IMG/VR virus record: IMGVR_UViG_2703718819_000006 | Strand: one strand, 5' to 3' | Length of the DNA: 64,000 nt | Source of the DNA: a virus | Taxonomy: Duplodnaviria > Heunggongvirae > Uroviricota > Caudoviricetes | Part shown: positions 1 to 64,000 of the stretch, piece after piece | Numbering within the stretch: the stretch's first letter is position 1 | Layout of the letters: each line of letters opens with the position of its first letter | Translations under genes and position numbers: made by a program | Notes under the pieces: model-generated | Told to the model about the DNA's origin: nothing | Databases searched by the model: none | What the model saw: only the letters and a program-made list of their open reading frames with translations

Positions 1-1500
1 AACCATTGAGCAAGCTGACGCAACCCATCGATTGCCGTTGTTAACCCCGAACCTAAAGAATTGGCAAACGAAATCCCTTCGGCGCTATTCATGATTGAAG
101 CCAGTTCTTTCATCCCCTTCGATAGAGAATCCAGATATCCGGCCTGACCAACCCGATCAGCAAATAACGTGAATGACGTCTGAAGTTGCGCCAGCGCACC
201 TGTGTAGGTTTGCATCATGTCTTTCGCTGCGTTCTCATTCTCCGCACGCAGACCAACAAACATCAGAGACAACGCCTGCTTTGCCTCAACCGTACCGCTG
301 GCAACGGCTTTAGTCAGTTCCCCCATAGTGATGCCTGCAGCGTCTGCCATTGCCTGCATCGCGTTAGGAACGGCTTCACCTAATTGCTGACGTAGCTCTT
401 CCATTGACACGACGCCCTTACCGGACATCTGCTGAACGGCCACAGCCGCACGTTTCAACAGCTCACTATCACCACCAAAACGAGCAACGGAGTCCACCAG
501 CGCCTTCAGAGAGCCATCGGTTGGATCTAAGCCAGCAGAACGAAACTTCACGAAGGAATCTGTTAACGCCTGCATCGCGAACGGCGCATTTTGAGCCATG
601 TCTACGATGTACTTCATATCATCGGCGGCAGCCTGGCCAGGGTTAGACTTCTCCTTATTCAACCCACGAAGCATCACCCGCATACGTTCCATTTCGGCCG
701 CAGCTTCAACAATAGGCTTCTGCCATCCAAACATGATGTCAGTAACCGTTCTGGCTGCATCTCCGATCTCGCCAAGCAGGAAAATGTTGCCACGCAGGCC
801 AGAGAACATACCTCCTTCGTTACTTTTACCGCTATGGCCAGAAGCGCCGCTACGCCGCCCGCTGCCACCATCGCCACTGCCAGATGTACGAACGCGTACC
901 GGCTTGCTAATCAGTTGTTGACGTCCGATAACTTCGTCCATCTGCTCACGAACCTTTTTCAGTCCCTCGGCAGCCTGACTCGTTGTGACACCCCAATTAC
1001 TGAGTCGCTTCGTCGTGGTATTAAGGCGCGTATTCATGCCACTCACGGACGCAGAGGCCTCTTTGACCTCCGTACCAAAGCGGCTTGCGCTTTTGCTTGC
1101 ATAGGTCGCCCAATCAGAGAAATCATTTAGCTCTGATTGCACTTTACGTAATGACGCGGTGAGTTTATCTACTGAAGAAGTTGTCGTATCGACGCGCTCA
1201 ATCAGAGCTTTAAGACCAGAATTGAGGCTGGTGATGTTGCCACGCATTTTACGCGTAGCATCTGAAGCAAGCTCAAAACCGGCAGCTACATCCTGTAGTT
1301 TATCTGCCGTAGAATCGAGCTTGCTTTCCAGAACGCCAATGATACGGGCGACCGAACCCAAAGAGCGTTCAAAGGTTTGGATTTTTTGAACAGGCTTTGT
1401 TACCTGCTCACCAAATCGAGTAAGCAGTTTTCCCGCACGATCGATTGACGCTGTAAACTGTTTGTCTTCCAGCGACAGGATAAACTCTACGTTTTGTGAC
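1..1500 (-). CDS. tail tape-measure protein, N-terminal ~500 codons (gene continues beyond window start)
   Basis: Own translation of minus strand from ATG at 1500 stays open to position 1 (MSQNVEFILSLEDKQ...); helical Ala/Gln/Leu-rich composition; position directly after chaperone pair. Absent from ORF track because no stop in window. Confidence 0.7.
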
Positions 1501-1509
1501 ATTCCCTTG

Positions 1510-1779
1510 TCATCCTCTGCCAAATATTTGCATCAGTTGCTCTTTGGCGTCAGGGTCTGCCTTATCCTGGCTTGGATCGTAGACTTTATCTGTTACGACT
1601 GGTCTTCCAATCCTGAGTTGCAAACCCTCCATGAACGCCTTCACAGCCTCGCCATCCGCCTGGGACGCACGAGCGACTTGTAAGTTGCGGACATCCTCTT
1701 CCGCACGCAGACGGTCTATATTGCGACTGAGCATCCAGAACATCGTGAGAGGGATGTTCAATAGCTCTAATGGCGACAC
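1510..1779 (-). CDS. tail assembly chaperone, frameshift-extension segment (T part of G/GT pair); frame open upstream to ~1899
   Basis: ORF in -1 frame relative to 1860..2177, overlapping its 3' end; A-rich GAAAAAG-like stretch near 1875-1885; classic position between major tail and TMP. Confidence 0.4.
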   Translation of the reverse strand: MSPLELLNIPLTMFWMLSRNIDRLRAEEDVRNLQVARASQADGEAVKAFMEGLQLRIGRPVVTDKVYDPSQDKADPDAKEQLMQIFGRG

Positions 1780-1859
1780 AGCGTAGTGAGCAACTACACG
1801 ACTGAAATAGAATCCGAGATCTATTGAAACGGTCCTTGTCCCGGATTCATCGCGGGAAA

Positions 1860-2177
1860 TTACTTTGCCCCTTCGCCAGCCGCTTTTTCGTTTTCTTCAT
1901 CAATCACTTCCATAGCGAAGGTGAAGATCTGCTGGAGTTGCGGAACTGTCAGTTTTTCGAGAACTTCGTTAGGTACTGAAGGGATAACCTTACGAACCAG
2001 ATCTGCATAAGCTGTCACTTGCTCAACAGGAGACATGTTCATGAGATCTTTGCCTTCCATCTGCTTGATGGAAACGAACAAACCTACCGTCATTTCAACG
2101 ATGGGATATTCCTGACCGCCAAATTTGATGCTTTTCTTCGGAGGCAGAATGGAATCGAGATCGAGTAATTTGGTCAT
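1860..2177 (-). CDS. tail assembly chaperone (G-like)
   Basis: 105 aa acidic ORF between major tail protein and TMP; followed by overlapping -1 frame ORF. Confidence 0.5.
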   Translation of the reverse strand: MTKLLDLDSILPPKKSIKFGGQEYPIVEMTVGLFVSIKQMEGKDLMNMSPVEQVTAYADLVRKVIPSVPNEVLEKLTVPQLQQIFTFAMEVIDEENEKAAGEGAK

Positions 2178-2197
2178 TGGTTTAAATCCTTTTAAAA

Positions 2198-2222
2198 GAG
2201 AGGCTCATCCTGAGCCTCATTA
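2198..2222 (-). terminator. hairpin (aggctca/tgagcct) followed by T-rich tract on minus strand
   Basis: Inverted repeat 2201-2217 seen in sequence, downstream of major tail gene stop. Confidence 0.4.
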
Positions 2223-2232
2223 TTAATTCTAT

Positions 2233-3006
2233 TTATTCAGATACGGTGACTGAGACGGTAGACGTTTTTGCGCCATCATCAGACGTAAAGGTTACATTTG
2301 CAGTTCCCTCACTTACACCTGTAACTAAACCTCTCTGATCAACATTCGCATGTTCAGAGTCAGATGACCAAATTCCCGTCTTATTAGTCGCCTCAGCCGG
2401 AGTAAAACCCACACTCAACTGCACTGTTTCACCAACATTTACAGTAGGTGATGCTGGTGAAATAGTTACACTTTGAACAGGCTTAGGCGTGGCCATTTTT
2501 CCAAGAACACCATTATCATCAGGGTATGCAGAGAAAGCTACAGAGAACACTCGAACATCATCAGACTGGTAGGTCATAGTGAAGTTGCCTGCTGTAGCGG
2601 CTTTGGGAATAATCAGCACATAGTCTGTTCCATCCTGAGGTGTCAGGATTAACTCTTTTGCCACATCAATAAGGTTTACGCCATATGCTGATGTAATAGT
2701 CACCACATCCCCCTCTTCACTCATAGAAGAGCCGGGCATCAAGTCGACCATATTTTTGAGCACAGATTCTGCTAAAGGCGCAGTGATGGTGATGTTACGC
2801 CCTTGAACCAACTCGGATATTGTTGTTTGTCCTAGCTGGTCTACGGTGACTTTCAGAGTCTCAGTCGCCACTTCAACCTGAACACCACCTTTGGTGTAAC
2901 CCAAATCCACACCACCAAACGACACCTTGCAGGCACCAAGTTTGATGTTTTTTACATGGGTATTAGACATTGATGGAAAACTCCTTTTTCCTTTAATTCT
3001 ACGCAT
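2233..3006 (-). CDS. major tail (tube) protein with C-terminal Ig-like (Big_2-type) domain
   Basis: 257 aa; C-terminal ~80 aa (VQSVTISPASPTVNVGETVQLSV...TVSVTVSE) matches bacterial Ig-like repeat pattern also present three times in 5630..6550; gene order upstream of chaperones/TMP. Confidence 0.55.
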   Translation of the reverse strand: MRRIKGKRSFPSMSNTHVKNIKLGACKVSFGGVDLGYTKGGVQVEVATETLKVTVDQLGQTTISELVQGRNITITAPLAESVLKNMVDLMPGSSMSEEGDVVTITSAYGVNLIDVAKELILTPQDGTDYVLIIPKAATAGNFTMTYQSDDVRVFSVAFSAYPDDNGVLGKMATPKPVQSVTISPASPTVNVGETVQLSVGFTPAEATNKTGIWSSDSEHANVDQRGLVTGVSEGTANVTFTSDDGAKTSTVSVTVSE

Positions 3007-3018
3007 TCATTGCGCTAA

Positions 3019-3038
3019 TGGTAAGTATATACTTACCA
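3019..3038. promoter_or_regulatory. family-2 palindrome TGGTAAGTATATACTTACCA upstream of major tail gene
   Basis: Perfect 20-bp palindrome in intergenic gap 3007-3044. Confidence 0.5.
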
Positions 3039-3044
3039 ATTGAG

Positions 3045-3401
3045 TTAATTCAATAAATAGCCAGCAAATTCAACAGGAATGCCTGCTTCTATTAATGCCC
3101 CATCATTTTTGGGATAAATGATTGGCATCGCCATCGGTCGTACAAGTCGAAAATAAACACCACCAGATTCCGTTTCCTCTACTGGAAACATCTCAATGAT
3201 TTTATTGGCTTTCTCAACCGTCGTAGTAATTGACGAACCACGCACAATGATTGTGAATGATTCGTGATAAAAGCCCTGTAGCTCATGATCGATGCTGATA
3301 CCAGTATTTGGGTTAATAAGCAGGACGCCAGATTTCACATTGGCAGGCAAATAGTGACAGAAAATGTCAGTCCCGACCGTGCCAATCTTTGCCTTCTGCA
3401 T
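3045..3401 (-). CDS. hypothetical structural (neck/tail completion) protein; start probably internal Met (MQKAKIG) at 3401
   Basis: ORF 3045..3551 overlaps upstream gene by 120 bp unless internal start used; within morphogenesis cluster. Confidence 0.35.
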   Translation of the reverse strand: MQKAKIGTVGTDIFCHYLPANVKSGVLLINPNTGISIDHELQGFYHESFTIIVRGSSITTTVEKANKIIEMFPVEETESGGVYFRLVRPMAMPIIYPKNDGALIEAGIPVEFAGYLLN

Positions 3402-3429
3402 CAAACTTGCAAACGCTTCAATAAACACA

Positions 3430-3903
3430 TTAACCTCTCGTAAATCCGGATTTTCTGGCAGCCTCAAGAATCGCTTCTGAGAACTGCTTCTCGCTAATTT
3501 CCACCGCTCTTTCCAGAAAGTGTGGCCCAACACGAGGTTTAACACCGGCAATTGGTGGGTTTGTCACGTTCTTCATTCGAGAAAGATAACCGAGTCGGTA
3601 TTTACCCAGCTCCATGTACTTAGCATAGTCACCGACTTCTACGCCCGGATGCCCCTGACGTGGTTTTGCTCCAGACACAGAAAGCTCAATGCGCAGCCCT
3701 GAATAACCTTCTTTAATCACCCTGGCAAAGATGGCTGTCTCCAGAGAGCCGGTTTCCAGCGGGGCCATTGCACGGCTGAGACGCTCAACCAAACGCGCCA
3801 GCTTTTCCATGTCCCGAATAAGATATCGTTTAAATGCTTTCTGGCTGTTGTTGAGTCGATTCCCCGCACGTTTGAACTGATGCGCATCGTATTTCAGACC
3901 CAT
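3430..3903 (-). CDS. hypothetical head-tail joining protein
   Basis: 157 aa ORF in connector region between capsid and tail genes; position only. Confidence 0.35.
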   Translation of the reverse strand: MGLKYDAHQFKRAGNRLNNSQKAFKRYLIRDMEKLARLVERLSRAMAPLETGSLETAIFARVIKEGYSGLRIELSVSGAKPRQGHPGVEVGDYAKYMELGKYRLGYLSRMKNVTNPPIAGVKPRVGPHFLERAVEISEKQFSEAILEAARKSGFTRG

Positions 3904-4295
3904 ATATTCGCCCCTACTTCAAGATGCCCAGGTCTTCCTCGTAGCCCCCAGCGGCGATGAACACTGGACACCTTTAATTTTTGACCTTCAAGAATCAGTA
4001 CATCATCAAGTTGTACAGCCGCTTCCAAAGGGACAACTAACACAGCATCAAACAGCTCCAGACTCGCCTTACCACGACTACCAGAGCTATCAGCACGAAC
4101 TGACGATTTCTCATTACTCTGTTCGAACTTAACCACGCCGACATTCGTCTTCCTGACGAATTGTAATTGCGCCTCACCGTAAACGTTCTTTGCGCCAAAG
4201 CGGTAGATCGCAATTTCTGTTTGCCATGAAATATTCATGCTCTCTCCCTGTTGTTGTCGGTCGCTCTCATTACTGGCCAAAACCCTGTAGACCAA
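3894..4295 (-). CDS. hypothetical head-tail connector protein
   Basis: 133 aa ORF, overlapping stop/start with neighbour; position only. Confidence 0.35.
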   Translation of the reverse strand: MVYRVLASNESDRQQQGESMNISWQTEIAIYRFGAKNVYGEAQLQFVRKTNVGVVKFEQSNEKSSVRADSSGSRGKASLELFDAVLVVPLEAAVQLDDVLILEGQKLKVSSVHRRWGLRGRPGHLEVGANIWV

Positions 4296-4316
4296 AAGTA
4301 AATAATGCGACTGGCG

Positions 4317-5150
4317 TTACGCACGGCGAACAATCATACGGTTGTTGATGTAACTGACCAGCAAGCGCCAGGTACTACGAGCCACATGCACGTTTGCAGC
4401 TTTGCCGGTACGGTACATGTTGGTTGTTTCACCGATGGACTCTGACAAAATGCCATCCTCTCGTGCTGCGGCTACATCATTGCCATTTGCGATCTCACAC
4501 GCTTCGTTGACAACGGCGAGCATCAACGCTTCTTTGAAGTAGTCAGGGAACTCTTCAAACTTCTCCTGCGTCATCTTTTCCCAATCAACTAAATCATGCC
4601 GGTATGCTCCATCTGCTCCCCACGGAATGTCATACACATTCAGCATATTTTGAGGACGATCGTATCGGTCAAAGTCGATACGTAGAATTTTGCGGATTGA
4701 GAACGGTAAAGTTTTAATTCGTCTGGTAGCCTCAATGAGACGCTTGCGCATTAAACCTTCACCATCCGACAGCAAAGTGTCCCCATTCAGCATATCGATC
4801 GCCTGCATTTGAGCATCAGCGACAGTTGCAAACGACTGTTCTGGTATCGACAGTTCAAAACTATTTAGCAGAACATACATTTGTCGCTCTTCATGCGTCA
4901 GTCCTGATGCAACAGCCTTCACAATGACGTATCGCAGATCGCGTTCTTTCTCAGAGAGTCGATTATATTTAGCCGACACTACAACCGGAATCGACATTTG
5001 CCCGCTGGTAATTTCTAGCGACTCACCATCAACGAGAATAGCCCCGGTGCTGTCCTTTACTGTGTAGGTAGCAGATTCGATATCCAGCACGTTGAAGGCA
5101 AATGAAAGAGAAACGGCTTCACCGCTACGATACGAGTTGATCTGCGCCAT
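4317..5150 (-). CDS. hypothetical structural protein
   Basis: 277 aa ORF in morphogenesis operon; stop/start overlap with 5150..5584. Confidence 0.4.
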   Translation of the reverse strand: MAQINSYRSGEAVSLSFAFNVLDIESATYTVKDSTGAILVDGESLEITSGQMSIPVVVSAKYNRLSEKERDLRYVIVKAVASGLTHEERQMYVLLNSFELSIPEQSFATVADAQMQAIDMLNGDTLLSDGEGLMRKRLIEATRRIKTLPFSIRKILRIDFDRYDRPQNMLNVYDIPWGADGAYRHDLVDWEKMTQEKFEEFPDYFKEALMLAVVNEACEIANGNDVAAAREDGILSESIGETTNMYRTGKAANVHVARSTWRLLVSYINNRMIVRRA

Positions 5151-5584
5151 TAATCACCGCCTTGTGCTTTCAGGATGCCTTCAATCATCTCGACGATTCC
5201 TTTCGCTTTAACACCCACCTGATTACCAATCACACGTAGACCAGCAATGCCTTCATTGTCTGCAATTGACTCCAACTCTTCTCGTGTGAAAGTCTGGATC
5301 TGTTTGGCCGGTTTATCTGGCGTCCCACGTTTCATTGGCACAATGTCAGGCGCTGCTGGCTCGGTGATCATGTCTACAGTCAATTCACCACGGTCACTGT
5401 ATGCGGCTGACGGAGAAACATTTTTGCCCTCTACTGTTGACGCTCGCATTGAGGCACAAATCCTCTGCTGATCAATAAAAGGCAACTCAGCTACGGACAC
5501 CCCATTCTCGAACTGAACGCCACACAGTACTCCCGAATAACCGGAAAATTGCGGTTCTAATAAAACAATTTTTGCTGGTTTCAT
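5150..5584 (-). CDS. hypothetical structural protein
   Basis: 144 aa ORF in morphogenesis operon. Confidence 0.4.
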   Translation of the reverse strand: MKPAKIVLLEPQFSGYSGVLCGVQFENGVSVAELPFIDQQRICASMRASTVEGKNVSPSAAYSDRGELTVDMITEPAAPDIVPMKRGTPDKPAKQIQTFTREELESIADNEGIAGLRVIGNQVGVKAKGIVEMIEGILKAQGGD

Positions 5585-5600
5585 AACGCTTTCTCTCTAT

Positions 5601-5624
5601 ATTGGGCGGCGAAAGCCGCCCAAT
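5601..5624. terminator. perfect 10-bp stem hairpin ATTGGGCGGC-GAAA-GCCGCCCAAT
   Basis: Seen in sequence in gap between 5584 and 5630. Confidence 0.4.
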
Positions 5625-5629
5625 ATTGA

Positions 5630-6550
5630 TTATTCCTGTGCGGCAGTAACTTCTACAGTAGCTGTCGCTTTGTGGCTACCATCTTGGGTAGTAACCTCGA
5701 TTGTGGCAGTGCCAGCCGCAACACCAGTTACAACACCGGTTTCGCTGTCCACCGTTGCAAACTCGGTATTTTTGGATTCCCAAGTAACGGTTTTATTTGT
5801 GGCTCCTGCCGGTTCTACATTTGCGGTCAACTGAACAGTGCTGTTTTCTTCAACTGTCGTGCTGCTTGGTTCAATCTCGACACCAGTAACAGACACAACA
5901 GGCGATGTGACTTCCACCGTTGCGGTTGCCTTTTTGCCGCCATCTTCTGTAGTAACCTCGATTATGGCAGTCCCAACCTCAACACCAGTAACGTTTCCAC
6001 TCTGGTCTACCGTTGCCTTGTCCTCATTTTTGGAAGTCCATGTAACTGCCTTATTAGTCGCATTAGACGGTTGAATATTTGCTGTCAGATTGACCGTATT
6101 ACCCTTCTCAACACTCGTTGAGTTCGGCGTTAAAGTTACGGATTGAACGGCAATTGGGTTCACCGTAACTTCCACTGATGCTGAAAGCTGGGTTTCCCGA
6201 TCTGTGGCAGTAATATTTACTTTCCCTGGATTCACACCTGTCACCAGCCCACTGTCGTTTACTGTTGCAATTCGATCATTGTCTGATTCCCAAGTAAACG
6301 AACTAACACTCTTGCTCATTGTGATACCTGCACTTAATTGAACCGTTTCCCCAACCATAATTGACGGCGATACCGGGGTGATATTTACGGTTTGGAAGAA
6401 AGGAATCGCCTGTAAACAAGCAGATAGCTGACTCTGCTGTCGATCGGTTAAAGGTTCGTTGGAGATAGAATTGGTAAATCCGGCACGGCACATATGCCCC
6501 GTAAAATCCGAAAATGCCTCTTCCGTAATCTTCATCTTTTGTTCTGGCAT
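5630..6550 (-). CDS. Ig-like (Big_2-type) triple-repeat protein, probable capsid decoration / surface protein
   Basis: 306 aa; three tandem ~85 aa repeats each with motif VxxGxTxQLxAxxxPxxATNKxVTWxSxNxxxATVDxxGxVTGVxxGTAxI; immediately downstream of major capsid gene. Confidence 0.6.
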   Translation of the reverse strand: MPEQKMKITEEAFSDFTGHMCRAGFTNSISNEPLTDRQQSQLSACLQAIPFFQTVNITPVSPSIMVGETVQLSAGITMSKSVSSFTWESDNDRIATVNDSGLVTGVNPGKVNITATDRETQLSASVEVTVNPIAVQSVTLTPNSTSVEKGNTVNLTANIQPSNATNKAVTWTSKNEDKATVDQSGNVTGVEVGTAIIEVTTEDGGKKATATVEVTSPVVSVTGVEIEPSSTTVEENSTVQLTANVEPAGATNKTVTWESKNTEFATVDSETGVVTGVAAGTATIEVTTQDGSHKATATVEVTAAQE

Positions 6551-6564
6551 TTCTCGCTCCTACA

Positions 6565-6596
6565 AAAAGGGTGGGCGTATAGCCCACCCTTTAACA
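6565..6596 (-). terminator. hairpin AAAGGGTGGGC..GCCCACCCTTT followed by T-run on minus strand
   Basis: Inverted repeat seen directly downstream of capsid gene stop (6624). Confidence 0.5.
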
Positions 6597-6597
6597 T

Positions 6598-6613
6598 AGA
6601 TAATTACCTATCT
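6598..6613. promoter_or_regulatory. family-2 palindrome AGATAATTACCTATCT
   Basis: Palindrome in gap upstream of 5630..6550 start. Confidence 0.4.
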
Positions 6614-6623
6614 ACTACACTGA

Positions 6624-7502
6624 TTAAATTTTTACATTGGTCAGTGCAGCGATAGCCTTATCGTGCTTATTCGCCAGAGAGCAGTACCACTTCACACGGG
6701 TACGTACTGCGTCTTTGTTCTGTACAGTACCAATGTTTTCAACAACGATACCTGCGTTGTCGCCGCCATACAGACCAGTAACGCCGTTCTCTTCAGAAAG
6801 GTGCAGACAGTAGATATCCGCTTTGGTGGAGTCCACAACCGGAATGAAGTCGTTTACGATAAACGGAACGCCGTTATGGCACAGCATTGGTCGACCGAAG
6901 TTTTCCATCATGATTTCGGACGGGCCTACGTTTACAGTTCGCAGCAGCGCACGATATGCGCGAAGATGCTCAGAACGCATCATGATGCAGTCTGCGCCCA
7001 GATCTTTAACTGCGTCGACCAGTTCGTCGAACATAGAGAAAGTCATGGATGCGCCGGAGATGTCGATCTTCTGATCGTCATGCATCAGCTTCGGAATACC
7101 GTCGAAGGCTTTGTTGTTAGTGGTGGAGTCGCCAACAATCAGATTGCGACGGAAGGCACGAGCAAGACCTTTGACTTTCTGACGAACCTGGATAGCCAGC
7201 TGGTTGTTGGTATCAGCCATAGTGGTAGCCAGGAATTTGTCGACGTCAACGTCGCCAGCCAGAATGCGCAGCTTCGCAACTTTCTCTTCGAAGGTTGCTG
7301 CACCTTCGGTGATGGTGTCGTTCACATCAATGAAAGTAGCTTCGCTCAGCGTTTTTTCACGGTTGTACAGATATGCCTTTGAATTAATTTTCATAAAAGG
7401 CAGGATGGCAAACAGGTCATCGCGATCGATGATAGTTTCGATCACACCCTGTTCAAGTTCGTTGTTAGACAGCTTTTCAGCTTCTTCACGCAGTAATGGC
7501 AT
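6624..7502 (-). CDS. major capsid protein
   Basis: 292 aa ORF directly after scaffold-like coiled-coil protein and portal; highest-expression-style context with strong terminator downstream. Assignment by gene order, not motif. Confidence 0.55.
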   Translation of the reverse strand: MPLLREEAEKLSNNELEQGVIETIIDRDDLFAILPFMKINSKAYLYNREKTLSEATFIDVNDTITEGAATFEEKVAKLRILAGDVDVDKFLATTMADTNNQLAIQVRQKVKGLARAFRRNLIVGDSTTNNKAFDGIPKLMHDDQKIDISGASMTFSMFDELVDAVKDLGADCIMMRSEHLRAYRALLRTVNVGPSEIMMENFGRPMLCHNGVPFIVNDFIPVVDSTKADIYCLHLSEENGVTGLYGGDNAGIVVENIGTVQNKDAVRTRVKWYCSLANKHDKAIAALTNVKI

Positions 7503-7527
7503 CTATCAATTCCCTTTGATTTAGATG

Positions 7528-8415
7528 TTACTTAAGTCCAATTTTCCCCAGACCGGAGGCCAACTTATCCATAGTCGACTTGTTCTTCGGTTGGGATATT
7601 GTGTAGGTCGATTTGGAATGTGAGCCTACACCCTGCTTGGCTTCGCTACGCATCAATGCGTCAGCTTCCGGATCTGCCCGCACAATGCGTTCAATCGCGG
7701 ATTCAAACGGCAACGGCTTACCTTCACCGTCAACCAGAACAGCTCGTTCTTTATGACCTGCCGGTTTGTCATAACCCACTACGCTACCGTCTTCACCCAC
7801 TTCAAAATGAGAACCGTAGATCACGCGGGCTTTTGCCGGGGTCATCAGAACTTTGTCACGTAGGAAGAGAGAGTTACTGAAGGAAGCGCCCACGGTCATC
7901 TCGACTAATTGAGATTTCAGTGATGCGTTTTCACTTTCCAGTGCTGCATAACGTTCGTCACGCTGTGCCAGCTCTGCCTGGTGTGCTTCGATCATCTGTT
8001 TTTTAACAGCATCGAACTCACCACGACGCTCCAGTTCAGCTTGCTCCGCCTCACGACGTGCGTTTTCTGCGGCCTGTTCAGCTTCTAAAAGCTGGCGAGC
8101 ACGAGCCGGATCGATATCACCGTACTGAGCAAGCTGATCGGCCAATGTGCGCTCTTTCTCTTTGCGCTTCATGTTCTCCTTCAGCAGTTCAGCACCAGCT
8201 TTCTTGGTTTTACGAAGTTCGGCCAGTAACTCTTCCTGAGTCATGCCAGCGTATTCGTCATCGCCCTTCGGCTGCTCTTTTTGTTCACCCTGTTTGTCAG
8301 GATCTTGTGTACTCTGCTCATTATCAGCAGCTACACCGCCAGCGCCTCCACGCTCATGCGCTTCAGCGACATCCATCAGACCACGACGGGCCAAAAGCAT
8401 TTGCCACAGATTCAT
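7528..8415 (-). CDS. scaffolding protein
   Basis: 295 aa, highly charged, Glu/Ala/Arg-rich predicted coiled coil (EAEQAAENARREAEQAELERR...), between portal and capsid genes. Confidence 0.5.
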   Translation of the reverse strand: MNLWQMLLARRGLMDVAEAHERGGAGGVAADNEQSTQDPDKQGEQKEQPKGDDEYAGMTQEELLAELRKTKKAGAELLKENMKRKEKERTLADQLAQYGDIDPARARQLLEAEQAAENARREAEQAELERRGEFDAVKKQMIEAHQAELAQRDERYAALESENASLKSQLVEMTVGASFSNSLFLRDKVLMTPAKARVIYGSHFEVGEDGSVVGYDKPAGHKERAVLVDGEGKPLPFESAIERIVRADPEADALMRSEAKQGVGSHSKSTYTISQPKNKSTMDKLASGLGKIGLK

Positions 8416-8436
8416 AAAAATTCCTTTTGTTACTTA

Positions 8437-10011
8437 TCACTCGTTCTCTTGAGTAGATGAGTCCCCATTCCCTCGGGGTTGATCTTGCCCGCTTTCTTGG
8501 GCTGCACCACGATCATAAGTAAGTACTGACTTATTTTCAAGGGTATTTAGATCATTTTTTGGAGGAAAATTCAAGAGATCTTTATCAAATTCCTTTTTCA
8601 TCGCCTCAGTAATGTTCGGGAAAATCTTCTCAATAAGCATTTCCATCTGGTGACGACGTACAGAGTCCGGTGCCTGAAGTAATGACAGTTTCTCGGCAAC
8701 AGCAAATTCATCAGTAAGGCCACGAATATCGAAACTTTCTGGATACGCAATTAAAGAGTGGTCTTCGTCCAGATCTACCCCCATCCATTTCGCAACCAGT
8801 AGCATGATTTGGCGTTCAGCCCTTTCCAGACGCTCTGCTTTTGTGACAAGCAAGCTATTTACACGCTGGAAGTCATACATTTTTGCGGCACCAGATGAAT
8901 TATCGATTCCCTGTGCGTTGTCCTGCTTCGTTCGCTCACCAGCTACACCAACTGAATGGTAGATTTCGTTAATCACCGTCTTAATCGTAGTGATGATCAT
9001 CTGAGCTTGTTTCGGGTCTGGTGACAGATAAAACGGCTGGTTTCCACCTTCAGAATCGTAGGTGAAGACTCGCTTTGTGCCCATTTCAAGCACTTTAGTG
9101 TGGTTTTCATCACCAGGTAAAAGCGACTGTACCGGTATAGCCAACTGGCTAAATGTCTGATCCTGAATAATGGCATCAAGGTTTGACAGATAGTTTGCAA
9201 CCGCACGATCAAGATAAGCGATATCATCGATCAACGATGGGCTGAAATACGGTGATTCACTTTCTCCAATACAATCAACAGGAAACACAGGAACTACGCC
9301 GAGATTATGCTCACCGCTATCCTCTAAAATAACTTTTGCCTGACGGCGACCTGCTCCACCAGCGCCCTTCTTCACTTCCTCACGGAACAGATACCACTCG
9401 TTTTGTGTCCACAGACGATAACGTTGGTATTCCTGACCTGTAGAAGTAAAAGGATCTGCGTCATCACGAGCGACTTCCACAATTAACGCCCACAACATAT
9501 TCCCGTCGTCGTCCCATGCCACATCCAGCATTTGCTGAGGTGAAATCCAGTAGGCGTAGGCGCGAGCATCTTTCTTTTTCTCGTCAGCTACTGACTCAAC
9601 ATCACCACTCATCGTGCTATCGACAACAACCCATATGCGACCGTAAATAGACGACTGCAAATCAATAGCGGCCATAAATGAGTCAATAGAGGCATTCTGG
9701 CGAGTCGCACGTTTCCAGAAATTGCGGATCTGCTCTGGTGCCTCTTCGATATTTCTATGAATGTCTTCTTTAAAGAGATATTTGTTGATGAGGTTTACCA
9801 CCTCACGAGTGTGGTTGAAACGATAAGCACGCTCAACTCGCTCCTTAAACTCCTGATCTCCCTCTTTAAAGTAACGAAAGATATTGTCTGTAAACCAACC
9901 ACGCCCGCCAGCGTAAGTGCTGGCGAGGAAGTCCCAATGTTCTTTTTTCTTTTCGTATTCCGGGTGGCGTCGCGCCACCAGATCCTTAATTTGTTTGTCG
10001 TTCAATTCCAT
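8437..10011 (-). CDS. portal protein
   Basis: 524 aa ORF immediately downstream of terminase large subunit; size and position typical. Confidence 0.6.
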   Translation of the reverse strand: MELNDKQIKDLVARRHPEYEKKKEHWDFLASTYAGGRGWFTDNIFRYFKEGDQEFKERVERAYRFNHTREVVNLINKYLFKEDIHRNIEEAPEQIRNFWKRATRQNASIDSFMAAIDLQSSIYGRIWVVVDSTMSGDVESVADEKKKDARAYAYWISPQQMLDVAWDDDGNMLWALIVEVARDDADPFTSTGQEYQRYRLWTQNEWYLFREEVKKGAGGAGRRQAKVILEDSGEHNLGVVPVFPVDCIGESESPYFSPSLIDDIAYLDRAVANYLSNLDAIIQDQTFSQLAIPVQSLLPGDENHTKVLEMGTKRVFTYDSEGGNQPFYLSPDPKQAQMIITTIKTVINEIYHSVGVAGERTKQDNAQGIDNSSGAAKMYDFQRVNSLLVTKAERLERAERQIMLLVAKWMGVDLDEDHSLIAYPESFDIRGLTDEFAVAEKLSLLQAPDSVRRHQMEMLIEKIFPNITEAMKKEFDKDLLNFPPKNDLNTLENKSVLTYDRGAAQESGQDQPRGNGDSSTQENE

Positions 10012-10022
10012 TTGAATAACCT

Positions 10023-10042
10023 TAGATAATTACTTACCTATC
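10023..10042. promoter_or_regulatory. family-2 palindrome TAGATAATTACTTACCTATC
   Basis: Overlaps TerL stop, 12 bp upstream of portal start. Confidence 0.4.
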
Positions 10043-11294
10043 GAGAACCACCAAGAATAACACGGTTTTTGACTGGATACCTACGATGTACTGGATAGCC
10101 CAATGCGTCTGCACTATGCTCAATGCCACCTGTCTTATCCATATCTCGTGTTCCAGGCTTGTAGATGACTTTTTCCAGTGAATCAATCAAATGCTTGCAC
10201 TTCGGATCGATATACAACCGGATATCTCCAGATGCGGTCATCAGCATTCGGTTAACAGCATTAACACGATCCGCAATTGGCGGGTGCTTTTTCGAATAAT
10301 CGACACGTAAGAATCCCTTCTCTTTGAATATGTCGACGTCAGACTCCCCGCGAGCATGTTGGCGATAAGCACCTGCCGGATCTGGAAATACCGTTATCTG
10401 TGATTTCCAGCGCCAGAAGCGTCTCTCAAGCTCATCACAAACCTCTGCCGTGTTAGAGGAAAAGAGCACCAGTTCATCAATTGCCCATAGCTCACCGTTT
10501 GGCTGAGGTTGCAAAATTACGGAAGACATCGGGTCAATGTTGAAGTCCTGCCCTACCCATATAGGCAACCGAGGGTTGAACTGAAGCGGTTTTACATGCA
10601 CGTTACGATCGAACGGGTAGTAAACGCGCCCGGACATATTTTCAAAGCTGGCCAGGTACTCCTGAGCGAACGATTTAGGGTCCATATCGTTCTTAGCAGC
10701 TTCAATTTCCGCCGTAGGCACAAACGGAGAATCAGCAGTTACAAACTGCCAGCTCTTCCACTGTCCCTTTCTTTGCAGCTCTACGTTCTGGCCTATAGTC
10801 CACAGTTTGTGAAATTCCGAGAAGCCTTTTGGCGTACCAATGATCAGTGCACCGCCGCGTGTCGATGAAAGGGTAGGTCGTAGCACCTTGTACCAGGTGT
10901 CAGCCTTCATATCCTGAAATTCATCAAGCACTACAAAATGCAATGCAACGCCGCGCAGAGTGTCAGGCTTATCAGCACCTTTGAGGGCGATCTCCGAACC
11001 GTTCTTCAACACGATTGTCATCGTGGTGTCGTTCTTTTTCCTAACCCACTTACGAGGCAGAACTTCCTGTATATCGTCCCACAAAATCTGGCGAGCCATC
11101 TGGTAAGTAGGAGCGACATACCAGACCCTTTGCTTTTTTTCCTTTGCCGCCGCACGAATAATAGTGGAGATCGACAACCGGGATTTTCCCCAGCGTCGAC
11201 CAGCACAAACAACTTTAAATCGATGCGGAGACTGGAAGACTTTCATCTGTCCAGAATGCAGTTGCACAAGACTGAGCGAGGACGGGATTGCCAT
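10038..11294 (-). CDS. terminase large subunit
   Basis: 418 aa; N-terminal Walker A (VVCAGRRWGKS), Walker B-like VLDEFQD, C-terminal nuclease-like region; preceded by small-terminase-like gene. Confidence 0.8.
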   Translation of the reverse strand: MAIPSSLSLVQLHSGQMKVFQSPHRFKVVCAGRRWGKSRLSISTIIRAAAKEKKQRVWYVAPTYQMARQILWDDIQEVLPRKWVRKKNDTTMTIVLKNGSEIALKGADKPDTLRGVALHFVVLDEFQDMKADTWYKVLRPTLSSTRGGALIIGTPKGFSEFHKLWTIGQNVELQRKGQWKSWQFVTADSPFVPTAEIEAAKNDMDPKSFAQEYLASFENMSGRVYYPFDRNVHVKPLQFNPRLPIWVGQDFNIDPMSSVILQPQPNGELWAIDELVLFSSNTAEVCDELERRFWRWKSQITVFPDPAGAYRQHARGESDVDIFKEKGFLRVDYSKKHPPIADRVNAVNRMLMTASGDIRLYIDPKCKHLIDSLEKVIYKPGTRDMDKTGGIEHSADALGYPVHRRYPVKNRVILGGSR

Positions 11295-11926
11295 TATTCG
11301 TCCTCCCCTTCACTTCCATCATCTGTCGCATCAAATTCGCTTAGAGCTTCTTCTTCCAACGTCTCAAGCAATTCGTCATCGATGATTTCAGGCTCGTCGT
11401 CTTCCTGACGTAATTTCGCCACCTGGGAAGGCGTAAGCTCACCAAATACCAGGTTCGGAATTTCTTCCTCGTCATTTTCCGCATGATCCATGCCCAATGC
11501 TTTGGACGAAACTTCAAAGCATTTTGCAAGGGTATTACTGGCTCTCTGTAAGCTCTTGAGAGAATCCTCAATCGCCCCTAAAGGCTTACCCTCACGTTTG
11601 GCCGTAGTGACTTCGACCATCACCATCTGCCCCAACGCATACGCCCAGCCGTCATAACGTGTACGACGTTCTTCTATCTTTTCCGCACGGGCTTTAGCGC
11701 GAAGCTCTGCGTCAGATTTAAGAGACTCACGAACCATCTTCCCAACAGAGTCCGCGCCTTTCTCTAATCCTCGCTTTTTGAAATGTCTGGAGAGTGTTTC
11801 ACGACGAATGCCGTACTCTTCCTCCAGCTTTGAGAGTGTATATTCGCCTGACGTCCATTTGGCTTCAGCTTCGGCCCACTCCGCTGGTGTCAGGCGAGTT
11901 TTTACCTCGTCTTTTTCGACCGTCAT
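11294..11926 (-). CDS. terminase small subunit (HTH N-terminus, acidic C-terminus)
   Basis: 210 aa; N-terminal HTH-like segment (TLSKLEEEYGIRRETLSRHFKKRG), strongly acidic tail; stop overlaps TerL start. Confidence 0.5.
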   Translation of the reverse strand: MTVEKDEVKTRLTPAEWAEAEAKWTSGEYTLSKLEEEYGIRRETLSRHFKKRGLEKGADSVGKMVRESLKSDAELRAKARAEKIEERRTRYDGWAYALGQMVMVEVTTAKREGKPLGAIEDSLKSLQRASNTLAKCFEVSSKALGMDHAENDEEEIPNLVFGELTPSQVAKLRQEDDEPEIIDDELLETLEEEALSEFDATDDGSEGEDE

Positions 11927-12022
11927 AGATCCCTCTAAAACACACAGAGCGCGTCCATGCGCTCTAAAACAACTTGTTTACTGCATCTGCTAACCAACTT
12001 GTTTTCTGGGGTGTTTAATTAG

Positions 12023-12119
12023 GTCTGGCATGTCTTACGAAGCCTGCTTCCGTATATATATTTAATAAGTTACTTATTATTTATATACAGAAGCAGGTCT
12101 TTAAATAAGCTCCCAGACC
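12023..12119. repeat. nested long palindrome (core 12043-12098, arms CCTGCTTCCGTATATA / TATATACAGAAGCAGG around AT-rich palindromic loop; outer GGTCTGG/CCAGACC)
   Basis: Seen in sequence; near-identical copy at 42072-42130. Confidence 0.7.
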
Positions 12120-12121
12120 GA

Positions 12122-12388
12122 TTACATCACCAGTAACTTCGCTTTGGCTCGACCTAAAGTAGTTAACCCAAGAGTTCGGCGGTGATAGCGATTGTCACTG
12201 CGTTGGCGCGTATGCCCTTTCTCCACCAGCCCCTTTTTTATCAGAGCGCGAATTGAGAACTGGATACTTTGCTTGGTTGTCTTGTACGGCAAAACTTCAA
12301 GCAATTCGTCCAGGTCAAGTAGATGACCTCGCTCATAACCGAGATTGAGCGTTTTGATGATGTCCTTTTGTTTATCGGTTAACGTCAT
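12122..12388 (-). CDS. small basic protein, possible DNA-binding regulator
   Basis: 88 aa, Lys/Arg-rich; no motif-level assignment. Confidence 0.3.
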   Translation of the reverse strand: MTLTDKQKDIIKTLNLGYERGHLLDLDELLEVLPYKTTKQSIQFSIRALIKKGLVEKGHTRQRSDNRYHRRTLGLTTLGRAKAKLLVM

Positions 12389-12397
12389 GGCAAATCC

Positions 12398-13297
12398 TTA
12401 TGCCGGTAAAGCAATTTCTAACGGTTTATCCAAAGGTTGTTTGTCGAATGCCAGCAGTGGCAGCGTGTCAGGCAGTCGACGACCAAAGTCAGGGTTTCGA
12501 TACACACCATACAACGGAGACGTAAAGCTCAGGTTGTGAATGTCCTTGAGCAGCTTCACAATGCTGGCCTCGTCCACCAGACTGTCGGCAATGTCCTGAA
12601 TCGTCGTGCCACGATTCCGCCCAGCTTTTGCCAGGGAACTGTTCTTGTGGTAGTCCGCCACCAGATCACGCAGTGCACGGCGACGACGAGACTCGCTCAT
12701 AGCGAACAACTCTTTGACGATCGCCTCGTTATCACCCGGGTCGGAGCGGAAATGGCGCTGGAACACACGCAGTGCACTTTCATAGCTCTTCGGTCGCTCA
12801 GGGCGGATGAACTTAAACCCTGCTTTCATGGCGAAGGGATTGTATTTGCTCATCGATGACTGGATCTCAATGATTGGCCGGTCATGCATCCTGCTAACCA
12901 GGTTAATCATTCGATAAGAGACGCCTACGCCACGGTACTGAGTATCCACAACTGAGCGGCTGATCACCGCAAAGTTGTTATTCACGTACCGGCCCCAGTA
13001 CTGGTTAGCCACGGTGGTATTGGTGGTTGGTTTCAACTTAGGAAACATGCGATGGCGAGGTGCCAGCAGAAGTTTCGGGTAAGCCATAACCACGACGCCC
13101 ACCAGACGGTCATCCAGTTCGCAGCGATAGTATGTTGGCGCGAAAGGTTTGCCGTCTGTTTTGTAGTGAAGCGACTTAAGAGCGTGCCAGTCCTCTACAG
13201 TTCCCTTTGTGACAGTCATTCGCTCCAGAAAGTCCAGATGACGCGGAAACTCTTCAGGGCGGTAGCGTTTGATGATGATATCTGCCATGTCGATCAC
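12398..13297 (-). CDS. hypothetical protein (possible GNAT-like motif RGVGVSYRMI), last gene of ParB/ATPase operon
   Basis: 299 aa; start overlaps stop of 13294..13548. Confidence 0.35.
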   Translation of the reverse strand: MIDMADIIIKRYRPEEFPRHLDFLERMTVTKGTVEDWHALKSLHYKTDGKPFAPTYYRCELDDRLVGVVVMAYPKLLLAPRHRMFPKLKPTTNTTVANQYWGRYVNNNFAVISRSVVDTQYRGVGVSYRMINLVSRMHDRPIIEIQSSMSKYNPFAMKAGFKFIRPERPKSYESALRVFQRHFRSDPGDNEAIVKELFAMSESRRRRALRDLVADYHKNSSLAKAGRNRGTTIQDIADSLVDEASIVKLLKDIHNLSFTSPLYGVYRNPDFGRRLPDTLPLLAFDKQPLDKPLEIALPA

Positions 13298-13548
13298 CTG
13301 CGCTCGATATTGGCATTGATGAAATCCAGGCGAAGAGACTCCATCGCCCCTACCATGACATACGGGCGCCCGCCGTTATGCCAGCAATCAAGAACACTGC
13401 CGTCGTTGTTGATCATCAACAGCGCCAGGCTCTGGCTTTTTCCTTCTCTGGCGTGCTGAAGTGCTTCTTCCAGCAGGCGGATGACTTCCACGTTGTTGTT
13501 ATCAGTCTCTTTCGATGGCTTCAGCTCTACGATCTTCAAATCAGGCAT
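13294..13548 (-). CDS. hypothetical small protein in ParB/ATPase operon
   Basis: 84 aa; overlapping start/stop with both neighbours. Confidence 0.35.
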   Translation of the reverse strand: MPDLKIVELKPSKETDNNNVEVIRLLEEALQHAREGKSQSLALLMINNDGSVLDCWHNGGRPYVMVGAMESLRLDFINANIERR

Positions 13549-14179
13549 ATTCCACCTTCACGCGTTCTTTGTAGTGCTTGGTGATCTGCATATCCGGGCG
13601 CAGCGCGTTCTTCAGGTCTTCGTGAGTCGTCGCCACCATTACCGTCGCACCAACCTTTCGAGCGGCACGCTGGAGGTTAGATGCCACAACCTGAGCGGTT
13701 ACACGGTCTAGAACAGCACCGAACTCGTCAGCAGCCCACACTTTAGCGCCTGACTCAATCAGTTTGGCAATCTTGAGACGATATTTCTGGCCGTCTGACA
13801 TTTCAGAAGGCTTGCGAACAAACAGATATGCATCGTTCAGACCAGCCATAGATAACAACCCAAGCGCATCACTGGTCGTTTTGCCCAACTGATCGATGAC
13901 GTTAACCTCATTATCGAAGGTAAAATCATCGATGGAGGCTACAGACAGCCCTTCATCCTTCATCTGTCGTTGCAACTCGCGCAGCACAACGGATTTGCCG
14001 GAACCGGATTGGCCGGTGATGTACACCACATCGCCCTGCTTCACTTCCAGCTCCAGATTGTCGTAAAGCGTCCACTCTTTTTCGTCCAGGCCAAGCCCGA
14101 ACGACTCAGCGATTTCCAACGTGCGCGTGGTTTTATTTACGCGTGTCTGAAACGATACGTTGATGATGTATTTGCTCAT
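13541..14179 (-). CDS. minimal ABC-type ATPase (nucleotide-binding-domain-like)
   Basis: 212 aa; Walker A GQSGSGKS, signature-like SDGQKYRL, Walker B VWAADEF, H-loop-like TTHED. Confidence 0.6.
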   Translation of the reverse strand: MSKYIINVSFQTRVNKTTRTLEIAESFGLGLDEKEWTLYDNLELEVKQGDVVYITGQSGSGKSVVLRELQRQMKDEGLSVASIDDFTFDNEVNVIDQLGKTTSDALGLLSMAGLNDAYLFVRKPSEMSDGQKYRLKIAKLIESGAKVWAADEFGAVLDRVTAQVVASNLQRAARKVGATVMVATTHEDLKNALRPDMQITKHYKERVKVEYA

Positions 14180-14877
14180 GCAGCCATCTCCCCGGAAGAG
14201 ATCTTCTCCGCATATGCCACAAATGCGTCTACCCCGCTTTCTCCCGTCATTTCTTCCATGTGGGCAAGCAAATCACCAACAACAATGGCAGAGCCAGCAG
14301 GAAGCGTTTTAAAGCCCAATACGTCGACAACACGTACTTCTTCCGCTGCAACTTCACGACTGATCTCGGTGTGTTCATCCTTCTGTCGTTTAGTTTCTTC
14401 GCCAAGATCGATAACTAGCGAGTCGGTGTCCATTTCTTCTGTCATACTGCCAACGAGAACATTCAACTCACGCTCTTCGAAGCCGAAAACCTCGATATCG
14501 TCCAGAACAAGCGACTCAAGCTCTTTCTGTAGCTTAATTGCATCGTAATCAATGCTGGCAAGTCGGTTATCTTCAAGGCGCTTTGCACGTACCTCGTCAT
14601 CACTCAGATCATCACGAACAATAACCGGTACGCGCTCAAGTCCAGCAAAAATTGCAGCCTCACGGCGGCCGTGGCCAGTAATAATTACGTCGTTCTTATC
14701 GACCGTAATTGGCTGGTCAAATCCGCGCTTTTTAATGGCTGCGGCCAGATCTCTGATCTGCTGTTCATCATGCTTTTTGGCATTCATCTCATAGGGAATA
14801 AGATCTGCCGGGTCGCGATATACGATTTCAAACTTTTTGGTCATTACATACGCTCCTTGTAGTAGTCGACCAGCCAC
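14176..14877 (-). CDS. ParB-like (ParB/Srx fold) domain protein
   Basis: 233 aa; N-terminal ParB-type box (IITGHGRREAA) with acidic C-terminus. Confidence 0.55.
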   Translation of the reverse strand: MAGRLLQGAYVMTKKFEIVYRDPADLIPYEMNAKKHDEQQIRDLAAAIKKRGFDQPITVDKNDVIITGHGRREAAIFAGLERVPVIVRDDLSDDEVRAKRLEDNRLASIDYDAIKLQKELESLVLDDIEVFGFEERELNVLVGSMTEEMDTDSLVIDLGEETKRQKDEHTEISREVAAEEVRVVDVLGFKTLPAGSAIVVGDLLAHMEEMTGESGVDAFVAYAEKISSGEMAA

Positions 14878-15542
14878 ACCAGAGCCTCACCAGCGTTCTC
14901 CATTTCATTACCGGTGTTAATAGCCTGCTCTTTGATGATGTTTTTTATGGTTTCTGCAACACGATCTGACGCATCGAAAGTTACTTTGAAGCGCATGGTC
15001 TGATGTTCCGCACCCACACGTTCGGTTTTCTCTCGTTTGTCGGTATCGACAGGCTCATCACTACCACGAGACAACGCCTCCAGTGCTTCAAGGTCGATTG
15101 CCGCCTCTTTTGCTAAAACCATCGAGATTTCGTCGTCATACGGAGCGATTTCAGACAGTTGATAGTCAAGTTCTGACTGAATTTCTTCAATGAAGCGTTG
15201 CAATGCGATTTGGTCGTCTTCACCGTATCGCTCGTTGTCCACCAGTGACATCTGTTTAGCTACGACATCGCTAATTTTGCCCACAGAAAGCACCGGAACC
15301 GTTGAAATTCCTTGCTCAATAGCAGCACGCCAGCGATGTTCACCTCCGAGAATTTCAAAAAATCCACCTTCAAGTTCACGAGCCAAAATTGGCTTAAAAA
15401 AGCCCAATTTTTCGATAGAACCTTTCAGTTTTTCAAAATTCTGCGCACCAACCGAATTGGTGTTCCAGGTATTCGGGCGAAGGTTGGCAACATCAACCTG
15501 CAAAATCGTGATTTTTACATCCATTTTATTGCTACAATCCAC
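14844..15542 (-). CDS. ParB-like (ParB/Srx fold) domain protein
   Basis: 232 aa; N-terminal ParB-type box (EILGGEHRWRAAIEQG). Confidence 0.55.
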   Translation of the reverse strand: MDCSNKMDVKITILQVDVANLRPNTWNTNSVGAQNFEKLKGSIEKLGFFKPILARELEGGFFEILGGEHRWRAAIEQGISTVPVLSVGKISDVVAKQMSLVDNERYGEDDQIALQRFIEEIQSELDYQLSEIAPYDDEISMVLAKEAAIDLEALEALSRGSDEPVDTDKREKTERVGAEHQTMRFKVTFDASDRVAETIKNIIKEQAINTGNEMENAGEALVWLVDYYKERM

Positions 15543-15543
15543 T

Positions 15544-15561
15544 AAGTAATTACTTACTTAT
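15544..15561. promoter_or_regulatory. family-2 palindrome TAAGTAATTACTTACTTA in divergent gap
   Basis: Perfect palindrome between ParB-like operon start (15542) and helicase start (15607). Confidence 0.5.
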
Positions 15562-15606
15562 TATAATAGCCAAATAACATACAAAAGGCACTAAGGAAAG
15601 AGGTTT

Positions 15607-17166
15607 ATGACTGTTCGGATTGTATCTAACGCAGTAAATGCGCTTATTTCTGGCGCAGATGACAAGGTAAAGCAACTGGTGCAGCAAATGTTGAGCTACG
15701 AAGTCGAGACTGGCGACTGGAAGGGCACAAGCACGATGTTCAACTGGAGTAAAAACTCGTTCCCTGCTGGCTTTGCCAAGCCTGTAGCGGCGAACTTGAA
15801 CAAGGCGGGCATCAAATGTGTTCATATCCGCAAAGACAAAGCCCCGGCGCTTGGTAAACCAAATCCGGCGGTTAACCCATTCCCATACAATCCTGATTAT
15901 GCGTATCAGGATCAGACTGTGGAAACACTGGTTCGAGAGGGAATGATGATTGCGCAGATCGCTACTGGTGGCGGGAAATCTAACGTTGCCTGCAAAGCAG
16001 CTGCACGTATCGGTCGAATGACATTATTTTTAACAACCCGCTCTGTTCTGATGTTTCAAATGGCCGAAAACTTCCAGAGATCCATCGACTACCGCGCCGA
16101 AAATGGCGAACCGTGGTTAAAGGGCCAAAAGGTTGGAGTCATTGGCTCGGGTGAGTTCCAGGTATCACGACATATCAACGTCGCTACAGTTCAAACTCTG
16201 GCAAGTTTCCTTGAAGAACCACCACGCGATGCAACACCAGATAAAAAGAGCTACCACCTCAAACGTCGGGAGTTGGTGAAACGCTTCCTTTCAAGTGTGT
16301 CTCTGCTTATTCTGGAAGAAGCGCATGAGTCTTCAGGCTCTAATTTCTATGACATTGCCAGATTATGTGTGAACGCAGACTATCGTCTGGCGCTTACAGC
16401 CACGCCGTTCATGAAGGATTCGACGGAAGCCAACATGCGCCTGATGGCGGTGGCCGGGCGAATTGAAATTAAAGTCACAGAAAAGTACCTGATTGATCGA
16501 GGCATTCTGGCAAAGCCGTACTTCCTTTATCATAAAGTTGCCTACAAGCCAGACGAGGCCAGAATCAAGGCCGAACTTGCCAACAAACACCTCAATTTTA
16601 GAGTTGGTATGAGCACCGCCTACCAAAAGGCTTATCAGTTGGGGATCGTGTATAATTTGGGACGTAACGAGGCCATAGTGCGCGAGGCATTGCTTTATAA
16701 GCAACATTCACTCAACTGCATGACTCTGGTTCGTCTTAAACGCCACGGGCAAATCCTGATGGAGATGATGAAGGAGTCAGGTCTTAAAGTTGATTTCATC
16801 TATGGGGAATCTAACCAGACGACAAGGCAAGCAAAGCTGAATAGTTTAGCGTCTGGTGAAATAGATGTTTTAATAGGCTCGACTATTCTGGATGTTGGTG
16901 TTGATGTGCCAAGCGTTGGTGCGGTCATTCTTGCTGGTGGTGGGAAAGCAGAAGTTGAAATGAGACAGCGTGTCGGTCGTGGCTTACGAGCCAAAAAAAA
17001 TCAGGCAAACGTGTGTTTTATCACTGATTTCATTGACATTAGCAACAAATACCTGTTGTCTCACTCTTATGAGCGAAAACACATCATCGACACCACACCT
17101 GGCTTTGCAGAAGGTGTATTGCCTATTGATGGAGCATTCGATTTTGGAGTTCTGAAACGAGATTAG
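15607..17166 (+). CDS. superfamily-2 (DEAD/DEAH-type) helicase
   Basis: 519 aa; motif I ATGGGKS, motif II LILEEAHE, motif III LTATP, motif VI VGRGLR; good SD (AGGAAAGAGG) upstream. Confidence 0.75.
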   Translation: MTVRIVSNAVNALISGADDKVKQLVQQMLSYEVETGDWKGTSTMFNWSKNSFPAGFAKPVAANLNKAGIKCVHIRKDKAPALGKPNPAVNPFPYNPDYAYQDQTVETLVREGMMIAQIATGGGKSNVACKAAARIGRMTLFLTTRSVLMFQMAENFQRSIDYRAENGEPWLKGQKVGVIGSGEFQVSRHINVATVQTLASFLEEPPRDATPDKKSYHLKRRELVKRFLSSVSLLILEEAHESSGSNFYDIARLCVNADYRLALTATPFMKDSTEANMRLMAVAGRIEIKVTEKYLIDRGILAKPYFLYHKVAYKPDEARIKAELANKHLNFRVGMSTAYQKAYQLGIVYNLGRNEAIVREALLYKQHSLNCMTLVRLKRHGQILMEMMKESGLKVDFIYGESNQTTRQAKLNSLASGEIDVLIGSTILDVGVDVPSVGAVILAGGGKAEVEMRQRVGRGLRAKKNQANVCFITDFIDISNKYLLSHSYERKHIIDTTPGFAEGVLPIDGAFDFGVLKRD

Positions 17167-17168
17167 TT

Positions 17169-17447
17169 ATGAGTGAAAAGAAAACAACTTACTGTCAGGT
17201 AGCATTGTCTGATAAGGCCAATGACAAACTTGGAAAGTTTCAAGTGAAACTAAAAGAAAAAAATATCAAAATGTCTAAGGCTGAAGTCATAAATACCATT
17301 CTGGAACAATTGACAATGGCCGACTTTGACAAGGTTATATCTTCTGTCGGGGCTTCCGCTAAGACTCGTGAGAAAATCATGCGTATCTATGAGAACTCTA
17401 ATATGACAAAGGAAGATCTCGAAACGCTATTAAGCAGATTAAAATAA
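17169..17447 (+). CDS. hypothetical protein
   Basis: 92 aa ORF, start 3 bp after helicase stop. Confidence 0.4.
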   Translation: MSEKKTTYCQVALSDKANDKLGKFQVKLKEKNIKMSKAEVINTILEQLTMADFDKVISSVGASAKTREKIMRIYENSNMTKEDLETLLSRLK

Positions 17448-17473
17448 TCACGCTATCAATTAGGGAGACAAAG

Positions 17474-17938
17474 ATGAAGTCTCCCATACTGTTCACTTTC
17501 TGTTCTAAAACTATCATGAAATACTCGCTTCTCCCTCTACTAACGTTACCAGTGTTGATGCTTACCGCGTGCCAATCACGCCCAATATCAATCCATGACG
17601 CCAAACCAGCACCGCAGGCCAAAGTGTTCAAGTATCAAAGCGCAGCGCCAGCTACGTTGGTGGTAATGAGAGACACAGGTTTTGTAGGAGCTGGATGTGA
17701 TGCTTCCATTTTCATCAACGGCGAAACTGTCGCAAAACTGGCTACAGGCGAAAAAGCGACTTTCCATTTAAATGCCGGAGAATTAATTGTGGGTGCATCT
17801 CTTGAAGGTGCAGGTTTATGTGCTCTAAACCCCGCTCGTCAAGAGCGGGAAACGACTCTGAAGAATGGAGACACAAAAGCGTTCAGGGTGTTCACCAGCA
17901 ATTCTGGTGACATCGACATTCTGCCAACAACTCTGTGA
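17474..17938 (+). CDS. putative lipoprotein
   Basis: 154 aa; hydrophobic N-terminus ending in lipobox-like LTAC; SD GGGAGA upstream. Confidence 0.45.
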   Translation: MKSPILFTFCSKTIMKYSLLPLLTLPVLMLTACQSRPISIHDAKPAPQAKVFKYQSAAPATLVVMRDTGFVGAGCDASIFINGETVAKLATGEKATFHLNAGELIVGASLEGAGLCALNPARQERETTLKNGDTKAFRVFTSNSGDIDILPTTL

Positions 17939-17942
17939 TGAC

Positions 17943-18467
17943 ATGACAACCAAAGATATTACCTACGGTATCCAAGCTGAACTCTGGCCGCGAGATTACA
18001 CTAACGTTGAAAAACTACTGATGTTCTGGCGCAGAGAACAAATTCCTGTAAGGGTCACTCTCGAAGATGGCCAGGCGTTTTGCATGTACGTTTATGGCCT
18101 CATGCCATCTCGTAACAAAGTTGACCTTTGCCCAGCCCCTTTTGACAAAGAAAATCGCATAAGGCTCCCACTTGAACGCATTAGTACAATTGAATCAGGT
18201 GTGGTTGACAGTATCGCTCACGATTTCAAAGGTCGACTAACAGTTCACCCTGATTATGTCGATAATCGGCCATCACGCCGCGATTTTTTTGCAATTTGCA
18301 ACCAAGCCTACAAAGCAAACAAATCTATAAGGGTGTACATGGCGGATGGCCGTGAAATTGAGGGGGTGTCAGCAGGCGCAGATGCTTGTCAGGTTACACT
18401 ACGTGTCGAGAACGGTAGAAAAATAGTTGTTTTGTTCGATTGGGTTGAACGAATTTTGCCTTTTTGA
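17943..18467 (+). CDS. hypothetical protein (start at MTTKD, downstream of ORF-track start)
   Basis: ORF-track start 17865 overlaps previous gene; ATG at 17943 follows its stop. Confidence 0.4.
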   Translation: MTTKDITYGIQAELWPRDYTNVEKLLMFWRREQIPVRVTLEDGQAFCMYVYGLMPSRNKVDLCPAPFDKENRIRLPLERISTIESGVVDSIAHDFKGRLTVHPDYVDNRPSRRDFFAICNQAYKANKSIRVYMADGREIEGVSAGADACQVTLRVENGRKIVVLFDWVERILPF

Positions 18468-18470
18468 GTT

Positions 18471-18779
18471 ATGAAATCGATATTGTTACCACCATTATTT
18501 TTACTTTGCTCAGTTGCAGCAAATGCAATGGACTATAAGCCTGTCATTCAGTCGCTGATGAATGACGTGTGCTCAACGTCTCAGAATGTATCAGTTTGCA
18601 TGTATCAATTTTCGGCAGCCGTAAAAGCAGGAAAAGCGATAGGCGAGAATGTGGAACTGTGTAAGAAAGTGGCAAATGAAGAACGGGCAATGTTGGATTG
18701 CGAATCTAGCGAGTCATCGGCACAGTTCGTTGATGCGCTATTTGACACCAATCGTAAGGCTGTAGAGTCTGTTCAATAA
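18471..18779 (+). CDS. small secreted protein (signal peptide, Cys-containing)
   Basis: 102 aa; N-terminal hydrophobic segment ending ANA. Confidence 0.4.
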   Translation: MKSILLPPLFLLCSVAANAMDYKPVIQSLMNDVCSTSQNVSVCMYQFSAAVKAGKAIGENVELCKKVANEERAMLDCESSESSAQFVDALFDTNRKAVESVQ

Positions 18780-19063
18780 ATCTATAAGGTTAATAACCGG
18801 CTAAGTCCGGTTATTATTTTTCACATCACTTCTTTATATCTACAAATCAAATAACCTAAATATATATAAGGTCTAAAGCCGCAATCGATTATTTATTTAG
18901 GGAACACCTTCGACGATCTCGCTTTTATTTCTAGGACTTTCATCCCTGCAAAAAATTTTAAAAAAAACACTTGCAATCTTTTTTCGTATATCGATAATTG
19001 AACTCGTCGAAAGCGAAGACGCTAACGACAATAAATTATAAATTTACATAAGGAAAAATCATC

Positions 19064-19714
19064 ATGGCTAACATTATCATTTCTAAAAAATCCATCGTTG
19101 AAGCTGCTTCCATTGTATCCGATGAACTGCGCGAAAAAGCAGATCTGGCAACTCAAACATATAATGAACATTATAAAAATGGTACGCACACTAAAGCAGA
19201 CAAAGCAAATATGCAAGCTGCGACCACTAAACTTGCTTACTTCATCAACAACGTTGTAAACGCTGTTGAAGACGAAAAATTATGCTCTGTTTTCTACTAT
19301 GCAATCAAAGCAAGCAAACAAGCGCCAGAAGTATTTTTCCGTGATGCAATGACTAATAGTTATTCACTGGAAAAACTGGTTTATCTGGTTAAATCCATTA
19401 AAGCTGGTAAATGCGTTTATTCCGTCGCTGATATGTCTGGATCTCGTGTATTCGCTTTAATCGATATGATTAACGACGAGATCGACACGTTCACTAATGG
19501 CGCTGTTTTCGATTTAATGAATGAAGCTAAAAAAGCGTGCGAAATTAAATTGGACGCTGGCTATACTCAAGCCAACCAGTTGATCAATCTTTGCGAACGT
19601 CTTGGACTTGTTGAAAAAGTCAAAGGAGCTGGGAGCGCGAAAGCTGGCACTCAGCAATATCGCTTTATCAAGAATGATTTCTACAATTATTTAGCTGATG
19701 CTTTTAAAGCGTAA
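19064..19714 (+). CDS. hypothetical protein, AT-rich accessory gene
   Basis: 216 aa; preceded by AT-rich promoter-like gap and SD AAGGAAAAA; followed by hairpin. Confidence 0.5.
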   Translation: MANIIISKKSIVEAASIVSDELREKADLATQTYNEHYKNGTHTKADKANMQAATTKLAYFINNVVNAVEDEKLCSVFYYAIKASKQAPEVFFRDAMTNSYSLEKLVYLVKSIKAGKCVYSVADMSGSRVFALIDMINDEIDTFTNGAVFDLMNEAKKACEIKLDAGYTQANQLINLCERLGLVEKVKGAGSAKAGTQQYRFIKNDFYNYLADAFKA

Positions 19715-19762
19715 TTAATGGAATCAAGCGCCCACAGTGGGCGCTTTAAAGGAGCTTTAAAA

Positions 19763-19966
19763 ATGGTCAGCTATGACAAGATCCGCGCGGAATATCGCGC
19801 AAAGTATCGTGCTTATAAACTGGAATTAATCGATGATTTAATCGCGCAACGCGACCAATTAAATTTTACGTTTTCTGATTTGCTTAACAGCAAGCGAGAT
19901 TGCAAGCGCAAACGTGAATACTTACGTTTAAGCGCATTAATCGGAAAACTGCAAAATTCTATTTAA
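19763..19966 (+). CDS. hypothetical small basic protein (start at MVSYDK)
   Basis: ORF-track start 19718 lies inside upstream hairpin; ATG at 19763 has SD AAAGGAG. Confidence 0.35.
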   Translation: MVSYDKIRAEYRAKYRAYKLELIDDLIAQRDQLNFTFSDLLNSKRDCKRKREYLRLSALIGKLQNSI

Positions 19967-19986
19967 TTTTTTTAAGGAGCTTAATC

Positions 19987-20217
19987 ATGTTTGTTCTTAT
20001 CGCTGACGTTAACGTCCACAATGAATATTATGTTAATCGCATCGCTGGGATCGCTGGTTACGCTGGGCGCGCAGTCGAGCTTATAGATGAAACGACGCGC
20101 AAAATTGACTTATTGAGCGACCAGGAGCGAAAAAAAGCAGACGTGAACGACGCTGATATTTTTTTAATGTTAAAAGCGTTTGTAGAAATGGGATTTAAAA
20201 TCAGTTTACACAAATAA
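19987..20217 (+). CDS. hypothetical small protein
   Basis: 76 aa; SD AAGGAG upstream; strong terminator immediately downstream. Confidence 0.4.
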   Translation: MFVLIADVNVHNEYYVNRIAGIAGYAGRAVELIDETTRKIDLLSDQERKKADVNDADIFLMLKAFVEMGFKISLHK

Positions 20218-20221
20218 AATC

Positions 20222-20248
20222 GAGCGCCCACTATGGGCGCTTTTTTCG
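20222..20248 (+). terminator. rho-independent terminator AGCGCCCACTATGGGCGCT + TTTTTT
   Basis: Hairpin plus T-run seen in sequence; sister hairpin AGCGCCCACAGTGGGCGCT at 19726-19747. Confidence 0.6.
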
Positions 20249-20699
20249 TTTCCAATACTCCCACCATAACGCGCCAATGATGGCGCGTTTTTATTGTCTT
20301 TAACTCACTCCAACAACATAAAAATAAGCGCCAAAATAACGCCATAGACGCGCTTTTACATCCTTACCAGTACATACCCATTACTTAACACATTAACGCG
20401 CTTAAAACGCGTTATATTGCGCTATAGAGTATGGTTAATCATTGGCTTTTAGTCTTGCCATGTGATCCGCGTTAATTTGTCGGTGCGGATCGGCATTTTG
20501 TTTTGTTCTGTATCCGCTCGCGTATTATGTGCGCGTAATTTTTCACATAATCACACCACTTAATCACGTATGTGATTATGCTACGAAAGAAATCTGGATG
20601 TCTCAGGTGACGAAAGTCATCATAATTTTCCCCGCTCACCTGTCCGACAACCGCTGGTTGGATTCCACCAGCTTCCCGATGTTTTTTCTACATAAAGGC

Positions 20700-20825
20700 G
20701 AATGCAGCCGTTTCCCGAAAAAATCCTGGCCGTTTCCCGTCGGCTCATGAATACGTTCCTCGCCGTTTCTGAAATTTCCCTGCGGCAGCTGGTGGCTATA
20801 GAGAAAGGGCCGTTTCTGGCCCTCT
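20700..20825. repeat. array of GCCGTTTC(C/T) direct repeats (at least 4 units)
   Basis: Seen in sequence; second array at 23835-23965. Confidence 0.6.
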
Positions 20826-20831
20826 TCTCAG

Positions 20832-21314
20832 TTACACGCCATCAAGGATGTGGATGCGGTTGCTTGCGTATACATTCAGCATAAAGTTAGCGCAAAACAG
20901 TTTCCATGTATCAACGCCAGCGGCATACGTAATGTTTTTGCATTTTATTGCATTGTTGGCGATCCGCATCCCCTGTGATACTGCTTCATCGTCGGAAAAT
21001 TTGAACGACGATTGAGTTTTAATCCAGACAGAAATCTGCGTAGCGAACTCAATCAGCTTGGACTGGCAGAATCGCCCGGAGCGCACCGGAAAGACGAACG
21101 TTCCGAATCCAGAATTTACCACATACGCTTTCTCAAATACCCGCGAGTAACGACGATTGCCAATGATGTCGCGTGCAATAATGCATTTTTCTTGTGCTGA
21201 CAGTTCTACCGTCTCATTGTCGCGCCATGCACCAAGTACTCGTTTTTCAATGTCAGAGAACGTTACAGCGATATTGCCATGTGCGGGTGCGTTTACAGTA
21301 GCGATAAAATTCAT
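20832..21314 (-). CDS. hypothetical protein
   Basis: 160 aa ORF with family-1 motif just upstream. Confidence 0.45.
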   Translation of the reverse strand: MNFIATVNAPAHGNIAVTFSDIEKRVLGAWRDNETVELSAQEKCIIARDIIGNRRYSRVFEKAYVVNSGFGTFVFPVRSGRFCQSKLIEFATQISVWIKTQSSFKFSDDEAVSQGMRIANNAIKCKNITYAAGVDTWKLFCANFMLNVYASNRIHILDGV

Positions 21315-21335
21315 GATTAATTCCTTATCGTAAAT

Positions 21336-21350
21336 AACAAATTGTTTTCT
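21336..21350. promoter_or_regulatory. family-1 motif AACAAATTGTTTTCT
   Basis: About 20 bp upstream of start at 21314. Confidence 0.5.
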
Positions 21351-21399
21351 TGTTGGTGTTAATTATCGTTGTACGAATAAGGCGTCAAAGTGGAAAGTT

Positions 21400-21485
21400 G
21401 CGGTAGCCGGACGGGAACAGGTGGGTTTGTCGGTTGCCTGGAGGTAAGAGGTTGGTGTTATTAGCCTGAGGGAAACAGGATGGTC
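21400..21485. repeat. ~30-bp direct repeats CGGTAGCC(G/T)G..(A)AGAGGTTGG (3 units)
   Basis: Seen in sequence; second cluster 24548-24645. Confidence 0.5.
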
Positions 21486-21518
21486 ATTTAAGGCCACCAG
21501 CATTGGTGGCCTTAATAA

Positions 21519-21662
21519 TTATCGCCCGATTACGCTAAGGATCTTTTCCTCAACTGATTTGTTGTTGCGACTAAACTGCCTTGCGTATCTGATGACAGAA
21601 GAGGCGTTTTGCTTTCTGACCATCTCGGCTCTTTCCTTCAGGCGTTTCTTGAAATCGCCCAT
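21519..21662 (-). CDS. possible small basic protein (47 aa, MGDFKKRLKERAEM...)
   Basis: Own translation; ATG 3 nt after upstream gene stop; below ORF-track size cutoff. Confidence 0.2.
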   Translation of the reverse strand: MGDFKKRLKERAEMVRKQNASSVIRYARQFSRNNKSVEEKILSVIGR

Positions 21663-21664
21663 AT

Positions 21665-22081
21665 TTACCACCAGGCGCAGAAGGTCAGTCTGTTATTGTC
21701 AAAGTCGTGGTTCTTAATCAGATCTTCCACAAGCTCTTTCAACTGCCCCACATCATGCCAGTAACCTTCATCGTACTCCTGACTGCCGAAGAAAAAACCT
21801 TCCCGGGTAGGCAAGTACTCTTCGCAATTACTTTCGTTTATGTGCATCAAATGAGCCTTCAGAAAACAAATGTCATTCATCGTTAATTCTAAAAGCTCAC
21901 AATTTTCGACTTCACCTACGTTGCGCTCCATCCACCCAACGAGCGCATTGAACTTACGGAAGTAAGCAACCCGCTTTCTGGATGCCTCGTTATTCAGATC
22001 GTTTTTAGGCTGCGTCTCGATATAGATATCAAGTCCCATGATGGTTTCCTTATTAAGTTGCTTCAGTGAAATCATTTTCAC
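21665..22081 (-). CDS. hypothetical protein
   Basis: 138 aa; family-1 motif upstream. Confidence 0.45.
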   Translation of the reverse strand: MKMISLKQLNKETIMGLDIYIETQPKNDLNNEASRKRVAYFRKFNALVGWMERNVGEVENCELLELTMNDICFLKAHLMHINESNCEEYLPTREGFFFGSQEYDEGYWHDVGQLKELVEDLIKNHDFDNNRLTFCAWW

Positions 22082-22095
22082 AAACCAGATAAGGC

Positions 22096-22110
22096 AGAAA
22101 ACAAATTGTT
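22096..22110. promoter_or_regulatory. family-1 motif AGAAAACAAATTGTT
   Basis: Immediately upstream of start at 22081. Confidence 0.5.
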
Positions 22111-22156
22111 ATCGGGCATAAGAAAATGGCGCGGTTTACGCGCCATTTAAAGAGGA

Positions 22157-22552
22157 TTAAGCGAATACGCTTTCAGGAATTAAGGTGTCAGCAGGAATGC
22201 CGGAGGTAATCCGCAGGCCGTACTGGCCAATCCAGGTAGTGTTGGTATTCAGGCTGGAGGCGAATACGGTGTTAACCATATTCATCATGGTTTCAAACAC
22301 CTCTTCATCAACCTGGCGGAAGTAGTTCTCGATTTTCAGCAGCAGCGGGTCAGTTGCATCGAAAATAGACTGGTATTGAGTCGCGTACTCGCCGCCGGAG
22401 GCCTCACCTTTACGCACGATCGTACTGGCCTGGACTTCGGCGCCAGTTTCGGTGTTGTACGTAACAACGGTGATTTTTGCCACATTCTTACCTTCGGCGG
22501 TTTCAGAGGCATAGTAAACATCAACTGTCAGTTTTTCGCGTTTAACGGTCAT
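22157..22552 (-). CDS. hypothetical protein (start at MTVKRE with SD GGAG)
   Basis: ORF-track start 22618 would include family-2 palindrome and terminator; internal ATG at 22552 has proper SD. Confidence 0.45.
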   Translation of the reverse strand: MTVKREKLTVDVYYASETAEGKNVAKITVVTYNTETGAEVQASTIVRKGEASGGEYATQYQSIFDATDPLLLKIENYFRQVDEEVFETMMNMVNTVFASSLNTNTTWIGQYGLRITSGIPADTLIPESVFA

Positions 22553-22595
22553 TTCACTCTCCGTAGTGTTTTGGTTATTTTTATATTCTATGATC

Positions 22596-22611
22596 GTAAG
22601 TATGTACTTAC
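22596..22611. promoter_or_regulatory. family-2 palindrome GTAAGTATGTACTTAC
   Basis: Upstream of start at 22552. Confidence 0.4.
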
Positions 22612-22642
22612 AATACAAAAAAGCCCCGTAAGGATGGCGGGG
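22612..22642 (-). terminator. hairpin GCCCCGCCATCCTTACGGGGC + T-run on minus strand
   Basis: Seen in sequence downstream of 22679 stop. Confidence 0.55.
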
Positions 22643-22678
22643 CTGTCGTACGGTCGACTAATTACCACTTGCACATTA

Positions 22679-23020
22679 TCAGGCTATTGCCATCACTGAT
22701 GCTCTCTGAATCTCTTGCTGGGCCACGCGGTTAACTTCCATCAAAGCCAGTTCGAGCTGATGTTCCGGCCACATTCTTTGAAATGCCACCCAGCCTTTTC
22801 CACGCTGGCGACGAACATTCATTACATAACGAGTAAAGGTGTTTTTATCGAAAGACACCGCTGTTTCACGGAACAGACGAATAGAGGTTCCATTGGCAAC
22901 GATGTCCAGCAAAGTTAATTGAGCAACCAGCGCAGGCTTCTCTTTTCTCTTCTGGTCTTTGTCCAGACCAAGAACCAATGATTTTTTCATCACAACTCCG
23001 TAAACAACTTGTTTTCTCAA
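22679..23020 (-). CDS. hypothetical protein
   Basis: 113 aa; family-1 motif upstream. Confidence 0.45.
   Translation of the reverse strand: MRKQVVYGVVMKKSLVLGLDKDQKRKEKPALVAQLTLLDIVANGTSIRLFRETAVSFDKNTFTRYVMNVRRQRGKGWVAFQRMWPEHQLELALMEVNRVAQQEIQRASVMAIA
23002..23017. promoter_or_regulatory. family-1 motif AAACAACTTGTTTTCT
   Basis: Overlaps/abuts start at 23020 region. Confidence 0.5.
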
Positions 23021-23143
23021 TGGCGTAAATAATACCAGTAAGAAAACGGCTACAAAGCATATTGATCAGGTGCATGAGCTATATGCAGGTTCTTCACTGC
23101 GGCTATAGAGAAATTAAGCCAGCAATGCTGGCTTTGGTTGTGA

Positions 23144-23491
23144 TTACGCGAATACCTCAAGAAACTCCTGAACGTCCCAATGCTGGACGAGGTGAAGATA
23201 GACCTTAGAAATCACGTCATTTTCGCTATCGCATGTGAAGTAGTACTTCTGGCTGCGGTTGTATGTGTCCACACAAAATTCGCTCATATCCATAAAGTCA
23301 GCATCTTCACCCAGGTCGCTGATCATCAAAGCAGGTGCGTCATCACGAGTCATCAGTTCCAGCACCCATCTTGAATTAATCAGAGTGGAAGACCAACCTT
23401 CTAACTCATAAAACTGATCAAACTCTTTTTGAGTTAATTTCTTGATTTGGTTGATGTCGATATTTGCAAACATAAAGCAATCCTTAAACAA
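23144..23491 (-). CDS. hypothetical acidic protein
   Basis: 115 aa; family-1 motif upstream. Confidence 0.45.
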   Translation of the reverse strand: MFKDCFMFANIDINQIKKLTQKEFDQFYELEGWSSTLINSRWVLELMTRDDAPALMISDLGEDADFMDMSEFCVDTYNRSQKYYFTCDSENDVISKVYLHLVQHWDVQEFLEVFA

Positions 23492-23501
23492 CTTGTTTTC
23501 T
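23486..23501. promoter_or_regulatory. family-1 motif AAACAACTTGTTTTCT
   Basis: Abuts start at 23491. Confidence 0.5.
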
Positions 23502-23834
23502 TGATGGTGTTATTATCGCAACAACGCACAGGCGAAAAAGGATTTTATTCCGGTGAATGTGGTTTTGGCAGTGAGTTTTCAGGTTCAGTACCGAGTACAC
23601 TTTTTACATTATTCTGATTTAGTGGCCGAAGGTGGCTGGTGGGCAGAATAATCATCTCCCCGAAAACCTACTGAAATCGATTGTGACCCGTTGGCTGTCT
23701 GGCACAATTACGCTGTAGTTGGGCATTCAGAGGGAATCCAACGGTAAGTAAGTTCGCCTGCACGTGAGCGCCTCTCTTCTTCCCGCACATTACAGGTGGG
23801 TAGCCGCAACTCTCCCTCTCGCTATACCGGTACG

Positions 23835-23965
23835 CCGCCGTTCCTGAACCGGCATCGAGCCTTTTCCCGAAATCCACACAGGCAACTCGACCGTTTCCCT
23901 GAAAACCTCCAGCCGTTCCTCGAAGGCAACCCAGCCGTTTCTGTAGCGGGATGCAGCCTTTTCCC
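23835..23965. repeat. array of GCC(G/T)TT(T)CC(C)TG direct repeats (6 units, ~22-25 bp spacing)
   Basis: Seen in sequence. Confidence 0.6.
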
Positions 23966-24229
23966 TGTATGGACCGAAGGCTGACCGTAGGGGTGTTACG
24001 GGGGATAAAATCAGGAGTTGAATAAATACGAAAAAGGAGGCGACACCCCTCCTTCCCTCCCCACTTATACATACCTGTCTTGTTCGCTATACATGTTGTG
24101 TTTTCTTCGTGTTTTATCTGTTTCAACCTCTCTATAGGCGTTAATGCTCACTCCTTCCAGAACGTTCTATACGGCGACTATTTCTGTTGGTGAATTGGGT
24201 GTGTTGTTTTCTCTGTCGGTGTATGTGGT

Positions 24230-24660
24230 TTCGTTCGTTTTGCGGTGGTTCTTCTATGGGGTGTTCTCGTCGTTTTGGTGATTGTTCTTCTCCGTGTATG
24301 GAGTAATGGCAGGTGGGCGATTCCTTTCGTTGTTGTGTTTGAGTTGTTTGTCTGGAGTGTGTGGAAGGCTTTTGTAGTTATTCGTGTATTGGGTAATGGC
24401 GTTTCCCGTGATTGTTATGTTTCGTGTCTTTTGGGGTTGAGAGAATCCTTGCGGTTACAGGCTTCGTTGGGTTTTCAGTGATTCTGGTGTTTCTTCGCTG
24501 TTTGGGGAATGGCGTGTCGTGGGTATCGCGCGTATGAATGTTTTCGGATTGCCTGTGAAAGTTAGGTTGGTTGTCCGGTAGCCTGGGGAGAAGAGGTGGG
24601 TCTTTTCGGTAGCCTGCCATAAAGAGGTTGGTTGTTTTTGGGAATGGCATTTGTGTTATT
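24230..24660. repeat. GT-rich strand-skewed region with ~100-bp periodic GG(G)TAATGGC(G) units
   Basis: Four units near 24290, 24385, 24497, 24637; plus strand almost devoid of A/C runs. Confidence 0.5.
24548..24645. repeat. ~30-bp direct repeats CGGTAGCCTG..AAGAGGTTGGTTGT (3 units)
   Basis: Seen in sequence; matches 21400-21485. Confidence 0.5.
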
Positions 24661-25028
24661 TAGTTGTTTTGTTATGCCTGAAAATAAGTTGTTTATATGG
24701 TTGTGTAACGCAACGGGAGCGATTTTGAGCGTGTGTTTTTGTTGGTAGTGTGTTGGGTCGTCTGTGGTGAAAATTGGACGCTGTGGCGCTGTCTGCTGCG
24801 TAGAGTTACGGGTATAAGAAGTGATGTGTGAAAACGTCAATTTTTTAGACCAAATCGGGTGAAAGCGTTGACGTTTCGTTGATCTGTTATTTAGTTGTTT
24901 TCTTATTTGTATAAACAACCATAACCTATTGATATTTAAGGGTATGATTGCAGGTATGGAAGTGGGGTAGTGGCGATCAACGGATTCTTATAGAAAAGAA
25001 TCAAATTGTGACCGCCATTATCAATGTT

Positions 25029-25763
25029 TTACATAGTTTTGTTTAGCAGAGAGAGAATTTCATCACTAATTTCACTCGCCTGTTTGATAGCCAATGCAGT
25101 TACCTCTTCTATGGTTGGTGACTGTTGATGCTCATGTTTGGTTTCAGTTATGACAATGTGTTCTTCACCTGAATTTGCGCATAGTGCCGCATTGACGATA
25201 AGGTTTGAGTAAGAATTTAGCAGAGCACTGTTGATGAACGCTTTCACGGTATTACTGTCTGCACCAAATACATCTTTTCTGACCGCTTCAGCCTCACAGC
25301 GAACCCCTGCAGCAACATCGTGAAGAACATGTATGGCCTTGGGGCTTGTTTGTTCACAGTACTCAATCATTATTGTCGAATTGTTCTGTTCAACAAACGA
25401 TCTGATGCCTGACGATTCACCCATAGCATCGAAGGCAGCGTGACCCGCACTGGTAGAGATATCTTCATAGAGTTCTTCATCGCTATCTTTTTCTTCAGGT
25501 GTCGAGGTGTCTTCATCGTCGTAATAGATATTGCCTTTAATCAGTGTTTTGGACACTTGATATAAACAATAAGAAACGAGATTTAAGCATTGGATTTTAG
25601 CTGTATTGTCCTTTGTCGCCTCGCTCTTCAGTTCTTTCGCTTCTTCAGTAAGGCTGTTGATAAGACTTTGTATTTTTTCCAACGCGTTAGGCGCACACTC
25701 CGCGTTGTCCATAAAGAATTTATAACCAGTCCCAGGGATTTCTAAACTTTTCAACTTTTTCAT
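25029..25763 (-). CDS. hypothetical protein
   Basis: 244 aa ORF, acidic stretches. Confidence 0.45.
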   Translation of the reverse strand: MKKLKSLEIPGTGYKFFMDNAECAPNALEKIQSLINSLTEEAKELKSEATKDNTAKIQCLNLVSYCLYQVSKTLIKGNIYYDDEDTSTPEEKDSDEELYEDISTSAGHAAFDAMGESSGIRSFVEQNNSTIMIEYCEQTSPKAIHVLHDVAAGVRCEAEAVRKDVFGADSNTVKAFINSALLNSYSNLIVNAALCANSGEEHIVITETKHEHQQSPTIEEVTALAIKQASEISDEILSLLNKTM

Positions 25764-25808
25764 TTCTTTGATAATCCTAAAAACAAACTACCAATGCTTT
25801 AATATCTG

Positions 25809-26117
25809 TTACCAGTTCCAGCACTCAAGCCCTTCAACGACTGGTGCTCCACAATCAAAATGTACAGAGTCAAAGCCTACATCAAGTACTTTCTGAATGT
25901 TAGCAATCGCGCCTTCGGATATACCATATCGACGCAAGTCGTCTTTCCAGACATCATCCTGTAACCCGGCGTGAACAATACAACCGCCATCAATTTGTGA
26001 AACCCAATCCAGCTCATTGCTTGCGATCATGAATCGGCGAGCATCTTCCTCTGATGTATGAGATGAACTGATCAATGCCACCTGGTAGGCTTGGGTAATG
26101 TTCAACATTTCAACCAC
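25809..26117 (-). CDS. hypothetical protein
   Basis: 102 aa; family-1 motif directly upstream. Confidence 0.45.
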   Translation of the reverse strand: MVEMLNITQAYQVALISSSHTSEEDARRFMIASNELDWVSQIDGGCIVHAGLQDDVWKDDLRRYGISEGAIANIQKVLDVGFDSVHFDCGAPVVEGLECWNW

Positions 26118-26121
26118 TCCG

Positions 26122-26137
26122 AAACAATTTGTTTTCT
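26122..26137. promoter_or_regulatory. family-1 motif AAACAATTTGTTTTCT
   Basis: Upstream of 26117 start. Confidence 0.5.
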
Positions 26138-26169
26138 TATGTGGCTTATTATCTCAATCAACAAAAGGT

Positions 26170-26186
26170 AGAAAACAAATTGTTTT
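26170..26186. promoter_or_regulatory. family-1 motif, opposite orientation (AGAAAACAAATTGTTTT)
   Basis: Forms inverted pair with 26122-26137; last phage-type element before host-type metG terminator. Confidence 0.5.
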
Positions 26187-26214
26187 AGGGCTTGTGTAAA
26201 TCAGGAGGGATTGT

Positions 26215-26250
26215 GTCTATATGAAAATGCCCAGCGTGTTGCCGGGCATT
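26215..26250 (-). terminator. metG terminator hairpin (AATGCCC..GGGCATT) + T-run
   Basis: Seen in sequence just downstream of metG stop. Confidence 0.5.
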
Positions 26251-26269
26251 GTGAAAAATGGTTGTTTAG

Positions 26270-28303
26270 TTACTTAACTTGGTGGCCTGGTTTAGCACCA
26301 GCATCCGGGCTTAACAGGAAGATATCTTTTCCGCCAGGGCCAGCAGCCATCACCATGCCTTCGGAGATACCGAAGCGCATTTTACGCGGTGCCAGGTTAG
26401 CCACCATAATGGTGTGACGACCAATCAGTGCCTGTGGATCTGGATAAGCGGAACGAATGCCTGAGAAGACATTACGTTTTTCTCCGCCGAGATCCAGTGT
26501 CAGGCGCAGCAGTTTGTCAGAACCTTCGACAAACTCCGCGTTTTCAATCAGTGCCACGCGCAGGTCAACTTTGGCGAAGTCGTCAAAGGTGATGGTTTCC
26601 TGAATCGGATCGTCTGCCAGCGGGCCAGTTACCGGTGCGGCAGCGGCTTTGACTTCTTCTTTAGACGCTTCCACCAGTGCTTCAACCTGCTTCATATCGA
26701 TACGGTTATACAGAGCTTTGAACGGATTCACTTTATGTCCCAACAGCGGTTGCTGGATACCATCCCAGGTCAGTTCCGTATTGAGGAATGCCTCTGCACG
26801 TTCAGTCAGTTTTGGCAGTACCGGTTTCAGGTACGTCATCAGCACGCGGAACAGGTTAATGCCCATAGAGCAAATCGCCTGCAGATCGGCATCGCGACCT
26901 TCCTGCTTCGCCACCACCCACGGAGCCTGTTCATCGACATAGCGGTTAGCCAGGTCAGCCAGTGCCATGATTTCACGGATAGCTTTACCAAATTCGCGGC
27001 TTTCCCATGCTTCGCCAATCACTTCAGCGGCATCAGTAAAGGTTTTGTACAGTTGCGGGTCAGCCAGTTCGCTTGCCAGCACGCCGTCAAAACGCTTGTT
27101 GATAAAGCCTGCATTACGGGAGGCCAGGTTAACCACTTTGTTCACGATATCGGCATTCACGCGCTGAACGAAATCCTCCAGGTTGAGATCGATATCATCA
27201 ATGCGCGAAGAGAGTTTCGCAGTGTAGTAGTAACGCAGGCTGTCGGCGTCAAAATGATTCAGCCAGGTGCTGGCTTTAATAAAGGTGCCGCGAGACTTGG
27301 ACATCTTCGCACCGTTCACCGTCACATAGCCATGAACAAACAGGTTGGTCGGCTTGCGGAAGTTGCTGCCTTCTAGCATGGCAGGCCAGAACAGGCTGTG
27401 GAAGTAAACGATATCTTTGCCGATGAAGTGGTACAGCTCGGCGGTAGAGTCTTTCTTCCAGTATTCGTCGAAGCTGGTGGTGTCGCCGCGTTTGTCGCAC
27501 AGATTCTTGAAGGAACCCATGTAGCCAATCGGCGCGTCCAGCCAGACGTAGAAATATTTGCCCGGCGCGTTCGGAATTTCAAAACCGAAGTAAGGCGCAT
27601 CGCGGGAGATATCCCACTGTTGCAGGCCGGATTCAAACCATTCCTGCATTTTGTTTGCCACCTGCTCCTGCAACGCGCCGCTGCGGGTCCATGCCTGCAA
27701 CATTTCGCTGAAAGAAGGCAGATCAAAGAAGAAGTGTTCAGAATCACGCATTACCGGCGTAGCGCCAGAAACCACCGATTTCGGTTCAATCAGTTCAGTC
27801 GGGCTGTATGTCGCGCCGCAGACTTCACAGTTATCGCCGTATTGATCTGGCGCTTTACATTTCGGGCAGGTGCCTTTTACAAAACGGTCCGGCAGGAACA
27901 TGCCTTTTTCCGGGTCGTACAGCTGAGAGATGGTGCGGTTTTTAATAAAACCGTTCTCTTTCAGGCGAGTATAGATAAGCTCAGACAACTGACGGTTCTC
28001 TTCGCTGTGCGTCGAGTGATAGTTGTCATAGCTGATGTTAAAGCCTGCGAAATCAGTCTGATGTTCCTGACTCATTTCGCCAATCATCTGTTCCGGTGTG
28101 ATACCAAGCTGCTGTGCTTTCAGCATGATTGGCGTACCGTGGGCATCGTCGGCACAGATGAAATTAACCTCGTGGCCGCGCATTCGCTGGTAACGAACCC
28201 AGACATCAGCCTGGATGTGCTCCAGCATATGGCCGAGGTGGATTGAGCCGTTAGCGTACGGCAGCGCGCACGTCACCAGAATTTTCTTCGCGACTTGGGT
28301 CAT
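26270..28303 (-). CDS. metG: methionine--tRNA ligase
   Basis: Translation from ATG at 28303 ([48 protein letters not shown]...) has class-I HIGH motif and KMSKS (GAKMSKSRG) and matches my recollection of enterobacterial MetG essentially residue for residue; the 43-aa extension in the ORF track is spurious. Confidence 0.95.
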
Positions 28304-28460
28304 AGTAGGCATTACTTCTTTGTAGTGAAAAGGGGCTTGATAGTAACAAAATGGCCTTATGTCTGCCATGTGATAACAGCATTTCTCATAAATGATTAAA
28401 TGTCGTAGCTGGAGTACACTACAAGGCGACAATTGCGCAAATTAAAATAAAGGAGACGGG

Positions 28461-29561
28461 ATGAGCGAGTCCAAATCGCCGGATGCCCTGAGAGCAATGG
28501 TAGCCGGTACGCTGGCTAATTTTCAGCACCCAACCCTGAAACACAACCTGACTACGCTTAAAGCGTTACACCATGTTGCGTTGATGGATGACACACTGCA
28601 TGTCGAACTAATCATGCCTTTCGTGTGGAATAAGCCTTTTGAAGACCTGAAAGAGCAATGTAGTGGTGATCTGCTCCGTATCACTGGCGCAAAGGCTATT
28701 GACTGGAAGCTGTCGTACAACATTGCCACGCTTAAGCGCGTCAAAAACCAACCAGGCATTAATGGCGTTAAGAACATTATCGCCGTCAGCTCAGGCAAGG
28801 GCGGCGTGGGTAAATCCTCCACGGCGGTAAACCTGGCACTGGCGTTGGCTGCTGAAGGTGCGAAAGTTGGTATTTTGGATGCCGATATCTATGGTCCATC
28901 AATTCCAACCATGCTGGGCGCGGAAAACCAACGTCCAACCTCACCTGATGGTACTCACATGGCACCTATCATGTCTCATGGCCTGGCAACCAACTCTATT
29001 GGTTATCTGGTCACCGACGACAATGCAATGGTGTGGCGTGGACCGATGGCAAGCAAGGCGCTGATGCAGATGTTGCAGGAAACTCTATGGCCTGATCTGG
29101 ACTATCTTGTTCTCGATATGCCGCCGGGCACTGGTGATATTCAGTTGACGCTGGCGCAGAACATTCCTGTAACTGGTGCTGTTGTGGTAACTACGCCGCA
29201 AGACATCGCGCTGATCGATGCGAAGAAAGGCATTGTGATGTTCGAAAAAGTCGAAGTGCCGGTACTGGGTATCGTCGAAAACATGAGTGTGCATATTTGC
29301 AGTAACTGCGGTCATCACGAGCCAATTTTTGGCACCGGTGGCGCAGAGAAACTGGCCGAGAAATACAACACGCAGTTGTTAGGCCAAATGCCACTTCATA
29401 TCTCACTTCGTGAAGATCTGGATAACGGAACACCAACCGTTATTAGTCGTCCAGATAGTGAATTTACGGCTATTTATCGTGACCTCGCAGATCGCGTTGC
29501 TGCCCAAATGTATTGGCAAGGTGAAGTAATACCTGGCGAAATCGCATTCCGCGCAGTGTGA
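28461..29561 (+). CDS. apbC: Fe-S cluster carrier ATPase ApbC/Mrp
   Basis: 366 aa; deviant Walker A SGKGGVGKS, CxxC (CSNCGH); divergent from metG as in enterobacterial chromosomes. Confidence 0.9.
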   Translation: MSESKSPDALRAMVAGTLANFQHPTLKHNLTTLKALHHVALMDDTLHVELIMPFVWNKPFEDLKEQCSGDLLRITGAKAIDWKLSYNIATLKRVKNQPGINGVKNIIAVSSGKGGVGKSSTAVNLALALAAEGAKVGILDADIYGPSIPTMLGAENQRPTSPDGTHMAPIMSHGLATNSIGYLVTDDNAMVWRGPMASKALMQMLQETLWPDLDYLVLDMPPGTGDIQLTLAQNIPVTGAVVVTTPQDIALIDAKKGIVMFEKVEVPVLGIVENMSVHICSNCGHHEPIFGTGGAEKLAEKYNTQLLGQMPLHISLREDLDNGTPTVISRPDSEFTAIYRDLADRVAAQMYWQGEVIPGEIAFRAV

Positions 29562-29564
29562 TAA

Positions 29565-29590
29565 AAAGGTGGTGCATTGCACCACCTAAA
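29565..29590 (-). terminator. hairpin AGGTGGTGCATTGCACCACCT with A/T-run
   Basis: Lies 5 bp after apbC stop and 10 bp after UmuD'-like gene stop; T-run is on minus strand. Confidence 0.45.
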
Positions 29591-29598
29591 CAGTTCTC

Positions 29599-29988
29599 CT
29601 ACATCACAGGACAATCATCAAACTCGCCACTTCTTGCGTCGTTGATAATGTGAGTGATCACACCAAACACGGCATTGCTGCCCGTGCATCCATCGTCATC
29701 CTTTGGCAATGCTTCCTTCTTACCAGTTCTTAAATCCTCCAGATGCTGACGTGGATACTTCCGGTATCTTTTTACGCGATATTCCCCATCCAGAGCGCAT
29801 ACAAGCAGAGAACCATCAACCGGGGTAAGTGAGGAATCGACCACCAGCAATGCGCCCTGCAATATTCCCTCACGATGATGGCTGTCAGCCGCTCTCATGA
29901 AGTAGGTCGCTGAAGGATGTCTAATTATCTGCTGATCAAGAGAAATACGGCTCTCAGCATAATCCGCCGCAGGAGAAGGGAAGCCCAT
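29599..29988 (-). CDS. UmuD'-like peptidase S24 family protein (pre-truncated form, HumD-like)
   Basis: 129 aa; begins GFPSPAADY... which aligns to the start of mature UmuD' (after the Cys-Gly self-cleavage site) as I recall E. coli UmuD; Ser (ADSH) and Lys (RVKR) positions retained. Confidence 0.7.
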   Translation of the reverse strand: MGFPSPAADYAESRISLDQQIIRHPSATYFMRAADSHHREGILQGALLVVDSSLTPVDGSLLVCALDGEYRVKRYRKYPRQHLEDLRTGKKEALPKDDDGCTGSNAVFGVITHIINDARSGEFDDCPVM

Positions 29989-30107
29989 AGCGTTTTGCCC
30001 TCAATACTGTTCATTTATACAGTATACATGAAAGAAGCTCACTAAGTGCAACTGATCGGTACATAGCACCAGACAAATGAACGTTATTTTCTCGAACAAG
30101 AAAAGGT

Positions 30108-30144
30108 AGAAAACAAATTGTTTAAGGCCACAACTAGTGGCCTT
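30108..30144. promoter_or_regulatory. family-1 motif AGAAAACAAATTGTTT fused to hairpin AAGGCCACAACTAGTGGCCTT
   Basis: Upstream of 29988 start; same composite element at 34379-34416. Confidence 0.5.
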
Positions 30145-30160
30145 AATGGAGAAGGGATGC

Positions 30161-30685
30161 TTATTGGCTATGGCTAAAAATCAAATGAGACACTTCATTT
30201 GGTTGTAGCTCGTCAAGATCCGGGGCCACAAAACCTTTTCCGAAAGACTTCACAAGTGATTCACCAGCCGCATCATTGTCACCTATTACGCGAAAGTCAT
30301 ACGGCAGCATTGCCAGTTGACGACGTAATCCTGCTGAGAAAGTCGAACCTAACAGCGCCCACGAATTTCCGCCCGCGTTGTGCACTGCTGCACTTTTAAA
30401 AATCGACTCAGTTATCCATATCGGTCCATCTTTTAAAGGAAGATAGGTTCCCCATAGTAGCTGTCTGCCGTGCGCTCGTGTGAAATACCGGGCCATCTTC
30501 GGATTGCTATGCTGCTTAGGAGCGCCTGGTCTGTATGTCTGATACCCGGCCAACATCCCATCAAACCTGTATAGAGGGAATGTAACAACTCCTTCGCTTT
30601 CATCGATCCACTGTCTATATGGATGCACATCATGGCGGTAGTTACGAGTTAGCAAATGAGCTTCCAGCTTTCCAAATTTAGTCAT
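30161..30685 (-). CDS. hypothetical protein, possible Toprim-like motif (VIGDNDAAGE); start at MTKFGK
   Basis: Internal ATG at 30685 avoids overlap with upstream gene. Confidence 0.35.
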   Translation of the reverse strand: MTKFGKLEAHLLTRNYRHDVHPYRQWIDESEGVVTFPLYRFDGMLAGYQTYRPGAPKQHSNPKMARYFTRAHGRQLLWGTYLPLKDGPIWITESIFKSAAVHNAGGNSWALLGSTFSAGLRRQLAMLPYDFRVIGDNDAAGESLVKSFGKGFVAPDLDELQPNEVSHLIFSHSQ

Positions 30686-30698
30686 AACTTCGCATCCC

Positions 30699-31514
30699 TC
30701 ATAACACTTCCCATTTATCACCATATTTCTCCATAGCTCTTAGCCAATAAACATGGCCACTAGGCATAGTGATGTGAGGCTCGCCAAACTCTTCTCCATG
30801 TACATCAAAGATGTCCCCAACAGAAAATTGGGGGATTTCTGTTCCGTTTTCACCTATATGTGTAATTCGTATACGTTTCGGTTGGGATTGTCCACCTTTG
30901 AGCGAGTTGTTCACTGCTCTGGCAATTTTCTCCCGCAATTGCTGCGTTCCGTGATACGTAACCGCAATATCCCGCAACTCGTTCACTAGTTCTCGAATTT
31001 GGTGATCTTTAAGCTCATTATTTGGGTGATTGGTAACAACTCTGGTTAATTCACCCTTGTCTTTTGCTCTTACGTATGCAGCTCTTGTGCATTCGACCCA
31101 TGTATTACCGCCTACATTAACTTCGTAGATTAGGCTGGACTTATCTGTCAATTCGGAACAAATACGGGCCGTGGTCTGGCAACTAGAGCATTCGCAGTTA
31201 TCGCGGAAACCGTGATCTACCGGTCGAGAAAGAGGTTTAACTTTTTCATCCAACTTCATCACAGCATCGTGATAAGCGTTCCAGCCGTCATCTTTACCAA
31301 GTTGATAAATCTCTGAAGGCTCCATGTAGTCTATATCGCAACCTTCTTCATCCGATCTATCTGGTCGCTTCCCTGGTAATCGCTCATAAAAACGATTTCT
31401 GTCTCGACGTTCGGCTCTCAGTGCTAACGCAAGAAGTTGCTCAAGCGAGGTATTTGCACCAGCAATAATTTCATTGAGAATATCTTCTGTGAGATCTTTC
31501 GCTACCGTGCTCAT
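30699..31514 (-). CDS. hypothetical protein
   Basis: 271 aa ORF. Confidence 0.4.
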   Translation of the reverse strand: MSTVAKDLTEDILNEIIAGANTSLEQLLALALRAERRDRNRFYERLPGKRPDRSDEEGCDIDYMEPSEIYQLGKDDGWNAYHDAVMKLDEKVKPLSRPVDHGFRDNCECSSCQTTARICSELTDKSSLIYEVNVGGNTWVECTRAAYVRAKDKGELTRVVTNHPNNELKDHQIRELVNELRDIAVTYHGTQQLREKIARAVNNSLKGGQSQPKRIRITHIGENGTEIPQFSVGDIFDVHGEEFGEPHITMPSGHVYWLRAMEKYGDKWEVL

Positions 31515-31894
31515 TTATCTCTCTCAGTATGTTGCGATGGCGTAAATTTGACGACATCAAATATTTTGGATGGCATCAACTTTATCCGCGAGCTTAGTTC
31601 GGCTCTTCTCTGTAATGCGGTTAATAATGTTTTCGTTCTGACGCCTTCGTGTATCCTCATCCCTGGCACAAGAACTACATCGCAGGGGAGATGCTCAGGT
31701 GACAAATCATTTTGGGCATCGCTAATCAGTCGTGTAATCTCTCTTTCAAGCCGACCGCCTAGCTCTGTTTTAGTGCAATGTTCTGACCAATCGCCAGCCT
31801 CAAGCAGCGCGAGAATGCTTAAAATATCGTCCAATAGATCAGTGGTATTATCGACTTCCTTCTGAAACTCACCGGCTACTGATTTATGCATCAT
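31511..31894 (-). CDS. hypothetical protein
   Basis: 127 aa ORF, overlapping stop/start. Confidence 0.4.
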   Translation of the reverse strand: MMHKSVAGEFQKEVDNTTDLLDDILSILALLEAGDWSEHCTKTELGGRLEREITRLISDAQNDLSPEHLPCDVVLVPGMRIHEGVRTKTLLTALQRRAELSSRIKLMPSKIFDVVKFTPSQHTERDK

Positions 31895-32544
31895 TCGTCA
31901 TCCTCATCCGAGTCATCCTCATCACAGGATGAGAGTAGTGGGTTAGTCATTCGCCCTACTTGAGTGGCGTAGCCACGCCGACAGAGATTGCGCAGCACAC
32001 TGTATATTTCGAACATCTCGGTTCGTTCATCGCCAACATCAAGCTCAGATGCTATAGCGTGGCATTCAGTCGCGAGAGCCGATATTTTCTGAAATAACTC
32101 TGCATTATTCACTGTTCGACTCCTGCGGCGTTCTGGTAGTGGCATCCAGTGTGTGACATTGCTAATCAGACCATATTCATTAGTTTGAGGATGGTTGCCG
32201 TTATCGTCTCCGTATTTAAGACTCTCCATAAAGCCATAATGCCTATCACCATTAACGCTCACAAAGCCGTAATAAGCAGGTATAACGCCGATCTCACACG
32301 TAACCAGTAAAGGAAAACTAGTTCTCCAATTTAGCTCGCCAATTACAGGCATTCGCTCACTACAGCTTATCCAACCATCCTTAGTTGCTGCTGTATTGGC
32401 ATAGGCCTTACGGTGCTTCTGTAGCTCTGCTGCAATCGCTCTCACGACTTCAACTGGTGCCCTTGCAGCAAACTCAATGTTGGTGATCAGCTCATTAAGA
32501 TATTTCTCGCTTGGGTAGCATTTCTTATTGTTAACGGTGGTCAT
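31891..32544 (-). CDS. hypothetical protein with poly-acidic C-terminus
   Basis: 217 aa; ends DEDDSDEDDE. Confidence 0.4.
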   Translation of the reverse strand: MTTVNNKKCYPSEKYLNELITNIEFAARAPVEVVRAIAAELQKHRKAYANTAATKDGWISCSERMPVIGELNWRTSFPLLVTCEIGVIPAYYGFVSVNGDRHYGFMESLKYGDDNGNHPQTNEYGLISNVTHWMPLPERRRSRTVNNAELFQKISALATECHAIASELDVGDERTEMFEIYSVLRNLCRRGYATQVGRMTNPLLSSCDEDDSDEDDE

Positions 32545-32765
32545 TAGATAGCTCTCTCAACAACAAGCAATTCGTCGTAGTCATAATCCGTTTCGGAACC
32601 ATCTGTACCGAACAGAGTCACTTTGTCACCTTCCATCCAGAAAGATTTAACCGCACATCGTTTGCCTTTAGATGTTATGACCACATCACCTGGGATTACA
32701 TCTTCAGCGCGAACTTCTACTGTTCTCATCATGCTGACCCTCTTTGGTGAAAACGCCTGATGCAA
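32544..32765 (-). CDS. hypothetical small protein
   Basis: 73 aa. Confidence 0.3.
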   Translation of the reverse strand: MHQAFSPKRVSMMRTVEVRAEDVIPGDVVITSKGKRCAVKSFWMEGDKVTLFGTDGSETDYDYDELLVVERAI

Positions 32766-33147
32766 TACTGTTTATGATGCTGTCAGTACAGGGAGTAGAA
32801 AGCTGGGCATCTCCAGCTATTTTCATGACTTCGACATCCGCATATCGAATACCGAGGTGTATCAGACCTGCTATACCTGACTTAAGTCGAACATTTTCCA
32901 TAAACAGATCCTTTTCCCGCTGTTTAACGGTCTCCAGCTCAACACGCAACTTCTCAATTTCGGCAGCCATGTAGTAACCAACCATAGCGAAAGTGGCGAA
33001 AGGGTAGTCAGAATCATCAGGAGATACGGAGGCCATTAGCAGACCATCGTGCATGTTCTGGCTTCCATCAGTGATGGATACCGCATAAGAATCGCTGGTT
33101 TCCCGTTTATACAATACGACGACCGGGTTCTTGATTTTCTCTCTCAT
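32704..33147 (-). CDS. hypothetical protein
   Basis: 147 aa. Confidence 0.35.
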   Translation of the reverse strand: MREKIKNPVVVLYKRETSDSYAVSITDGSQNMHDGLLMASVSPDDSDYPFATFAMVGYYMAAEIEKLRVELETVKQREKDLFMENVRLKSGIAGLIHLGIRYADVEVMKIAGDAQLSTPCTDSIINSIASGVFTKEGQHDENSRSSR

Positions 33148-33701
33148 TACGATGCCTCTAACTTGTCTAACTCTTTCAGCCCTTCACGTACCGCGTTCAC
33201 AATGCGTTCCAGATACTGGTATTTCGGGTTTGGTACCGTTGGCCAGTCGGCATACCACGGATCATCACCAAAGAGATTCAGCAGTTTGTTACCGACGCCG
33301 AAACAACAGCAGCTTTCTTTTACGTCATCGGCGTTTTCCGCCTCGTCCCACATTTCACGAGCCAGTACGGCGTCGATTTCTCTCTCTCTTCGTAACTTTA
33401 TGATTTCTGACTTCACGAAAAGCAGATTTGCATCGTTGTCATCGTCGACCGTGCTTAGCAGTTGAGGGTCGAAATTGTCGATTAGATAATCGTTGCTAAC
33501 TCGCTTAATGAACGTCTGCACATCATCACCGCCCATAGCAAACCAAGCCGCAGTCCACGCTTTTCCGTAGCAGGTGATGGTGATTCTTCCCTTACCAGGT
33601 TCGTAGTTTTCAATCATCACTCGAACCGGATCGAGACGCTCCAGCTCTGTCAACACAAAGGAAAGAACATCTATTTTTTCTACCTTCATGCAGCCTCCCA
33701 C
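33147..33701 (-). CDS. hypothetical protein
   Basis: 184 aa. Confidence 0.4.
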   Translation of the reverse strand: MGGCMKVEKIDVLSFVLTELERLDPVRVMIENYEPGKGRITITCYGKAWTAAWFAMGGDDVQTFIKRVSNDYLIDNFDPQLLSTVDDDNDANLLFVKSEIIKLRREREIDAVLAREMWDEAENADDVKESCCCFGVGNKLLNLFGDDPWYADWPTVPNPKYQYLERIVNAVREGLKELDKLEAS

Positions 33702-34327
33702 GCGCTCCAGATCAGCGATTTGTGTTTTTCATAACGTTTGATGTGTACCGGTTTCAGAAGCGCAATACCTTCAGTGACTTTCGCCTTTGCGCTTAATAAC
33801 AACGGGTGTTCTATACCTATCCTCTCCATGTACTCGACAACATCAGCGTTGGCACCAATCTCCTTCCCGTTAAAAAGTACGTCCAGCATCAGCTCTTTCT
33901 CTGCAAGGTAGATAGCTGAAAACTCAGGATCGCGACTCACGATAGAAGAGGTATTGTCGAGCAGGTCAGCCAGCTTGATCATGCGCGTCTGCATGTCGAG
34001 ATTTTGCTCCAGCTCCCGGACATTGATGATGAAACGCTGTATTCGATTGCCGTCTTCTGGCCTTGCAATGTTGGTCAGAGCCTGAACCATTTCAGCTACG
34101 TGATCACCGAAGTGATCACGAACCATCTCTATGGTTACATGGGTGTCTTCGACCACATCATGCAGAAGCGCCGCGATTTGCATCTCCACGGTTCCGTCAT
34201 GCAATGCAACAATCTCTCGGACAGCAACCGGGTGGTTGATGTAGTTTTCGCCGGTATATTTTCTTTTCTGACCAACGCCACCATGAGCGCCAGCGGCGAA
34301 CATATGTGCTTCGGAAATACTAGACAT
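33686..34327 (-). CDS. HD-domain phosphohydrolase, RelA/SpoT-type small alarmone hydrolase-like
   Basis: 213 aa; HPVAV...ALLHDVVEDT motif characteristic of (p)ppGpp hydrolase HD domains. Confidence 0.6.
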   Translation of the reverse strand: MSSISEAHMFAAGAHGGVGQKRKYTGENYINHPVAVREIVALHDGTVEMQIAALLHDVVEDTHVTIEMVRDHFGDHVAEMVQALTNIARPEDGNRIQRFIINVRELEQNLDMQTRMIKLADLLDNTSSIVSRDPEFSAIYLAEKELMLDVLFNGKEIGANADVVEYMERIGIEHPLLLSAKAKVTEGIALLKPVHIKRYEKHKSLIWSAWEAA

Positions 34328-34378
34328 TCTTAACTCCGTTGTTTTCTAGTTGTGGTTATTTTCACAAATAAGAAAAGG

Positions 34379-34416
34379 CAGAAAACAATTTATTTAAGGC
34401 CACAACTTATGGCCTT
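34379..34416. promoter_or_regulatory. family-1 motif AGAAAACAATTTATTT fused to hairpin AAGGCCACAACTTATGGCCTT
   Basis: Upstream of 34327 start. Confidence 0.45.
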
Positions 34417-34446
34417 TATTTATTCACGCAGAAGGATTTGTAGCGT

Positions 34447-34827
34447 CTAATTGCCGGATAAAATGGGGTGAGGTGCTTGCCAGTAGGCTCCACCGTTCCA
34501 TGTGAATCCCATGCGAATAAGAGTGTTTATTGCGGCTTTGGTAGACTCAGATTCGACACTGGCTTTTCGAAACTCTTGAACCTCTTTCGCCAACTTGTAT
34601 GTAATTGTGCTGGGGACGATTGCAGCCCAGCCTTTCTCATGACTGTTAATGACCATCTGGATGTGACCATCCAGAATAGGTTGATTAGGCATGTTATTGA
34701 AAATGTCTGCCTGTTTTTGAATGTGAAGAAAAAGCCTTGCCAGCTCCATTTGCTCACTACGAGACAAGGGATTATCAAGAGGGCTTTTTGCAAAAGCGGC
34801 TATACGCTGTGCGTCAATGCCAAACAT
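34447..34827 (-). CDS. hypothetical protein
   Basis: 126 aa. Confidence 0.4.
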   Translation of the reverse strand: MFGIDAQRIAAFAKSPLDNPLSRSEQMELARLFLHIQKQADIFNNMPNQPILDGHIQMVINSHEKGWAAIVPSTITYKLAKEVQEFRKASVESESTKAAINTLIRMGFTWNGGAYWQAPHPILSGN

Positions 34828-35531
34828 CAGCGCACCTCACCATCTTTATGGCTGGAGCTAACTTCCGCCATTAAATGTCTGACGTAATCGACAAGAGAGC
34901 CACCTGGTGGAATCTGGCATTCCTCAACTAACTGGAAGTAGATATCCGCTGCATTACGTGTATTGCTACCCGCACATATTCTTTCTTCCCGAAGTGCATG
35001 AAGCTCGTTGATCAAACGGTCACACTCTCCGTTACGCTGATCCACAACGGCCTCAAGCTCTGCGACGCGTTCACCTGGCGTCTTACCTTCTTTGCGTTGG
35101 ATGGTAACGACGAAATCGCCAATTGCAGGGGCGTTGTAATCCAGCTCAAGGTAGTTTTTGGCACCGCTGCGGACGAACTCACCCGCGAACATGGTGGCGA
35201 ACATCGCAGAGGCCACTTCGCCGTTGAAAAGTGACTCCAGATCTAACGGAGTCCCGGCATCAAGAGCCTCTTTTGCTGTATCCATTGCATCCATGAACCG
35301 ATCAAACTCATTGGCGCGCTTTTCCAGGTTTTTCCATTGCTCGCTCCAACGTTTGGCAACGAAGTCTATGAATGTTTTCGCGGATTCATCAAAATTCCCC
35401 TCAAACTTAACGATGCCTTTATCAATAATGATCTGGCCTACCGCATCCTCTGCATAACCTTTCAATGTAAACTTGAAAGGAAAATCAGAATGGCCTGTGA
35501 CGTTAAAATGCTCTAACTGGAGGTTGTTCAT
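34827..35531 (-). CDS. hypothetical protein
   Basis: 234 aa. Confidence 0.4.
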   Translation of the reverse strand: MNNLQLEHFNVTGHSDFPFKFTLKGYAEDAVGQIIIDKGIVKFEGNFDESAKTFIDFVAKRWSEQWKNLEKRANEFDRFMDAMDTAKEALDAGTPLDLESLFNGEVASAMFATMFAGEFVRSGAKNYLELDYNAPAIGDFVVTIQRKEGKTPGERVAELEAVVDQRNGECDRLINELHALREERICAGSNTRNAADIYFQLVEECQIPPGGSLVDYVRHLMAEVSSSHKDGEVR

Positions 35532-35575
35532 GTGTTTTTCTCTTATCGTTTAGTAACTACATTCTTACACAAATT

Positions 35576-35595
35576 AGGTAAGTATTTACCTATCA
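35576..35595. promoter_or_regulatory. family-2 palindrome TAGGTAAGTATTTACCTATC
   Basis: In gap upstream of 35531 start. Confidence 0.45.
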
Positions 35596-37278
35596 TTTAA
35601 CGCGTTTGAAAACGTATACGCTGACTGTGATCCCTGTGTCTTCAAACTCGTTGGTAAACGACTTCCCTCTGGCATAAACGTAATTATCCATCGTCATCCA
35701 GTCCAGTATTGGCGCAGTGCCCGGCAATACTGCTACAAGACGCCCGCCGACTTTCAGATGCCCCAGCGCAGCCAGCGTGTGCTCTCTATGACGACCAAGC
35801 GAGTACGGCGGGTTCATAACGATTTTGTCGAACTGATAACCTACGTTGTCCTCAGACCACTTTATGAAGTCGCAGCAAATCGTGTTCGTATACCCTTTTC
35901 CGCGCAGGATATCAGCGAAGAGAGGTGCGATTTCTATGCAGGTAACATCTTCCAGATCGGCGTTGATATAGGCCAGAAGATCCCCACGTCCGGCTTGAGG
36001 CTCCAGCAGCTTCTCACCAGGCTTCAATTCAGTGGCTCTGGCAACGTACTCAGCAATCAAGCGTGGGGTAGGGTAGAACTGGTGTGATTTTGTATCCGGT
36101 ATTAATCCGGTAGCCACAATCGTATTTAGCGTATGGCCGATCTCATACGGGAACTGCCAGTGCTTTTTCTCCTGCACGCCGCCAATGAAGCTCAGTGTGC
36201 GCTCAAGCTCTTCCACCTGCGACTTCTGGAGAGCTGAATCAGAGAAGTACCATACGCCTTTGTCTTTGCTTAATCGCCCGTCACGAAGCGCAGTGCGAAC
36301 CGGCACGGAGATCGTCTTCTGGATTAACCCGAACTGCTTTGGTGCCCGTGTTTTTGGCGCGGTGCGACATGGCGCGGGGATTGCAGCAGGCATACTGTAA
36401 GCCAGCACCTCATTCAACTTCCAGGCCACGTCAGGATGTATTTCAAAGTGAACGTTGCCGTTCTTGAACATCTTCACGCGCATTAGATTTCCATCGACGT
36501 TCATCCAGTCACCGGTCTGGCAGTCGTTTGCCCGATACGCAGCTGATAGCACCTCAGCAGTGCGGTTGATGGTAATAAATTCTTTGTGCGCGAAGAAATG
36601 AAGCAAGACACGCAGATCGTCGATATAGTCCTCTTTGCGATAGTTCACACTAACGCTGTCCCGCCAGAAATCAGAAATGCAGTCAGCGATTATCAGACGT
36701 TCGCTGAAACCGTTTGTCTTATTTGTCTTGTGCGCAGGACTCAGCGCCTTAAACAAGCCATACACGCGCTCAGAGAGATATTTGTGCCTGTCATTCAGCA
36801 AATTAAGCATCGTGGGTATGACCGTTTCTGCTTTGAACTCCGGTACACCAACGAACTCTTTAACCTTCATCTGGTAGCCGGTTCTGTCAGTTTTGATGAC
36901 TTCCTGTTTGCCCTCTATAAACTGCTCGCGCCACTCATCTCGACGGGAAGCTGGCATGATCAGCAAAACGTTAGTCATGTCCGTGACCTTCCTCCAGTAC
37001 TCGGCCCAAATATTCTGTTTCACCCATTCCAGATCGACTTTATCCAACCAACCTCGATTTAAACGCGAGCGATCTTCATCTGGTCGATGGTTTAGTCTCA
37101 GCAGGCGATTAATCATGTTGTGGCGTTCGTCGCCATAAACGAAGTCGTGTACCTGATACATGAAGGCGATCTCTTTCTCGCACTCGGCCACAATTTCGTG
37201 GATGACGTTCATTTCCTGCCGATAGTCGATAGCAGTGTTTGAGTTGGCATCGTCGATGATGGAAAGGGCTGTATTCAT
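35593..37278 (-). CDS. N6-adenine DNA methyltransferase with large N-terminal domain of unknown function
   Basis: 561 aa; C-terminal FYPTP...EPQAGRGDLL...NPPYS motifs (SAM-binding and catalytic NPPY). Confidence 0.6.
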   Translation of the reverse strand: MNTALSIIDDANSNTAIDYRQEMNVIHEIVAECEKEIAFMYQVHDFVYGDERHNMINRLLRLNHRPDEDRSRLNRGWLDKVDLEWVKQNIWAEYWRKVTDMTNVLLIMPASRRDEWREQFIEGKQEVIKTDRTGYQMKVKEFVGVPEFKAETVIPTMLNLLNDRHKYLSERVYGLFKALSPAHKTNKTNGFSERLIIADCISDFWRDSVSVNYRKEDYIDDLRVLLHFFAHKEFITINRTAEVLSAAYRANDCQTGDWMNVDGNLMRVKMFKNGNVHFEIHPDVAWKLNEVLAYSMPAAIPAPCRTAPKTRAPKQFGLIQKTISVPVRTALRDGRLSKDKGVWYFSDSALQKSQVEELERTLSFIGGVQEKKHWQFPYEIGHTLNTIVATGLIPDTKSHQFYPTPRLIAEYVARATELKPGEKLLEPQAGRGDLLAYINADLEDVTCIEIAPLFADILRGKGYTNTICCDFIKWSEDNVGYQFDKIVMNPPYSLGRHREHTLAALGHLKVGGRLVAVLPGTAPILDWMTMDNYVYARGKSFTNEFEDTGITVSVYVFKRVK

Positions 37279-37381
37279 AATTGCACCATTAAGAAGTGAT
37301 TTGTTTAATGGTGCAATTATTTCAAAAATGAAAAGGTACTAAATAGAAATAAACAGGCAATCCTTCAAATAAAGGCATTGG

Positions 37382-38053
37382 CTAATCATACTTGGAGGTA
37401 TTTATCACCAGAATTTTGTTTGTATAAATCTTCTTAATATCCCATGTGACATTACCGGAATACCATTGACCGTTATATACTTGGTTTCCAGTTGCACCTG
37501 TCATTGTTACATAGACAGGTCTGTCGTAATCGGTTCGTCTATAGTTATATACCCCAACCATAGCAGGCATTACCGCACATGGATACCCCATATCTATTGT
37601 AAATTGAGGGTCAGAAATAGTGATAAGTTTCGCATCAAGGGGCATCATCTCACCGTGATACACCATTGCGCCTGCGCTGTTATACATGGCAATGCCATAG
37701 CCAGAATGTGGTAACACCATATCAGAAAAAGCATAAACTGTTATTGTTCCGGGGCTACCATTTACCTGATGCAATCTGAGAGCATTGTATCCGTTACTAT
37801 GCTCATGAATAAACATCATGTTCGCCTTATTACTGCTTTTTATGAAGAAAAAGCATGATTTGTTTGATGGGATTGATGTTTGAAAAACAGAACCTTTAGA
37901 TGTAGACATTGTCCCTTTATTAATCAGATTTTGCGGAGTAAATTCTGGACTCATCCACAAACTTCCATCTGATTGAGTAATTGACATCCCGAACATAATT
38001 ATCCCCAGTATGTGTATATGTAAGAACCAAGCCCCGTATATAAATTTGACCAA
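37382..38053 (-). CDS. hypothetical exported/membrane protein, AT-rich gene
   Basis: 223 aa; hydrophobic N-terminus; visibly AT-rich codon usage versus neighbours. Confidence 0.4.
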   Translation of the reverse strand: MVKFIYGAWFLHIHILGIIMFGMSITQSDGSLWMSPEFTPQNLINKGTMSTSKGSVFQTSIPSNKSCFFFIKSSNKANMMFIHEHSNGYNALRLHQVNGSPGTITVYAFSDMVLPHSGYGIAMYNSAGAMVYHGEMMPLDAKLITISDPQFTIDMGYPCAVMPAMVGVYNYRRTDYDRPVYVTMTGATGNQVYNGQWYSGNVTWDIKKIYTNKILVINTSKYD

Positions 38054-38280
38054 CTAACCGTATTTCCATTAATAGTAACTGTTGGAACAGGTAAATTAAT
38101 GTAGTTGTCGTTGTTAAGAGGCATCAATGACCACACGGCATGTAGCGATTTACCCGGTGGCGGATTGGAGTACGTCTTAGAGCCTGATGACGCAGTAAAT
38201 CGATCAAGAAAAAAAATAGGAGTAAGGAAGCCAGTAACGTTAATTCCTTTATTGTTGTAAATCCCTGTACCGTATGCCAT
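37999..38280 (-). CDS. hypothetical small protein, AT-rich gene
   Basis: 93 aa. Confidence 0.3.
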   Translation of the reverse strand: MAYGTGIYNNKGINVTGFLTPIFFLDRFTASSGSKTYSNPPPGKSLHAVWSLMPLNNDNYINLPVPTVTINGNTVSWSNLYTGLGSYIYTYWG

Positions 38281-38335
38281 TTTTCATCCTTGTTTTTTAT
38301 CAACACAATATGGCCGATCATGCGGCCATATCAGA

Positions 38336-38905
38336 TCAATTAGAGCTTTGAAAGGCTTTGTGTGGCTGTGTTGCGAGGTTATGTCGATGGCTTAACTCAC
38401 GCATCATGTCTTCAAGCCGACTCTTTGTGTCGTCGAGTTGGTCGGCCATTGCTCCCAAAAGCTGACGAACGGCCATCGGATCATCGCTGTTTAGTGATGG
38501 CATTTTATAACCCGCCTGAGAAGACATAAGATTGAACGCAGACATCAACATCGTTAGAGAGGATTTAAGCCCAGCAATTTCACGATCTTTGCTGGCAATA
38601 ATCGCCTCACTCTTGTTAGTGTCATCAGTTCGTTGAGTCTCGCTCACCATATCCAAAGTCGCCTGCAACTTATCAGCGCGCTCTTTTTCAGCAAGATAAT
38701 GAACACCGAAATGATGTGCTAAAGCTACAACCTGAGTTGGCTCTTCAAAGGTGGACTCAAAATTAAGTGCTGTAACCACTCTCTCAAATATGGAAACGTC
38801 TTCTATTCCTCGAAGAATGGCTAACATTTTGACCAGTTCATTAGCATCCATTTCTTCGAATAAGGCGTTTTGTTCATCAGCTATCGCTTTGCATTTCTTG
38901 CACAT
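38336..38905 (-). CDS. hypothetical coiled-coil protein
   Basis: 189 aa. Confidence 0.4.
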   Translation of the reverse strand: MCKKCKAIADEQNALFEEMDANELVKMLAILRGIEDVSIFERVVTALNFESTFEEPTQVVALAHHFGVHYLAEKERADKLQATLDMVSETQRTDDTNKSEAIIASKDREIAGLKSSLTMLMSAFNLMSSQAGYKMPSLNSDDPMAVRQLLGAMADQLDDTKSRLEDMMRELSHRHNLATQPHKAFQSSN

Positions 38906-38923
38906 GTGTTTTTCCTAATGCTT

Positions 38924-38939
38924 AAACAAGTTGTTTTCT
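38924..38939. promoter_or_regulatory. family-1 motif AAACAAGTTGTTTTCT
   Basis: Upstream of 38905 start. Confidence 0.5.
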
Positions 38940-39202
38940 TATTGGCTTTATTGTGATGTGGCATAAAAGGGGAGCAAGCTAAACGTAAAGGTGCAAACTC
39001 TCTATTTCGGTCAACGAAACACAAGGGCCATTTGGCCCTTGTCATTAACACGTTGCTTTACGGACTAGCGGATAAGCGAAGTAGATCGCCAGACCAATGA
39101 GGACGCCATCAGAAATGACAGACATCATCTTTCCCGTAAAATCCACCAACACCGCCATCACCAGAAGAGCAATGACGGTCACAAGCCGGAATCTCTCAAG
39201 CA

Positions 39203-39628
39203 TTAGAGATAAGCATCCAGTGACAACTGAAGCGCCTGTGCGATCTTTTTCAGGGCCAGCTCTTCTTGTTCGCCAATACCGTCTTGGTCGGCAATATCAA
39301 GGCACAGACACAGTACATCTACTGCATCATTAGTCCCGGCCACATCAGCCAGCTCACGTAAAGCCTGGGCATTAGCGCGGCGCGGTGAGGCTTCGTATTG
39401 AGCACGGATATTGGCACTCATTTGGGCAATCTCACCAGCAAACGGAGAAAACGCAGGCAGAGCTGCAATTGTTTTCTCAAGAATGGAAATTTCCTTTGCG
39501 TCGCATGTGCCATCGGCATAGGAGATCATGTACGCGCCCCACACGGTGGCTTCAACCGCATCTCGGTTCTCCATTTTTTTGACCTCGATAACAGCTTTAC
39601 GAGTTTTCTTTTTGAATAAACCTAACAT
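39203..39628 (-). CDS. TerB-like (tellurite-resistance TerB domain) protein
   Basis: 141 aa; paired acidic DG motifs (ISYADGTCDAKEISILEK / IADQDGIGEQEELALKKI) typical of TerB fold. Confidence 0.5.
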   Translation of the reverse strand: MLGLFKKKTRKAVIEVKKMENRDAVEATVWGAYMISYADGTCDAKEISILEKTIAALPAFSPFAGEIAQMSANIRAQYEASPRRANAQALRELADVAGTNDAVDVLCLCLDIADQDGIGEQEELALKKIAQALQLSLDAYL

Positions 39629-39651
39629 GTGCTTTCCTTTTGTTATTTGTT

Positions 39652-39668
39652 AAAACAAGTTGTTTTCT
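39652..39668. promoter_or_regulatory. family-1 motif AAAACAAGTTGTTTTCT
   Basis: Upstream of 39628 start. Confidence 0.5.
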
Positions 39669-39721
39669 AGTTACATGAATTGCTTACGAAAAGACGGTCA
39701 ATGCATATGCACTAACAACCG

Positions 39722-39910
39722 TCAGAAATAACCAAGTACCGAACCGACTGGAAAAACAAAAATCCCAACAACACGAGCCAAGGTCATACCAGCCTGAAAC
39801 TGGAGATCACCAGAGCAAACGAGTTTTACAATGTTCGATACCCAACCGGCGACCATAAGGGCAAGAATTGCCAGCCAAATTTTTCCAAAGTGATTTGAAA
39901 ACCAGTTCAT
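39722..39910 (-). CDS. small membrane protein
   Basis: 62 aa, two hydrophobic segments. Confidence 0.35.
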   Translation of the reverse strand: MNWFSNHFGKIWLAILALMVAGWVSNIVKLVCSGDLQFQAGMTLARVVGIFVFPVGSVLGYF

Positions 39911-40158
39911 ACAACCGCCTTAGTCACAGCATGATCCTGAGTAACTGGATGAACTTGAGGTATCGCATCCACCGTCATCCCATCCAGAGTGACAGGACGC
40001 TCTACTGGAGTGGTGGTAATTGTCGTCGACGGAGGTGTGGTGATGGATGAACCCGGCATCAAAAGGCTCTGGCCGGCTGGAACGGCTACCGTCGCCAGTG
40101 AAACTATAATGAGAACGTAGGCCATTGGTTTCAGCCTCTTTCTTTGAAAATTTTCCAT
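39907..40158 (-). CDS. small exported/membrane protein
   Basis: 83 aa; N-terminal hydrophobic helix then Thr/Pro-rich segment; overlaps alternative frame 39920..40414. Confidence 0.3.
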   Translation of the reverse strand: MENFQRKRLKPMAYVLIIVSLATVAVPAGQSLLMPGSSITTPPSTTITTTPVERPVTLDGMTVDAIPQVHPVTQDHAVTKAVV

Positions 40159-40559
40159 TCGAACTGTCCTTGTTGTTTTTCTCCTTCACTAAAGGCCGTG
40201 TACTTTTCGCTTCGCGTGAAGAACCAGAGGTAACAATCGCCCCCACGTTCGCAACAACTGACGCTTGCTTATCTAAACGTTCATTCAGCAACCGAACGGC
40301 AGTCTCTAGTTCATCAAGACGTGACAGAACACGACCGCTAAATAATTCGGCCAAAATTTGACGTAGTGAACGAGGACGTTTAGTTGCAGAAGTGAAATAG
40401 GTTTGACGTGCCATGTGGACTCCATCCAGTGTCAGAAAGAGTTGCGGCTGGCGATTGCCAGCCGCCTTTCTCGTTCCATCCTGGAACTGTGTCTTACCGA
40501 CACATTGTCATCCTGACGCCGATAAGATACATGATTTAAAATGATAGGTAAACACTTAC

Positions 40560-41153
40560 TTACTGCTTGTTGTAAACAAAACCAATATCTTTCTTGTGAG
40601 GCATATCTGCTGCGGAAAAAGCTGCGATCTTCGCGAGTCGATCACATATTTCATTTTCACGATGCCCGGCGTGACCTTTAACCCACTTCCAGCGAACATT
40701 ATGTCGACTTGCAGCCTCATCCAGACGCTTCCACAGATCAACATTCTTTACCGGTTTTTTGTCAGAAGTCACCCATCCATTGCGTTTCCACCATTTCATC
40801 CACTGTGTCATGCCGTTTTTCAGATACTGGCTATCAGAGTGCAAAATAACGTTGCATGGATATTTCAAACGCTCCAGCCCGATAAGTGCCCCCATCATCT
40901 CCATGCGGTTATTGGTGGTGCTATGAAAACCATCTGAGAACTCGCGTTCCTCACCACGATACTGGAGAACGATACCGTAACCGCCCGGGCCACCCGGATT
41001 TTTAAGGCAAGAGCCATCACTAAAGATTTTCACGGTTTTAAGCTGGGGATTGAACTCTACGACAGGCGTTGTGGGATTGGTGCGGGGGGAATTTTTGTTT
41101 TTGGCTTTTTTGCGAGTTTTTGCTTGCGATCGAGCTGGTGTCTTCGTCGTCAT
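40560..41153 (-). CDS. rnhA: ribonuclease HI with basic N-terminal extension
   Basis: Start at ATG 41153 (SD AGGAG); core [17 protein letters not shown]...TNNRMEMM...HSDSQY...[15 protein letters not shown] matches RNase HI catalytic motifs. Confidence 0.8.
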
Positions 41154-41735
41154 ATAAACTCCTGAATCAAGCGCCGCGCCGATTTTTCCTCGCGCGTGCG
41201 CACACGCGTGCGTGTTAATAATTATTAAAATAAACAAATTACTTCCCAGAACAGGTTTTTATAAACCTGAACTGAACGAACGAAGTGAGTGAAGTTCACC
41301 TCGAACGAAGTGAGAGGTTGTCTTTTCAGGTAATACTCTCCCAGGGAGGTGAGTATAAAAATCTCTCACCAACCTGGTCGTTTCATAACCTGAAAAGTTA
41401 TGGTCTAAGTCTACTGCCAGCTTAGACTTGGGAAGTTATGGATGACAGCACCCCAGAACCGAGATCTTCCCACACTTTATGAAGGGGAGTACTGGATTCA
41501 ACCTCTCGAAACACCCCAGACTCGACAATCATAAAGTGACCCTTGTCTCCGCTCACTTTGGTTCCCCCTTCCCCGACACCTAAACGGCACCAGTTCTACG
41601 CTGGTAGTGAGCTTTTTTAAACCTGACGCCAGTGACGCTTACCCCCACCCATCAGGTCGAGTCTCCAGTCTACGACTGGAAACTATCAGATCTTAGCACT
41701 TACAATTCACTTTATGAATAGTTTGTACTTATCTA

Positions 41736-41990
41736 TCATTGTGATTGATTATTTTCTCTACCATGTAGTTGAACATTCAAGGCAAACACCTCATTGATCA
41801 ACTCACCTAAAAGCTGTTCAACAAGTTCGCGATGCTCGCCAAGATGCAAGCACTTAATTGCCCATTCGTACAAGTTGAAAGCCTGCTCACGATCTTTCAT
41901 CATTTCACGAGCCTGGGCCAGAAAATCGCTCTCTACGAGCGCAACGACATTAGTCGGGTATGACATGTTGGTTTCCTTAAAGTGGTTCAT
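41736..41990 (-). CDS. hypothetical protein
   Basis: 84 aa. Confidence 0.35.
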   Translation of the reverse strand: MNHFKETNMSYPTNVVALVESDFLAQAREMMKDREQAFNLYEWAIKCLHLGEHRELVEQLLGELINEVFALNVQLHGRENNQSQ

Positions 41991-42071
41991 AAAATCGATT
42001 TTAAAGCGTCTGGGAAGGGGTTCTAGTGGATTCTGTAGTGATGTTCAGGTCTGGAGTCTCTGATACAAAAC

Positions 42072-42130
42072 AGCCTGCTTCCGTATATTAATAATTAATA
42101 TGTAGTTATTTATATATACAGAAGCAGGCT
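42072..42130. repeat. long palindrome AGCCTGCTTCCGTATAT..ATATACAGAAGCAGGCT (copy of 12043-12098)
   Basis: Seen in sequence; same arm sequence and same single C/T asymmetry. Confidence 0.7.
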
Positions 42131-42151
42131 AATTACAGACGCCAGAACAAA

Positions 42152-42745
42152 CTAAGCAACCTTCTTTGATGGTCTTTTTTTCCTGATCACATTCGCAGGA
42201 TCATACCCTCCCAGACTTTTCATGACGTCCAAAGGGATCTTGCTTATAGAGTGCCCAGCGTCCTGACAGAATCCTCGAAAAACAACGAGCATACTGCCAC
42301 CTGGGTTGATGTTTACTTCTACCTGACCCAGATTGACGTCAGGCTCGACAAACGCTACGCGGCCACCAGACAGAATAATCGTCTCATTCGCACACTCTGT
42401 TGCACGCTCATACCACTTTGTATCTAGGGATTGAGGAATTAGCATCACTGTTGTAACTCCGCGAGCCTGCTCACGTATAGCAGCATCAATCCAGGGGGAG
42501 ATTTTGGAGTAGGGTGGATTGAGGAAGGCAATTGTACCTGGCTGTCCCCATTCAGATTTCAAAGCATCACGCTCAATGCCTATGAAATTAGGCAGCTTTG
42601 CGTTGTCCTTGTTGCAGGCAACGTCAACATCAAATGTCACTCCAAGATAACGTTGAATGGCAGAAAACAGCCAATCAGGTGTTCTCCAGAGGTCACGAAG
42701 AGAGTTGTCGCGCTTTCGCTGTTTGATTTTTTCGGCTGCAATCAT
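42152..42745 (-). CDS. phage-type N6-adenine DNA methyltransferase (Dam-like)
   Basis: 197 aa; WRTPDWLF...LNPPYS motifs. Confidence 0.7.
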   Translation of the reverse strand: MIAAEKIKQRKRDNSLRDLWRTPDWLFSAIQRYLGVTFDVDVACNKDNAKLPNFIGIERDALKSEWGQPGTIAFLNPPYSKISPWIDAAIREQARGVTTVMLIPQSLDTKWYERATECANETIILSGGRVAFVEPDVNLGQVEVNINPGGSMLVVFRGFCQDAGHSISKIPLDVMKSLGGYDPANVIRKKRPSKKVA

Positions 42746-42756
42746 CTTCTTTCTCG

Positions 42757-42776
42757 ATAGGTAAGTGATTACCTAT
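42757..42776. promoter_or_regulatory. family-2 palindrome ATAGGTAAGTGATTACCTAT
   Basis: Just upstream of Dam-like start. Confidence 0.45.
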
Positions 42777-42811
42777 TTTTGCATTTGATTTTATGTATGG
42801 CAATGAAATAA

Positions 42812-42860
42812 AACGCGCCAGAAATGCAAACGAGAAGCTCTCTGGCGCGTTTTTGTGGTG
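42812..42860. terminator. hairpin GCGCCAGA..TCTGGCGC with T-runs on both strands
   Basis: Seen downstream of 42929 stop. Confidence 0.45.
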
Positions 42861-42928
42861 CTGGGTATGTGATTGGCTTACCCAGCACTATAAAGCTCTC
42901 TATGGGCTTTATTTTCAGTAGGGGAACG

Positions 42929-43738
42929 TCATCCAATAGTGTACTCCGCGACAAACTTCTTAACGATCGGTGATTCTTCGTTCAATGTTAGATTTCCACC
43001 GTCTCTAACGGCAATTCCTGTCGCTGGAAATACAGCCATCATTTGCCCAGCCTGAGTTGACGCAGTGTTAAGCGGATACGGTTTTTCTGGATTGCTCATT
43101 AAAGCAATCTTAATACTATTACTTGTAGCCTTCTTTTCTGTGAGAAGGTGTCTCATGGAAATTACCGTGTAAACACTAATATCTGGACCTCCGCTAAACC
43201 AATTAAGAAGGTTTAATATCTTATCCTTTGCTTTGACAGGCGCGTTATCGTAAGCGTCTAAGAAAATATCTTTTTCTAAGCCCGCTTTATTGAAAAACGA
43301 ATCATCTTTATCACTTAAAGTAAAACGAGGACCTCTTGCAGTACGAGCTTTTTTATTTGTATTGCTATCATTTGACTGTTGAACTTTTAATTCATCATTA
43401 ACCTCAACACACTCTTCAACCTCAATAAATCCCAATTGTTCTGGCTCGTTTTCGGCAGCTTCAACACTTTCAGCGTTAATTACGTTTATAGGCTCATGCG
43501 CTAACTCCAACTCATTTAAAGCGGAGCTGAAATCACCTGCTTTTTCTTCATTGAACAGTTCTTCGGCAACATCATCAGGACTCATGGCTACGCCAGCATC
43601 GAGGCCGAGAAGCAGATCGTCAATATCATCAGTATTTTCAACCTGTGCAGCTTTTTTTACTGGTTCATCAAGTGATTGCAGCATGGCTGTCAGCTCATCC
43701 AGATCATCATTTGTCATTACATTTTCAACCGAACTCAT
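42929..43738 (-). CDS. hypothetical acidic protein
   Basis: 269 aa, Asp/Glu-rich N-terminal half. Confidence 0.4.
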   Translation of the reverse strand: MSSVENVMTNDDLDELTAMLQSLDEPVKKAAQVENTDDIDDLLLGLDAGVAMSPDDVAEELFNEEKAGDFSSALNELELAHEPINVINAESVEAAENEPEQLGFIEVEECVEVNDELKVQQSNDSNTNKKARTARGPRFTLSDKDDSFFNKAGLEKDIFLDAYDNAPVKAKDKILNLLNWFSGGPDISVYTVISMRHLLTEKKATSNSIKIALMSNPEKPYPLNTASTQAGQMMAVFPATGIAVRDGGNLTLNEESPIVKKFVAEYTIG

Positions 43739-43896
43739 GTAAGTCTCCTTCTGTTTAGTTGCATTTGCGTTTCGATGGCTACATTTTGACTAAACCTATC
43801 AGGCGGAAAAGTATTAAATACAGGCAGTAAATGATTGAAAGGCGACTGTTCTTTAAAAGAAAGCCTACTTTAAACTTTTTAAAGTAGGCTTTTGTT

Positions 43897-44454
43897 TTAC
43901 ACAATTTCAGAGGGTAATTTAAAAAATCCGTACTTATTACGTGCCTTAAAGAAGCATTGCATCATTAAGTTTGTGTCATATAAGGCACTATGTGCTTTGG
44001 CATGATCGTATATAAAGCCAAGAGAGAAGGCCAACTCTTCAAGGCGGGGACGTTTACCGTCTTCTGTGGCCCAAAATCCCGATAACATAGTATCTATAAC
44101 AGGAACTTCTGGCAGTCTTACTCCATACCCTGAAAACTCGTGTCGAATAAATGGTATATCAAATGCTTCGCCGTTATGAGCAACCCACACACTACATGCC
44201 CCCATATAAGCGCCAATTTCGCTGGCATGATTTGACAACAAAGGTTCAGCTGCGAGCTGTTCCAATGAAATGCCATGAACGGCTTGAGCTTTCGGATCTA
44301 TGTTTCTGCGAGGGTTAAAACGCATCTCCAGACTATCAATATGTCTCTGTGTCTCCAGTTCATAGCGGGTAATTGCGATTTCAATAATTTTATGACCAGC
44401 AAGGAAATCCAGTCCCGTAGACTCGATATCGATGCCTGCAACAATCGTTGTCAT
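43897..44454 (-). CDS. DnaQ-like (DEDDh) 3'-5' exonuclease
   Basis: 185 aa; Exo I GIDIESTG, Exo II HNGEAFD, Exo III HSALYD. Confidence 0.7.
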   Translation of the reverse strand: MTTIVAGIDIESTGLDFLAGHKIIEIAITRYELETQRHIDSLEMRFNPRRNIDPKAQAVHGISLEQLAAEPLLSNHASEIGAYMGACSVWVAHNGEAFDIPFIRHEFSGYGVRLPEVPVIDTMLSGFWATEDGKRPRLEELAFSLGFIYDHAKAHSALYDTNLMMQCFFKARNKYGFFKLPSEIV

Positions 44455-44463
44455 CAGAACTCC

Positions 44464-44883
44464 TTACAACTTCTTAGCGCCCTTAAGTAGTGCGCTACGT
44501 ACAAATTGAGCCGCTTTTTTCAAAGTTTCTTCACTGGTTTCACAGACAATCGGATCTTTCCACTTACCTGACACAGTGTTGAGAATATTGATTTGGTTGC
44601 TATCCAGACAAACAGAGATATAAAGCACCGTGCCACCAGCCAGCATCAAATGCATAGGAAACAGAGGCTTTTTACTGCCTTCACTGAACTGAGACATGGC
44701 GATGTTAATGGCTTCACCCACTTGTGTACCAACAAGCCCCTGCGCAGTTTCGAATATGGCACGAATAGCCAGACGAGCCTCTCGATCGCTCATAAGCGAC
44801 CGGGAATGTTCGTCCGCTACACGAATCAAAGCCTCTGTTGTTTTCCGATCCAGTTCATCTTCAAGCAACATTTCACTAAACAT
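44464..44883 (-). CDS. hypothetical protein
   Basis: 139 aa. Confidence 0.4.
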   Translation of the reverse strand: MFSEMLLEDELDRKTTEALIRVADEHSRSLMSDREARLAIRAIFETAQGLVGTQVGEAINIAMSQFSEGSKKPLFPMHLMLAGGTVLYISVCLDSNQINILNTVSGKWKDPIVCETSEETLKKAAQFVRSALLKGAKKL

Positions 44884-44944
44884 TTTTTATCCTTAACCCA
44901 TTTTGAGAGTTTTATTGTCGCAATGTCGAAGAGGCGAACAATTT

Positions 44945-45589
44945 CTAATGAACGGTCACTCGGCCACAGAACCGGTTTTCTATCTTTTCTACAGCGTTAT
45001 CTAGCATTCTCATCACTGATCTGGCTCTTGCTTCAACTGTGCGATACCGGTTGGAAACGACGAAGGTTTGCAGATCTCCCCTTTGCGGATGCAGGTGAAT
45101 TTTTGTCAGTTCCCCGCACATCAACGCATCAATACGAGCGACATACAGACGGTCTAATGATGCTCGTTGTGACCGCAAGTAATCTCGCTCTGAGAGAGCG
45201 ACCACCGGGCGTAGGCCAGCAATGGCGTTAAAGTTTGAAATAGCAGTTTTGTGGCAAAACTTTTCGATATCGAGGGCTAACTCAATACATCGATCTTCAT
45301 TGGTATGGCCGACCAAATCCAACGTGTAGGCCATAACATCAGCAGGTGTGCGATCGATAACAAAGCCTTCAGCACCACGCGTAAGTAGCTCTATATGCTT
45401 TGCTATTTCCATTTGAATCTGAAGCCGCTCATATAGAGGCATAGAATCACCTACTCGAACACCGAGGCGGCTCATCAAACTTCCGACACCAGCATCCACG
45501 TAAGGGATTCCGTAATGTTTGTCGATATATTTAGCCAGGGTTGTTTTCCCACTGCCCTGAGCACCAGTGATCCCAATCCGGTAATCCAT
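44945..45589 (-). CDS. P-loop nucleotide kinase (dNMP-kinase-like)
   Basis: 214 aa; N-terminal P-loop GITGAQGSGKTTLA; context next to DHFR/TS. Confidence 0.5.
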   Translation of the reverse strand: MDYRIGITGAQGSGKTTLAKYIDKHYGIPYVDAGVGSLMSRLGVRVGDSMPLYERLQIQMEIAKHIELLTRGAEGFVIDRTPADVMAYTLDLVGHTNEDRCIELALDIEKFCHKTAISNFNAIAGLRPVVALSERDYLRSQRASLDRLYVARIDALMCGELTKIHLHPQRGDLQTFVVSNRYRTVEARARSVMRMLDNAVEKIENRFCGRVTVH

Positions 45590-46065
45590 TACGACCTTCT
45601 GTATACGATCTGCGAAAAGCCAGGCTCTTCCTCGCTGGCTCGTTGGGTATAAGCTGTTTCAACAGGCACAAAGCCTAAATTACGCATCATGCTTGCCGGG
45701 AAGAATGCATCGGCGTTTGGCACATCAACGCCGATGTGGGAGAGCCAAATCTCTTCAACATGCGGCATGAATAGCGAGTAAATTTGTTCCCCGCCAATCA
45801 CCCACACAGGCTCTGGTAATCGCAACACATCATCCACACCAGCAGGGTAGAATCCATTTGGTACAAAGCCATGAGAGCGCGTCAAAACGAGGTTATGACG
45901 CTCTGGAAGAGGGCGTTTGAGACTTTCCATCGTTTTACGCCCCATAACGACAGTGGCGTTTTTGGTGAGTCTCTTAAATAGCTTCAGATCGGTAGAACAA
46001 CGCCAGGGCAGTTCGTTCGCTATGCCGATCTCATAGTTACGGCCAACAGCAGCTATCATCTTCAT
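45589..46065 (-). CDS. dihydrofolate reductase
   Basis: 158 aa; MIAAVGRNYEIG..LPW...VMGRKT...GRPLPERHNLVLTR pattern of DHFR. Confidence 0.8.
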   Translation of the reverse strand: MKMIAAVGRNYEIGIANELPWRCSTDLKLFKRLTKNATVVMGRKTMESLKRPLPERHNLVLTRSHGFVPNGFYPAGVDDVLRLPEPVWVIGGEQIYSLFMPHVEEIWLSHIGVDVPNADAFFPASMMRNLGFVPVETAYTQRASEEEPGFSQIVYRRS

Positions 46066-46475
46066 TTGCTCACCTCATAGATGACCGGTCTATGATGAGA
46101 GTCAGCTAAAGCGGCACGGAGTCGAGGATCGTGCACCAGCGCAGCGATAAGCAGATCGCCTTTATGCTCCGCTAATGTGCGCTTAATATGCTTCTCATAA
46201 CTAGTGCTATTCGGTACGAGGTGAAGCCAGTCGTAATCAACACCAAAATCTTTCAGCCATCGTTTAGTGGGCGCTTCAAGAGTTTCAGAGCGGCTACTGA
46301 TAAGCACCACTTCAGCCCCTGAGCGAGCAAAACCACGCAACATACGGCTGGTGGGGAAAATGAGTTCATCACCGGCAATGAATTGGCCTGCATCCGAGTC
46401 AGATACAGATTTACGATGGCTGGTATTTGCCAGCACACCTTCAATTTCGCATAAGACATACATACCTCTTGCCAT
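46062..46475 (-). CDS. HAD-like fold protein with atypical motif I (CEIEG); start at internal ATG 46475
   Basis: ORF-track start overlaps TS gene by 95 bp; internal ATG abuts TS stop. Confidence 0.3.
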   Translation of the reverse strand: MARGMYVLCEIEGVLANTSHRKSVSDSDAGQFIAGDELIFPTSRMLRGFARSGAEVVLISSRSETLEAPTKRWLKDFGVDYDWLHLVPNSTSYEKHIKRTLAEHKGDLLIAALVHDPRLRAALADSHHRPVIYEVSK

Positions 46476-46476
46476 A

Positions 46477-47580
46477 TCACACCGCCACTGGAACCTTGAT
46501 CCACGGTAGAGGGGCATAGCCAAGAATAAGAATCTCGTCCCATTTGAAATCATCCAGCTCAGACCATTCATTAGGGAATATAACGACCGGATCTGAATGC
46601 TCTGGAGCCTGTCGTTGCATTAGCTCACACACACCTTCCATGTGGTTGTTGTACAAATGCACGTCAAAGCCAAAATGCACAAATGCACCGGCCATGTGAC
46701 CCGTAATCTTCGCGAGAAAATGAGTGAGAATGCCATAGCCAGCAATATTGAATGGCATACCAACAAAAGTGTCTACGCTACGCTGTACGAGGCAGGAGTT
46801 GAGGATGCGTTTGGGGATTCCAAGTTCATCCAGTTCAGTTTCAGTAACACTGCCGTCCATCTCCAGATCGTATAGCATCTTGGTGTAGATAGACTCATAA
46901 CCGAGGCGACTGTGTTGAAGACCAATGTCAGTTGCCATCGTTAAACGGGTTTCAAAATCCAGTTCACGACTCCACAAAGAGAAGACAAAGTGGCAAGGTG
47001 GCAGTTTCATATCCTCAAGCTCGCCTACGTTCCATGCGTTAAGCATGATGCGACGATCGGTAGGGTTCGTGCGCAGTGTATCGACAATACGCTGTAGCTG
47101 ATCGATTTCACGGGACAGCACTACGCGATCTTCACTGATACCCAGGTATCCCTCGACTTTGTACCCGCGTTCACGGAAAGTAGCGATCTTGCTCAGATAT
47201 TCACTATGGCTCACGATGCGGGTATCTTCCCATCGACGCCACTGCTTACCGTAAACCGGCCCCAAATCGCCATTCTCATCGGCCCATGCATCCCAAATCT
47301 TAACGCCGTTATCCTTGAGAAATTGGATGTTGCCCGTGCCTTTCAGATACCACTCAAGTTCGACAAGCAGTGGCTTAAGATTTACCGCCTTTCCAGAAAT
47401 AAGCGGCACAGTCCCACCAGTAAGCATGTAGTAAGAGGGAACGTAGCAGGTGCTTAAAGTACCAGTGCCTGTGCGATCATCAGCCTGCACGCCGCTTTTA
47501 AGCACCGTCTCAATAACTTTTGCATACGATGCGTTTGTTACCTGACCGTTCGTATGCTCACGATTCAAAAGGAGTGACAC
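46477..47580 (-). CDS. thyA: thymidylate synthase (ThyA-type) with two insertions relative to host enzyme; start likely GTG 47580
   Basis: DRTGTGT, catalytic LPPCH, VGMPFNIAGY motifs; ORF-track start (47607) lies inside family-2 palindrome, GTG at 47580 has GAGG SD. Confidence 0.8.
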   Translation of the reverse strand: MSLLLNREHTNGQVTNASYAKVIETVLKSGVQADDRTGTGTLSTCYVPSYYMLTGGTVPLISGKAVNLKPLLVELEWYLKGTGNIQFLKDNGVKIWDAWADENGDLGPVYGKQWRRWEDTRIVSHSEYLSKIATFRERGYKVEGYLGISEDRVVLSREIDQLQRIVDTLRTNPTDRRIMLNAWNVGELEDMKLPPCHFVFSLWSRELDFETRLTMATDIGLQHSRLGYESIYTKMLYDLEMDGSVTETELDELGIPKRILNSCLVQRSVDTFVGMPFNIAGYGILTHFLAKITGHMAGAFVHFGFDVHLYNNHMEGVCELMQRQAPEHSDPVVIFPNEWSELDDFKWDEILILGYAPLPWIKVPVAV

Positions 47581-47595
47581 AAAAACCTCACAAAG

Positions 47596-47611
47596 ATAAG
47601 TAACCACTTAT
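47596..47611. promoter_or_regulatory. family-2 palindrome ATAAGTAACCACTTAT
   Basis: Upstream of TS start. Confidence 0.4.
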
Positions 47612-47659
47612 TCATTAAGTGAGTTTACATTTATTGAGGGAACAAGGCCAGATAGATAA

Positions 47660-47690
47660 AAAAATGGTGGCCATAGGCCACCAAAAACGA
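47660..47690 (-). terminator. hairpin TGGTGGCCATAGGCCACCA + T-run on minus strand
   Basis: Downstream of 47752 stop. Confidence 0.5.
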
Positions 47691-47751
47691 ATAGTTGTTT
47701 CAGAAATTTAACGCGCCAGCGCAATATACACAGATAGATAACTACCTACAA

Positions 47752-48621
47752 TTATTTTTTGATCATTCCGTACATTGCTGAGGCTTTAGCTTGCTCAACA
47801 AAGGAGGATAAATCGACATCACTATAGGTTGGAGACTTCAGAATCTTTCCATCGGAAATTCGAAAACCGATCATCTTATCGGTGCCATCAGCATGGCGAA
47901 ATCCCAGGTCAGAAGAGTCGTATTTGCAGTTGGCCACAGCATGGCGACGCTCTTCGGCATCTGCAGGCCATAATTTTGTCATGTTGGACCGATGAATTTC
48001 GCCAACCAGCTCGACGACATTGATACCGAGAAAATCAGCCAGTCGATAAGTCATCATGCACGCCACATAGATTTTGTTCATTACACGGCGCAGTTCCTGA
48101 ATCAGCTCAGAATCCTTAACAGTCTTCTTCTCAAGTTTATCTGCCAGCTCTTCGAGCATACATGACGCCTCACGAGCTTCCTGAAATGGCATTGCCATAT
48201 CATCGAAAACAGTGTTACCAGGCACAAAAATTGTCTGCATAAAGCGATCAATGCTCTGTTCCTGCGTGTAATAAGTCATGCCGGTAGAAATACCACCTTT
48301 GATGGCGACCATCGTACCAACACCAACGTATAAAAAGTCGGCCATTGCATCCAGCAGTTGCTCAATATCCCCATTCATTGCGGCTGGAATACCTTCCACT
48401 ACAGCTTCTTCATGAATCAGGCTTGCACGGAGACGAAGCAGCTCTGGTGTCGGCATAACGCGTCTCGGATGCTGGAAGAGTTCATGAAACTGATCGACCA
48501 TCTTGTAAATACTTTCAGTGGCTACACCATGGCCTTCATGCAATTCATATGGTTCTGGCTTAAATCCAATGAGTCGATCGGTGGCAAGTTTCAGGTGGTC
48601 AGTCAGTTTGGTAAAGTTCAT
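47752..48621 (-). CDS. MazG-like (all-alpha NTP pyrophosphohydrolase) protein, two MazG-like halves
   Basis: 289 aa; EExxE..D-type helices in both halves; context in nucleotide-metabolism block. Confidence 0.5.
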   Translation of the reverse strand: MNFTKLTDHLKLATDRLIGFKPEPYELHEGHGVATESIYKMVDQFHELFQHPRRVMPTPELLRLRASLIHEEAVVEGIPAAMNGDIEQLLDAMADFLYVGVGTMVAIKGGISTGMTYYTQEQSIDRFMQTIFVPGNTVFDDMAMPFQEAREASCMLEELADKLEKKTVKDSELIQELRRVMNKIYVACMMTYRLADFLGINVVELVGEIHRSNMTKLWPADAEERRHAVANCKYDSSDLGFRHADGTDKMIGFRISDGKILKSPTYSDVDLSSFVEQAKASAMYGMIKK

Positions 48622-48698
48622 GCTAGTTTTGTTCCTTCTTAATTCTTGTGATCCATTGTGGCCCAGCGTTGCCAGGCCACATAATGCTTTGTATCGGT

Positions 48699-49841
48699 TT
48701 ACAGGTCTGCAAACTGGCTTAGAGAAGCCTTATCCACGGTAGAATCGATCTGACCTACCAGATATGTGCTTTGCTCTGCCTCTTGTGGTGCAATTTGCAG
48801 TGTGTCGGTTAACAACCACTTGTTCATCCAGACCAGCGGATCAGTGGTAACTTCTGGAAATAAAGCCTTCAGGCCAAGACGATTCATAGCCAGATTGGTG
48901 CGGTATTTTACATAGGTTTTGAGAATATCCGCGTTTAAACCAATCATCGAACCGTCTTTGAAGAGATAGTCGGCCCAGTTCATTTCTTGTTCGGCGACTG
49001 ATTTCATGGTGTCGTAAATGACGTTTTCTTCATCAGCAGCAATCTCTTTCCACAATAAACCTTCGCGACCGGTACGCATGAAGCGGATCATGCGTTCAGT
49101 TCCTTCGCAATGCAGAGCTTCATCACGGGCAATAAAGCGCATAATTTTGGTGTTACCCTCAAGCAACTTCCGTTCACCAAAGGCAAACGTACATGCAAAA
49201 CTTACGTAGAAACGGATCGCCTCAAGCGCATTAATGGACACCAACGTGCGGAAAAGCTGACGATGCAAAGGGTATGGCTCCCAGCCATATTCATTTACGT
49301 ACAGACGCTCAAATTCCTTCTCACCTAACGACTGGCGCTCGCAGGTCATCCCATAAAGCCTGTCATATTCAGCAGAGATACTGATCGCTCGGTTGATGAT
49401 TTCTTCATCCGTAACAATACCGTCAAAAACAATACTCGGATCGTCCACCATGCCACGAATAATGTGGGTGTAGCTGCGGCTATGGATAGTCTCAGAGAAA
49501 GACCACGTTTCAACCCACGTTTCCAGTTCAGGAATAGAGATAAGCGGCAGCAGCGTTGCATTTGGACTACGTCCCTGAACTGAATCGAGTAACGTTTGAT
49601 AACGGAGATTGCTCAGAAAAATGTGACGTTCGTGGTCCCGCAGCTTCGTGTTGAAGTCGATACGATCGCTCGAAATATCAACTTCTTCCGGCCGCCAGAA
49701 GAAAGACAATTGACGTTCAATCAACTTTTCAAAATCACGGTATTTTTGCTGATCGTAACGTGCCACGTTGACAGATTGTCCGAGGAACATAGGCTCTTTG
49801 GTTGCATCATTAGCACCCAAACGGAACGTTGAATATGACAT
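48699..49841 (-). CDS. nrdB: ribonucleotide reductase class Ia beta subunit
   Basis: 380 aa; closely matches recalled E. coli NrdB incl. [19 protein letters not shown], diiron-site helices, C-terminal YLVGQIDS. Confidence 0.9.
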
Positions 49842-49872
49842 GTGTTTTTCCTTTTTCTTTTTTGGTGCGTTT

Positions 49873-49888
49873 AAACAAGTTGTTATCT
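49873..49888. promoter_or_regulatory. family-1 motif variant AAACAAGTTGTTATCT
   Basis: Upstream of nrdB start. Confidence 0.45.
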
Positions 49889-49947
49889 TATGTGTTTAAA
49901 CAAGGCTTACAAATCAAAGAGAAGGTGGGGATATCCCCCACCATATG

Positions 49948-52263
49948 TCAGATTTTGCAGGCTCCGTCGCACTCATCTTCTGGCTCGACGGCTACAGCTT
50001 GCGTCAGTGGATTCTGCGGTTCGTCGTCATCACGCTTTCCTGCCCCATCTCTGGTGTTGTGGTAGTAAAGCGTTTTAACTCCCATCTTGTAGGCGAGAAG
50101 CAAATCTGACAGTAGCGTCATCATTGGGACTTTATCGCCTTCAAAGCGAGAAGGGTCATAGTTGGTATTGGCTGAAATAGCCTGGTCAAAGAACTTCTGG
50201 ATGATCGCCACCTTTGTCAGATAGCCGCGGTTGTCCGGCATATCCCACAGGTATTCATACTGTTCCTTCAGTTTTTCAAACTCAGGCACGACCATCTTGA
50301 CGATGCCGTCCTTAGAAGATTTCACTGACACCGGGCCACGAGGCGGTTCGATGCCGTTGGTGGAATTAGTGATCTGGCTGGAAGTCTCGCATGGCATTTG
50401 TGCCGTCAGTGTGGAGTTGCGAAGGCCGTATTTTGCAATACGTTCACGCAGTTCTTCCCACGGCATCTTTAACTCAAAGTTGGTTTCGCCACTTTCGTCT
50501 AATGAAGAACGGTAATGGTCGATCGGCAACTGACCAATTGCGTATTTGGTCTGCTCAAACCAGTCACACTCACCTTTTGCTTCAGCAAGTCGGCAGCTGG
50601 CATCAAGAAGGTAATACTGGATAGCTTCGAACGTTTCATGCACCAGTTTATTGCCAGCGGTATCAGAATAACGAACGCCATTCTTTGCCAGGTAATAAGC
50701 AAAGTTGGTTACACCAATTCCCAAGCTACGACGAGCTTTGGCAGGCACTTCGGCTGCCTCCATCGGATAGTCTTGATAATCCAGTAACGAATCCAGTGCA
50801 GCAACGGCATAGAACGCCACCTCTTTAAGAGACTCCAGTGAACGGATGGCTCCGAGGTTAAAAGCGGATAAAGTGCATAGCGCGATCTCACCGTTCGGGT
50901 CGTCGGTAAATGCCAGTGGACGGGTGGGTAGGGTGATCTCCATACACAGGTTTGACTGGCGAACAGGTGCAAGAGCAGGAATGAAAGCGCCATGCTCATT
51001 AATATGATCGACGTTCGCAATATAAATTCGGCCCGTGGACGCTCGTTCCTGCATCAGAGATGAGAACAGCTCAATGGCAGGTACTGACTTCTTGCGAATT
51101 GAATCATCGGCTTCGTATTTATGGTACAGCTTTTCAAACAGCTCCTGGTCTGTGAAGAAGGCTTCGTACATATCAGGCACATCATGCGGGCTGAACAGAG
51201 TGATGTTCTCGCTTCTGACGAGTCGACGGTACATTAGACGGTTACTCATGACGCCGTAATCAAGATGGCGAACGCGGTTTTCATCAATACCACGGTTATT
51301 TTTCACCACCAGCAGACTTTCAACTTCAAGATGCCAGATCGGGTAAAACGCTGTTGCTGCGCCACCACGAACACCACCTTGCGAACAAGATTTAACAGCC
51401 GTCTGGAAATGCTTCAGGAATGGAATAACTCCAGTATGGGTGGCTTCACCATTGCGGATCTCGCTGCCCAGCGCACGGATACGGCCAAAACCAATACCAA
51501 TTCCAGCACGACGTGAAACGTAGTCGATAATTGCGGCTGAAGCTGCACTAATCCCTTTCAGACTATCGCCAGACTCAATCAGCACACAACTGGAGAACTG
51601 ACGGGTTGGAGTACGGACGCCGGCCATGATTGGTGTGGGCAGAGACAGTTTGAACGTACTTGTAACGTCATAGAAACCTTTGACCATCTCCATACGTGTT
51701 TTGCCAGCGCAGTCGTCTTCCCAATTCTGGAACAGACACATGCCTACCAGCATATAGATATGTTGCGGTCCCTCATGAATCTCACCAGTAACACGGTTTT
51801 GAACGAGGTATTTGCTTTGCAACTGCACCGTAGCTGCATAGCCAAAAAGATCGTCACGTTTCGGCTTAATGTAATTGCCGAGTTCTTCGATCTCTTCAAA
51901 CGAATAATGTGTCAGCAAATCCTTGTCATAAACGCCCTTGTTAACGTTCTTGACAATGTGTTGGTAGAAGTTCGGATAGTCGTAACGACCGAAGGCATCT
52001 TTGCGGATTTTAAAAATGTTCAGGCGGGCAGCCACCTGTGAGTAATTTGGTGCTTCTGGTGAGATCAAATCAGCGGCAGATTTAACCAAAGCCTCATGCA
52101 ACTGGCTGGTGGTCATCCCATCAAAAATGCTGGCCGCAGCTCCCATTGCTACAGCGGATGCGCTTACACCACGAATGCCTTCTACGCCATACATTACGAC
52201 GCGGTTGTATTTTTCTTCGGATAACGGCTCTGTTTGGCCGTTACGTTTTACGATGCTTATCAT
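49948..52263 (-). CDS. nrdA: ribonucleotide reductase class Ia alpha subunit
   Basis: 771 aa; ATP-cone N-terminus, active-site region SSCVLIE..., NLCMEI, C-terminal Cys pair (CDGACKI). Confidence 0.9.
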   Translation of the reverse strand: MISIVKRNGQTEPLSEEKYNRVVMYGVEGIRGVSASAVAMGAAASIFDGMTTSQLHEALVKSAADLISPEAPNYSQVAARLNIFKIRKDAFGRYDYPNFYQHIVKNVNKGVYDKDLLTHYSFEEIEELGNYIKPKRDDLFGYAATVQLQSKYLVQNRVTGEIHEGPQHIYMLVGMCLFQNWEDDCAGKTRMEMVKGFYDVTSTFKLSLPTPIMAGVRTPTRQFSSCVLIESGDSLKGISAASAAIIDYVSRRAGIGIGFGRIRALGSEIRNGEATHTGVIPFLKHFQTAVKSCSQGGVRGGAATAFYPIWHLEVESLLVVKNNRGIDENRVRHLDYGVMSNRLMYRRLVRSENITLFSPHDVPDMYEAFFTDQELFEKLYHKYEADDSIRKKSVPAIELFSSLMQERASTGRIYIANVDHINEHGAFIPALAPVRQSNLCMEITLPTRPLAFTDDPNGEIALCTLSAFNLGAIRSLESLKEVAFYAVAALDSLLDYQDYPMEAAEVPAKARRSLGIGVTNFAYYLAKNGVRYSDTAGNKLVHETFEAIQYYLLDASCRLAEAKGECDWFEQTKYAIGQLPIDHYRSSLDESGETNFELKMPWEELRERIAKYGLRNSTLTAQMPCETSSQITNSTNGIEPPRGPVSVKSSKDGIVKMVVPEFEKLKEQYEYLWDMPDNRGYLTKVAIIQKFFDQAISANTNYDPSRFEGDKVPMMTLLSDLLLAYKMGVKTLYYHNTRDGAGKRDDDEPQNPLTQAVAVEPEDECDGACKI

Positions 52264-52310
52264 GTATCACCAAATAAAGAGGGCCACTAAATATAGTGGC
52301 TCATGTTAAT

Positions 52311-52330
52311 AGATAAGCACTTACCTATCA
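52311..52330. promoter_or_regulatory. family-2 palindrome TAGATAAGCACTTACCTATC
   Basis: Upstream of nrdA start. Confidence 0.45.
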
Positions 52331-52336
52331 ATGAAA

Positions 52337-52906
52337 TCAAATGAGAGACTTAAGAACATCGCGCACCTGGCGGAACTGATCTGTTTGCATACCGGTATGG
52401 ATGGCAGCCACCGCATCAGCCAAATGTTCGTTTTTGTTCACGAGAACATCCTGTCCAGATTGCTTACGACGCAGCCACGGTGCTTTAGGGTGTTTTTTCG
52501 TAGCCCACTGGATAATCTCTTCTTTCGATGTAGTAAGTTTATTGCCGACAAAATGCTTGATTTCGTTTGGAGTAACCTGGATCAATGGCTTATCCACACA
52601 CGCAAGTACACCGATACAAATACCGTAAGACGTCTGCGAACGAGAGTTTTGGCTCCCAACCGGTAGCTCACAAAAAACCATATTTGCCTTATCAATGATT
52701 GGCTTCGCAACACGCCATATTTCACTGGCTCGGCGCAGATCGTCACTGTTCACACGAACGGTCTTTTTGTTACTCCCCGCTTTAGTCTCAACAAGAGTAA
52801 GGCCGTGAATCTCAAGTTCGTCCGTCTCAAGGTCTAAAGTGCCCACAGCAAGCCCAAAGTTGCTCATTGAGGGATCAACACCAACTACGCTGATTTTTTT
52901 ACTCAT
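52337..52906 (-). CDS. RuvC-like Holliday junction resolvase
   Basis: 189 aa; N-terminal VVGVDPSMSNFGLAV resembles RuvC ILGIDPGSRVTGYGV; acidic residues at expected positions. Confidence 0.55.
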   Translation of the reverse strand: MSKKISVVGVDPSMSNFGLAVGTLDLETDELEIHGLTLVETKAGSNKKTVRVNSDDLRRASEIWRVAKPIIDKANMVFCELPVGSQNSRSQTSYGICIGVLACVDKPLIQVTPNEIKHFVGNKLTTSKEEIIQWATKKHPKAPWLRRKQSGQDVLVNKNEHLADAVAAIHTGMQTDQFRQVRDVLKSLI

Positions 52907-52915
52907 ATAGTCTCC

Positions 52916-53659
52916 TTACCATGTTCCCCATATAGGGTTTTCCAATAATCTCGCCTCCAACGAATTGGCTACTATTGCCGTTTGCAACGTTGGTTGGGGA
53001 TAGTTTGCAAAGTCTGAATACTCATTTTCCTGCGTGACACGTTTATCTGCGGCATGTTTAACACCACTTGCTATGAAATGACGCATGATGCCCAACAGCC
53101 TCCGACTGTCTGCACTATCGTTTGCTAAAACATGAGGGAGCTGAAGTTCGATTTCTACCATTTCTCCATACTTACCAACAAACTGTAGTTTGTCCGCACT
53201 GTACTTTTTATCCCTCCTTTGGATAAGGAAACCAGTAAAAGCATCACCTGGCGATGCCAAACTATCCACCCGCTTATTGGCAAGTCGAATAAGGTTCGTG
53301 AAAGCCATACAGTGATGCGCACCCATTCCCCCAAAGAACCCTTCGCTATTAATGTTAAGATCTTCAGTTTCATGGGATGCAATAAACCCAGGCCCGACGT
53401 TGGGAAGATATCCCCCCTCAACAAAAGGATTAATCAGGATCGGCGCAATACATCCAGGTGGTAGTGATTTCAAACTTTGCATCAATGGCGTCTCGGATAT
53501 TAGACCAAGCAACGCGGCGAATTGTACTCCGTCAATATTGTTGCTGCCCCACAGAATACGTGGAGCCGCACCATTGGAAGTATGCCCATTGATCAGTTTT
53601 ATCGACTGCATCACTGCAAATACCTGCAAAAACTGCGAGCGGCTTAATTTAAACGACAT
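52916..53659 (-). CDS. hypothetical protein
   Basis: 247 aa; overlaps SbcC stop by 11 bp. Confidence 0.4.
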   Translation of the reverse strand: MSFKLSRSQFLQVFAVMQSIKLINGHTSNGAAPRILWGSNNIDGVQFAALLGLISETPLMQSLKSLPPGCIAPILINPFVEGGYLPNVGPGFIASHETEDLNINSEGFFGGMGAHHCMAFTNLIRLANKRVDSLASPGDAFTGFLIQRRDKKYSADKLQFVGKYGEMVEIELQLPHVLANDSADSRRLLGIMRHFIASGVKHAADKRVTQENEYSDFANYPQPTLQTAIVANSLEARLLENPIWGTW

Positions 53660-55565
53660 AGCTGCGCCCCTCTTTAACTTCCAGCGTAATAGTTTCCCGG
53701 AACCATGACTTCATCTCTTTATGGGAGATAATCAGCACAGTACCTCGCTCGCGAGCTTTGGACTCCAAAATACCCATGAGGCGTTCAAGACCGGCTGTAT
53801 CGAGTGCATCGTCAATTTCGTCGCCGATAAACAAATCGATGTTTTTACTCGCCCGGTTACTAACCAGATCCTGCAATGCCAAAGAACACGCAATGCGAAC
53901 CTTCCGCTTCTCACCACCAGAGAGGGTCTGGAACGACTTACTTGAACCTTTCTTCTGCACACTAATGTTGAATTTGTCGCGATACTCACCTTTTTTAGTG
54001 ACATCCATCGTCGACCACTCAGCAGTAATATTCCCGTCAGACAACGTATTGAGATACTCGGCAGTGCGTGTATTCAGGAAAGGCGTAACAGACGTCAAAA
54101 TATGAGAACGCACCCCGGCAGGAGAGTAGACCTGACGAGCTTTTTCCAATAGCAACGTTTGTTCCTGAATAGCCTTCAACTCATCTTTTAAGGACTTGAA
54201 GGTAGACTTACTGGATACCAGGTTATCTTCGTGTCTGGCGATAAGAGCAATAAACGGATTAATCTCTTTTGATATACGATCGACCTCAGTACGAGCACGA
54301 GTCACAAGAGACTCAATAGCAACAACCTCCTTCTCACGATGACGCAAAGATGAGAGTTGTTTCGTAAGCTCTTCAATCCGGGCAATGATAGCCGTTACAT
54401 CAGGTGTCGTTTTAACAAGGGCAGACTCAATGCTTAACGCCTTCTCAAGATTCGTTTTGTGTTTAGCCATTGCCTCTGCAAGTGTCTTCGCCTGACCAAT
54501 TTCCTGACGTGCTTGTTCAATGAAATTCTCCTTCACCGTTGATAGATCTTCTTCGCAGTAGGCTTTGCCACAAGTAGGGCATGGTGATCCCACTTTAGTA
54601 CCAACCTCTTCTGCTTTGGTCTTAAAATTACGCGCGCGGTTCATTGCATCAGCCTGACTATTTTCTGTAGCGTTGATGCTTGCCCGAATATCAGTTATCG
54701 CACCACGAACTTTGAGCAACTTGGCGTCATGTTCTTCTTTTGAGGCTAACTTTTTGCGCTCACTTTCGATTGCCTTCTCGGTATCACGGATCTGTTCGGG
54801 AAGAGTGCGGATCTCAAGTTCAACTTCCGTTAACTCAACTTCGGCACTGGCCAGCCCAGCCAGGGCATCGTCATAACGTTTAGAACGCTCTTGCTCCCAT
54901 GATTCAGAGGAGGCTTTCGCTGACTCAATTTCTGACTGTGTTGCCTCAATGGTCGAGATTGTCGACTCCAATTTGGTTTTAACCACATCCATACGTGCGG
55001 CAGCTGCATTAGCTCGCTCACGAGCAATAGCGTAGGCGCGTGTCAGTCTGTCAACGCCAGCGGCTTCTTCTACGATGGTTTTGAGGTTTTTGTCGGACAT
55101 TCCAGGTAAATCTGGCATAGCTTCTTGGCTCGCATAGATGGAAGCCATGAAAACCTCTTTAGATGCACCGATCAGACGCTCGACGAACTCTTGCGTCAGC
55201 GCATCTTTGCCTTTCGTCATATCGCCGTCTTCACCACGAACGATAAGCCGATTTTTGAACTCTTTGTGTTTACGGTGACGAATGATCGCATATCTCTTGC
55301 CTTCATCCTCGATGGTTACTGCAACACGACAGTTCTTTTCATGGTCGGTAGACAACACATCGTCACCCTTCACACCATGAGCTGTTTCGCCATAAAGACA
55401 CCACATCAGGCTATTCATTAGCGTTGACTTTCCAGAGCCATTACTTGATGCGGAACTATCATCACTATTAACACCCTGAATGAGTACTAAACCACGCTGA
55501 TCTAACTCGACCTCCGCGCTGGCGATAGCCATAAAATTCTCAACCTGGAGCTTTAAAAACTTCAT
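53649..55565 (-). CDS. sbcC: SbcC/Rad50-like recombination ATPase
   Basis: 638 aa; Walker A GSNGSGKST, central coiled coil with CPTC zinc hook, signature LSGGEKRKV, Walker B LFIGDEIDDALD. Confidence 0.8.
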   Translation of the reverse strand: MKFLKLQVENFMAIASAEVELDQRGLVLIQGVNSDDSSASSNGSGKSTLMNSLMWCLYGETAHGVKGDDVLSTDHEKNCRVAVTIEDEGKRYAIIRHRKHKEFKNRLIVRGEDGDMTKGKDALTQEFVERLIGASKEVFMASIYASQEAMPDLPGMSDKNLKTIVEEAAGVDRLTRAYAIARERANAAAARMDVVKTKLESTISTIEATQSEIESAKASSESWEQERSKRYDDALAGLASAEVELTEVELEIRTLPEQIRDTEKAIESERKKLASKEEHDAKLLKVRGAITDIRASINATENSQADAMNRARNFKTKAEEVGTKVGSPCPTCGKAYCEEDLSTVKENFIEQARQEIGQAKTLAEAMAKHKTNLEKALSIESALVKTTPDVTAIIARIEELTKQLSSLRHREKEVVAIESLVTRARTEVDRISKEINPFIALIARHEDNLVSSKSTFKSLKDELKAIQEQTLLLEKARQVYSPAGVRSHILTSVTPFLNTRTAEYLNTLSDGNITAEWSTMDVTKKGEYRDKFNISVQKKGSSKSFQTLSGGEKRKVRIACSLALQDLVSNRASKNIDLFIGDEIDDALDTAGLERLMGILESKARERGTVLIISHKEMKSWFRETITLEVKEGRSYVV

Positions 55566-55794
55566 ATAACACCTTTGATACCGTGTGTTAGCTTTTGACC
55601 TTCTTTCAATCTGAACTCCGTATGCGCCGGGAAGGATCTGCGCCTCAATACGCCTTTTCTGGTTAACCTTCCAAGATAAAACGCTACGGGATTTCCTTGT
55701 GGCGGGTAGGGCTTGTGAAACATCACCGTCTGGCCTCGTTCAAGTCTTTTCATCGTGATGGCAAAGTCTCGAAAGCTCCCATAACGACTTTGCC

Positions 55795-56880
55795 TCACAC
55801 AGCCTCCGAACTCTCCGCTTCGGTGAGGATTTCCTGACACAAAATATCCAACTTGCTTAGATCAAATCCGCCGTCAGTATCGTGGACAATCTTGCAATAA
55901 GCAGATACCGACTCTCCCAGGCTATCGATTTTGCTGGTTTCCGTTGTGCTTGCTGTCCCTTCCATCATTGATGACTTACGGATGAAGTTGCACACGACAC
56001 CTTTTGCACCCATTGTTTTGAGGATGTTCTGGTACTTAATGCCTTCTTCATCGTTCTCAATTACGGCGCGGAAACGCACGTAGTTGCCGCGAATTTGGTC
56101 ATCGGCAACATAATCTTCCAGGTTAATGAATTTAGGCGCACTGGTTTCGTAGTGACTGAAACTGCCGTCCGGGTTTACGATCATGTAACCAGCCAGAGAT
56201 CCAACATCTCCCCAATTTTGATGGGTCAGCGCACCGACACTGATAACTCCAGGAATGACCTCTTTGTGGTTGTGGTAATGCCCACTAAGCACGAGACGAA
56301 AGCCGATATCCTTTAACTCCTGCGCATCGATACCGACGTCAGGCATTGTTGGAATGGCTTTGTTAATGGATGTATGGATAACAACGTCATGATTATCACC
56401 TTCTACGCTCTTACGTAATGCTTTCAGATCGCTGATAAGCTCCGCATGATTGTTACGCCAGCTAATCAGGTGGACAGTCACATCACCAATTTTTATTGAG
56501 TGTGGGCGTTTGCCACATACGATTACCACGCCGATAGAACTCAGCGATGCTGCTGCGTTGGCGCTATATACTGAATCGTTGGTTTCAAGATCGTGATTAC
56601 CGGCCAGCATTACTACTGTCAGATCAAGCTCGTTGATAATCCACTTGTACGTTTCAGTTACGTAATGCAAAACAGAAGGGGACACAGTTCCTCGGACGTG
56701 AAATGTATCACCGGCAATCAGCATGTACTTACAACCGGCCTTCTTCATGGCGATGGCTGCTTCTTTCGTTGCTTCCAACTGTATTTCAAGTCTGGAGTTA
56801 AGCCCCTCAGCGTTCGTCGTGGAGAACGCATCCCATTTGTGGTAGTGGCAGTCAGAAATGACGCCGTATGGCAAAGTCAT
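55795..56880 (-). CDS. sbcD: SbcD/Mre11-like nuclease
   Basis: 361 aa; phosphoesterase motifs DCHYH, GDTFH, GNHD, SGHYH. Confidence 0.8.
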   Translation of the reverse strand: MTLPYGVISDCHYHKWDAFSTTNAEGLNSRLEIQLEATKEAAIAMKKAGCKYMLIAGDTFHVRGTVSPSVLHYVTETYKWIINELDLTVVMLAGNHDLETNDSVYSANAAASLSSIGVVIVCGKRPHSIKIGDVTVHLISWRNNHAELISDLKALRKSVEGDNHDVVIHTSINKAIPTMPDVGIDAQELKDIGFRLVLSGHYHNHKEVIPGVISVGALTHQNWGDVGSLAGYMIVNPDGSFSHYETSAPKFINLEDYVADDQIRGNYVRFRAVIENDEEGIKYQNILKTMGAKGVVCNFIRKSSMMEGTASTTETSKIDSLGESVSAYCKIVHDTDGGFDLSKLDILCQEILTEAESSEAV

Positions 56881-56992
56881 GTGTTTTTCCTTTGTGGTTA
56901 TTTTGATACAAATTTTAAGAGCAATGAGAAGGTAAACAACTATGCATAACGGTATGTTAGGAATGAAACGAGCGCATTAATATACAAAATTT

Positions 56993-57012
56993 ATAAGTAA
57001 GTATATACCTAT
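56993..57012. promoter_or_regulatory. family-2 palindrome-like ATAAGTAAGTATATACCTAT
   Basis: Upstream of sbcD start. Confidence 0.35.
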
Positions 57013-57134
57013 TTGTTGTGACGCAACTTTGCTTGTCTGTATGACTAAAAATAAGACAGGATCACTGTAGAACGCTATGAGAGCTATTTTGAGGGGGCGT
57101 AGATTCTATCTACGCCAATATACGATCTGGAGGG

Positions 57135-57779
57135 TTACAGCGCGTCAGTGGGCTTTTTACGCGCTGCGTTTATGCTTATGACGCCAGCTTTTGGACGTGG
57201 GTCAACAAGGTTAAGCTCTTCTTCACTGTGGTATTCGAGGTCGAACTCACGTTTTACATGTCTGATGTAGATTGCGGTGAGTAGGCTATCTTTGGTCAAA
57301 AAGTGTCCGTAGGATTTGCGGATCACTTCTTCAACCTTCTCGATTTTCTCACCACCCATGCAGAGGTGATTAAACCGGCTGTGTTTCCGCAACATCTCGT
57401 CAACTGGGCCTGAGTAAACCTTGTCTACTTTCCCAAAACGAATGATTTTTCCTGTATCTGCGGATACAAGGCAAATCAGTTTGTCTGGTGATAAACGATC
57501 TCGCCACGTCACACCTGAACGGAGTGTGTTGAAGTAGGGGGCATCCAATCCGATGATCGGTTTACGAAATGCGAGCAATGGAACGTACCTAATACAACTA
57601 TTCAAATGAAAGTTCACACCAGCCTTATCAAGTTTAATTCTGGTTTCGTAGATCGGGCACTTCGCCGCTATACCGCAGATATCACAAAGTAACTTCTGCT
57701 TATTCAGGTTGGAATTTGATTCGATAGTGTAGGAGCCGTCCTCAAGACGACGAACCCAGCGCGTGCGTTTTAGATCCAT
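57135..57779 (-). CDS. hypothetical protein
   Basis: 214 aa. Confidence 0.4.
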   Translation of the reverse strand: MDLKRTRWVRRLEDGSYTIESNSNLNKQKLLCDICGIAAKCPIYETRIKLDKAGVNFHLNSCIRYVPLLAFRKPIIGLDAPYFNTLRSGVTWRDRLSPDKLICLVSADTGKIIRFGKVDKVYSGPVDEMLRKHSRFNHLCMGGEKIEKVEEVIRKSYGHFLTKDSLLTAIYIRHVKREFDLEYHSEEELNLVDPRPKAGVISINAARKKPTDAL

Positions 57780-57978
57780 AATCGTTTTTTCAGTAGTTAT
57801 TGGCCGATGCTACGATAACTCATTAGGCATACCTTAATCTGCATTTGCCTGTTTACTTATCCCAGTTATCCACTGGATAGATCCAAATAAGAGATCCCAA
57901 GTAAGATCAAATAGAAGATCCAAAGAGATCCCCGATCGCCTCTAGCCGTTGCGGTTACTGGTCTGAAAGGGTGTTGCC

Positions 57979-58080
57979 ATCCACTATGGAGAGCAAAGAA
58001 ACCTCTGTAGAGAGCTGAATAACCGCTATGAAGAGTAAAACAACCACTCTGGAGAGCTGTATATATCCACTGTAGAGAGT
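57979..58080. repeat. iteron array A: five 16-bp repeats (A/T)(T/A)CC(A/G)CT(A/G)T(A/G)GAGAG(C/T) at 21-bp phasing
   Basis: Units at 57979, 58000, 58021, 58042, 58065. Confidence 0.75.
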
Positions 58081-58238
58081 AGAGCACATTGTCTTTTATG
58101 GATAACTTAATGACTTAATTCTTCATTAACATACTGATATACATAGATATATTTTAAACTCTACTCTTAGTCATGATTCTTATGTCCTTAAATATCCACA
58201 GAAGAGTAGAGTTACCTGTTCTTGAAATCCTCTGATTT

Positions 58239-58247
58239 TTATCCACA
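58239..58247 (+). promoter_or_regulatory. consensus DnaA box TTATCCACA
   Basis: Exact 9-mer between AT-rich tract (58085-58200) and iteron array B; second near-consensus box TTATCCACT at 57866-57874. Confidence 0.55.
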
Positions 58248-58358
58248 GGCCCGATCCAGTAATTCAGATCACAAAGAGAACCAAAGAGACCCATAAAGAC
58301 CCAATAAGATCCCCGCCCACCTCAAACCGTTGTGCCATCTGCCTTCAGACATGATCGA

Positions 58359-58481
58359 TATCCACTATAGAGAGCGAATAATCCACTATAGGGAGCAAAG
58401 CAACCACTATAGAGAGGAGAAAAACCACTATAGACGGTAGGATAACCGCTGTGATGAGTGCTACTATCCACTGTAATCAGC
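58359..58481. repeat. iteron array B: six repeats ATCCACTATAGAGAGC-type at 21-22 bp phasing, directly upstream of rep
   Basis: Units at 58359, 58381, 58402, 58423, 58444, 58466. Confidence 0.75.
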
Positions 58482-58521
58482 AAAGGCCACCAAAGCCGTC
58501 GAATAACAAGAGACATTTGGA

Positions 58522-59577
58522 ATGAGCGAAAACGGCAATAAAAACATAGCGATCGTTGAAGCATTTTCAGAAACAGATAAAAAGACAGGCGAAGTTGTTA
58601 CGTTGGTTCCTAACACTAATAACACTGTTCAGCCTGTTGCTTTGATGCGTCTGGGCCTCTTCGTTCCGACGCTGAAATCGACATCCAGAGGAAGAAAGGG
58701 GCAAATGGTCTCTATGGATGCCTCTGCTGAACTCAAACAGCTGTCTCTGGCAAAAGCCGAAGGGTACGAAGACATAAGGATCTCTGGCCTTCGGCTTGAT
58801 ATGGATAACGACTTTAAAACGTGGGTGGGAATAATCCACGCGTTTGCCAAACACAAGGTCGTTGGCGATACTGTCACGTTGCCGTTCGTTGAGTTTGTAA
58901 GGCTGTGTGGCATTCCGACCGCCAGGTCATCAGCGAAGTTACGCAAACGCCTGGACAGTTCGCTAAGCCGTATTGCCACAAACACCATCTCGTTCCGTAG
59001 CAAAGGCTCTGATGAGTTTTACGTAACGCATCTTGTGCAAACGGCAAAATATAGTGTCAAGCACGATACGGTCGAACTGAAAGCAGATCCCAAGATTTTC
59101 GAACTCTACCAGTTCGACAAAAAGGTTCTTCTGCAACTCCGGGCTATAAACGAACTCTCAAGAAAAGAATCCGCTCAGGCGCTTTATACTTTTATTGAAA
59201 GTTTGCCGCCTGATCCGGCACCAATATCACTAGCCCGTTTACGCGCCAGACTTAATCTGACAAGTCGCACTATTACTCAGAATGCGACGGTAAGAAAGGC
59301 TATGGAACAGCTGCGAGAGATAGGATATCTCGATTACACGGAAGTTAAGCGCGGAAACTCGGTCTACTTCGTCATCCACTATAGGCGGCCAAAGTTACGC
59401 CAGGCACAAATATCAACAAAAATCGATAATGATGAGACGGAATATAGCCTCCCAGATGAGAATCAAGATGACATTATCGACGTTGTGCCTGACGAAAAAG
59501 AAGGCAAAATGGTCATGTTGAGTAAAGAAGAACTGGCACTTCTCGAAGAGTTGCGCAAGGCAAAGACTCGCAAATAG
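58522..59577 (+). CDS. iteron-binding replication initiator (Rep)
   Basis: 351 aa plus-strand ORF flanked on both sides by iteron arrays with DnaA box and AT-rich tract; assignment by architecture. Confidence 0.6.
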
Positions 59578-59579
59578 CC

Positions 59580-60060
59580 CAACCACTGTAGTTAGTAGTA
59601 AGGCTCACTATCCACTGTAGTGAGCCTTACTTATATCTGTAATTCGCTATCCACTATAGTGAGTATCGTTATCTGTTGATAACCACTGTAGGCAGTAGAA
59701 TGCAAATACTGAATTAAATGTTAGTGATCACTAACACTGATGAAACAAGGGCTGCGAGGTTAGTGGTCACTGGGTATCTTGGAAAATTTACTGTCTATAG
59801 TGGTTGTTGTCGCCCTCATCTTTGAGCGTATCCACTGTGGCGAGTGGATATCCACTGAAAACAGCAAAGGCTTACTCACCATAGTGGATACCCGCTGGAC
59901 ATCTCACTCCAATACTCACCATAGTGGTTGTTTGATGCGAATGAAAGGCTGTCTACTCGCTACAGTGGTTAGCAGATATGTAGGAAGGTTTTGTTACTGA
60001 CTACAGTGGATAATGAGCTGGATACGAATGCGGTGAGCAGACTACTCACCGCAGTGGTTG
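59580..60060. repeat. downstream iteron-like cluster (CCACTGTAG / CCACTATAG cores in both orientations, at least 10 units)
   Basis: Seen in sequence; includes palindrome TAAGGCTCACTATCCACTGTAGTGAGCCTTA at 59600-59630. Confidence 0.65.
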
Positions 60061-60278
60061 GTGCTATTAGTGTATTTTCTTCAACAGACCCCAAAGTGTT
60101 CAGGCTTTTGTAGTCAGTTTTCCTGTTTCTGGATCGTACATACGCCATTCACGCCGCTGGTGGACGATATACCCATCTTCACGTTCCAGACGCTCAAGAA
60201 TGCCAGGCTGCTTGAAACCCTTAGCACGCCAGTAGCCGCTTGTTTTCTCGATTTCCAGACCTGCCAGTGTTAATGCCA

Positions 60279-60614
60279 TTATCCAACCTCCTTGCAGTCA
60301 TCGAAAAGGTAGCTTTGCTGAGAAGCGTGAACGCCATAGAAGCCCTTGTATTTGTTGTATACGAAGTGGTCTTCTCCGACGCCGGTTAATTTGCCATTAC
60401 GGTTTGTGAGATATGGGGATGACAACACTCGATCGTCACGCACAACATAGAACTGGTCGCCGCTGTCTACGACCATCGCTCCATATGGTGCTTTTATGAC
60501 GTCGGTAAGAGCGCCATTCTTAACGTCGGCTACAGACATTTCACACTGATAAACAGTGGTGTCGGCCACAACGATCGAAGAAAGGAACAACAGCGCAAAT
60601 GGGATGGCCTTCAT
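60279..60614 (-). CDS. small secreted protein
   Basis: 111 aa with N-terminal signal-peptide-like segment. Confidence 0.4.
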   Translation of the reverse strand: MKAIPFALLFLSSIVVADTTVYQCEMSVADVKNGALTDVIKAPYGAMVVDSGDQFYVVRDDRVLSSPYLTNRNGKLTGVGEDHFVYNKYKGFYGVHASQQSYLFDDCKEVG

Positions 60615-60790
60615 GCTGCCACCTCTTTGATTACATCAAATGCTGAATTAAATACGAGCACGATAGCCAAAGCGTTTATGACTACGTCGTTCACCGGGGA
60701 AAAGACTTTACGAATGACACCAGTGAAAATGCAGTCGATGACAAAAGCTATTGACACGATGAGTAACAAGTATTCAATAAAAATCTTCAT
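60611..60790 (-). CDS. small hydrophobic membrane protein (59 aa)
   Basis: Own translation MKIFIEYLLLIVSIAFVIDCIFTGV...; ATGA stop/start overlap with downstream gene; below ORF-track cutoff. Confidence 0.3.
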   Translation of the reverse strand: MKIFIEYLLLIVSIAFVIDCIFTGVIRKVFSPVNDVVINALAIVLVFNSAFDVIKEVAA

Positions 60791-60829
60791 GATAGGTAGA
60801 TACTAACTTATATAAATTTTACTGTAAAC

Positions 60830-61105
60830 TCACTCAAAAGTGCTGATGCTTAAAATACGCTCAAGATGTGCGGCATCTTCATCACTGATTTGTTGAGTCT
60901 CTTCTACGTACCAACAGTTGCCGTTATGCCAACAAACACCATCATCATCAACCATCACTGAATCAGCGTCATGACCTGTATATTCAACGAGAATACGCTG
61001 GATCAGTGCGTCAGTTTCTTCGTCGTTAAGGCCATCGGCTTTGACCATAAAAAGCGGAAACACGTCATAGACAGTGCTGGTAACGATTCGAACTAAAACT
61101 CTCAT
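60830..61105 (-). CDS. hypothetical acidic protein
   Basis: 91 aa. Confidence 0.35.
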   Translation of the reverse strand: MRVLVRIVTSTVYDVFPLFMVKADGLNDEETDALIQRILVEYTGHDADSVMVDDDGVCWHNGNCWYVEETQQISDEDAAHLERILSISTFE

Positions 61106-61160
61106 GTGTTTTTCCTTTTGTGGTTAGTGTTTACTTATTTTGTTAGTTATGAATAGGCGA

Positions 61161-61586
61161 TCAATCATCTTGTTTAGGGAAAAACTGTTCAATAACTCTG
61201 TCAACGGCTGTGTCTATATGGAGTAGATGCCACACAACCATATCTTTGCTCCCCATGCCTTGTGTGAATATCACGTCATACTTACGCCATGCGCAGTGGA
61301 ACCAATATGCTGAGTCATCAATTGGTAAATCCTCTCCCGCCTCTTTGAAGTATTTCAGCAGCATTGCTTGCTCTGCCGTTGGCGTTGGACCTATTTCCTG
61401 AGCGTACATACGGATAAATCGCTGCCAGTCTGTCTCGTCGGTGGTCGGATCTGGTGGATTCATTTCGGCGATAGCGTTTCGTAGCTGATGCGCCCAATCA
61501 GGTTCAGGAAAGCCTTTTGATACTTCATCATCAATAACATCCAGAGCCGCGTTTGCGGCATCGTAGAGTTTCTTAATTGCTGCCAT
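61161..61586 (-). CDS. hypothetical protein
   Basis: 141 aa. Confidence 0.4.
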   Translation of the reverse strand: MAAIKKLYDAANAALDVIDDEVSKGFPEPDWAHQLRNAIAEMNPPDPTTDETDWQRFIRMYAQEIGPTPTAEQAMLLKYFKEAGEDLPIDDSAYWFHCAWRKYDVIFTQGMGSKDMVVWHLLHIDTAVDRVIEQFFPKQDD

Positions 61587-61647
61587 GTTTACTTCTCCTT
61601 ATAAATAGGAAAATAATCACCTTTGAAAAAATAAAGCAAAGATATAT

Positions 61648-62037
61648 TCACTCCGATACAAGACGTTTATATGCTTCGATGTCTCGACGTGCTTCACCGA
61701 GTTTTCTTCTTAGGTCCATATTTTCTGATTCAAGTTTTTCAATGTTTTTTTGGTATCGGCCACGATGTTCTTCCCAGGCATCCTGATATGCCTTCATATA
61801 TGTCGTATTAGCCTTTCTTTTTGCCTGACGAACCGCGTGGTGATTTTCTACAAACCAGTCAGGGTCGTTAAATGCTGCTCTTGCGCATTTATACCAATAA
61901 TCGGTTGACTCTCTGTTTAACCAATGAATGGTGATAAATGGTAATCGAATAGACAGAATTTTTCGTTTGGAATCTCGCTCACCAAACATATGCCCTTTTT
62001 TTATCTTTAAACCGAACCCAGGTTGAATTAAAAGCAT
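61648..62037 (-). CDS. hypothetical protein
   Basis: 129 aa. Confidence 0.4.
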   Translation of the reverse strand: MLLIQPGFGLKIKKGHMFGERDSKRKILSIRLPFITIHWLNRESTDYWYKCARAAFNDPDWFVENHHAVRQAKRKANTTYMKAYQDAWEEHRGRYQKNIEKLESENMDLRRKLGEARRDIEAYKRLVSE

Positions 62038-62057
62038 TGTCAGTACCTCAGATGCAT

Positions 62058-62798
62058 TTATGGCAGTAATTCTTTACCGCTTTCCATTTTGGTGATAGAG
62101 ACAGTAGGATCATCGTTAATGCATGATTCTGTGCCTAATGCTGCTAACCCTTTACGCATAACCGTGCCCGCAACATACGCCTCAATCTCCGCCTTTCCAG
62201 ATGAGACAATTTCATCCATTTGTTCCTGCATTAATTCGGTAGCAAAGCACAGATTTTCAGGAAGGTTAGCTACAGCAGATGCTAGTTTTCTATATAGTTC
62301 TTCAAGGTCACGTTTTCCAGCTCTTCCTTTTTTCACAAGTTCACCTAGCTCTGAAACTTGCTGATTAAGTCGATCAATCTCACTATTCGTAGCGGCCTTT
62401 ATTTGATCGTTGAATTTTTGCCGAATACTTTTTTGCTCGGCAATATCATGAACTCTAATTGAGTCTCCAATGGTTTTATATGAAATAGTGCATGGCACAC
62501 CTTCGCCCACTCCAAAACTGCTAACCATAGCAGCCCATTGTGCCTGGCTAAGTCTAATTTCAACTAAAGGCCGTCTATTGCAACTTCTTTGTGGGCGGGT
62601 TCGTTCATTGTCTAAGGACAGTTCCGCCTCGTAAACGCCTATTTCAATATAGTCTCTATGTTCCAGTTCTGAATCAAATAGGCGAATGCCAGTTGTGCTA
62701 ACACGGCTTGTTTTCACAAGACCGAACGCTGGATGTGTTTGAATTTTTTCCCCATGTTTATTAAGGGTCGTTTTTGGTTCTTCAATTTTTCTTTTCAC
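62058..62798 (-). CDS. hypothetical protein
   Basis: 246 aa. Confidence 0.4.
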   Translation of the reverse strand: MKRKIEEPKTTLNKHGEKIQTHPAFGLVKTSRVSTTGIRLFDSELEHRDYIEIGVYEAELSLDNERTRPQRSCNRRPLVEIRLSQAQWAAMVSSFGVGEGVPCTISYKTIGDSIRVHDIAEQKSIRQKFNDQIKAATNSEIDRLNQQVSELGELVKKGRAGKRDLEELYRKLASAVANLPENLCFATELMQEQMDEIVSSGKAEIEAYVAGTVMRKGLAALGTESCINDDPTVSITKMESGKELLP

Positions 62799-62844
62799 CT
62801 TATTAACCTCTATGCTTCATGCGTAAAGCTAAATGACAATTTTT

Positions 62845-63669
62845 TTAATATCCGGCGTATTCGTATTCTTCATTTAGACCGTATTCTTGTGGAGTGATAC
62901 CAGGACAACATAACTCAAAGGCGAACTTGCGCCATTTGATTTTTTCTTCTGACGATTGTTTGTTATTCGCCGGTGCAATGTAGTCATATTCCCATTTGCC
63001 GTTGCGAAGTAAAATGAATCCGCAGTTATTGCCGAAGTCTTCGTCTGCATAACGTATTACAAACTCAAGGTGCGGGAACTTTCTAGCCATCGCTTGATAA
63101 ATTGGTTTTGGCATAGACCAGGCTGTTTCAAAGCGAATCACCAACTCACCACCAGTTGCGGCATGTCTTGCAAGACGTTTTTTATAGATTCGTTTTGCAT
63201 ATGCTCGAACGTGTGTATGGCGGAAATTATGGCCGTACTTAATACGTGTAGGGATACGTTTTACGGGCATTTCGATGTTGTAGGCATTCCATTTTGTTCC
63301 CCAATTAGCTCGCGACCAGTCAAACCATGAGTAATAGCCATAGCGACGATAATTCTCAAGCCGCATAAGAGCCTGCTCTTTGATTTTGCGAATTTCCTTG
63401 CGTGTCATTCCTGATTCACGCATAGCTAATTCGATCTGTTCTGGAGTCTTTAATTCACCGAACATGTGGTCGTAAACTGTTTCGCCCGCCATTGCAGAGG
63501 CCATGCGCCTGATATGATTGTTTTCTTCCATTTCTATACTTTTCGGACGTCTGCAAATGGTATTAAAGTCAATTAGACCTTTTTTGTTAGTTATGGCACG
63601 TATGAAATCTAAGCGTTGTTTATTTGTACCACCTATGACTCGGATTTCGTTTGTAATGTGGTTGGGCAT
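62845..63669 (-). CDS. hypothetical protein (Trp-rich motif SWFDWSRANWGTKW)
   Basis: 274 aa; family-1 motif upstream. Confidence 0.4.
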   Translation of the reverse strand: MPNHITNEIRVIGGTNKQRLDFIRAITNKKGLIDFNTICRRPKSIEMEENNHIRRMASAMAGETVYDHMFGELKTPEQIELAMRESGMTRKEIRKIKEQALMRLENYRRYGYYSWFDWSRANWGTKWNAYNIEMPVKRIPTRIKYGHNFRHTHVRAYAKRIYKKRLARHAATGGELVIRFETAWSMPKPIYQAMARKFPHLEFVIRYADEDFGNNCGFILLRNGKWEYDYIAPANNKQSSEEKIKWRKFAFELCCPGITPQEYGLNEEYEYAGY

Positions 63670-63686
63670 AATTAACTTAACCTTTT

Positions 63687-63701
63687 AACAAATTGTTTTC
63701 T
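63687..63701. promoter_or_regulatory. family-1 motif AACAAATTGTTTTCT
   Basis: Upstream of 63669 start. Confidence 0.5.
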
Positions 63702-63764
63702 TGTGTGTGATAATAACGAGAATAAAACGGCGTCCAACTGGACGCCTGATCTTCTTAATGAGAG

Positions 63765-64000
63765 TTATTTCACTGTAATGAAAGGAGTGTTAGCCCCTTG
63801 AGTCATGTACTGCGGTAACTGGCCATTCCATTTATTGATGGCTTCCAGCTCCATAACGTTCGGGTTTTGACGCAGAGCTTCACCGCGCAGACGAATGGCG
63901 TCGGCTTCTGCTTGCGCACGAGCACGGATAGCATCAGCTTCACCATTAGCCTGTTCACGTAGCATATTCGCCTCAGCTTTACGCTGTTCAACTTCCTGCT
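63765..64000 (-). CDS. C-terminal part of a longer protein, possibly SPFH/band-7-like (5' end beyond window)
   Basis: Ala/Glu/Arg-rich C-terminus (EADAIRARAQAEADAIRLRGEA...NPNV) resembles HflC/K-type tails; frame probably continues past 64000. Confidence 0.25.
   Translation of the reverse strand, partial: QEVEQRKAEANMLREQANGEADAIRARAQAEADAIRLRGEALRQNPNVMELEAINKWNGQLPQYMTQGANTPFITVK

Follow-up and report, generated by a model that had tools for sequence, protein, structure and literature searches.

The stretch of DNA analysed here (the window, 64,000 nucleotides) is an SSU5-like phage-plasmid of E. coli, and the gene under study lies on its minus strand at positions 33686..34327. The open reading frame was confirmed to run from ATG to TGA over 213 codons, and direct reading of the sequence places a GGAG Shine-Dalgarno motif (34334..34337, minus strand) 6 nt 5' of the ATG. 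The original prediction had described the 213-aa product as an HD-domain enzyme resembling small alarmone hydrolases (SAHs), citing an HPVAV...LLHDVVED signature of the RelA/SpoT (RSH) hydrolase type. Both motifs are present, HPVAV as residues 32-36 and LLHDVVED as residues 54-61, within an HD_4 catalytic core that extends over approximately residues 1-152 and is followed by a clade-specific helical C-terminal part (153-213). A second gene, encoding a 180-aa protein of PF26211/'phiTE_072 family', follows on the same strand at 33147..33689; its ATG overlaps the stop codon of the SAH gene (ATGA), to which it is translationally coupled, and the two together form a cassette of ~1.2 kb. The SAH gene shares an accessory region with the genes of two DNA methyltransferases. 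It belongs to a long array of co-oriented genes that also holds nrdAB, thyA, dfrA, exonucleases and RNase HI, and from this gene order an early-region location is plausible. A Tad2-like gene was seen near the SAH gene in one relative.

Directly 5' of the SAH gene we found a repeated intergenic element (34355..34419, minus strand), recognised by a hairpin, by its repeat copies and by a break in homology. It consists of a GC hairpin (34396-34416), a conserved T-rich tract, TTGTTTTCTGCCTTTTCT (34371-34388), and an extended -10-like sequence, TGTGAAAAT (34358-34366). Further copies of the element occur at 30083-30147 (86% identical) and, in partial form, at 22074-22110; its core motif was encountered 5 times, against 0.06 occurrences expected. 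Homology with phages Cyrano and CMS-2020a stops at 34353, and both the SAH and its partner are missing from Cyrano. Taken together, these features suggest that the element is a combined terminator and promoter module, which would also mark the left boundary of the cassette. A scan for the sigma-70 consensus gave no promoter on the minus strand 5' of the SAH gene; the putative promoter is proposed from the conserved TGnGAnAAT. As the Rfam scan of the whole window yielded no match at gathering thresholds, the element is not a known RNA family; a tRNA scan of the whole window likewise found none.

The family assignment of the protein was examined by profile, sequence and structure searches. Pfam HD_4 (PF13328) matched residues 8-135 with 67.8 bits (E=1.1e-18), well above its curated threshold of 27.2 bits and far beyond chance; the NCBIfam model TIGR00691 (spoT_relA) matched over its positions 1-123, the N-terminal hydrolase part, with E=5e-24, and phrog_990 ('metal-dependent phosphohydrolase') with E=1.5e-54. 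In a PDB sequence search, 22 of the 24 matches listed (to E=4e-4) were RSH hydrolase domains or uncharacterised relatives such as Lmo0812, while the two weakest (E>0.1) were unrelated proteins. The AF2 model (pLDDT 96.8, pTM 0.92) is a single compact helical domain, and its best 50 Foldseek matches in the PDB are all RSH hydrolases (MESH1, bacterial SAHs, Rel/SpoT), with a best TM-score of 0.67 when normalised to the query and 0.79 when normalised to the target. Upon alignment with MESH1, R22, H32, H56/D57, E60/D61, D121 and N125 fall on the catalytic residues of that enzyme; H32, H56/D57 and D121 are the counterparts of the known MESH1 metal ligands (H35, H61/D62 and D122 in published numbering). 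In an alignment of 87 family sequences R22, H32, H56, E60, D61, D121 and N125 are invariant, and D57 is conserved at 99%. The RSH-specific HDxxED dyad (E60-D61) and the nucleotide-pocket residues R22 and N125 are thus all in place, and the only Pfam domains in the protein are HD_4 and HD, with no synthetase, TGS or ACT domain. By its sequence and predicted fold, the gene product is a stand-alone RelA/SpoT-type hydrolase.

One alternative is an unrelated protein of the wider HD superfamily, such as a dNTPase, a nucleotidase or a cyclic-nucleotide phosphodiesterase, with no alarmone activity, and the generic Pfam HD model does match the SAH (E=1e-6). The specific HD_4 model scores far above it, however, R22/N125 and the ED motif are invariant, and neither the PDB sequence matches listed nor the best 50 structural matches include a dNTPase or any other HD class. 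Since the profile matches, the sequence matches and the fold agree in assigning the protein to the RSH hydrolases, this alternative is refuted and its probability is negligible. The earlier proposal of a stand-alone SpoT/Mesh1-type hydrolase is thereby borne out; the enzyme type was recognisable from the motifs alone, and the functional guess made from them was essentially right.

The closest characterised relative is found in Salmonella phage SSU5. The SAH is 87% identical to SSU5_099 (AFL47026.1) over 213/213 aa without gaps, and the surroundings agree: both elements share an SSU5-type phage-plasmid backbone, a PF26211 gene follows with the same overlap (SSU5_100, 87% identical to the partner described here), and related Ea22-like and Eaa-like genes and a DUF4942 methylase lie upstream. 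The SSU5 locus differs in having one extra small gene directly upstream of the SAH gene, and SSU5 comes from Salmonella whereas the host here is E. coli. The two proteins are separated by 27 substitutions. Each of these falls at a variable position and 16 lie in the last 61 residues; no catalytic or invariant residue differs. Where the gene is present, its substitution pattern indicates purifying selection (dN/dS 0.18 overall, 0.11 in the core). On identity and gene order, the SAH is a syntenic orthologue of SSU5_099, which we identify with the 'PaSpo SSU5' SAH assayed by Jimmy et al. on the ground that SSU5 carries only one RSH-type gene. The SSU5 protein was classed as PaSpo by these authors (Jimmy et al. 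2020, PMC7229694), and from the 87% identity and shared synteny we infer the same subfamily for the SAH described here.

The published activity of the SSU5 enzyme bears directly on function. It neutralised all five toxic small alarmone synthetases (toxSAS) tested in vivo, namely CapRel, PhRel, PhRel2, FaRel2 and FaRel (PMC7229694, Table 1), and it is in routine use as a detoxifying partner when FaRel2, PhRel2 and CapRel-SJ46 are purified, and makes overexpression of CapRel-SJ46 tolerable; the protein family and this orthologue group are thus already described and already serve as a laboratory tool. Removal of pyrophosphate from tRNA, with restored aminoacylation, was demonstrated in vitro for MESH1 and ATfaRel, and a later paper attributed tRNA de-pyrophosphorylation to PaSpo-SSU5. 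The suggestion in the original prediction that such an enzyme could degrade alarmones to block alarmone-based defences gains support from the neutralisation of five toxSAS in vivo by an 87%-identical orthologue (PMC7229694).

Among solved structures, the metazoan MESH1 enzymes (human HDDC3, 3nr1/5vxa/9chy; Drosophila, 3nqw) are the best structural matches, with TM-scores of 0.67 and 0.79. They too are single-domain proteins, in which the metal ligands and the ED motif correspond one-to-one to those of the SAH (E=5e-12), and MESH1 has been shown to neutralise toxSAS and to restore aminoacylation of pyrophosphorylated tRNA. Identity is only 26-28%, however. The phage protein exceeds MESH1 by ~35 residues and has two helices that are absent in most family members, one inserted (161-170) and a long one at the C-terminus (193-212). 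MESH1 is moreover eukaryotic and acts also as an NADPH phosphatase. One may therefore ask whether the SAH is a MESH1-like metabolic phosphatase acting on NADPH, PAPS or another 3'-phosphorylated nucleotide: human and Drosophila MESH1, including PAPS and NADPH complexes, occupy Foldseek ranks one to five, and the sequence E-value quoted above points the same way. This resemblance cannot separate the substrates, as MESH1 also hydrolyses ppGpp and repairs tRNA, and the demonstrated phenotype of the SSU5 orthologue is toxSAS neutralisation; we consider a purely metabolic role very improbable.

The chromosomal SAHs (P. aeruginosa 6yvc/6z3n, C. glutamicum RelH 7qod, Bacteroides 7smg) have the same single-domain fold and hydrolyse (p)ppGpp and/or (p)ppApp. 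They are more distant in sequence (~20-23% identity in full-length structural alignments; sequence E-values of 1e-4 to 2e-6), and serve chromosomal housekeeping or self-protection, whereas the SAH described here is cargo of a mobile element. A further alternative is that the SAH, expressed from the resident plasmid-prophage, provides the lysogen with immunity against incoming toxins that synthesise (p)ppApp, for example Tas1-like effectors of the T6SS or the MuF-Apk polymorphic toxins of phages. In keeping with this scenario, FaRel, which makes (pp)pApp, is among the toxins neutralised by the SSU5 orthologue, the structural relatives of the SAH include the P. aeruginosa enzyme and the Bacteroides (p)ppApp hydrolase, and the upstream hairpin with its putative promoter-like sequence would permit moron-like expression. 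No (p)ppApp-synthesising toxin was identified on this element, though, and in sequence the SAH resembles 7smg, a dedicated (p)ppApp hydrolase, only weakly (E=2e-6), less than it resembles SpoT and MESH1. Immunity of this kind appears improbable as the principal function.

The HD domains of SpoT/Rel (7qpr/7qps, 1vj7, 6s2t) gave the best PDB sequence matches (E=7e-13 for A. baumannii SpoT) and carry the same catalytic motifs. Unlike these enzymes, the phage SAH lacks synthetase, TGS and ACT domains, and its chain does not continue past the helical region behind the HD core; because these domains are absent, no ribosome- or domain-mediated regulation is expected.

A further comparison concerns the type IV antitoxin ATfaRel of Cellulomonas marina and the SAH of phage PVP-SE1. 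They cross-neutralise all tested toxSAS via the toxin product (PMC7229694); both belong to the PbcSpo subfamily, as opposed to PaSpo (Jimmy et al., PMC7229694). ATfaRel and its toxin FaRel share an operon, whereas no RelA_SpoT synthetase was found here, either in the window, in the whole reference plasmid or in non-collinear segments. The precedent of ATfaRel (PMC7229694) and the TA-like ATGA overlap between the SAH stop and the start of the next gene could be taken to mean that the SAH is the type IV antitoxin of a toxSAS module encoded in cis, with the overlapping downstream gene as the candidate toxin. The properties of that gene argue otherwise. Its product matched no Pfam, NCBIfam or PADLOC model, and its AF2 model (pLDDT 89.5) has no synthetase-like fold and no significant fold match in the PDB (best E=0.31). 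Its distribution is independent of the SAH: the PF26211 gene is widespread without it, and was seen in numerous chromosomal prophages as well as 51 phage records, the majority from groups that gave no match in the SAH search. Conversely, SSU5-like contigs also hold SAH homologues that are more distant, in three further contexts that lack the partner. These contexts are also without a synthetase; in one of them a 156-aa overlapping gene follows the SAH. PADLOC models run on the SAH and six neighbours gave no matches, and NCBIfam and Pfam models identified nothing in the neighbours except DUF551 in one. As neither the window nor the reference plasmid encodes a synthetase, the SAH is not a cis antitoxin, and a type IV module is largely refuted and highly improbable.

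The distribution of the gene was then considered. Of 5,426 complete E. coli genomes, 36 carried an intact SAH. Most close relatives in E. coli do not have the gene, and elsewhere it is often fused, truncated or reduced to a remnant. The SAH is an accessory gene, and given its absence from most close relatives and its repeated decay any benefit that it may confer is conditional. In the same 5,426 genomes, capRel-SJ46 was located on P1-like plasmids in 14, and no strain carried both this gene and the SAH, in line with the mere 0.09 expected. CapRel systems are also located in prophages of Salmonella, E. coli, Enterobacter and Klebsiella.

This pattern bears on the proposal, common in phage genome papers, that phage SAHs serve host physiology. 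According to it, the SAH would mainly hydrolyse host (p)ppGpp, lowering the stringent response and keeping the cell permissive for replication, or biasing lysis/lysogeny or copy number. The closest solved sequence relatives include the ppGpp hydrolases SpoT, Rel and MESH1, and the co-directional array of nucleotide-metabolism and replication genes around the SAH requires an actively growing host. A core physiological role, however, predicts the SAH in all relatives, and the patchy presence with decayed forms described above is more typical of arms-race cargo; in addition, our literature search found no enzymology of the SSU5 SAH itself, including no measurement of ppGpp hydrolysis. Although compatible with a counter-defence role, manipulation of the host as the main function appears unlikely.

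The explanation that we favour, and consider probable, is that the SAH is a broad-spectrum counter-defence hydrolase that reverses the products of toxic small alarmone synthetases. Its predicted chemistry is a divalent-metal-dependent removal of 3'-pyrophosphate (Mn2+ in assayed relatives), in which the metal would be bound by H32, H56, D57 and D121 and the E60-D61 dyad would be catalytic. The enzyme would act on (pp)pApp/(p)ppGpp and on the tRNA 3'-CCA ends that CapRel, FaRel2 and similar toxins modify; by taking the 3'-pyrophosphate off these substrates it would undo the translation arrest imposed by such abortive-infection toxins. The relevant substrate is thus probably tRNA-3'-pyrophosphate as well as the nucleotides; for tRNA repair by the SAH itself we infer the chemistry from the biochemistry of MESH1 and ATfaRel. 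Because it would act on the product of the toxin rather than on the toxin, the SAH should have no toxin specificity. The SAH gene probably heads a short transcription unit, and any benefit during infection is a prediction; our literature search found no report of a phage SAH that improves infection of a toxSAS-bearing host.

A more specific version of the counter-defence explanation is possible, and we put it forward tentatively: the SAH may be a conditional weapon used between mobile elements, a tRNA 3'-end repair pyrophosphatase with which SSU5-like phage-plasmids would gain a foothold in CapRel-guarded cells. Its cassette would be swapped in and out at the conserved terminator-promoter boundary, and it would belong to a toolkit, for both protecting and attacking the translation apparatus, that also includes the element's tRNA genes, MetRS and a TacAT-like module. 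If this is true, rival P1-like phage-plasmids would be the carriers of the opposing CapRel toxSAS in E. coli, and the fused, truncated and remnant SAH copies would be the record of an ongoing arms race.

To what was already established for this orthologue group, the present analysis adds the structure of the cassette, the patchy distribution with its decayed copies, and the absence of a cis-encoded synthetase. The SSU5-like family is common in Enterobacteriaceae (E. coli, Salmonella, Klebsiella, Enterobacter and Citrobacter) and often carries resistance genes. That one SAH may cancel several unrelated toxSAS bears on how these phage-plasmids could cope with tRNA-targeting abortive infection.

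The small alarmone hydrolase (SAH) gene of the window was read from the sequence as an ORF of 213 codons on the minus strand (33686..34327), running from ATG to TGA, with a GGAG ribosome-binding site (34334-34337, minus strand) 6 nt before the ATG. Both motifs on which the original prediction was built were found in its product (HPVAV, residues 32-36; LLHDVVED, residues 54-61). Profile matches were well beyond chance: Pfam HD_4 (PF13328, the RelA/SpoT-type HD domain) scored 67.8 bits (E=1.1e-18; gathering score 27.2), NCBIfam TIGR00691 (spoT_relA) matched over model positions 1-123, the N-terminal part of the model (E=5e-24), and phrog_990, "metal-dependent phosphohydrolase", gave E=1.5e-54. 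ORF, motifs and profiles together confirm a RelA/SpoT-type HD hydrolase at this position. Among the 24 PDB sequence matches listed, 22, extending to E=4e-4, were hydrolase domains of RelA/SpoT homologs (RSH) or close uncharacterized relatives, and the two weakest (E>0.1) were unrelated to RSH. The matches included A. baumannii SpoT (E=7e-13), Lmo0812, M. tuberculosis Rel, human and fly MESH1, RelSeq, T. thermophilus Rel, and small alarmone hydrolases of P. aeruginosa, C. glutamicum, Leptospira and Bacteroides. In the HMMER alignment, R22, H32, H56-D57, E60-D61, D121 and N125 paired with the arginine, metal ligands, catalytic Glu-Asp and asparagine of MESH1; all were invariant among 87 homologs, with the exception of D57 (99%).

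The AlphaFold2 model built from the same 87-homolog alignment was all-helical and of very high confidence (mean pLDDT 96.8, pTM 0.92). When compared to the PDB by Foldseek, RSH hydrolases occupied all of the top 50 places, with MESH1 first (TM 0.67 query-normalized, 0.79 target-normalized); neither a dNTPase nor any other HD class appeared among these 50, so that an unrelated HD phosphohydrolase, the outcome that would have spoken against the prediction, was not obtained. A Pfam search detected no synthetase or regulatory domain in the protein besides the RSH hydrolase domain; it is thus a small alarmone hydrolase, and the enzyme stands alone, as predicted. By every feature testable in silico, the window protein falls within the RSH hydrolase family and, there, among the SAHs. 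Compared with most family members, which are 165-190 aa long, the SAHs of the SSU5-like clade carry an extra helix (about 161-170), and their C-terminal helix (193-212) is longer.

The region around the gene matches SSU5-like phage-plasmids. E. coli plasmids of about 103-115 kb carry the SAH locus at up to 99.3% identity, and the whole window was collinear with one E. coli phage-plasmid, NZ_CP126951.1, at 91-99%. A translated search of 50,697 phage records returned one close relative, that of Salmonella phage SSU5 (two database records). The SSU5 gene, SSU5_099 (AFL47026.1), is annotated as [quoted passage not shown], and its product is 87.3% identical to the window SAH over all 213 residues. 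The two loci agree in part in their gene order: both have the overlapping downstream gene, and the upstream Ea22-like gene, Eaa-like gene and DUF4942 methylase of SSU5 are related to their window counterparts, whereas SSU5 has one additional small gene directly upstream of its SAH. The 27 differences between the two proteins all fall at variable alignment positions and none at invariant residues. The dN/dS ratio between these two alleles indicates purifying selection on the gene: it was 0.18 overall, 0.11 in the catalytic core and 0.26 over the last 61 residues.

The annotation of SSU5 and a family-HMM scan of its first 100 kb, translated in six frames, both revealed a single RSH-type gene. 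By this single-copy argument, SSU5_099 has to encode the protein that Jimmy et al. 2020 call "Salmonella phage SSU5 SAH (PaSpo)", and by orthology the window SAH would belong to the PaSpo group of these authors. In co-expression, the SSU5 SAH neutralized all five validated toxic small alarmone synthetases (toxSAS), namely CapRel, PhRel2, FaRel2, PhRel and FaRel (PMC7229694, Table 1). It has since been in routine use: it keeps cells alive during PhRel2 overproduction (bioRxiv 10.1101/2021.04.30.441581), likewise protects cells overproducing CapRel-SJ46 (PMC9712102), and for FaRel2 overproduction its leaky expression suffices (PMC11559606). The finding is thus not new, since a syntenic ortholog with 87% identity has been tested by experiment and has become a standard laboratory tool.

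The product of FaRel is (pp)pApp. Two SAHs, MESH1 and ATfaRel, restored the aminoacylation of pyrophosphorylated tRNA in vitro, in assays supplied with Mn2+ (bioRxiv 10.1101/2021.04.30.441581). By analogy, the most likely mechanism of the window SAH is 3'-pyrophosphate hydrolysis, which would be divalent-metal-dependent and would act on (pp)pApp/(p)ppGpp and on modified tRNA. Such an enzyme would reverse the effect of a toxin while leaving the toxin itself untouched, which would account for the breadth of toxSAS neutralization. The original reading, a SpoT/Mesh1-like hydrolase that could act against alarmone-based defenses, stands, with a toxSAS-neutralizing ortholog in its favor; it may be refined in that the relevant substrate probably includes pyrophosphorylated tRNA. 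The substrate range of the window allele and its use during infection are what we infer from these comparisons. The SAH could also damp the host's own stringent response, a role compatible with counter-defense. Immunity to imported (p)ppApp toxins and a MESH1-like metabolic role are both possible, and nothing in the present data pointed specifically to either.

The gene arrangement brings in a further candidate role, that of the antitoxin of a cis-encoded toxSAS. The ATG of the downstream partner gene (33147..33689, minus strand; 180 aa; PF26211, "phiTE_072 family", function unknown) overlaps the SAH stop codon (ATGA), which gives the pair the look of a toxin-antitoxin module. However, no RelA_SpoT synthetase is annotated on NZ_CP126951.1, either in the stretch equivalent to the window or in the remainder, and no RelA_SpoT domain was detected in ORFs of the window segments that do not align to this plasmid. 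The SAH is therefore not the antitoxin of a cis-encoded toxSAS; unlike in toxSAS-SAH modules, the defining synthetase partner is absent. The partner itself also argues against this role: the Pfam, NCBIfam and PADLOC profile searches run here returned no match, and its confident AlphaFold model (pLDDT 89.5), in which long helices come after an N-terminal region of four beta strands, matched no PDB structure significantly by Foldseek (best E=0.31). It was found in 51 phage records and many chromosomal prophages, and the phage groups bearing it mostly had no match in the SAH search.

The partner, a protein common among prophages, has an invariant C40 and a CC pair (C127-C128). Profile phrog_3451 (287 positions) matched the N-terminal ~90 residues of the Ead/Ea22-like protein (34827-35531, minus strand; profile positions 13-101) and the entire partner (33147-33701, minus strand; positions 101-282). 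Since they match separate parts of one profile, the two would form a single protein in other phages; in the window each has its own gene, and the Eaa-like gene and the SAH come between the two.

More distant SAH homologs on SSU5-like contigs occur in other contexts. In Klebsiella the SAH gene comes immediately before the DUF4942 methylase; in a 41%-identical clade the next gene is an overlapping one of 156 aa (uncompared with the partner), with a Tad2-like gene nearby; and another E. coli allele lies directly downstream of the plasmid's metG. As the partner often occurs without a SAH as well, their coupling is lineage-specific. The Tad2-like gene (PF11195, Thoeris anti-defense) of the 41%-identical clade lies about 2 kb upstream of the SAH (contig L008, 1563-1877), in a region with a faint TerB match and a DUF4942 methylase, consistent with an anti-defense island. 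The second E. coli allele, P0009 (231 aa, 62% identical; 4001-4696 in E. coli contigs L010 and L011, 2135-2830 in L012), occupies a different site, about 150 nt downstream of a plasmid-borne methionyl-tRNA synthetase gene. In P0009 the HD metal-binding dyad is replaced by HG (LLHGVIED), so that it may be catalytically impaired or repurposed.

Three features were seen in the 119-nt gap upstream of the SAH: a GC hairpin (34396-34416), a conserved T-rich tract, TTGTTTTCTGCCTTTTCT (34371-34388, minus strand), and an extended -10-like motif, TGTGAAAAT (34358-34366). With 0.06 occurrences expected, the window contains five copies of the tract: on the minus strand at 22087-22104, 26161-26178, 30099-30116 and 34371-34388, and on the plus strand at 63518-63535. 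The four minus-strand copies are spaced by about 4 kb, each in an intergenic gap of a long minus-strand gene array. An extended -10-like TGnGAnAAT (CGA in one copy) comes after every one of them, a GC hairpin comes before three of the four, and in three of the four modules a start codon lies some 30-45 nt farther on. Related copies are present in SSU5 (7935-7969 and 12444-12507 of the SSU5 stretch L001). A simple sigma-70 scan called no promoter upstream of the SAH, and no Rfam family matched the element. Judged by this layout, the elements may be terminator-plus-promoter modules that break up the accessory region every 4 kb or so; the SAH would then be the first gene of its unit.

In phages Cyrano and CMS-2020a the flanking genes are 96-99% identical to those of the window, but the SAH and its partner are missing. 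Nucleotide homology ends at 34353 and picks up weakly near 33100, which delimits a cassette of roughly 1.2 kb holding both genes. The module may double as a boundary for cassette exchange, as only 5 nt separate the -10-like motif from the Cyrano breakpoint downstream of it.

Other cargo of the phage-plasmid includes, in the window, metG, encoding a full-length MetRS (26270-28303, minus strand), and apbC (28461-29561, plus strand). Outside the window, NZ_CP126951.1 holds further translation- and tRNA-related cargo (6488-7141 and 17120-17918). The phage-plasmid carries four tRNA genes (Ser, Thr, Tyr and Asn) and a TacAT-like pair, in which a TacA-family antitoxin gene adjoins one for a GNAT family N-acetyltransferase. 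Toxins of the TacT type acetylate aminoacyl-tRNA. The SAH, MetRS, tRNA genes and TacAT-like pair suggest a tRNA-centered conflict toolkit. An ORF at 17865-18467 (plus strand) matched Pfam Flag1_repress (repressor of phase-1 flagellin, FljA-like; E=2.5e-84); it sits where the window and the reference E. coli plasmid differ, SSU5 has a similarly annotated gene, and a phage-plasmid gene of this type could change host flagellin expression. The nucleotide-metabolism module holds a phage-type dihydrofolate reductase (about 45589-46065, minus strand; 81099-81575 in the reference plasmid) that PGAP names "trimethoprim-resistant dihydrofolate reductase DfrA51", an antibiotic-resistance label put on phage metabolic cargo.

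The full-length SAH gene was present in 36 of 5,426 complete E. coli genomes, plasmid-borne every time; its upstream flanking gene occupied 171 plasmid sites. At the protein level, homologs were found on 343 plasmids (306 classed as non-mobilizable), mainly of Klebsiella, Escherichia, Enterobacter, Salmonella and Citrobacter. As to the toxins, CapRel systems have been described from Salmonella, E. coli, Enterobacter and Klebsiella prophages, and capRel-SJ46 was found on P1-like plasmids in 14 of the 5,426 genomes; no strain held both it and the SAH, against 0.09 expected by chance, an expectation too low to discriminate. Decayed copies are common in related plasmids (proteins P0010, P0011 and P0012-P0014; E. 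coli plasmids H191-H195). In one form an AAA-ATPase N-terminus is joined in frame at "EDTHV" to SAH residue ~58 onward, with loss of H32, H56 and D57; such a fusion implies that roughly 12 kb of accessory DNA were deleted. In another the upstream Ea22-like gene is fused to residue ~75 onward, and a 139-residue truncation was seen on 139 contigs. Some plasmids retain just the first 39-44 nt, two of these remnants adjoining an IS5 element or transposase. Constraint where the gene is present, yet frequent absence or breakage, is typical of conditionally useful cargo such as anti-defense genes.

Follow-up and report, generated by a model that had tools for sequence, protein, structure and literature searches.

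Methyltransferase genes of the element

The analysed window, a 64-kb stretch of viral DNA (IMG/VR record IMGVR_UViG_2703718819_000006), carries two methyltransferase genes, hereafter ORF A and ORF B, both on the minus strand and with exactly the coordinates, stop codon included, given in the initial annotation. A six-frame scan of the window, covering stop-to-stop segments 80 aa or longer, found the pattern [DNS]PP[YFW] in these two ORFs only. The features of the two loci are as follows:

35593..37278, minus strand: ORF A, 561 aa, ATG start, DUF4942 plus class I SAM-dependent (N6-adenine type) methyltransferase (ORF listing, phrog_6263 match)
35596..36093, minus strand: catalytic methyltransferase domain of ORF A, aa 396–561
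35803..35814, minus strand: motif IV NPPY of ORF A, aa 489–492
36094..37278, minus strand: N-terminal module of ORF A, aa 1–395
36394..36861, minus strand: Pfam DUF4942 match in ORF A, aa 140–295 (PF13708, 74 bits, cut-off 25)
37277..37320, minus strand: perfect 16-bp hairpin with a 12-nt loop (RNA fold)
42152..42745, minus strand: ORF B, 197 aa, ATG start, phage T1/Stx-phage-type N6-adenine DNA methyltransferase (PF05869, TIGR01712)
42509..42520, minus strand: NPPY motif of ORF B, aa 76–79
42775..42853, minus strand: terminator-like hairpin, then UUUUAUUU, then a sigma-70-like promoter (RNA fold, consensus scan)

On the basis of sequence identity (98.3% to phage CMS-2020a, 97.7% to Cyrano, and 83% to SSU5), the source of the window is assigned to the SSU5-like phage-plasmids of E. 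coli, a well-known type of element; many E. coli "plasmids" of ~110 kb show 99.5% identity to it. Both ORFs are conserved across the SSU5-like group. They share the NPPY motif and belong to unrelated families, in agreement with the initial proposal of two distinct adenine-type methyltransferases. Our main reading, which we regard as reasonably probable, is that the two genes of this phage-plasmid specify orphan DNA N6-adenine methyltransferases that are independent of each other and have a protective or regulatory role. No methylation data for ORF A, ORF B, or close homologues were found in the searchable literature.

ORF B is a Dam of the phage T1/Stx-phage type

ORF B matched the Pfam family PF05869 "Dam" (130.6 bits, cut-off 28.1), TIGR01712 "phage N-6-adenine-methyltransferase" (113.6 bits, cut-off 97.05), and phrog_111. 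PF05869 was its sole Pfam match at E <= 0.1, and membership in the D12 class of E. coli and T4 Dam was rejected, since the D12 profile PF02086 had no match; the Dam of the IncHI2 plasmid, by contrast, does match PF02086. The compact enzyme initially described as "Dam-like" is thus a member of the phage T1/Stx-phage family and not of the E. coli Dam D12 family. It resembles the Dam proteins of phage T1 and Stx phages (VT2, 933W) in the NPPY motif, in the ~170–200 aa size typical of the family, and in being encoded by a stand-alone gene in a temperate enterobacterial phage.

GATC is the site methylated by T1 Dam and VT2 Dam. ORF B most likely methylates GATC as well; given its identity of just 39% to the dam product of Stx phages and ~30% to T1-like Dam (~27–31% among the T1-like phages), this specificity is inferred. 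A reference on VT2 Dam is cited in PMC7556043.

A candidate sigma-70-like promoter (TTGCCA-17-TG-AAAAAT, 42803–42775) lies directly upstream of ORF B and is preceded by a terminator-like hairpin at 42810–42853 (dG −26.2, z −6.7), which is followed by UUUUAUUU. Promoter and terminator, both identified as consensus matches only, suggest that ORF B begins its own transcription unit.

GATC sites and the plasmid origin

The window also contains a plasmid replication region with the following features:

57863..58480, plus strand: plasmid origin of two ~380-bp tandem units (sequence, repeat families D1–D6, GATC cluster)
58522..59577: repA, Rep3-type, downstream of the origin (Rep3_N/Rep3_C domains)

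The "GATC-rich origin" mentioned in the initial annotation is real and corresponds to this P1-oriR-like region at 57863–58480, upstream of the Rep3-type repA, where six GATC sites occur within 62 bp (57880–57937) versus ~0.27 expected from the window-wide density. Across the whole 64-kb window, GATC is not over-represented (278 sites observed versus 319 expected under a Markov model), which counts against our main reading. Unit 1 of the origin comprises TTATCCAC, five AGATC(C/A) repeats (57879–57931), one further GATC, and five 21-bp-spaced iterons, while unit 2 comprises TTATCCACA, decayed repeats (AGAACC, AGACCC), and six iterons.

The plasmid origin of phage P1, oriR, combines DnaA boxes with iterons and five 7-mers that contain GATC; its function needs adenine methylation, and P1 encodes its own Dam. 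The window origin is similar in its DnaA-box-like TTATCCAC, in the five AGATC(C/A) repeats spaced by 10–13 bp, in the 21-bp-spaced iterons, and in the Rep3-type initiator, and the element likewise encodes its own Dam-type enzyme. Unlike P1 oriR, the origin unit of the window is tandemly duplicated, with the GATC motifs decayed in the repA-proximal copy, and the Dam of the window is of the T1 type whereas that of P1 is of the Dmt type. The probable function of ORF B is to maintain full methylation of the many GATC sites of the element (278 in 64 kb, the cluster at the P1-oriR-like origin included) at times when host Dam is in short supply; this methylation would serve both protection and origin control. 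To our knowledge, Dam is already present in all enterobacterial hosts, which leaves an added value of ORF B hypothetical and counts against our main reading.

Catalytic domain of ORF A

The profile phrog_6263, "DNA methyltransferase", spans the whole of ORF A (aa 1–561 against profile positions 1–548 of 548, E 1e-299), and NCBI clusters named "DUF4942 domain-containing protein", with more than 1000 members, are 99% identical to it. An AF2 model of the protein had a pLDDT of 82.7, and its methyltransferase fold resembles those of solved gamma-class enzymes. Motif X (QFYPTP, aa 400–405), motif I (EPQAGRG, aa 426–432), and motif IV (NPPY, aa 489–492) are invariant across 24 homologues, down to 34% identity; N489, P490, and P491 of NPPY are unchanged in all of them, and P427, A429, G430, and G432 of motif I, as well as E449, the acidic residue after strand 2, are invariant. 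The motifs follow the gamma order X, I, IV, and the phmmer alignment is collinear with M.TaqI residues 22–110. With these motifs intact, the catalytic part of ORF A constitutes a minimal N6-adenine methyltransferase core of the gamma order.

ORF A differs from known gamma-class N6-adenine DNA methyltransferases (M.TaqI, M.BseCI, CamA, and the cores of the Pfam N6_Mtase and HsdM types) in that it carries ~395 additional residues N-terminal to the core and has no C-terminal target-recognition domain, since the protein stops ~70 aa past NPPY and these 69 residues form core strands and helices. Moreover, it fails to reach the gathering score of Pfam N6_Mtase (PF02384; 13.4 vs 20.4 bits), which counts against our main reading.

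The substrate of ORF A is probably DNA. Its methylating RNA instead (adenine N6 in rRNA or tRNA, or guanine N2), or protein glutamine, and so altering host translation during infection, appears improbable. Weak Pfam and NCBIfam matches to RrnaAD, KsgA, and Erm would fit such an activity, as would the match of ORF A relatives to the MTS "small domain" family and the fact that NPPY/NPPF is common to RNA and protein methyltransferases too. However, the DNA methyltransferase models match ORF A many orders of magnitude better (PADLOC mad2, 8.5e-16; type II MTase, 3.8e-10; phrog_15406, 2e-19), while the NCBIfam RNA methyltransferase models, at 1e-3 to 7e-3, are far under their cut-offs. Both M.TaqI and the N-terminal motif of Pfam N6_Mtase also align to QFYPTP, and the neighbours of ORF A family genes are other DNA methyltransferases, SSB, exonucleases, and anti-restriction genes.

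The hairpin at 37277..37320 covers a GGUG Shine-Dalgarno-like element and ends within the start codon of ORF A, on its A and U. Its folding energy is −20.6 kcal/mol (z −5.8), and none of 200 shuffled sequences folds as well. It is identical in Cyrano, while RNA folding revealed no significant hairpin at the ORF A start in the SSU5, Klebsiella, and Providencia relatives; the structure is lineage-specific.

N-terminal module of ORF A

The large N-terminal part of unknown function initially noted in ORF A is indeed present, although it extends over ~395 rather than ~350 aa, with the core starting from about aa 396, and it is not wholly anonymous, since it contains DUF4942 at aa 140–295 and is covered by phrog_6263 from end to end. 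The possibility, also raised initially, that it is a common linker did not hold: in the AF2 model, it forms a confidently folded module (pLDDT ~80) of three parts, namely helical segments at aa ~20–121, a DUF4942 core at aa ~96–300, and a small basic alpha/beta domain (pI 9.7) at aa ~301–395, and it is conserved more than the catalytic domain. No solved structural relative of the ~395-aa module was detected. In the searchable literature, DUF4942 is mentioned in just four papers, each time in passing, and no experimentally characterised member of the phrog_6263 family is apparent there.

All 16 aligned homologues match PF13708. The invariant residues of DUF4942 include R171, S180, H183, T185, N186, G190, F191, and D221, and further R223, W258, D262, G263, H277, H281, P282, and N289. 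In one mosaic protein, P0045, identity is 94% in DUF4942 and 49% in the methyltransferase domain; therefore, the two parts are exchangeable modules.

The most likely contribution of the N-terminal module is DNA binding or targeting. The putative DNA-contact elements of DUF4942 hardly vary between hosts, and the ORF A family would therefore probably have one short or relaxed specificity, and not a diversified one. Such very high conservation is nevertheless atypical of a specificity-determining domain and counts against our main reading. It would suit a conserved partner better than a diversifying DNA specificity, and one could propose that the module serves for recruitment or tethering rather than target recognition, binding either single-stranded DNA or a component of the replication or DNA-entry machinery, so that the core methylates nascent or single-stranded DNA with low specificity. 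The near-invariant loops shared by Enterobacterales, Aeromonas, Pseudomonas, and Variovorax, the higher conservation of DUF4942 relative to the catalytic domain, and the exchange of modules in P0045 are in line with this proposal, while searches of the module revealed neither an interaction motif nor a known partner-binding fold. We consider tethering rather unlikely.

Distribution and genomic contexts of the ORF A family

Rather than being peculiar to this element, the fusion is the usual architecture in a very large, already catalogued family that occurs in phages, prophages, and conjugative plasmids. The DUF4942-methyltransferase arrangement is the norm in 611 clusters at 50% identity, nearly all of 500–580 aa, and the family extends to lambdoid prophages and, IncHI2 included, to no fewer than 2136 plasmid records. 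Full-length homologues were found in Aeromonas phage 56, Pseudomonas phiPSA1, and Variovorax and Enterobacterales prophages, and the protein of IncHI2 plasmid pRDB9 is 30% identical to ORF A across 561 aa (E 1e-86). The IncHI2 and lambdoid members (phrog_6263) have the same full-length architecture, often with a second methyltransferase of another class nearby; ORF A does not differ from them in kind and represents the SSU5-group orthologue.

Six contexts were inspected, namely the window, two lambdoid prophages, Aeromonas phage 56, Pseudomonas phage phiPSA1, and IncHI2 pRDB9. A nuclease partner beside the ORF A family gene was found in none of the six, and a second methyltransferase of another class lay near the homologue in four of the five outside the window. 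For both window methyltransferases, no nuclease is adjacent, which bears out their status as orphans lacking a restriction partner. It is accordingly very improbable that one or both form the modification half of a restriction-modification or defence system (MADS-like or BREX-like) excluding competitors. Phage-plasmids do carry defence systems, and mad2, the methyltransferase of MADS, is the PADLOC model that ORF A matches best, with type II methyltransferase models matching too, but the similarity is limited to the catalytic core (aa 394–523). The five neighbouring ORFs scanned in the window had no match to PADLOC models, no nuclease or defence-associated ATPase domain was found by Pfam in its flanking ORFs, and the annotated neighbours in Cyrano and RefSeq plasmids are Ea22/Eaa/Eae-like proteins, TerB, RNase H, and hypothetical proteins, with no nuclease among them.

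The catalytic core has relatives outside this architecture, some embedded within giant phage proteins. A stand-alone one (33% identity, E 2e-16) is encoded by IncF plasmids, where its gene is flanked by ardA and ssb-psiB in the anti-restriction neighbourhood of the leading region (PMC7736820); therefore, the core may not strictly need DUF4942, which argues against our main reading. This position next to ssb-psiB, together with the constant location of the ORF A family gene in replication or early regions, also favours tethering, for which replication-coupled, promiscuous (SAY) orphan methyltransferases protecting entering DNA provide a precedent (PMC7736820). These enzymes, M.EcoGIX and M.BceJIII, are plasmid-encoded, single-strand-specific orphan m6A methyltransferases that shield incoming DNA from restriction (PMC7736820). 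Like ORF A and ORF B, they are orphans of mobile elements; they sit in anti-defence neighbourhoods, and an M.EcoGIX-type gene shares the same IncF leading region with the stand-alone relative of the ORF A core. However, they belong to the beta class, with a DPPY motif and membership in Pfam N6_N4_Mtase (PF01555), lack DUF4942, and are unrelated in sequence to ORF A and ORF B, neither of which matches PF01555, both having NPPY and ORF A the gamma motif order. Both this lack of kinship with M.EcoGIX and the double-stranded state in which phage-plasmid DNA enters the cell count against tethering.

Both methyltransferase genes are already catalogued in public databases, and the finding is in this respect an ordinary, already annotated one. 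Under our main reading, the ORF A core lacks its own target-recognition domain and forms a permanent fusion with a ~395-aa module of DUF4942 and a small basic domain. Most likely, this module would bind DNA and position the catalytic domain, which would then flip an adenine and methylate its N6 with SAM. ORF A would thereby create a second methylation pattern, which would shield the DNA of the element from host restriction systems.

Genomic context of the two methyltransferase genes

Over the 8 kb surrounding the two methyltransferase genes, the sequence shares 98.3% identity with Escherichia phage CMS-2020a, 97.7% with phage Cyrano, 83% with Salmonella phage SSU5 and up to 99.5% with many non-mobilizable E. 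coli "plasmids" of ~110 kb, which identifies the window as part of an SSU5-like phage-plasmid. The SSU5 match is broken into three pieces that together account for just 60% of these 8 kb, and part of this neighbourhood therefore has no counterpart in SSU5. Two N6-adenine methyltransferases, one of them with a large N-terminal domain, had been proposed in the initial annotation, and both reading frames, each with an NPPY motif, were confirmed:

35593-37278, minus strand: ORF A, 561 aa, DUF4942 and an N6-adenine-type methyltransferase core (aa 396-561), NPPY at aa 489-492
42152-42745, minus strand: ORF B, 197 aa, Dam of the phage T1/Stx-phage type, NPPY at aa 76-79

A six-frame scan of the 64 kb for [DNS]PP[YFW] revealed no third candidate. 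In public databases, ORF A is described as "DUF4942 domain-containing protein" or "putative DNA modification methylase", and ORF B as "phage N-6-adenine-methyltransferase"; the ORF A protein, exact or near-exact, represents clusters of more than 1000 member sequences. There are hundreds of sequences of SSU5-like phage-plasmids, and both genes, which carry annotations in GenBank, RefSeq, PHROGs and Pfam, are ordinary members of described families on a familiar class of element. The initial observation is correct and its interpretation reasonable but generic; the remaining interest lies in the DUF4942 module, which is very widespread, uncharacterised and without structural relatives.

Both genes are located in an extended leftward cluster of early genes for DNA metabolism, including those for ribonucleotide reductase, an SbcC-like ATPase, a DnaQ-like exonuclease, RNase H, an HD-domain protein and TerB, along with Ea22/Eaa/Eae-like genes. 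A search of five neighbouring ORFs against a defence-system library yielded no match, and Pfam detected no nuclease domain in the flanking ORFs; therefore, both enzymes are orphans, and it is very improbable that either of them is part of a defence system.

Several other features of the window were recorded. The segment at ~37424-38223, directly upstream of ORF A (ORFs 37382-38053 and 37999-38280), has ~78% DNA identity with the unrelated siphophages JenP1, JenP2 and BRET, where its counterparts are annotated as membrane or outer-membrane proteins, and it has the appearance of a mosaic insertion. A 213-aa HD_4/HD-domain protein (E 1e-18) is encoded at 33686-34327 on the minus strand, three genes downstream of ORF A; in a Klebsiella phage-plasmid contig (L007), its gene immediately precedes the homologue of ORF A. 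The tetranucleotide CTAG is strongly under-represented in the whole window, with 28 occurrences versus 90 expected under a Markov model (ratio 0.31), while the other 4-bp palindromes tested occur at 0.75-1.17 of expectation.

The Dam-type enzyme and the plasmid origin

Matches to Pfam PF05869 "Dam" (130.6 bits, threshold 28.1) and NCBIfam TIGR01712 "phage N-6-adenine-methyltransferase" (113.6 bits, threshold 97.05) place ORF B in the phage T1/Stx-phage Dam family. Its earlier description as Dam-like thus holds for this family and does not extend to the E. coli D12 Dam family, to which no match was found. The protein shares 39% identity with the dam product of Stx-converting phages and about 27-31% with that of T1-like phages; no relative of solved structure was found by sequence. 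The GATC specificity of T1 Dam and VT2 Dam is established, and by analogy with them, at 39% identity, ORF B most likely recognises GATC as well. The reference for VT2 Dam is cited in PMC7556043. The non-specific enzymes Hia5/Hin1523 were considered as members of the T1-Dam family and discarded: they carry DPPY, are relatives of E. coli/T4 Dam and are therefore uninformative on ORF B.

The gene is preceded by the following feature:

42775-42853, minus strand: terminator-like hairpin, then a sigma-70-like promoter, just upstream of the ORF B ATG

The hairpin is strong (dG -26.2, z -6.7) and is followed by UUUUAUUU; it has an A-tract before it and a U-tract after it. Because such elements precede the start codon, ORF B may form its own transcription unit, separate from the upstream genes, as far as consensus matches indicate.

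The proposal of a GATC-rich origin was borne out, since six GATC sites lie within 62 bp upstream of repA versus about 0.27 expected. The origin is arranged as follows:

57863-58480: plasmid origin, two ~380-bp tandem units, upstream of the Rep3-type repA (58522-59577)
57863-58080: unit 1 (distal), TTATCCAC, five AGATC(C/A) repeats, one further GATC and five iterons
58239-58480: unit 2 (repA-proximal), TTATCCACA, six iterons, GATC repeats mostly decayed (AGAACC, AGACCC)

Both units combine a DnaA-box-like TTATCCAC(A/T), AGATC(C/A)-type repeats and iterons spaced by 21 bp; in unit 1 the AGATC(C/A) repeats are 10-13 bp apart and the iterons 21 bp apart. Neither avoidance nor enrichment of GATC is seen window-wide, where 278 sites versus 319 expected under a Markov model are close to expectation (ratio 0.87). 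The function of P1 oriR depends on adenine methylation, and its layout is resembled by that of the window origin, with DnaA-box-like sequences, GATC repeats and iterons; a regulatory role of Dam methylation at this origin, by the host enzyme or by ORF B, is therefore plausible. ORF B and the P1-like GATC-repeat origin also provide a simple system in which to examine self-supplied methylation control of plasmid replication.

The catalytic core of ORF A

The PHROG family 6263 "DNA methyltransferase" matches ORF A over its whole length (E 1e-299). In an alignment of 24 homologues, with identities down to 34%, the motifs QFYPTP (400-405), EPxAGxG (426-432) and NPP(Y/F) (489-492), as well as E449, are invariant, and the enzyme is therefore very probably active. 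The region aa 403-494 is collinear with M.TaqI in phmmer, and the motif order is of the gamma type. However, gamma-class enzymes are defined by a C-terminal target-recognition domain, which ORF A lacks, since its chain stops 69 aa after NPPY.

Superposition of the AF2 model (pLDDT 82.7) gave values of 18.9 for METTL5, 17.4 for M.BseCI, 17.3 for M.TaqI, ~17 for KsgA/Erm, 16.6 for CamA and ~16.5 for HsdM. An RNA or protein substrate appears quite improbable. At the sequence level, DNA methyltransferase profiles (phrog_15406, 2e-19; PADLOC mad2, 8.5e-16; type II MTase, 3.8e-10) are far ahead of the RNA methyltransferase models, which were matched at E values of 1e-3 to 7e-3, far under cut-offs.

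A second hairpin is located at the start of the gene:

37277-37320, minus strand: perfect 16-bp inverted repeat with a 12-nt loop (RNA dG -20.6, z -5.8)

It spans a GGUG Shine-Dalgarno-like element, has its end on the A and U of the ORF A initiation codon, and could block the start of translation or serve as an operator. Cyrano shares it, whereas SSU5 and the Klebsiella, Providencia and prophage relatives lack it; being restricted to the E. coli lineage, it was rejected as a conserved regulatory element.

The N-terminal module of ORF A

An N-terminal domain does precede the methyltransferase, but the non-catalytic part comprises ~395 aa rather than the ~350 first estimated. A domain search left its description as a domain of unknown function standing, in that no informative relative was found, and placed Pfam DUF4942 at aa 140-295 (74 bits, threshold 25). 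Instead of a common linker, this region (aa 1-395, hereafter the N-module) is a conserved three-part module:

aa ~20-121: long helices
aa ~96-300: DUF4942 core, mixed alpha/beta, with the invariant flexible loop LSPxHKTNKxxGFS
aa ~301-395: small basic alpha/beta domain, pI 9.7

Foldseek against BFVD matched the N-module to just two viral proteins, both uncharacterised and about 250-270 aa long, the N-module HMM profile had no match among PDB sequences, and Pfam found only DUF4942 in 16 homologues; these fold and profile searches thus revealed no solved structural relative. Across phage-plasmid lineages the DUF4942 segment is better conserved than the catalytic domain, with identities of, for example, 55-63% versus 48-54% in homologues from Xenorhabdus, Providencia and relatives. 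The homologue P0045 is a mosaic: its DUF4942 segment shares 94% identity with that of the window protein, but its methyltransferase domain, which resembles Klebsiella-type sequences, only 49%, a pattern indicative of recombination between the modules.

Since DUF4942 is nearly invariant, a common or relaxed specificity throughout the family is predicted. Tentatively, the N-module could be an accessory domain of methyltransferases not described before, whose fold lacks a relative of solved structure. It might be a DNA-recognition module giving the whole family one conserved or relaxed specificity, or couple methylation to replication or DNA entry; possibly, the invariant residues H183, D221, R223, D262, H277, H281 and N289 constitute a second active site, and the protein would then be bifunctional.

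Distribution and gene neighbourhoods of the family

An exhaustive HMMER search with the N-module retrieved 611 clusters (50% identity), of which 157 had E <1e-30. Almost all represent proteins 500-580 aa long that are matched at the N-terminus, so the apparent fusion is the standard form of the family. Among the 5000 records listed in a tblastn search of plasmids, at least 2136 had coverage of at least 80%, and 3293 were conjugative. Homologues were found in the following contexts:

Homologues of ORF A in other mobile elements
Variovorax lambdoid prophage, early region: full-length; neighbour N6_N4 methyltransferase
Enterobacterales lambdoid prophage, early region: full-length; neighbours N6_N4 and C5 methyltransferases
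Aeromonas phage 56: full-length; between ant and ninG
Pseudomonas phage phiPSA1: full-length; neighbours another methyltransferase, SSB and exonuclease
IncHI2 plasmid pRDB9: 30% identical over the full length, E 1e-86; D12-class Dam two genes away

In unrelated mobile elements, a second orphan methyltransferase of a different class (D12 Dam, N6_N4_Mtase or C5) adjoins the DUF4942-methyltransferase, as at the comparison loci L009 (pRDB9, 6351-10635), L002 (8001-10936), L004 (4948-12320) and L012 (2122-6500). Groups of two or three methyltransferases seem to recur, and because pRDB9 carries a D12-class Dam, the pairing of a Dam-type enzyme with a DUF4942-methyltransferase recurs with a non-homologous Dam.

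The ORF A-type core is also embedded in giant phage proteins, and occurs as a stand-alone 187-aa class I methyltransferase with NPPF (33% identity to the ORF A core, E 2e-16) in the conjugative leading region of the IncF plasmid pECO-bc6 (L010, 6914-7477). It lies between ardA and ssb-parB-psiB, with a DUF3560 gene upstream; an M.EcoGIX-type gene is present beside it, yet distinct from it. The DUF3560 protein was rejected as a split N-module (hhalign probability 0.4%).

Possible roles of the two methyltransferases

We rather favour the view that both proteins are orphan enzymes that methylate adenine in DNA to the benefit of the element itself. ORF B would then most likely methylate GATC, while the ORF A core, devoid of a recognition domain of its own, would most likely rely on the N-module to bind or target DNA, and its activity would add a second protective methylation pattern. 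Alternatively, and with lower probability, the N-module could tether the enzyme to the replication or entry machinery for low-specificity methylation, similar to M.EcoGIX in working and not homologous to it. An assignment of DUF4942 proteins to the M.EcoGIX type of plasmid methyltransferase was dismissed, since M.EcoGIX is a beta-class DPPY enzyme (PMC7736820).

Searches of the literature retrieved no methylome or biochemical data bearing on these readings, and neither methylome data on SSU5/pHCM2-type elements nor a methylation motif of the DUF4942-methyltransferase family or a role of its N-module. A recent screen reported few anti-defence systems in SSU5-group elements; two conserved orphan methyltransferases might constitute the principal anti-restriction equipment of this group, so far overlooked. 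Members of the DUF4942-methyltransferase family abound on clinically relevant mobile elements, being carried by SSU5-group phage-plasmids of E. coli, Salmonella Typhi, Shigella and Klebsiella, by IncHI2 resistance plasmids and by many temperate phages. If the N-module is indeed an undescribed accessory domain, the family, present on thousands of phage-plasmids and IncHI2-type resistance plasmids, would therefore represent a widespread, unrecognised anti-restriction device.

Follow-up and report, generated by a model that had tools for sequence, protein, structure and literature searches.

What fills the 582 bp that separate the RNase H gene, which starts at 41153 on the minus strand, from the stop at 41736 of its neighbor on the same strand, in a phage-plasmid of the SSU5/pHCM2 type? 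The window, i.e., the whole stretch of 64,000 nucleotides analyzed here, was identified as such by its matches, which comprise 12 phage and 687 plasmid records, SSU5, pHCM2 and Cyrano among them, and the gap spans its positions 41154-41735. A first-pass annotation had described about 500 bp of gene-free, structured sequence with stem-loops beside RNase H and had offered three readings, a non-coding RNA, a lytic origin and a degenerate intron or homing remnant. The description is borne out in part: the gap exists, and it folds far better than shuffled sequence on both strands (z = -5.75 for the plus and -6.4 for the minus strand). It is located in the DNA-metabolism module, within a long run of minus-strand genes; the phage RNase HI beside it has a basic N-terminal tail. 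In our judgment, the gap is likely to be an RNA gene on the minus strand, with a highly structured, non-coding product of about 0.5 kb; action in trans is included in this best explanation. Taken separately, the presence of an RNA gene is very probable, its function as a trans-acting structural RNA or RNP is an even call, and any specific biological role assigned to it is improbable.

Neither the flanking genes nor the terminase gene are as well conserved as the 420-nt core of the element (41660-41241). In 20-nt windows across 17 lineage representatives, identity amounts to 0.77-0.99 in the core versus 0.59-0.74 in flanking coding sequence, and comparison with plasmids of Klebsiella and Salmonella gave 88-92% identity for the core and 80-82% for the terminase gene. 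The element resides on 687 PLSDB plasmids and is present in nearly all SSU5-like plasmids of Enterobacteriaceae. Plasmids with the element number 310 against 342 with the terminase in Klebsiella, 195 against 206 in Escherichia, 88 against 91 in Enterobacter and 49 against 49 in Salmonella; the exception is Yersinia, with 62 terminase-bearing plasmids and no match to the element. Scanning viral and metagenome contigs for exact patterns, and genome and viral contigs under protein guidance, led to the same phage-plasmid group only; newly found were L173, which forms a third lineage, and a single unrelated phage that shares 27 nt. With nhmmer and a covariance model of P4-P7 (R1), no copy was detected elsewhere in the window, in L174 or in the first 100 kb of an Acinetobacter SSU5-like plasmid. 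The gene upstream of the element is the same in all 129 loci where it was assessed and encodes a 76-aa protein, which has no Pfam family and matches only a PHROG of unknown function. All 29 clusters of its homologues stem from the SSU5-like phage-plasmid group. AlphaFold models it as a three-helix bundle (pLDDT 81) for which the PDB has no match; the protein offers no hint of a function.

The evidence for an RNA comes first of all from covariation. RNAalifold yielded 96 pairs, 25 of them compensatory. For our curated structure, two evaluations gave 96.0% and 96.6% of cells paired and 27 and 29 pairs changed on both sides, while slid controls for the same evaluations gave 3-9 and 1-6 such pairs, and the observed covariation score was reached by none of 500 shuffles. 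Two deep clades, folded independently, arrive at the same architecture. Since the covariation derives mostly from these two clades and a few intermediate lineages, the number of independent events lies far below the cell counts. Two sequences were discarded, a C-to-T converted assembly (L176) and one with an N gap that mimics a deletion of the P9 arm (L177). Overall, the comparison supports at least 12 predicted helices and a long-range pseudoknot (Table 1). The fold energy of the alignment is -94.9 for the minus and -66.6 for the plus strand. In the same vein, 199 G.U cells face only 15 A.C cells, such that 96.0% of cells are canonical on the minus strand versus 86.8% on the plus strand, and this imbalance identifies the minus strand as the RNA strand. 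Note that G.T in single-stranded DNA of the same strand would give an equal signal.

Table 1 Features of the predicted RNA gene; positions refer to the window
Feature	Position	Strand	Sequence or remark
-35 hexamer	41713..41718	-	TTCATA; own sigma-70-type promoter of the RNA
Extended -10	41690..41698	-	TGcTAAGAT; TG 41698-41697, hexamer 41695-41690
P1	41661..41683	-	5'-terminal hairpin GUUUCCAGUC-GUA-GACUGGAGAC; folds here in most lineages
P2	41621..41657	-	long hairpin; P2a ACCUGAUG/CGUCAGGU, P2b GGUG/CACU
P3 domain	41551..41612	-	GCUCACU/AGUGAGC closing the junction; invariant ACCAGCG and GGGGAAGGGGGAACCAAAG
P4 and P5	41473..41538	-	P4 CACUUUAUGA/UCAUAAAGUG, P5 GAGU-CUGG/CCAG-U-ACUC; covariation
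Pseudoknot, 5' strand	41506-41499	-	AGAGGUUG; in the P5 loop
P6 and P6a	41429..41472	-	P6 UGGGAAG/CUUCCCA, inner hairpin P6a GGGUG/CAUCC; conserved AUCUCGGUUCU
P7	41403..41427	-	hairpin GUCUAAGCUG-GCAG-UAG(A)CUUAGAC; 10 pairs, 5 changed on both sides, 100% paired
P8	41402-41384	-	local hairpin, alternative to P8'; one compensatory pair
P8'-P9 arm	41322..41397	-	extended hairpin of ~76 nt; CUUUUCAGGU/ACCUGAAAAG closing CCAGG/CCUGG and GGUGAG/CUCACC
Pseudoknot, 3' strand	41313..41320	-	CAACCUCU; pairs with AGAGGUUG, 8 bp, long-range
CUCACUUCGUUCG motif, two copies	41314-41302, 41289-41277	-	exact repeat
P10	41268..41314	-	hairpin region; UGAACU 41298-41293 / AGUUCA 41273-41268; second CUCACUUCGUUCG copy in loop
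P11	41239..41269	-	hairpin CAGGUUU-AUAA-AAACCUG and conserved UUCUGGGAAGUAA; conserved core ends here
3' region	41164..41238	-	variable AT-rich spacer 41238-41216, hairpin A, hairpin B, tail
Hairpin A	41215-41202	-	GC-rich; in the 3' region
Hairpin B	41201-41171	-	GC-rich, loop GGAAAAA; then tail UUGAUUC 41170-41164

Support differs from helix to helix. The P1 stems of other lineages are unrelated in sequence (UUUCCAGUC, CUUCCGGA, CUGGCAGA, UUUCGAC), and that of the Cronobacter-type clade (GUCAUU/AAUGGC) was read from the alignment, as the scripted segment cut the 3' arm. P2 has 12 pairs, five of which are changed on both sides, with 99.7% of cells paired and a conserved, G-rich loop (GGGGUAAGCGU). 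Three of the seven P3 pairs are changed on both sides, the inner helices of this domain being taken from RNAalifold. The same applies to five of the ten pairs in P4, where changes occur even inside the main clade (L156, L178). In P5, where CUGG/CCAG is replaced by CCAG/CUGG, covariation can be seen by eye; in the MAFFT alignment the Cronobacter-type clade is one column out of register here. P6 (seven pairs, three compensatory) and P6a (five pairs, one compensatory) are both 100% paired. The P8'-P9 arm is the minimum-energy fold in each lineage folded singly, is almost fully paired in the Cronobacter-type clade with compensation within that clade, and has two compensatory pairs in P9. As P8 also has a compensatory pair, P8 and P8' may represent the two states of a conformational switch. 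Both 8-mers of the pseudoknot are invariant in 23 of 25 sequences; of the other two, L173 has a compensatory change from G-C to U-A, the one such change that supports the pseudoknot, and L178 has one uncompensated mismatch. A hairpin competing with the pseudoknot is uncompensated in L173 when the alignment is read by eye. For P10, the main clade has the stem UGAACU/AGUUCA and the Cronobacter-type clade GAAACC/GGUUUC, three of six pairs being compensatory; in L173 this stem reads AGAGCU/AGCUCU, again by eye. P11 differs among lineages (GGGGAU/ACCCU, GGGAU/UUCCU) and is poorly aligned, with 62% of cells pairing.

Several of the repeats that had attracted attention at the DNA level belong to this fold. 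The supposed 18-bp perfect palindrome CAGGTTTTTATAAACCTG (41252-41269) is in fact a 7-bp inverted repeat, CAGGTTT/AAACCTG, around TTAT and corresponds to hairpin P11 with its 7-bp stem and 4-nt loop. The repeats described as tandem are indeed exact, with CGAACGAAGTGAG present twice (41277-41289 and 41302-41314), but they are not arranged in tandem, lying 25 nt apart from start to start. At the RNA level they are the two copies of the CUCACUUCGUUCG motif, in predicted unpaired positions, and no further copy exists in the 64-kb window. The GC-rich direct repeat was likewise confirmed: CGCGTGCG occurs at 41193-41200 and 41205-41212, as part of a 24-nt tract of alternating pyrimidines and purines that forms two GC-rich hairpins.

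The promoter of the element is conserved, too. The pattern TTNNNN-17 nt-TANNNT is found in 61 of 61 distinct sequence variants, while the sequence of the spacer varies. The -10 hexamer is TAAGAT, TAAAAT, TAGAAT, TACAAT or TAACAT in 60 of them, and 49 have TG at -15/-14, i.e., an extended -10. The distance from promoter to P2 is 26-29 nt in 56 of the 61 variants, and 22 and 19 nt in the rest. The promoter of this window reached 8/12 in our promoter scan and therefore fell below the cut-off of 9/12. From its position, transcription is predicted to start at about 41684 (+/- 3). On the plus strand, the gap has a single promoter-like site, at 41677-41706, which overlaps the variable P1/promoter region and is directed away from the core. 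At the other end, we infer that the transcript stops at the GC-rich hairpin B, just ahead of the RNase H ribosome-binding site; this hairpin is probably a weak terminator and the RNA some 520 nt long. Hairpin B folds in several lineages of the main clade, and the lineages examined, also those devoid of RNase H, retain the motif CGCGCGAG(G) followed by an A-run. The 3' region of the Cronobacter-type clade has this motif and a different hairpin only. A scan for intrinsic terminators flagged no canonical one; hairpin B with its UUGAUUC tail fails the U-tract rule.

Published data demonstrate that the region is expressed in a lysogen. In RNA-seq of E. coli LF82 grown in LB, CYRAN_81, a 44-aa ORF inside the element annotated in phage Cyrano, was recorded with 113 and 121 fpkm, read strand unstated (PMC9928086, Table 1, S1 Table), while the neighbors CYRAN_80 and RNase H were at ~10 and ~8 fpkm; in macrophages its log2 value rose up to 10.3, and it was listed as a lysogeny-expressed 'moron' (PMC9928086). 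The element thus stands ~12-fold above prophage background and ~14-fold above RNase H, with both flanking genes near silent, and termination at hairpin B would fit the fall from ~117 fpkm for CYRAN_81 to ~8 fpkm for RNase H. The conserved promoter, covariation in at least 12 helices, the G.U asymmetry between strands, this discrete RNA-seq signal and the lack of a conserved ORF strongly support the non-coding RNA among the three original readings. The first-pass annotation had named absence of a transcript, of a covariance-model hit and of conservation as evidence to the contrary; transcript and conservation are present, a match to a covariance model of a known family is not.

In principle, the annotation of CYRAN_81 and its listing as a moron could point to a small protein-coding gene or to the mRNA of a type I toxin. 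The mRNAs of hok type, for example, are also ~400 nt long and highly structured. The statement that no ORF fits was nearly right: ORFs of 30-46 aa do exist, one of them annotated, but none is intact across relatives. CYRAN_81 is intact in 10 of 24 sequences; a frameshift interrupts it in 4 of 21 representatives, and in the Cronobacter-type clade it is without a start codon. On neither strand is any ORF intact in all 24 other sequences, the best one being 20 aa long with a GTG start (17 of 24), and there was no match in PHROG. The CYRAN_81 ORF is spurious and lies inside the RNA element. A decayed intron or remnant of a homing endonuclease would belong to the same set of explanations, and this set as a whole, to which we give almost no credence, is rejected as far as sequence analysis can do so. 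Models for group I and II introns, hok/sok and other Rfam families did not score, and there is no split or interrupted gene. More broadly, cmscan with Rfam 15, which includes group I/II introns, RNase P, tmRNA, 6S, ROOL, GOLLD, HEARO, OLE, raiA, RNAI and hok/sok-type RNAs, returned no match at the gathering threshold for the whole window and five related loci. When E values up to 10 were admitted for both strands of 41000-42200, only chance sub-threshold matches of miRNA type appeared, none covering the core. No tRNA or tmRNA genes were found in the window.

An element inside a run of minus-strand genes and directly upstream of a ribosome-binding site might also act in cis rather than as a free-standing RNA, namely as a 5' UTR or as an intra-operon processing, attenuation or antitermination element for RNase H and the genes behind it. 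Its 3' hairpin abuts the RNase H Shine-Dalgarno sequence, and part of P11 is similar to the RNase H ribosome-binding region. However, depending on the lineage the downstream gene is RNase H, an unrelated small ORF or a convergent helicase gene (L178), while the RNA does not change. The element moreover has its own conserved promoter, is ~14 times more abundant than RNase H in the lysogen and, with ~450 nt and at least 12 helices, goes far beyond known leaders. We regard a cis-acting leader as very unlikely.

A further set of explanations concerns replication. The first-pass annotation had considered a lytic origin beside RNase H, and if the transcript were incidental the gap might be a DNA-level element only, i.e., such an origin, a protein-binding site or a structure in single-stranded DNA. 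The 13-bp direct repeat in two copies would fit, as would an AT-rich stretch and the alternating pyrimidine-purine tract; G.T wobbles would be tolerable in single-stranded DNA too, and a hairpin of the element is shared with the initiator gene of another phage. An origin of iteron or lambda type has at least three initiator-binding repeats beside an AT-rich unwinding element and is situated in or next to the initiator gene; here there are two 13-mers, both within the RNA fold, and a variable AT-rich stretch of ~25 nt. No initiator gene adjoins. Cumulative GC skew falls steadily over 30-64 kb and shows no inflection at 41 kb, phage skew mostly tracking the direction of transcription. RNase H itself is missing at 24 of 142 element-bearing loci. 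The lytic origin is thus not supported, though conceivable in view of the features given below for an RNA-primed origin. The compensatory changes, which maintain at least 12 helices and the pseudoknot over 420 nt on one strand, together with a promoter conserved exactly upstream and an RNA that is made, render any purely DNA-level function extremely unlikely.

Alternatively, the RNA itself could prime replication. The transcript would serve as a pre-primer in the manner of ColE1 RNA II or of the RNA-based prophage origins in cluster A mycobacteriophages, form a persistent hybrid at the 3' spacer/GC-rich region and, once cut by RNase H, prime DNA synthesis of the phage-plasmid. The RNA is produced in the plasmid state, constitutively and from a promoter of its own, about 500 nt separate its start from the conserved GC-rich/GAGG-A-run motif, RNase HI follows immediately downstream at 118 of 142 loci, the surroundings are a DNA-metabolism module, and the element is near-universal and conserved above the terminase gene, as expected of one that is essential in cis. 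The transition region of ColE1 (ACGCGCAGAAAAAAAGG) looks similar to the GC-rich/GAGG-A-run motif, which is no more than a lead. The 27-nt hairpin recurs in the linker of the replication-initiator gene of the unrelated phage, where origins of the lambda type lie. This sharing is a single event with a chance expectation of roughly 0.01-0.07, and the two phages have no proteins in common. Since the window contains no relative of that initiator protein, whose listed matches include no record of SSU5 type, a common initiator does not explain the shared hairpin. RNA-based prophage origins do exist (PMC7157519); on the other hand, the plasmids are typed as IncFIB, and the authors of the LF82 paper name a repA for Cyrano (PMC9928086). 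No antisense copy-control RNA is apparent, there being neither an RNAI match nor a plus-strand promoter within the core. RNase H does not adjoin at 24 loci, among them the whole Cronobacter-type clade, and the skew lacks an inflection. Constraint is strongest on the folded core and its loops, whereas the 3' spacer, the presumptive priming site, varies in length and sequence, and a terminator accounts more simply for the GC-rich hairpin. Taken together, we consider an RNA-primed origin unlikely, although it is the strongest competitor of our reading.

We thus return to the gene for a trans-acting, structured RNA. Transcription would proceed leftward from about 41684 and end at the GC-rich hairpin before RNase H; the core folds into domains P2-P11 behind the 5' hairpin P1, with the 8-bp pseudoknot between 41506-41499 and 41320-41313. 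The product would work in trans during lysogeny (the plasmid state), as a stable RNA with a tertiary fold, either by itself or within an RNA-protein particle. A role in replication control of the phage-plasmid, in the lytic switch or in the exclusion of other elements would be a guess. The RNA is probably not an antisense regulator, given its invariant unpaired stretches, the loop motif UCACUUCGUUC displayed twice and the lack of a complementary target in the window, where the best complementarity of 12-14 nt is at chance level. This search covered 64 kb of the ~110 kb phage-plasmid, and the idea of a trans-acting RNP has this negative evidence as its basis. A bolder proposal, possible but doubtful, is that this RNA defines a new class of large RNAs with a tertiary fold, belongs to the core equipment of enterobacterial SSU5-like phage-plasmids, where it is expressed in lysogeny, and plays an active role, either as RNA-primed origin or as ribozyme, RNP or self-assembling 'ornate' RNA. 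The former would, if true, give enterobacterial phage-plasmids their first RNA-primed origin, with the element's own RNase HI as the processing enzyme; the latter would mean that an RNA governs plasmid-prophage replication, the lytic switch or competitor exclusion.

The RNA is absent from Rfam 15, unannotated in RefSeq, where 232 of 5,426 complete E. coli genomes contain the element but have nothing marked in the region, and mis-annotated in one phage record as a hypothetical protein and 'moron'; literature searches, including queries with sequence strings, retrieved no description of it. Among bacterial RNAs, large structured ones that show dozens of covarying pairs are a rarity, and new classes have tended to reveal new biochemistry. 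Carriers include clinical plasmids of Klebsiella, Enterobacter and Salmonella Typhi (pHCM2), and the SSU5-like group is known to carry resistance genes (PMC9600943). With LF82/Cyrano and SSU5 in culture, the RNA is tractable in E. coli and provides a handle on the barely studied way in which SSU5-like phage-plasmids manage their plasmid state. For annotation pipelines and phage-plasmid typing schemes, a conserved 0.5 kb deserves at the very least the status of a gene.

How does this RNA relate to known systems? Like the immunity RNAs c4 of P1/P7, CI of P4 and CB of N15, it is a prophage RNA made in lysogeny from its own promoter. Those RNAs are under ~100 nt and base-pair with sites in their own operon. 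The RNA described here is ~5 times larger and has no significant complementarity elsewhere in the window. With RNA II of ColE1/pMB1, as generally known, it shares constitutive synthesis, a folded length of ~500 nt, G-rich segments, a GC-rich/A-run end and a link to RNase H. It differs in having no antisense partner or promoter of RNA I type (no match to RF00106), in its IncFIB typing and the named Cyrano repA (PMC9928086), and in that the element persists also where the RNase H gene is missing. In extrachromosomal cluster A mycobacteriophages (Wetzel et al. 2020), a non-coding RNA is likewise expressed from a plasmid-prophage during lysogeny; there it lies beside parABS, repA is lacking and the region is needed for replication (PMC7157519). 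Here, by contrast, plasmids are IncFIB-typed, a repA is named for Cyrano, the neighbors are DNA-metabolism genes rather than parABS, and 18 locus tags separate CYRAN_81 from CYRAN_99 (annotated as septum-site-determining protein), the presumed partition gene (PMC9928086). ROOL, GOLLD, OLE and raiA, large 'ornate' RNAs of bacteria and phages, none of whose Rfam models scores at E values up to 10, form the last group for comparison. ROOL and GOLLD assemble into multimers (bioRxiv 10.1101/2024.12.08.627333). Unlike these four, our RNA has no tRNA genes nearby, is confined to one phage-plasmid group of Enterobacteriaceae and is expressed in lysogeny from a sigma-70 promoter. It resembles them in being carried by temperate phage, in having neighbors that permit no functional deduction and, above all, in its build: it is non-coding, more than 400 nt long and rich in covarying helices, has unpaired nucleotides that are conserved and includes a pseudoknot.

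The gene-free gap noted by the first-pass annotation between the RNase HI gene and the gene for a 76-aa protein is real, and the surrounding genes are on the minus strand throughout. A stretch of 700 bp round the element matched 12 phage records and 687 PLSDB plasmids, identifying the window as an SSU5/pHCM2-type phage-plasmid (97-99% for Escherichia phages CMS-2020a, PhiR41_1 and Cyrano, 86% for Salmonella phage SSU5, 82-85% for Klebsiella phages). Nearly all records leave the gap without annotation, the exception being Cyrano (OV696614) with a 44-aa ORF, CYRAN_81, inside the element. Of 5,426 complete E. coli genomes, 232 contain the element, and RefSeq annotates nothing there in any of them.

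Features of the RNA gene and its surroundings (window positions; minus-strand features run from high to low)
Feature	Position	Strand	Remark
Epsilon-like exonuclease	near element	minus	
Dam methylase	42152-42745	minus	
76-aa gene	41736-41966	minus	
Gap	41154-41735		582 bp
Promoter -35, TTCATA	41718-41713	minus	17-nt spacer to -10
Extended -10, TGcTAAGAT	41698-41690	minus	
Transcription start	~41684	minus	predicted
P1	41683-41661	minus	stem sequences unrelated among lineages, pairing always kept
P2	41657-41621	minus	G-rich loop
P3 domain	41612-41551	minus	invariant ACCAGCG and GGGGAAGGGGGAACCAAAG
P4/P5	41538-41473	minus	loop AGAGGUUG at 41506-41499
P6/P6a	41472-41429	minus	
P7	41427-41403	minus	
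P8'-P9 arm	41397-41322	minus	~76 nt; local hairpin P8 a possible alternative
P10	41298-41268	minus	loop holds second of two copies of CUCACUUCGUUCG
P11	41269-41252	minus	followed by conserved UUCUGGGAAGUAA
3' region		minus	variable AT-rich spacer, then two GC-rich hairpins
Second GC-rich hairpin	41201-41171	minus	followed by UUGAUUC
RNase HI	about 40560-41153	minus	

The element is an RNA structure of the minus strand. Strong folding potential was confirmed (z = -5.75 plus strand, -6.4 minus strand), and RNAalifold with 21 representatives predicted 96 pairs, 25 with compensatory double changes, scoring the alignment at -94.9 kcal/mol on the minus versus -66.6 kcal/mol on the plus strand. The helices were curated and the pairs counted. 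Standard pairs made up 96.0% of cells in 21 and 96.6% in 25 sequences, and 27 and 29 pairs, respectively, were changed on both sides, compared with only 3-9 and 1-6 in controls with partners slid by 1-3 columns. The observed covariation score was reached by none of 500 shuffles, and the two deep clades, folded independently, gave the same architecture. Because 199 cells are G.U and only 15 A.C, reading this set of pairs on the plus strand lowers the canonical share from 96.0% (minus strand) to 86.8%. The covariation stems mostly from a few deep splits, so that the number of independent events is well below the cell count; compensations within clades are present (L156, L178, L173, and L168 versus L169, all related loci). 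Judged by sequence, the P4/P5 loop can pair with CAACCUCU (41320-41313) as a long-range pseudoknot. Of 25 sequences, 23 have the two 8-mers unchanged; in L173 a G-C pair has become U-A by compensatory change, and in L178 one position is mismatched.

Some of the sequence features reported initially took on a different shape. What had been described as an 18-bp perfect palindrome (41252-41269) is a hairpin with a stem of 7 bp and a loop of 4 nt, and the CGAACGAAGTGAG repeats exist as two exact copies that are not tandem, their starts lying 25 nt apart. Both CGCGTGCG copies fall within a perfectly alternating GC-rich pyrimidine-purine tract of 24 nt (41190-41215; CACGCACGCGTGTGCGCACGCGCG on the minus strand). 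Such composition is associated with Z-DNA. The lineages examined, with or without RNase H, retain the end motif of the tract, CGCGCGAG(G) plus an A-run.

The promoter pattern TTNNNN-17-TANNNT occurs in all 61 distinct sequences, with a variable spacer sequence, and the extended -10 TG in 49 of them. In the E. coli lysogen LF82, which carries Cyrano, CYRAN_81 is among the prophage genes at 12-fold local background (PMC9928086). In LB it reached 113 and 121 fpkm, the strand-specificity of counting being unstated (S1 Table, PMC9928086), while CYRAN_80 (the 76-aa gene) and RNase H stayed at ~10 and ~8 fpkm; at 6 h in macrophages, log2 values were as high as 10.3, a level like that of the putative repressor (PMC9928086). 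The element is therefore covered by a discrete transcript in the lysogen, with its lytic-module neighbours near silent; an element acting as DNA only is less likely. The hairpin at 41201-41171 is probably a weak terminator, and termination there would yield an RNA of ~520 nt, both ends being predicted. The same table lists two other lysogeny-expressed loci far above prophage background, CYRAN_43 (40268-40822 of OV696614, "hypothetical protein", ~7,000 fpkm) and CYRAN_40 (39144-39356 of OV696614, ~150 fpkm). Neither is located in the window, and both may merit similar scrutiny.

A coding gene is a very unlikely reading. In four representatives, indels of 1-2 nt disrupt the CYRAN_81 frame, and its start codon is missing in the Cronobacter-type clade. 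Small ORFs do exist, yet none is conserved, and on neither strand is an ORF intact in all relatives. A covariance-model search of Rfam 15 matched the element to no known family, the intron remnant suggested earlier is rejected, and a literature search for the RNA and its sequence found no description.

The core (41660-41241, 420 nt) is better conserved than its surroundings: among 17 lineage representatives, identity per 20-nt window is 0.77-0.99, compared with 0.59-0.74 for flanking coding sequence, and in comparisons with Klebsiella and Salmonella plasmids identity is 88-92% for the core, as opposed to 80-82% for the terminase gene carried by these elements. Three lineages were found: a main clade (Escherichia, Klebsiella, Salmonella, Enterobacter, Citrobacter, Buttiauxella), the intermediate L173 (82%) and a Cronobacter-type clade (about 68% over the core). 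Nearly all SSU5-like plasmids of six genera, counted against terminase-bearing plasmids, carry the element (Klebsiella 310/342, Escherichia 195/206, Enterobacter 88/91, Salmonella 49/49, Citrobacter 24/25, Cronobacter 10/10), and the RNA gene is widely distributed among phage-plasmids of clinical relevance. It was undetectable among 62 terminase-bearing Yersinia plasmids and in Acinetobacter relatives. Two assemblies are artefacts unfit for alignments, L176 (Logan SRR8137545; a C-to-T converted, bisulfite-like version of this locus) and L177 (JGI 3300011728; an N-filled gap mimics a P9-arm deletion). In a more distant relative (L174:2226-2937, also L175) with a 70% identical small protein, the corresponding interval from the small gene to two RNase H-like genes is occupied by a different, equally structured 712-nt region (z = -5.4). 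Searches with nhmmer, a covariance model, Rfam and PLSDB did not link this region to the present RNA, and it may be a non-homologous RNA at the same locus.

The 76-aa gene lies upstream in all 129 loci with enough sequence; its product, a predicted three-helix bundle, has no family or structural match and offers no functional clue. RNase H follows downstream in 118 of 142 loci and is missing from the whole Cronobacter-type clade and 15 main-clade loci. As the RNA is intact there, the adjacency initially emphasized is common, not essential. In Buttiauxella the gene next to the element is convergent; a cis-leader is less likely. In K. pneumoniae pKPT877-IncFIB (L006:1300-2090) the RNase H gene is apparently truncated after ~60 nt and followed by unrelated AT-rich sequence, RNA and 3' hairpin being intact. 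Ahead of its Pfam RNase_H domain (residues 40-178 of 197), RNase HI of the phage has an N-terminal extension of ~40 residues that is rich in Lys/Arg and could bind nucleic acid. Between the Dam methylase and 76-aa genes, a long near-perfect AT-rich hairpin (42064-42135, AGCCTGCTTC...GAAGCAGGCT) with sub-threshold miRNA-precursor matches in Rfam is probably a terminator or processing site in the minus-strand operon.

Promoter and complex fold are conserved and the element is expressed in lysogeny. It is very probably an RNA gene, as the first-pass annotation had proposed among other readings, and we regard it as a genuine, previously undescribed large structured one. Chances are about even that it acts in trans as a structural RNA or RNP, and any one particular biological role is improbable. 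It would be a stable RNA acting via its three-dimensional fold, alone or with protein: invariance extends to many unpaired segments, a loop motif is displayed in two copies, and complementarity to the remaining 63 kb of the window does not exceed chance.

The main rival, an RNA-primed replication origin, is retained as an unlikely, minority reading; an origin, a lytic one, was also put forward initially. It would fit constitutive transcription in the plasmid state, the setting in the replication module often beside RNase HI, the ~500 nt to the conserved GC-rich/GAGG-A-run motif and the near-core status among these phage-plasmids. However, element-bearing plasmids are typed IncFIB, the LF82 study (PMC9928086) mentions a repA of Cyrano, Rfam 15 and a promoter scan revealed no antisense partner, RNase H is dispensable, GC skew (which in phages mostly follows the direction of transcription) does not change at the element and the 3' spacer is variable. 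Also in favour of an origin is a 27-nt hairpin, AACAACCUCUCACUNCGUUCGAGGUUG, that turns up again in one unrelated phage, placed exactly within the linker of its replication-initiator gene; against it, that phage and the window have no proteins in common. The phage (~41 kb, 55% GC; L015, L024:6296-6330, L051, L089:7746-7780) carries this near-identical copy of RNA segment CAACCUCUCACUNCGUUCGAGG in the gene for a 442-aa replication-initiation protein, flanked 5' by repeated CAGTGAG motifs and an AT-rich run and 3' by the GC-rich palindrome CGTGCGCGCACG. While the structural RNA gene remains our preferred reading, a precedent for an RNA-primed origin is provided by the RNA-based prophage origins of mycobacteriophages (PMC7157519).
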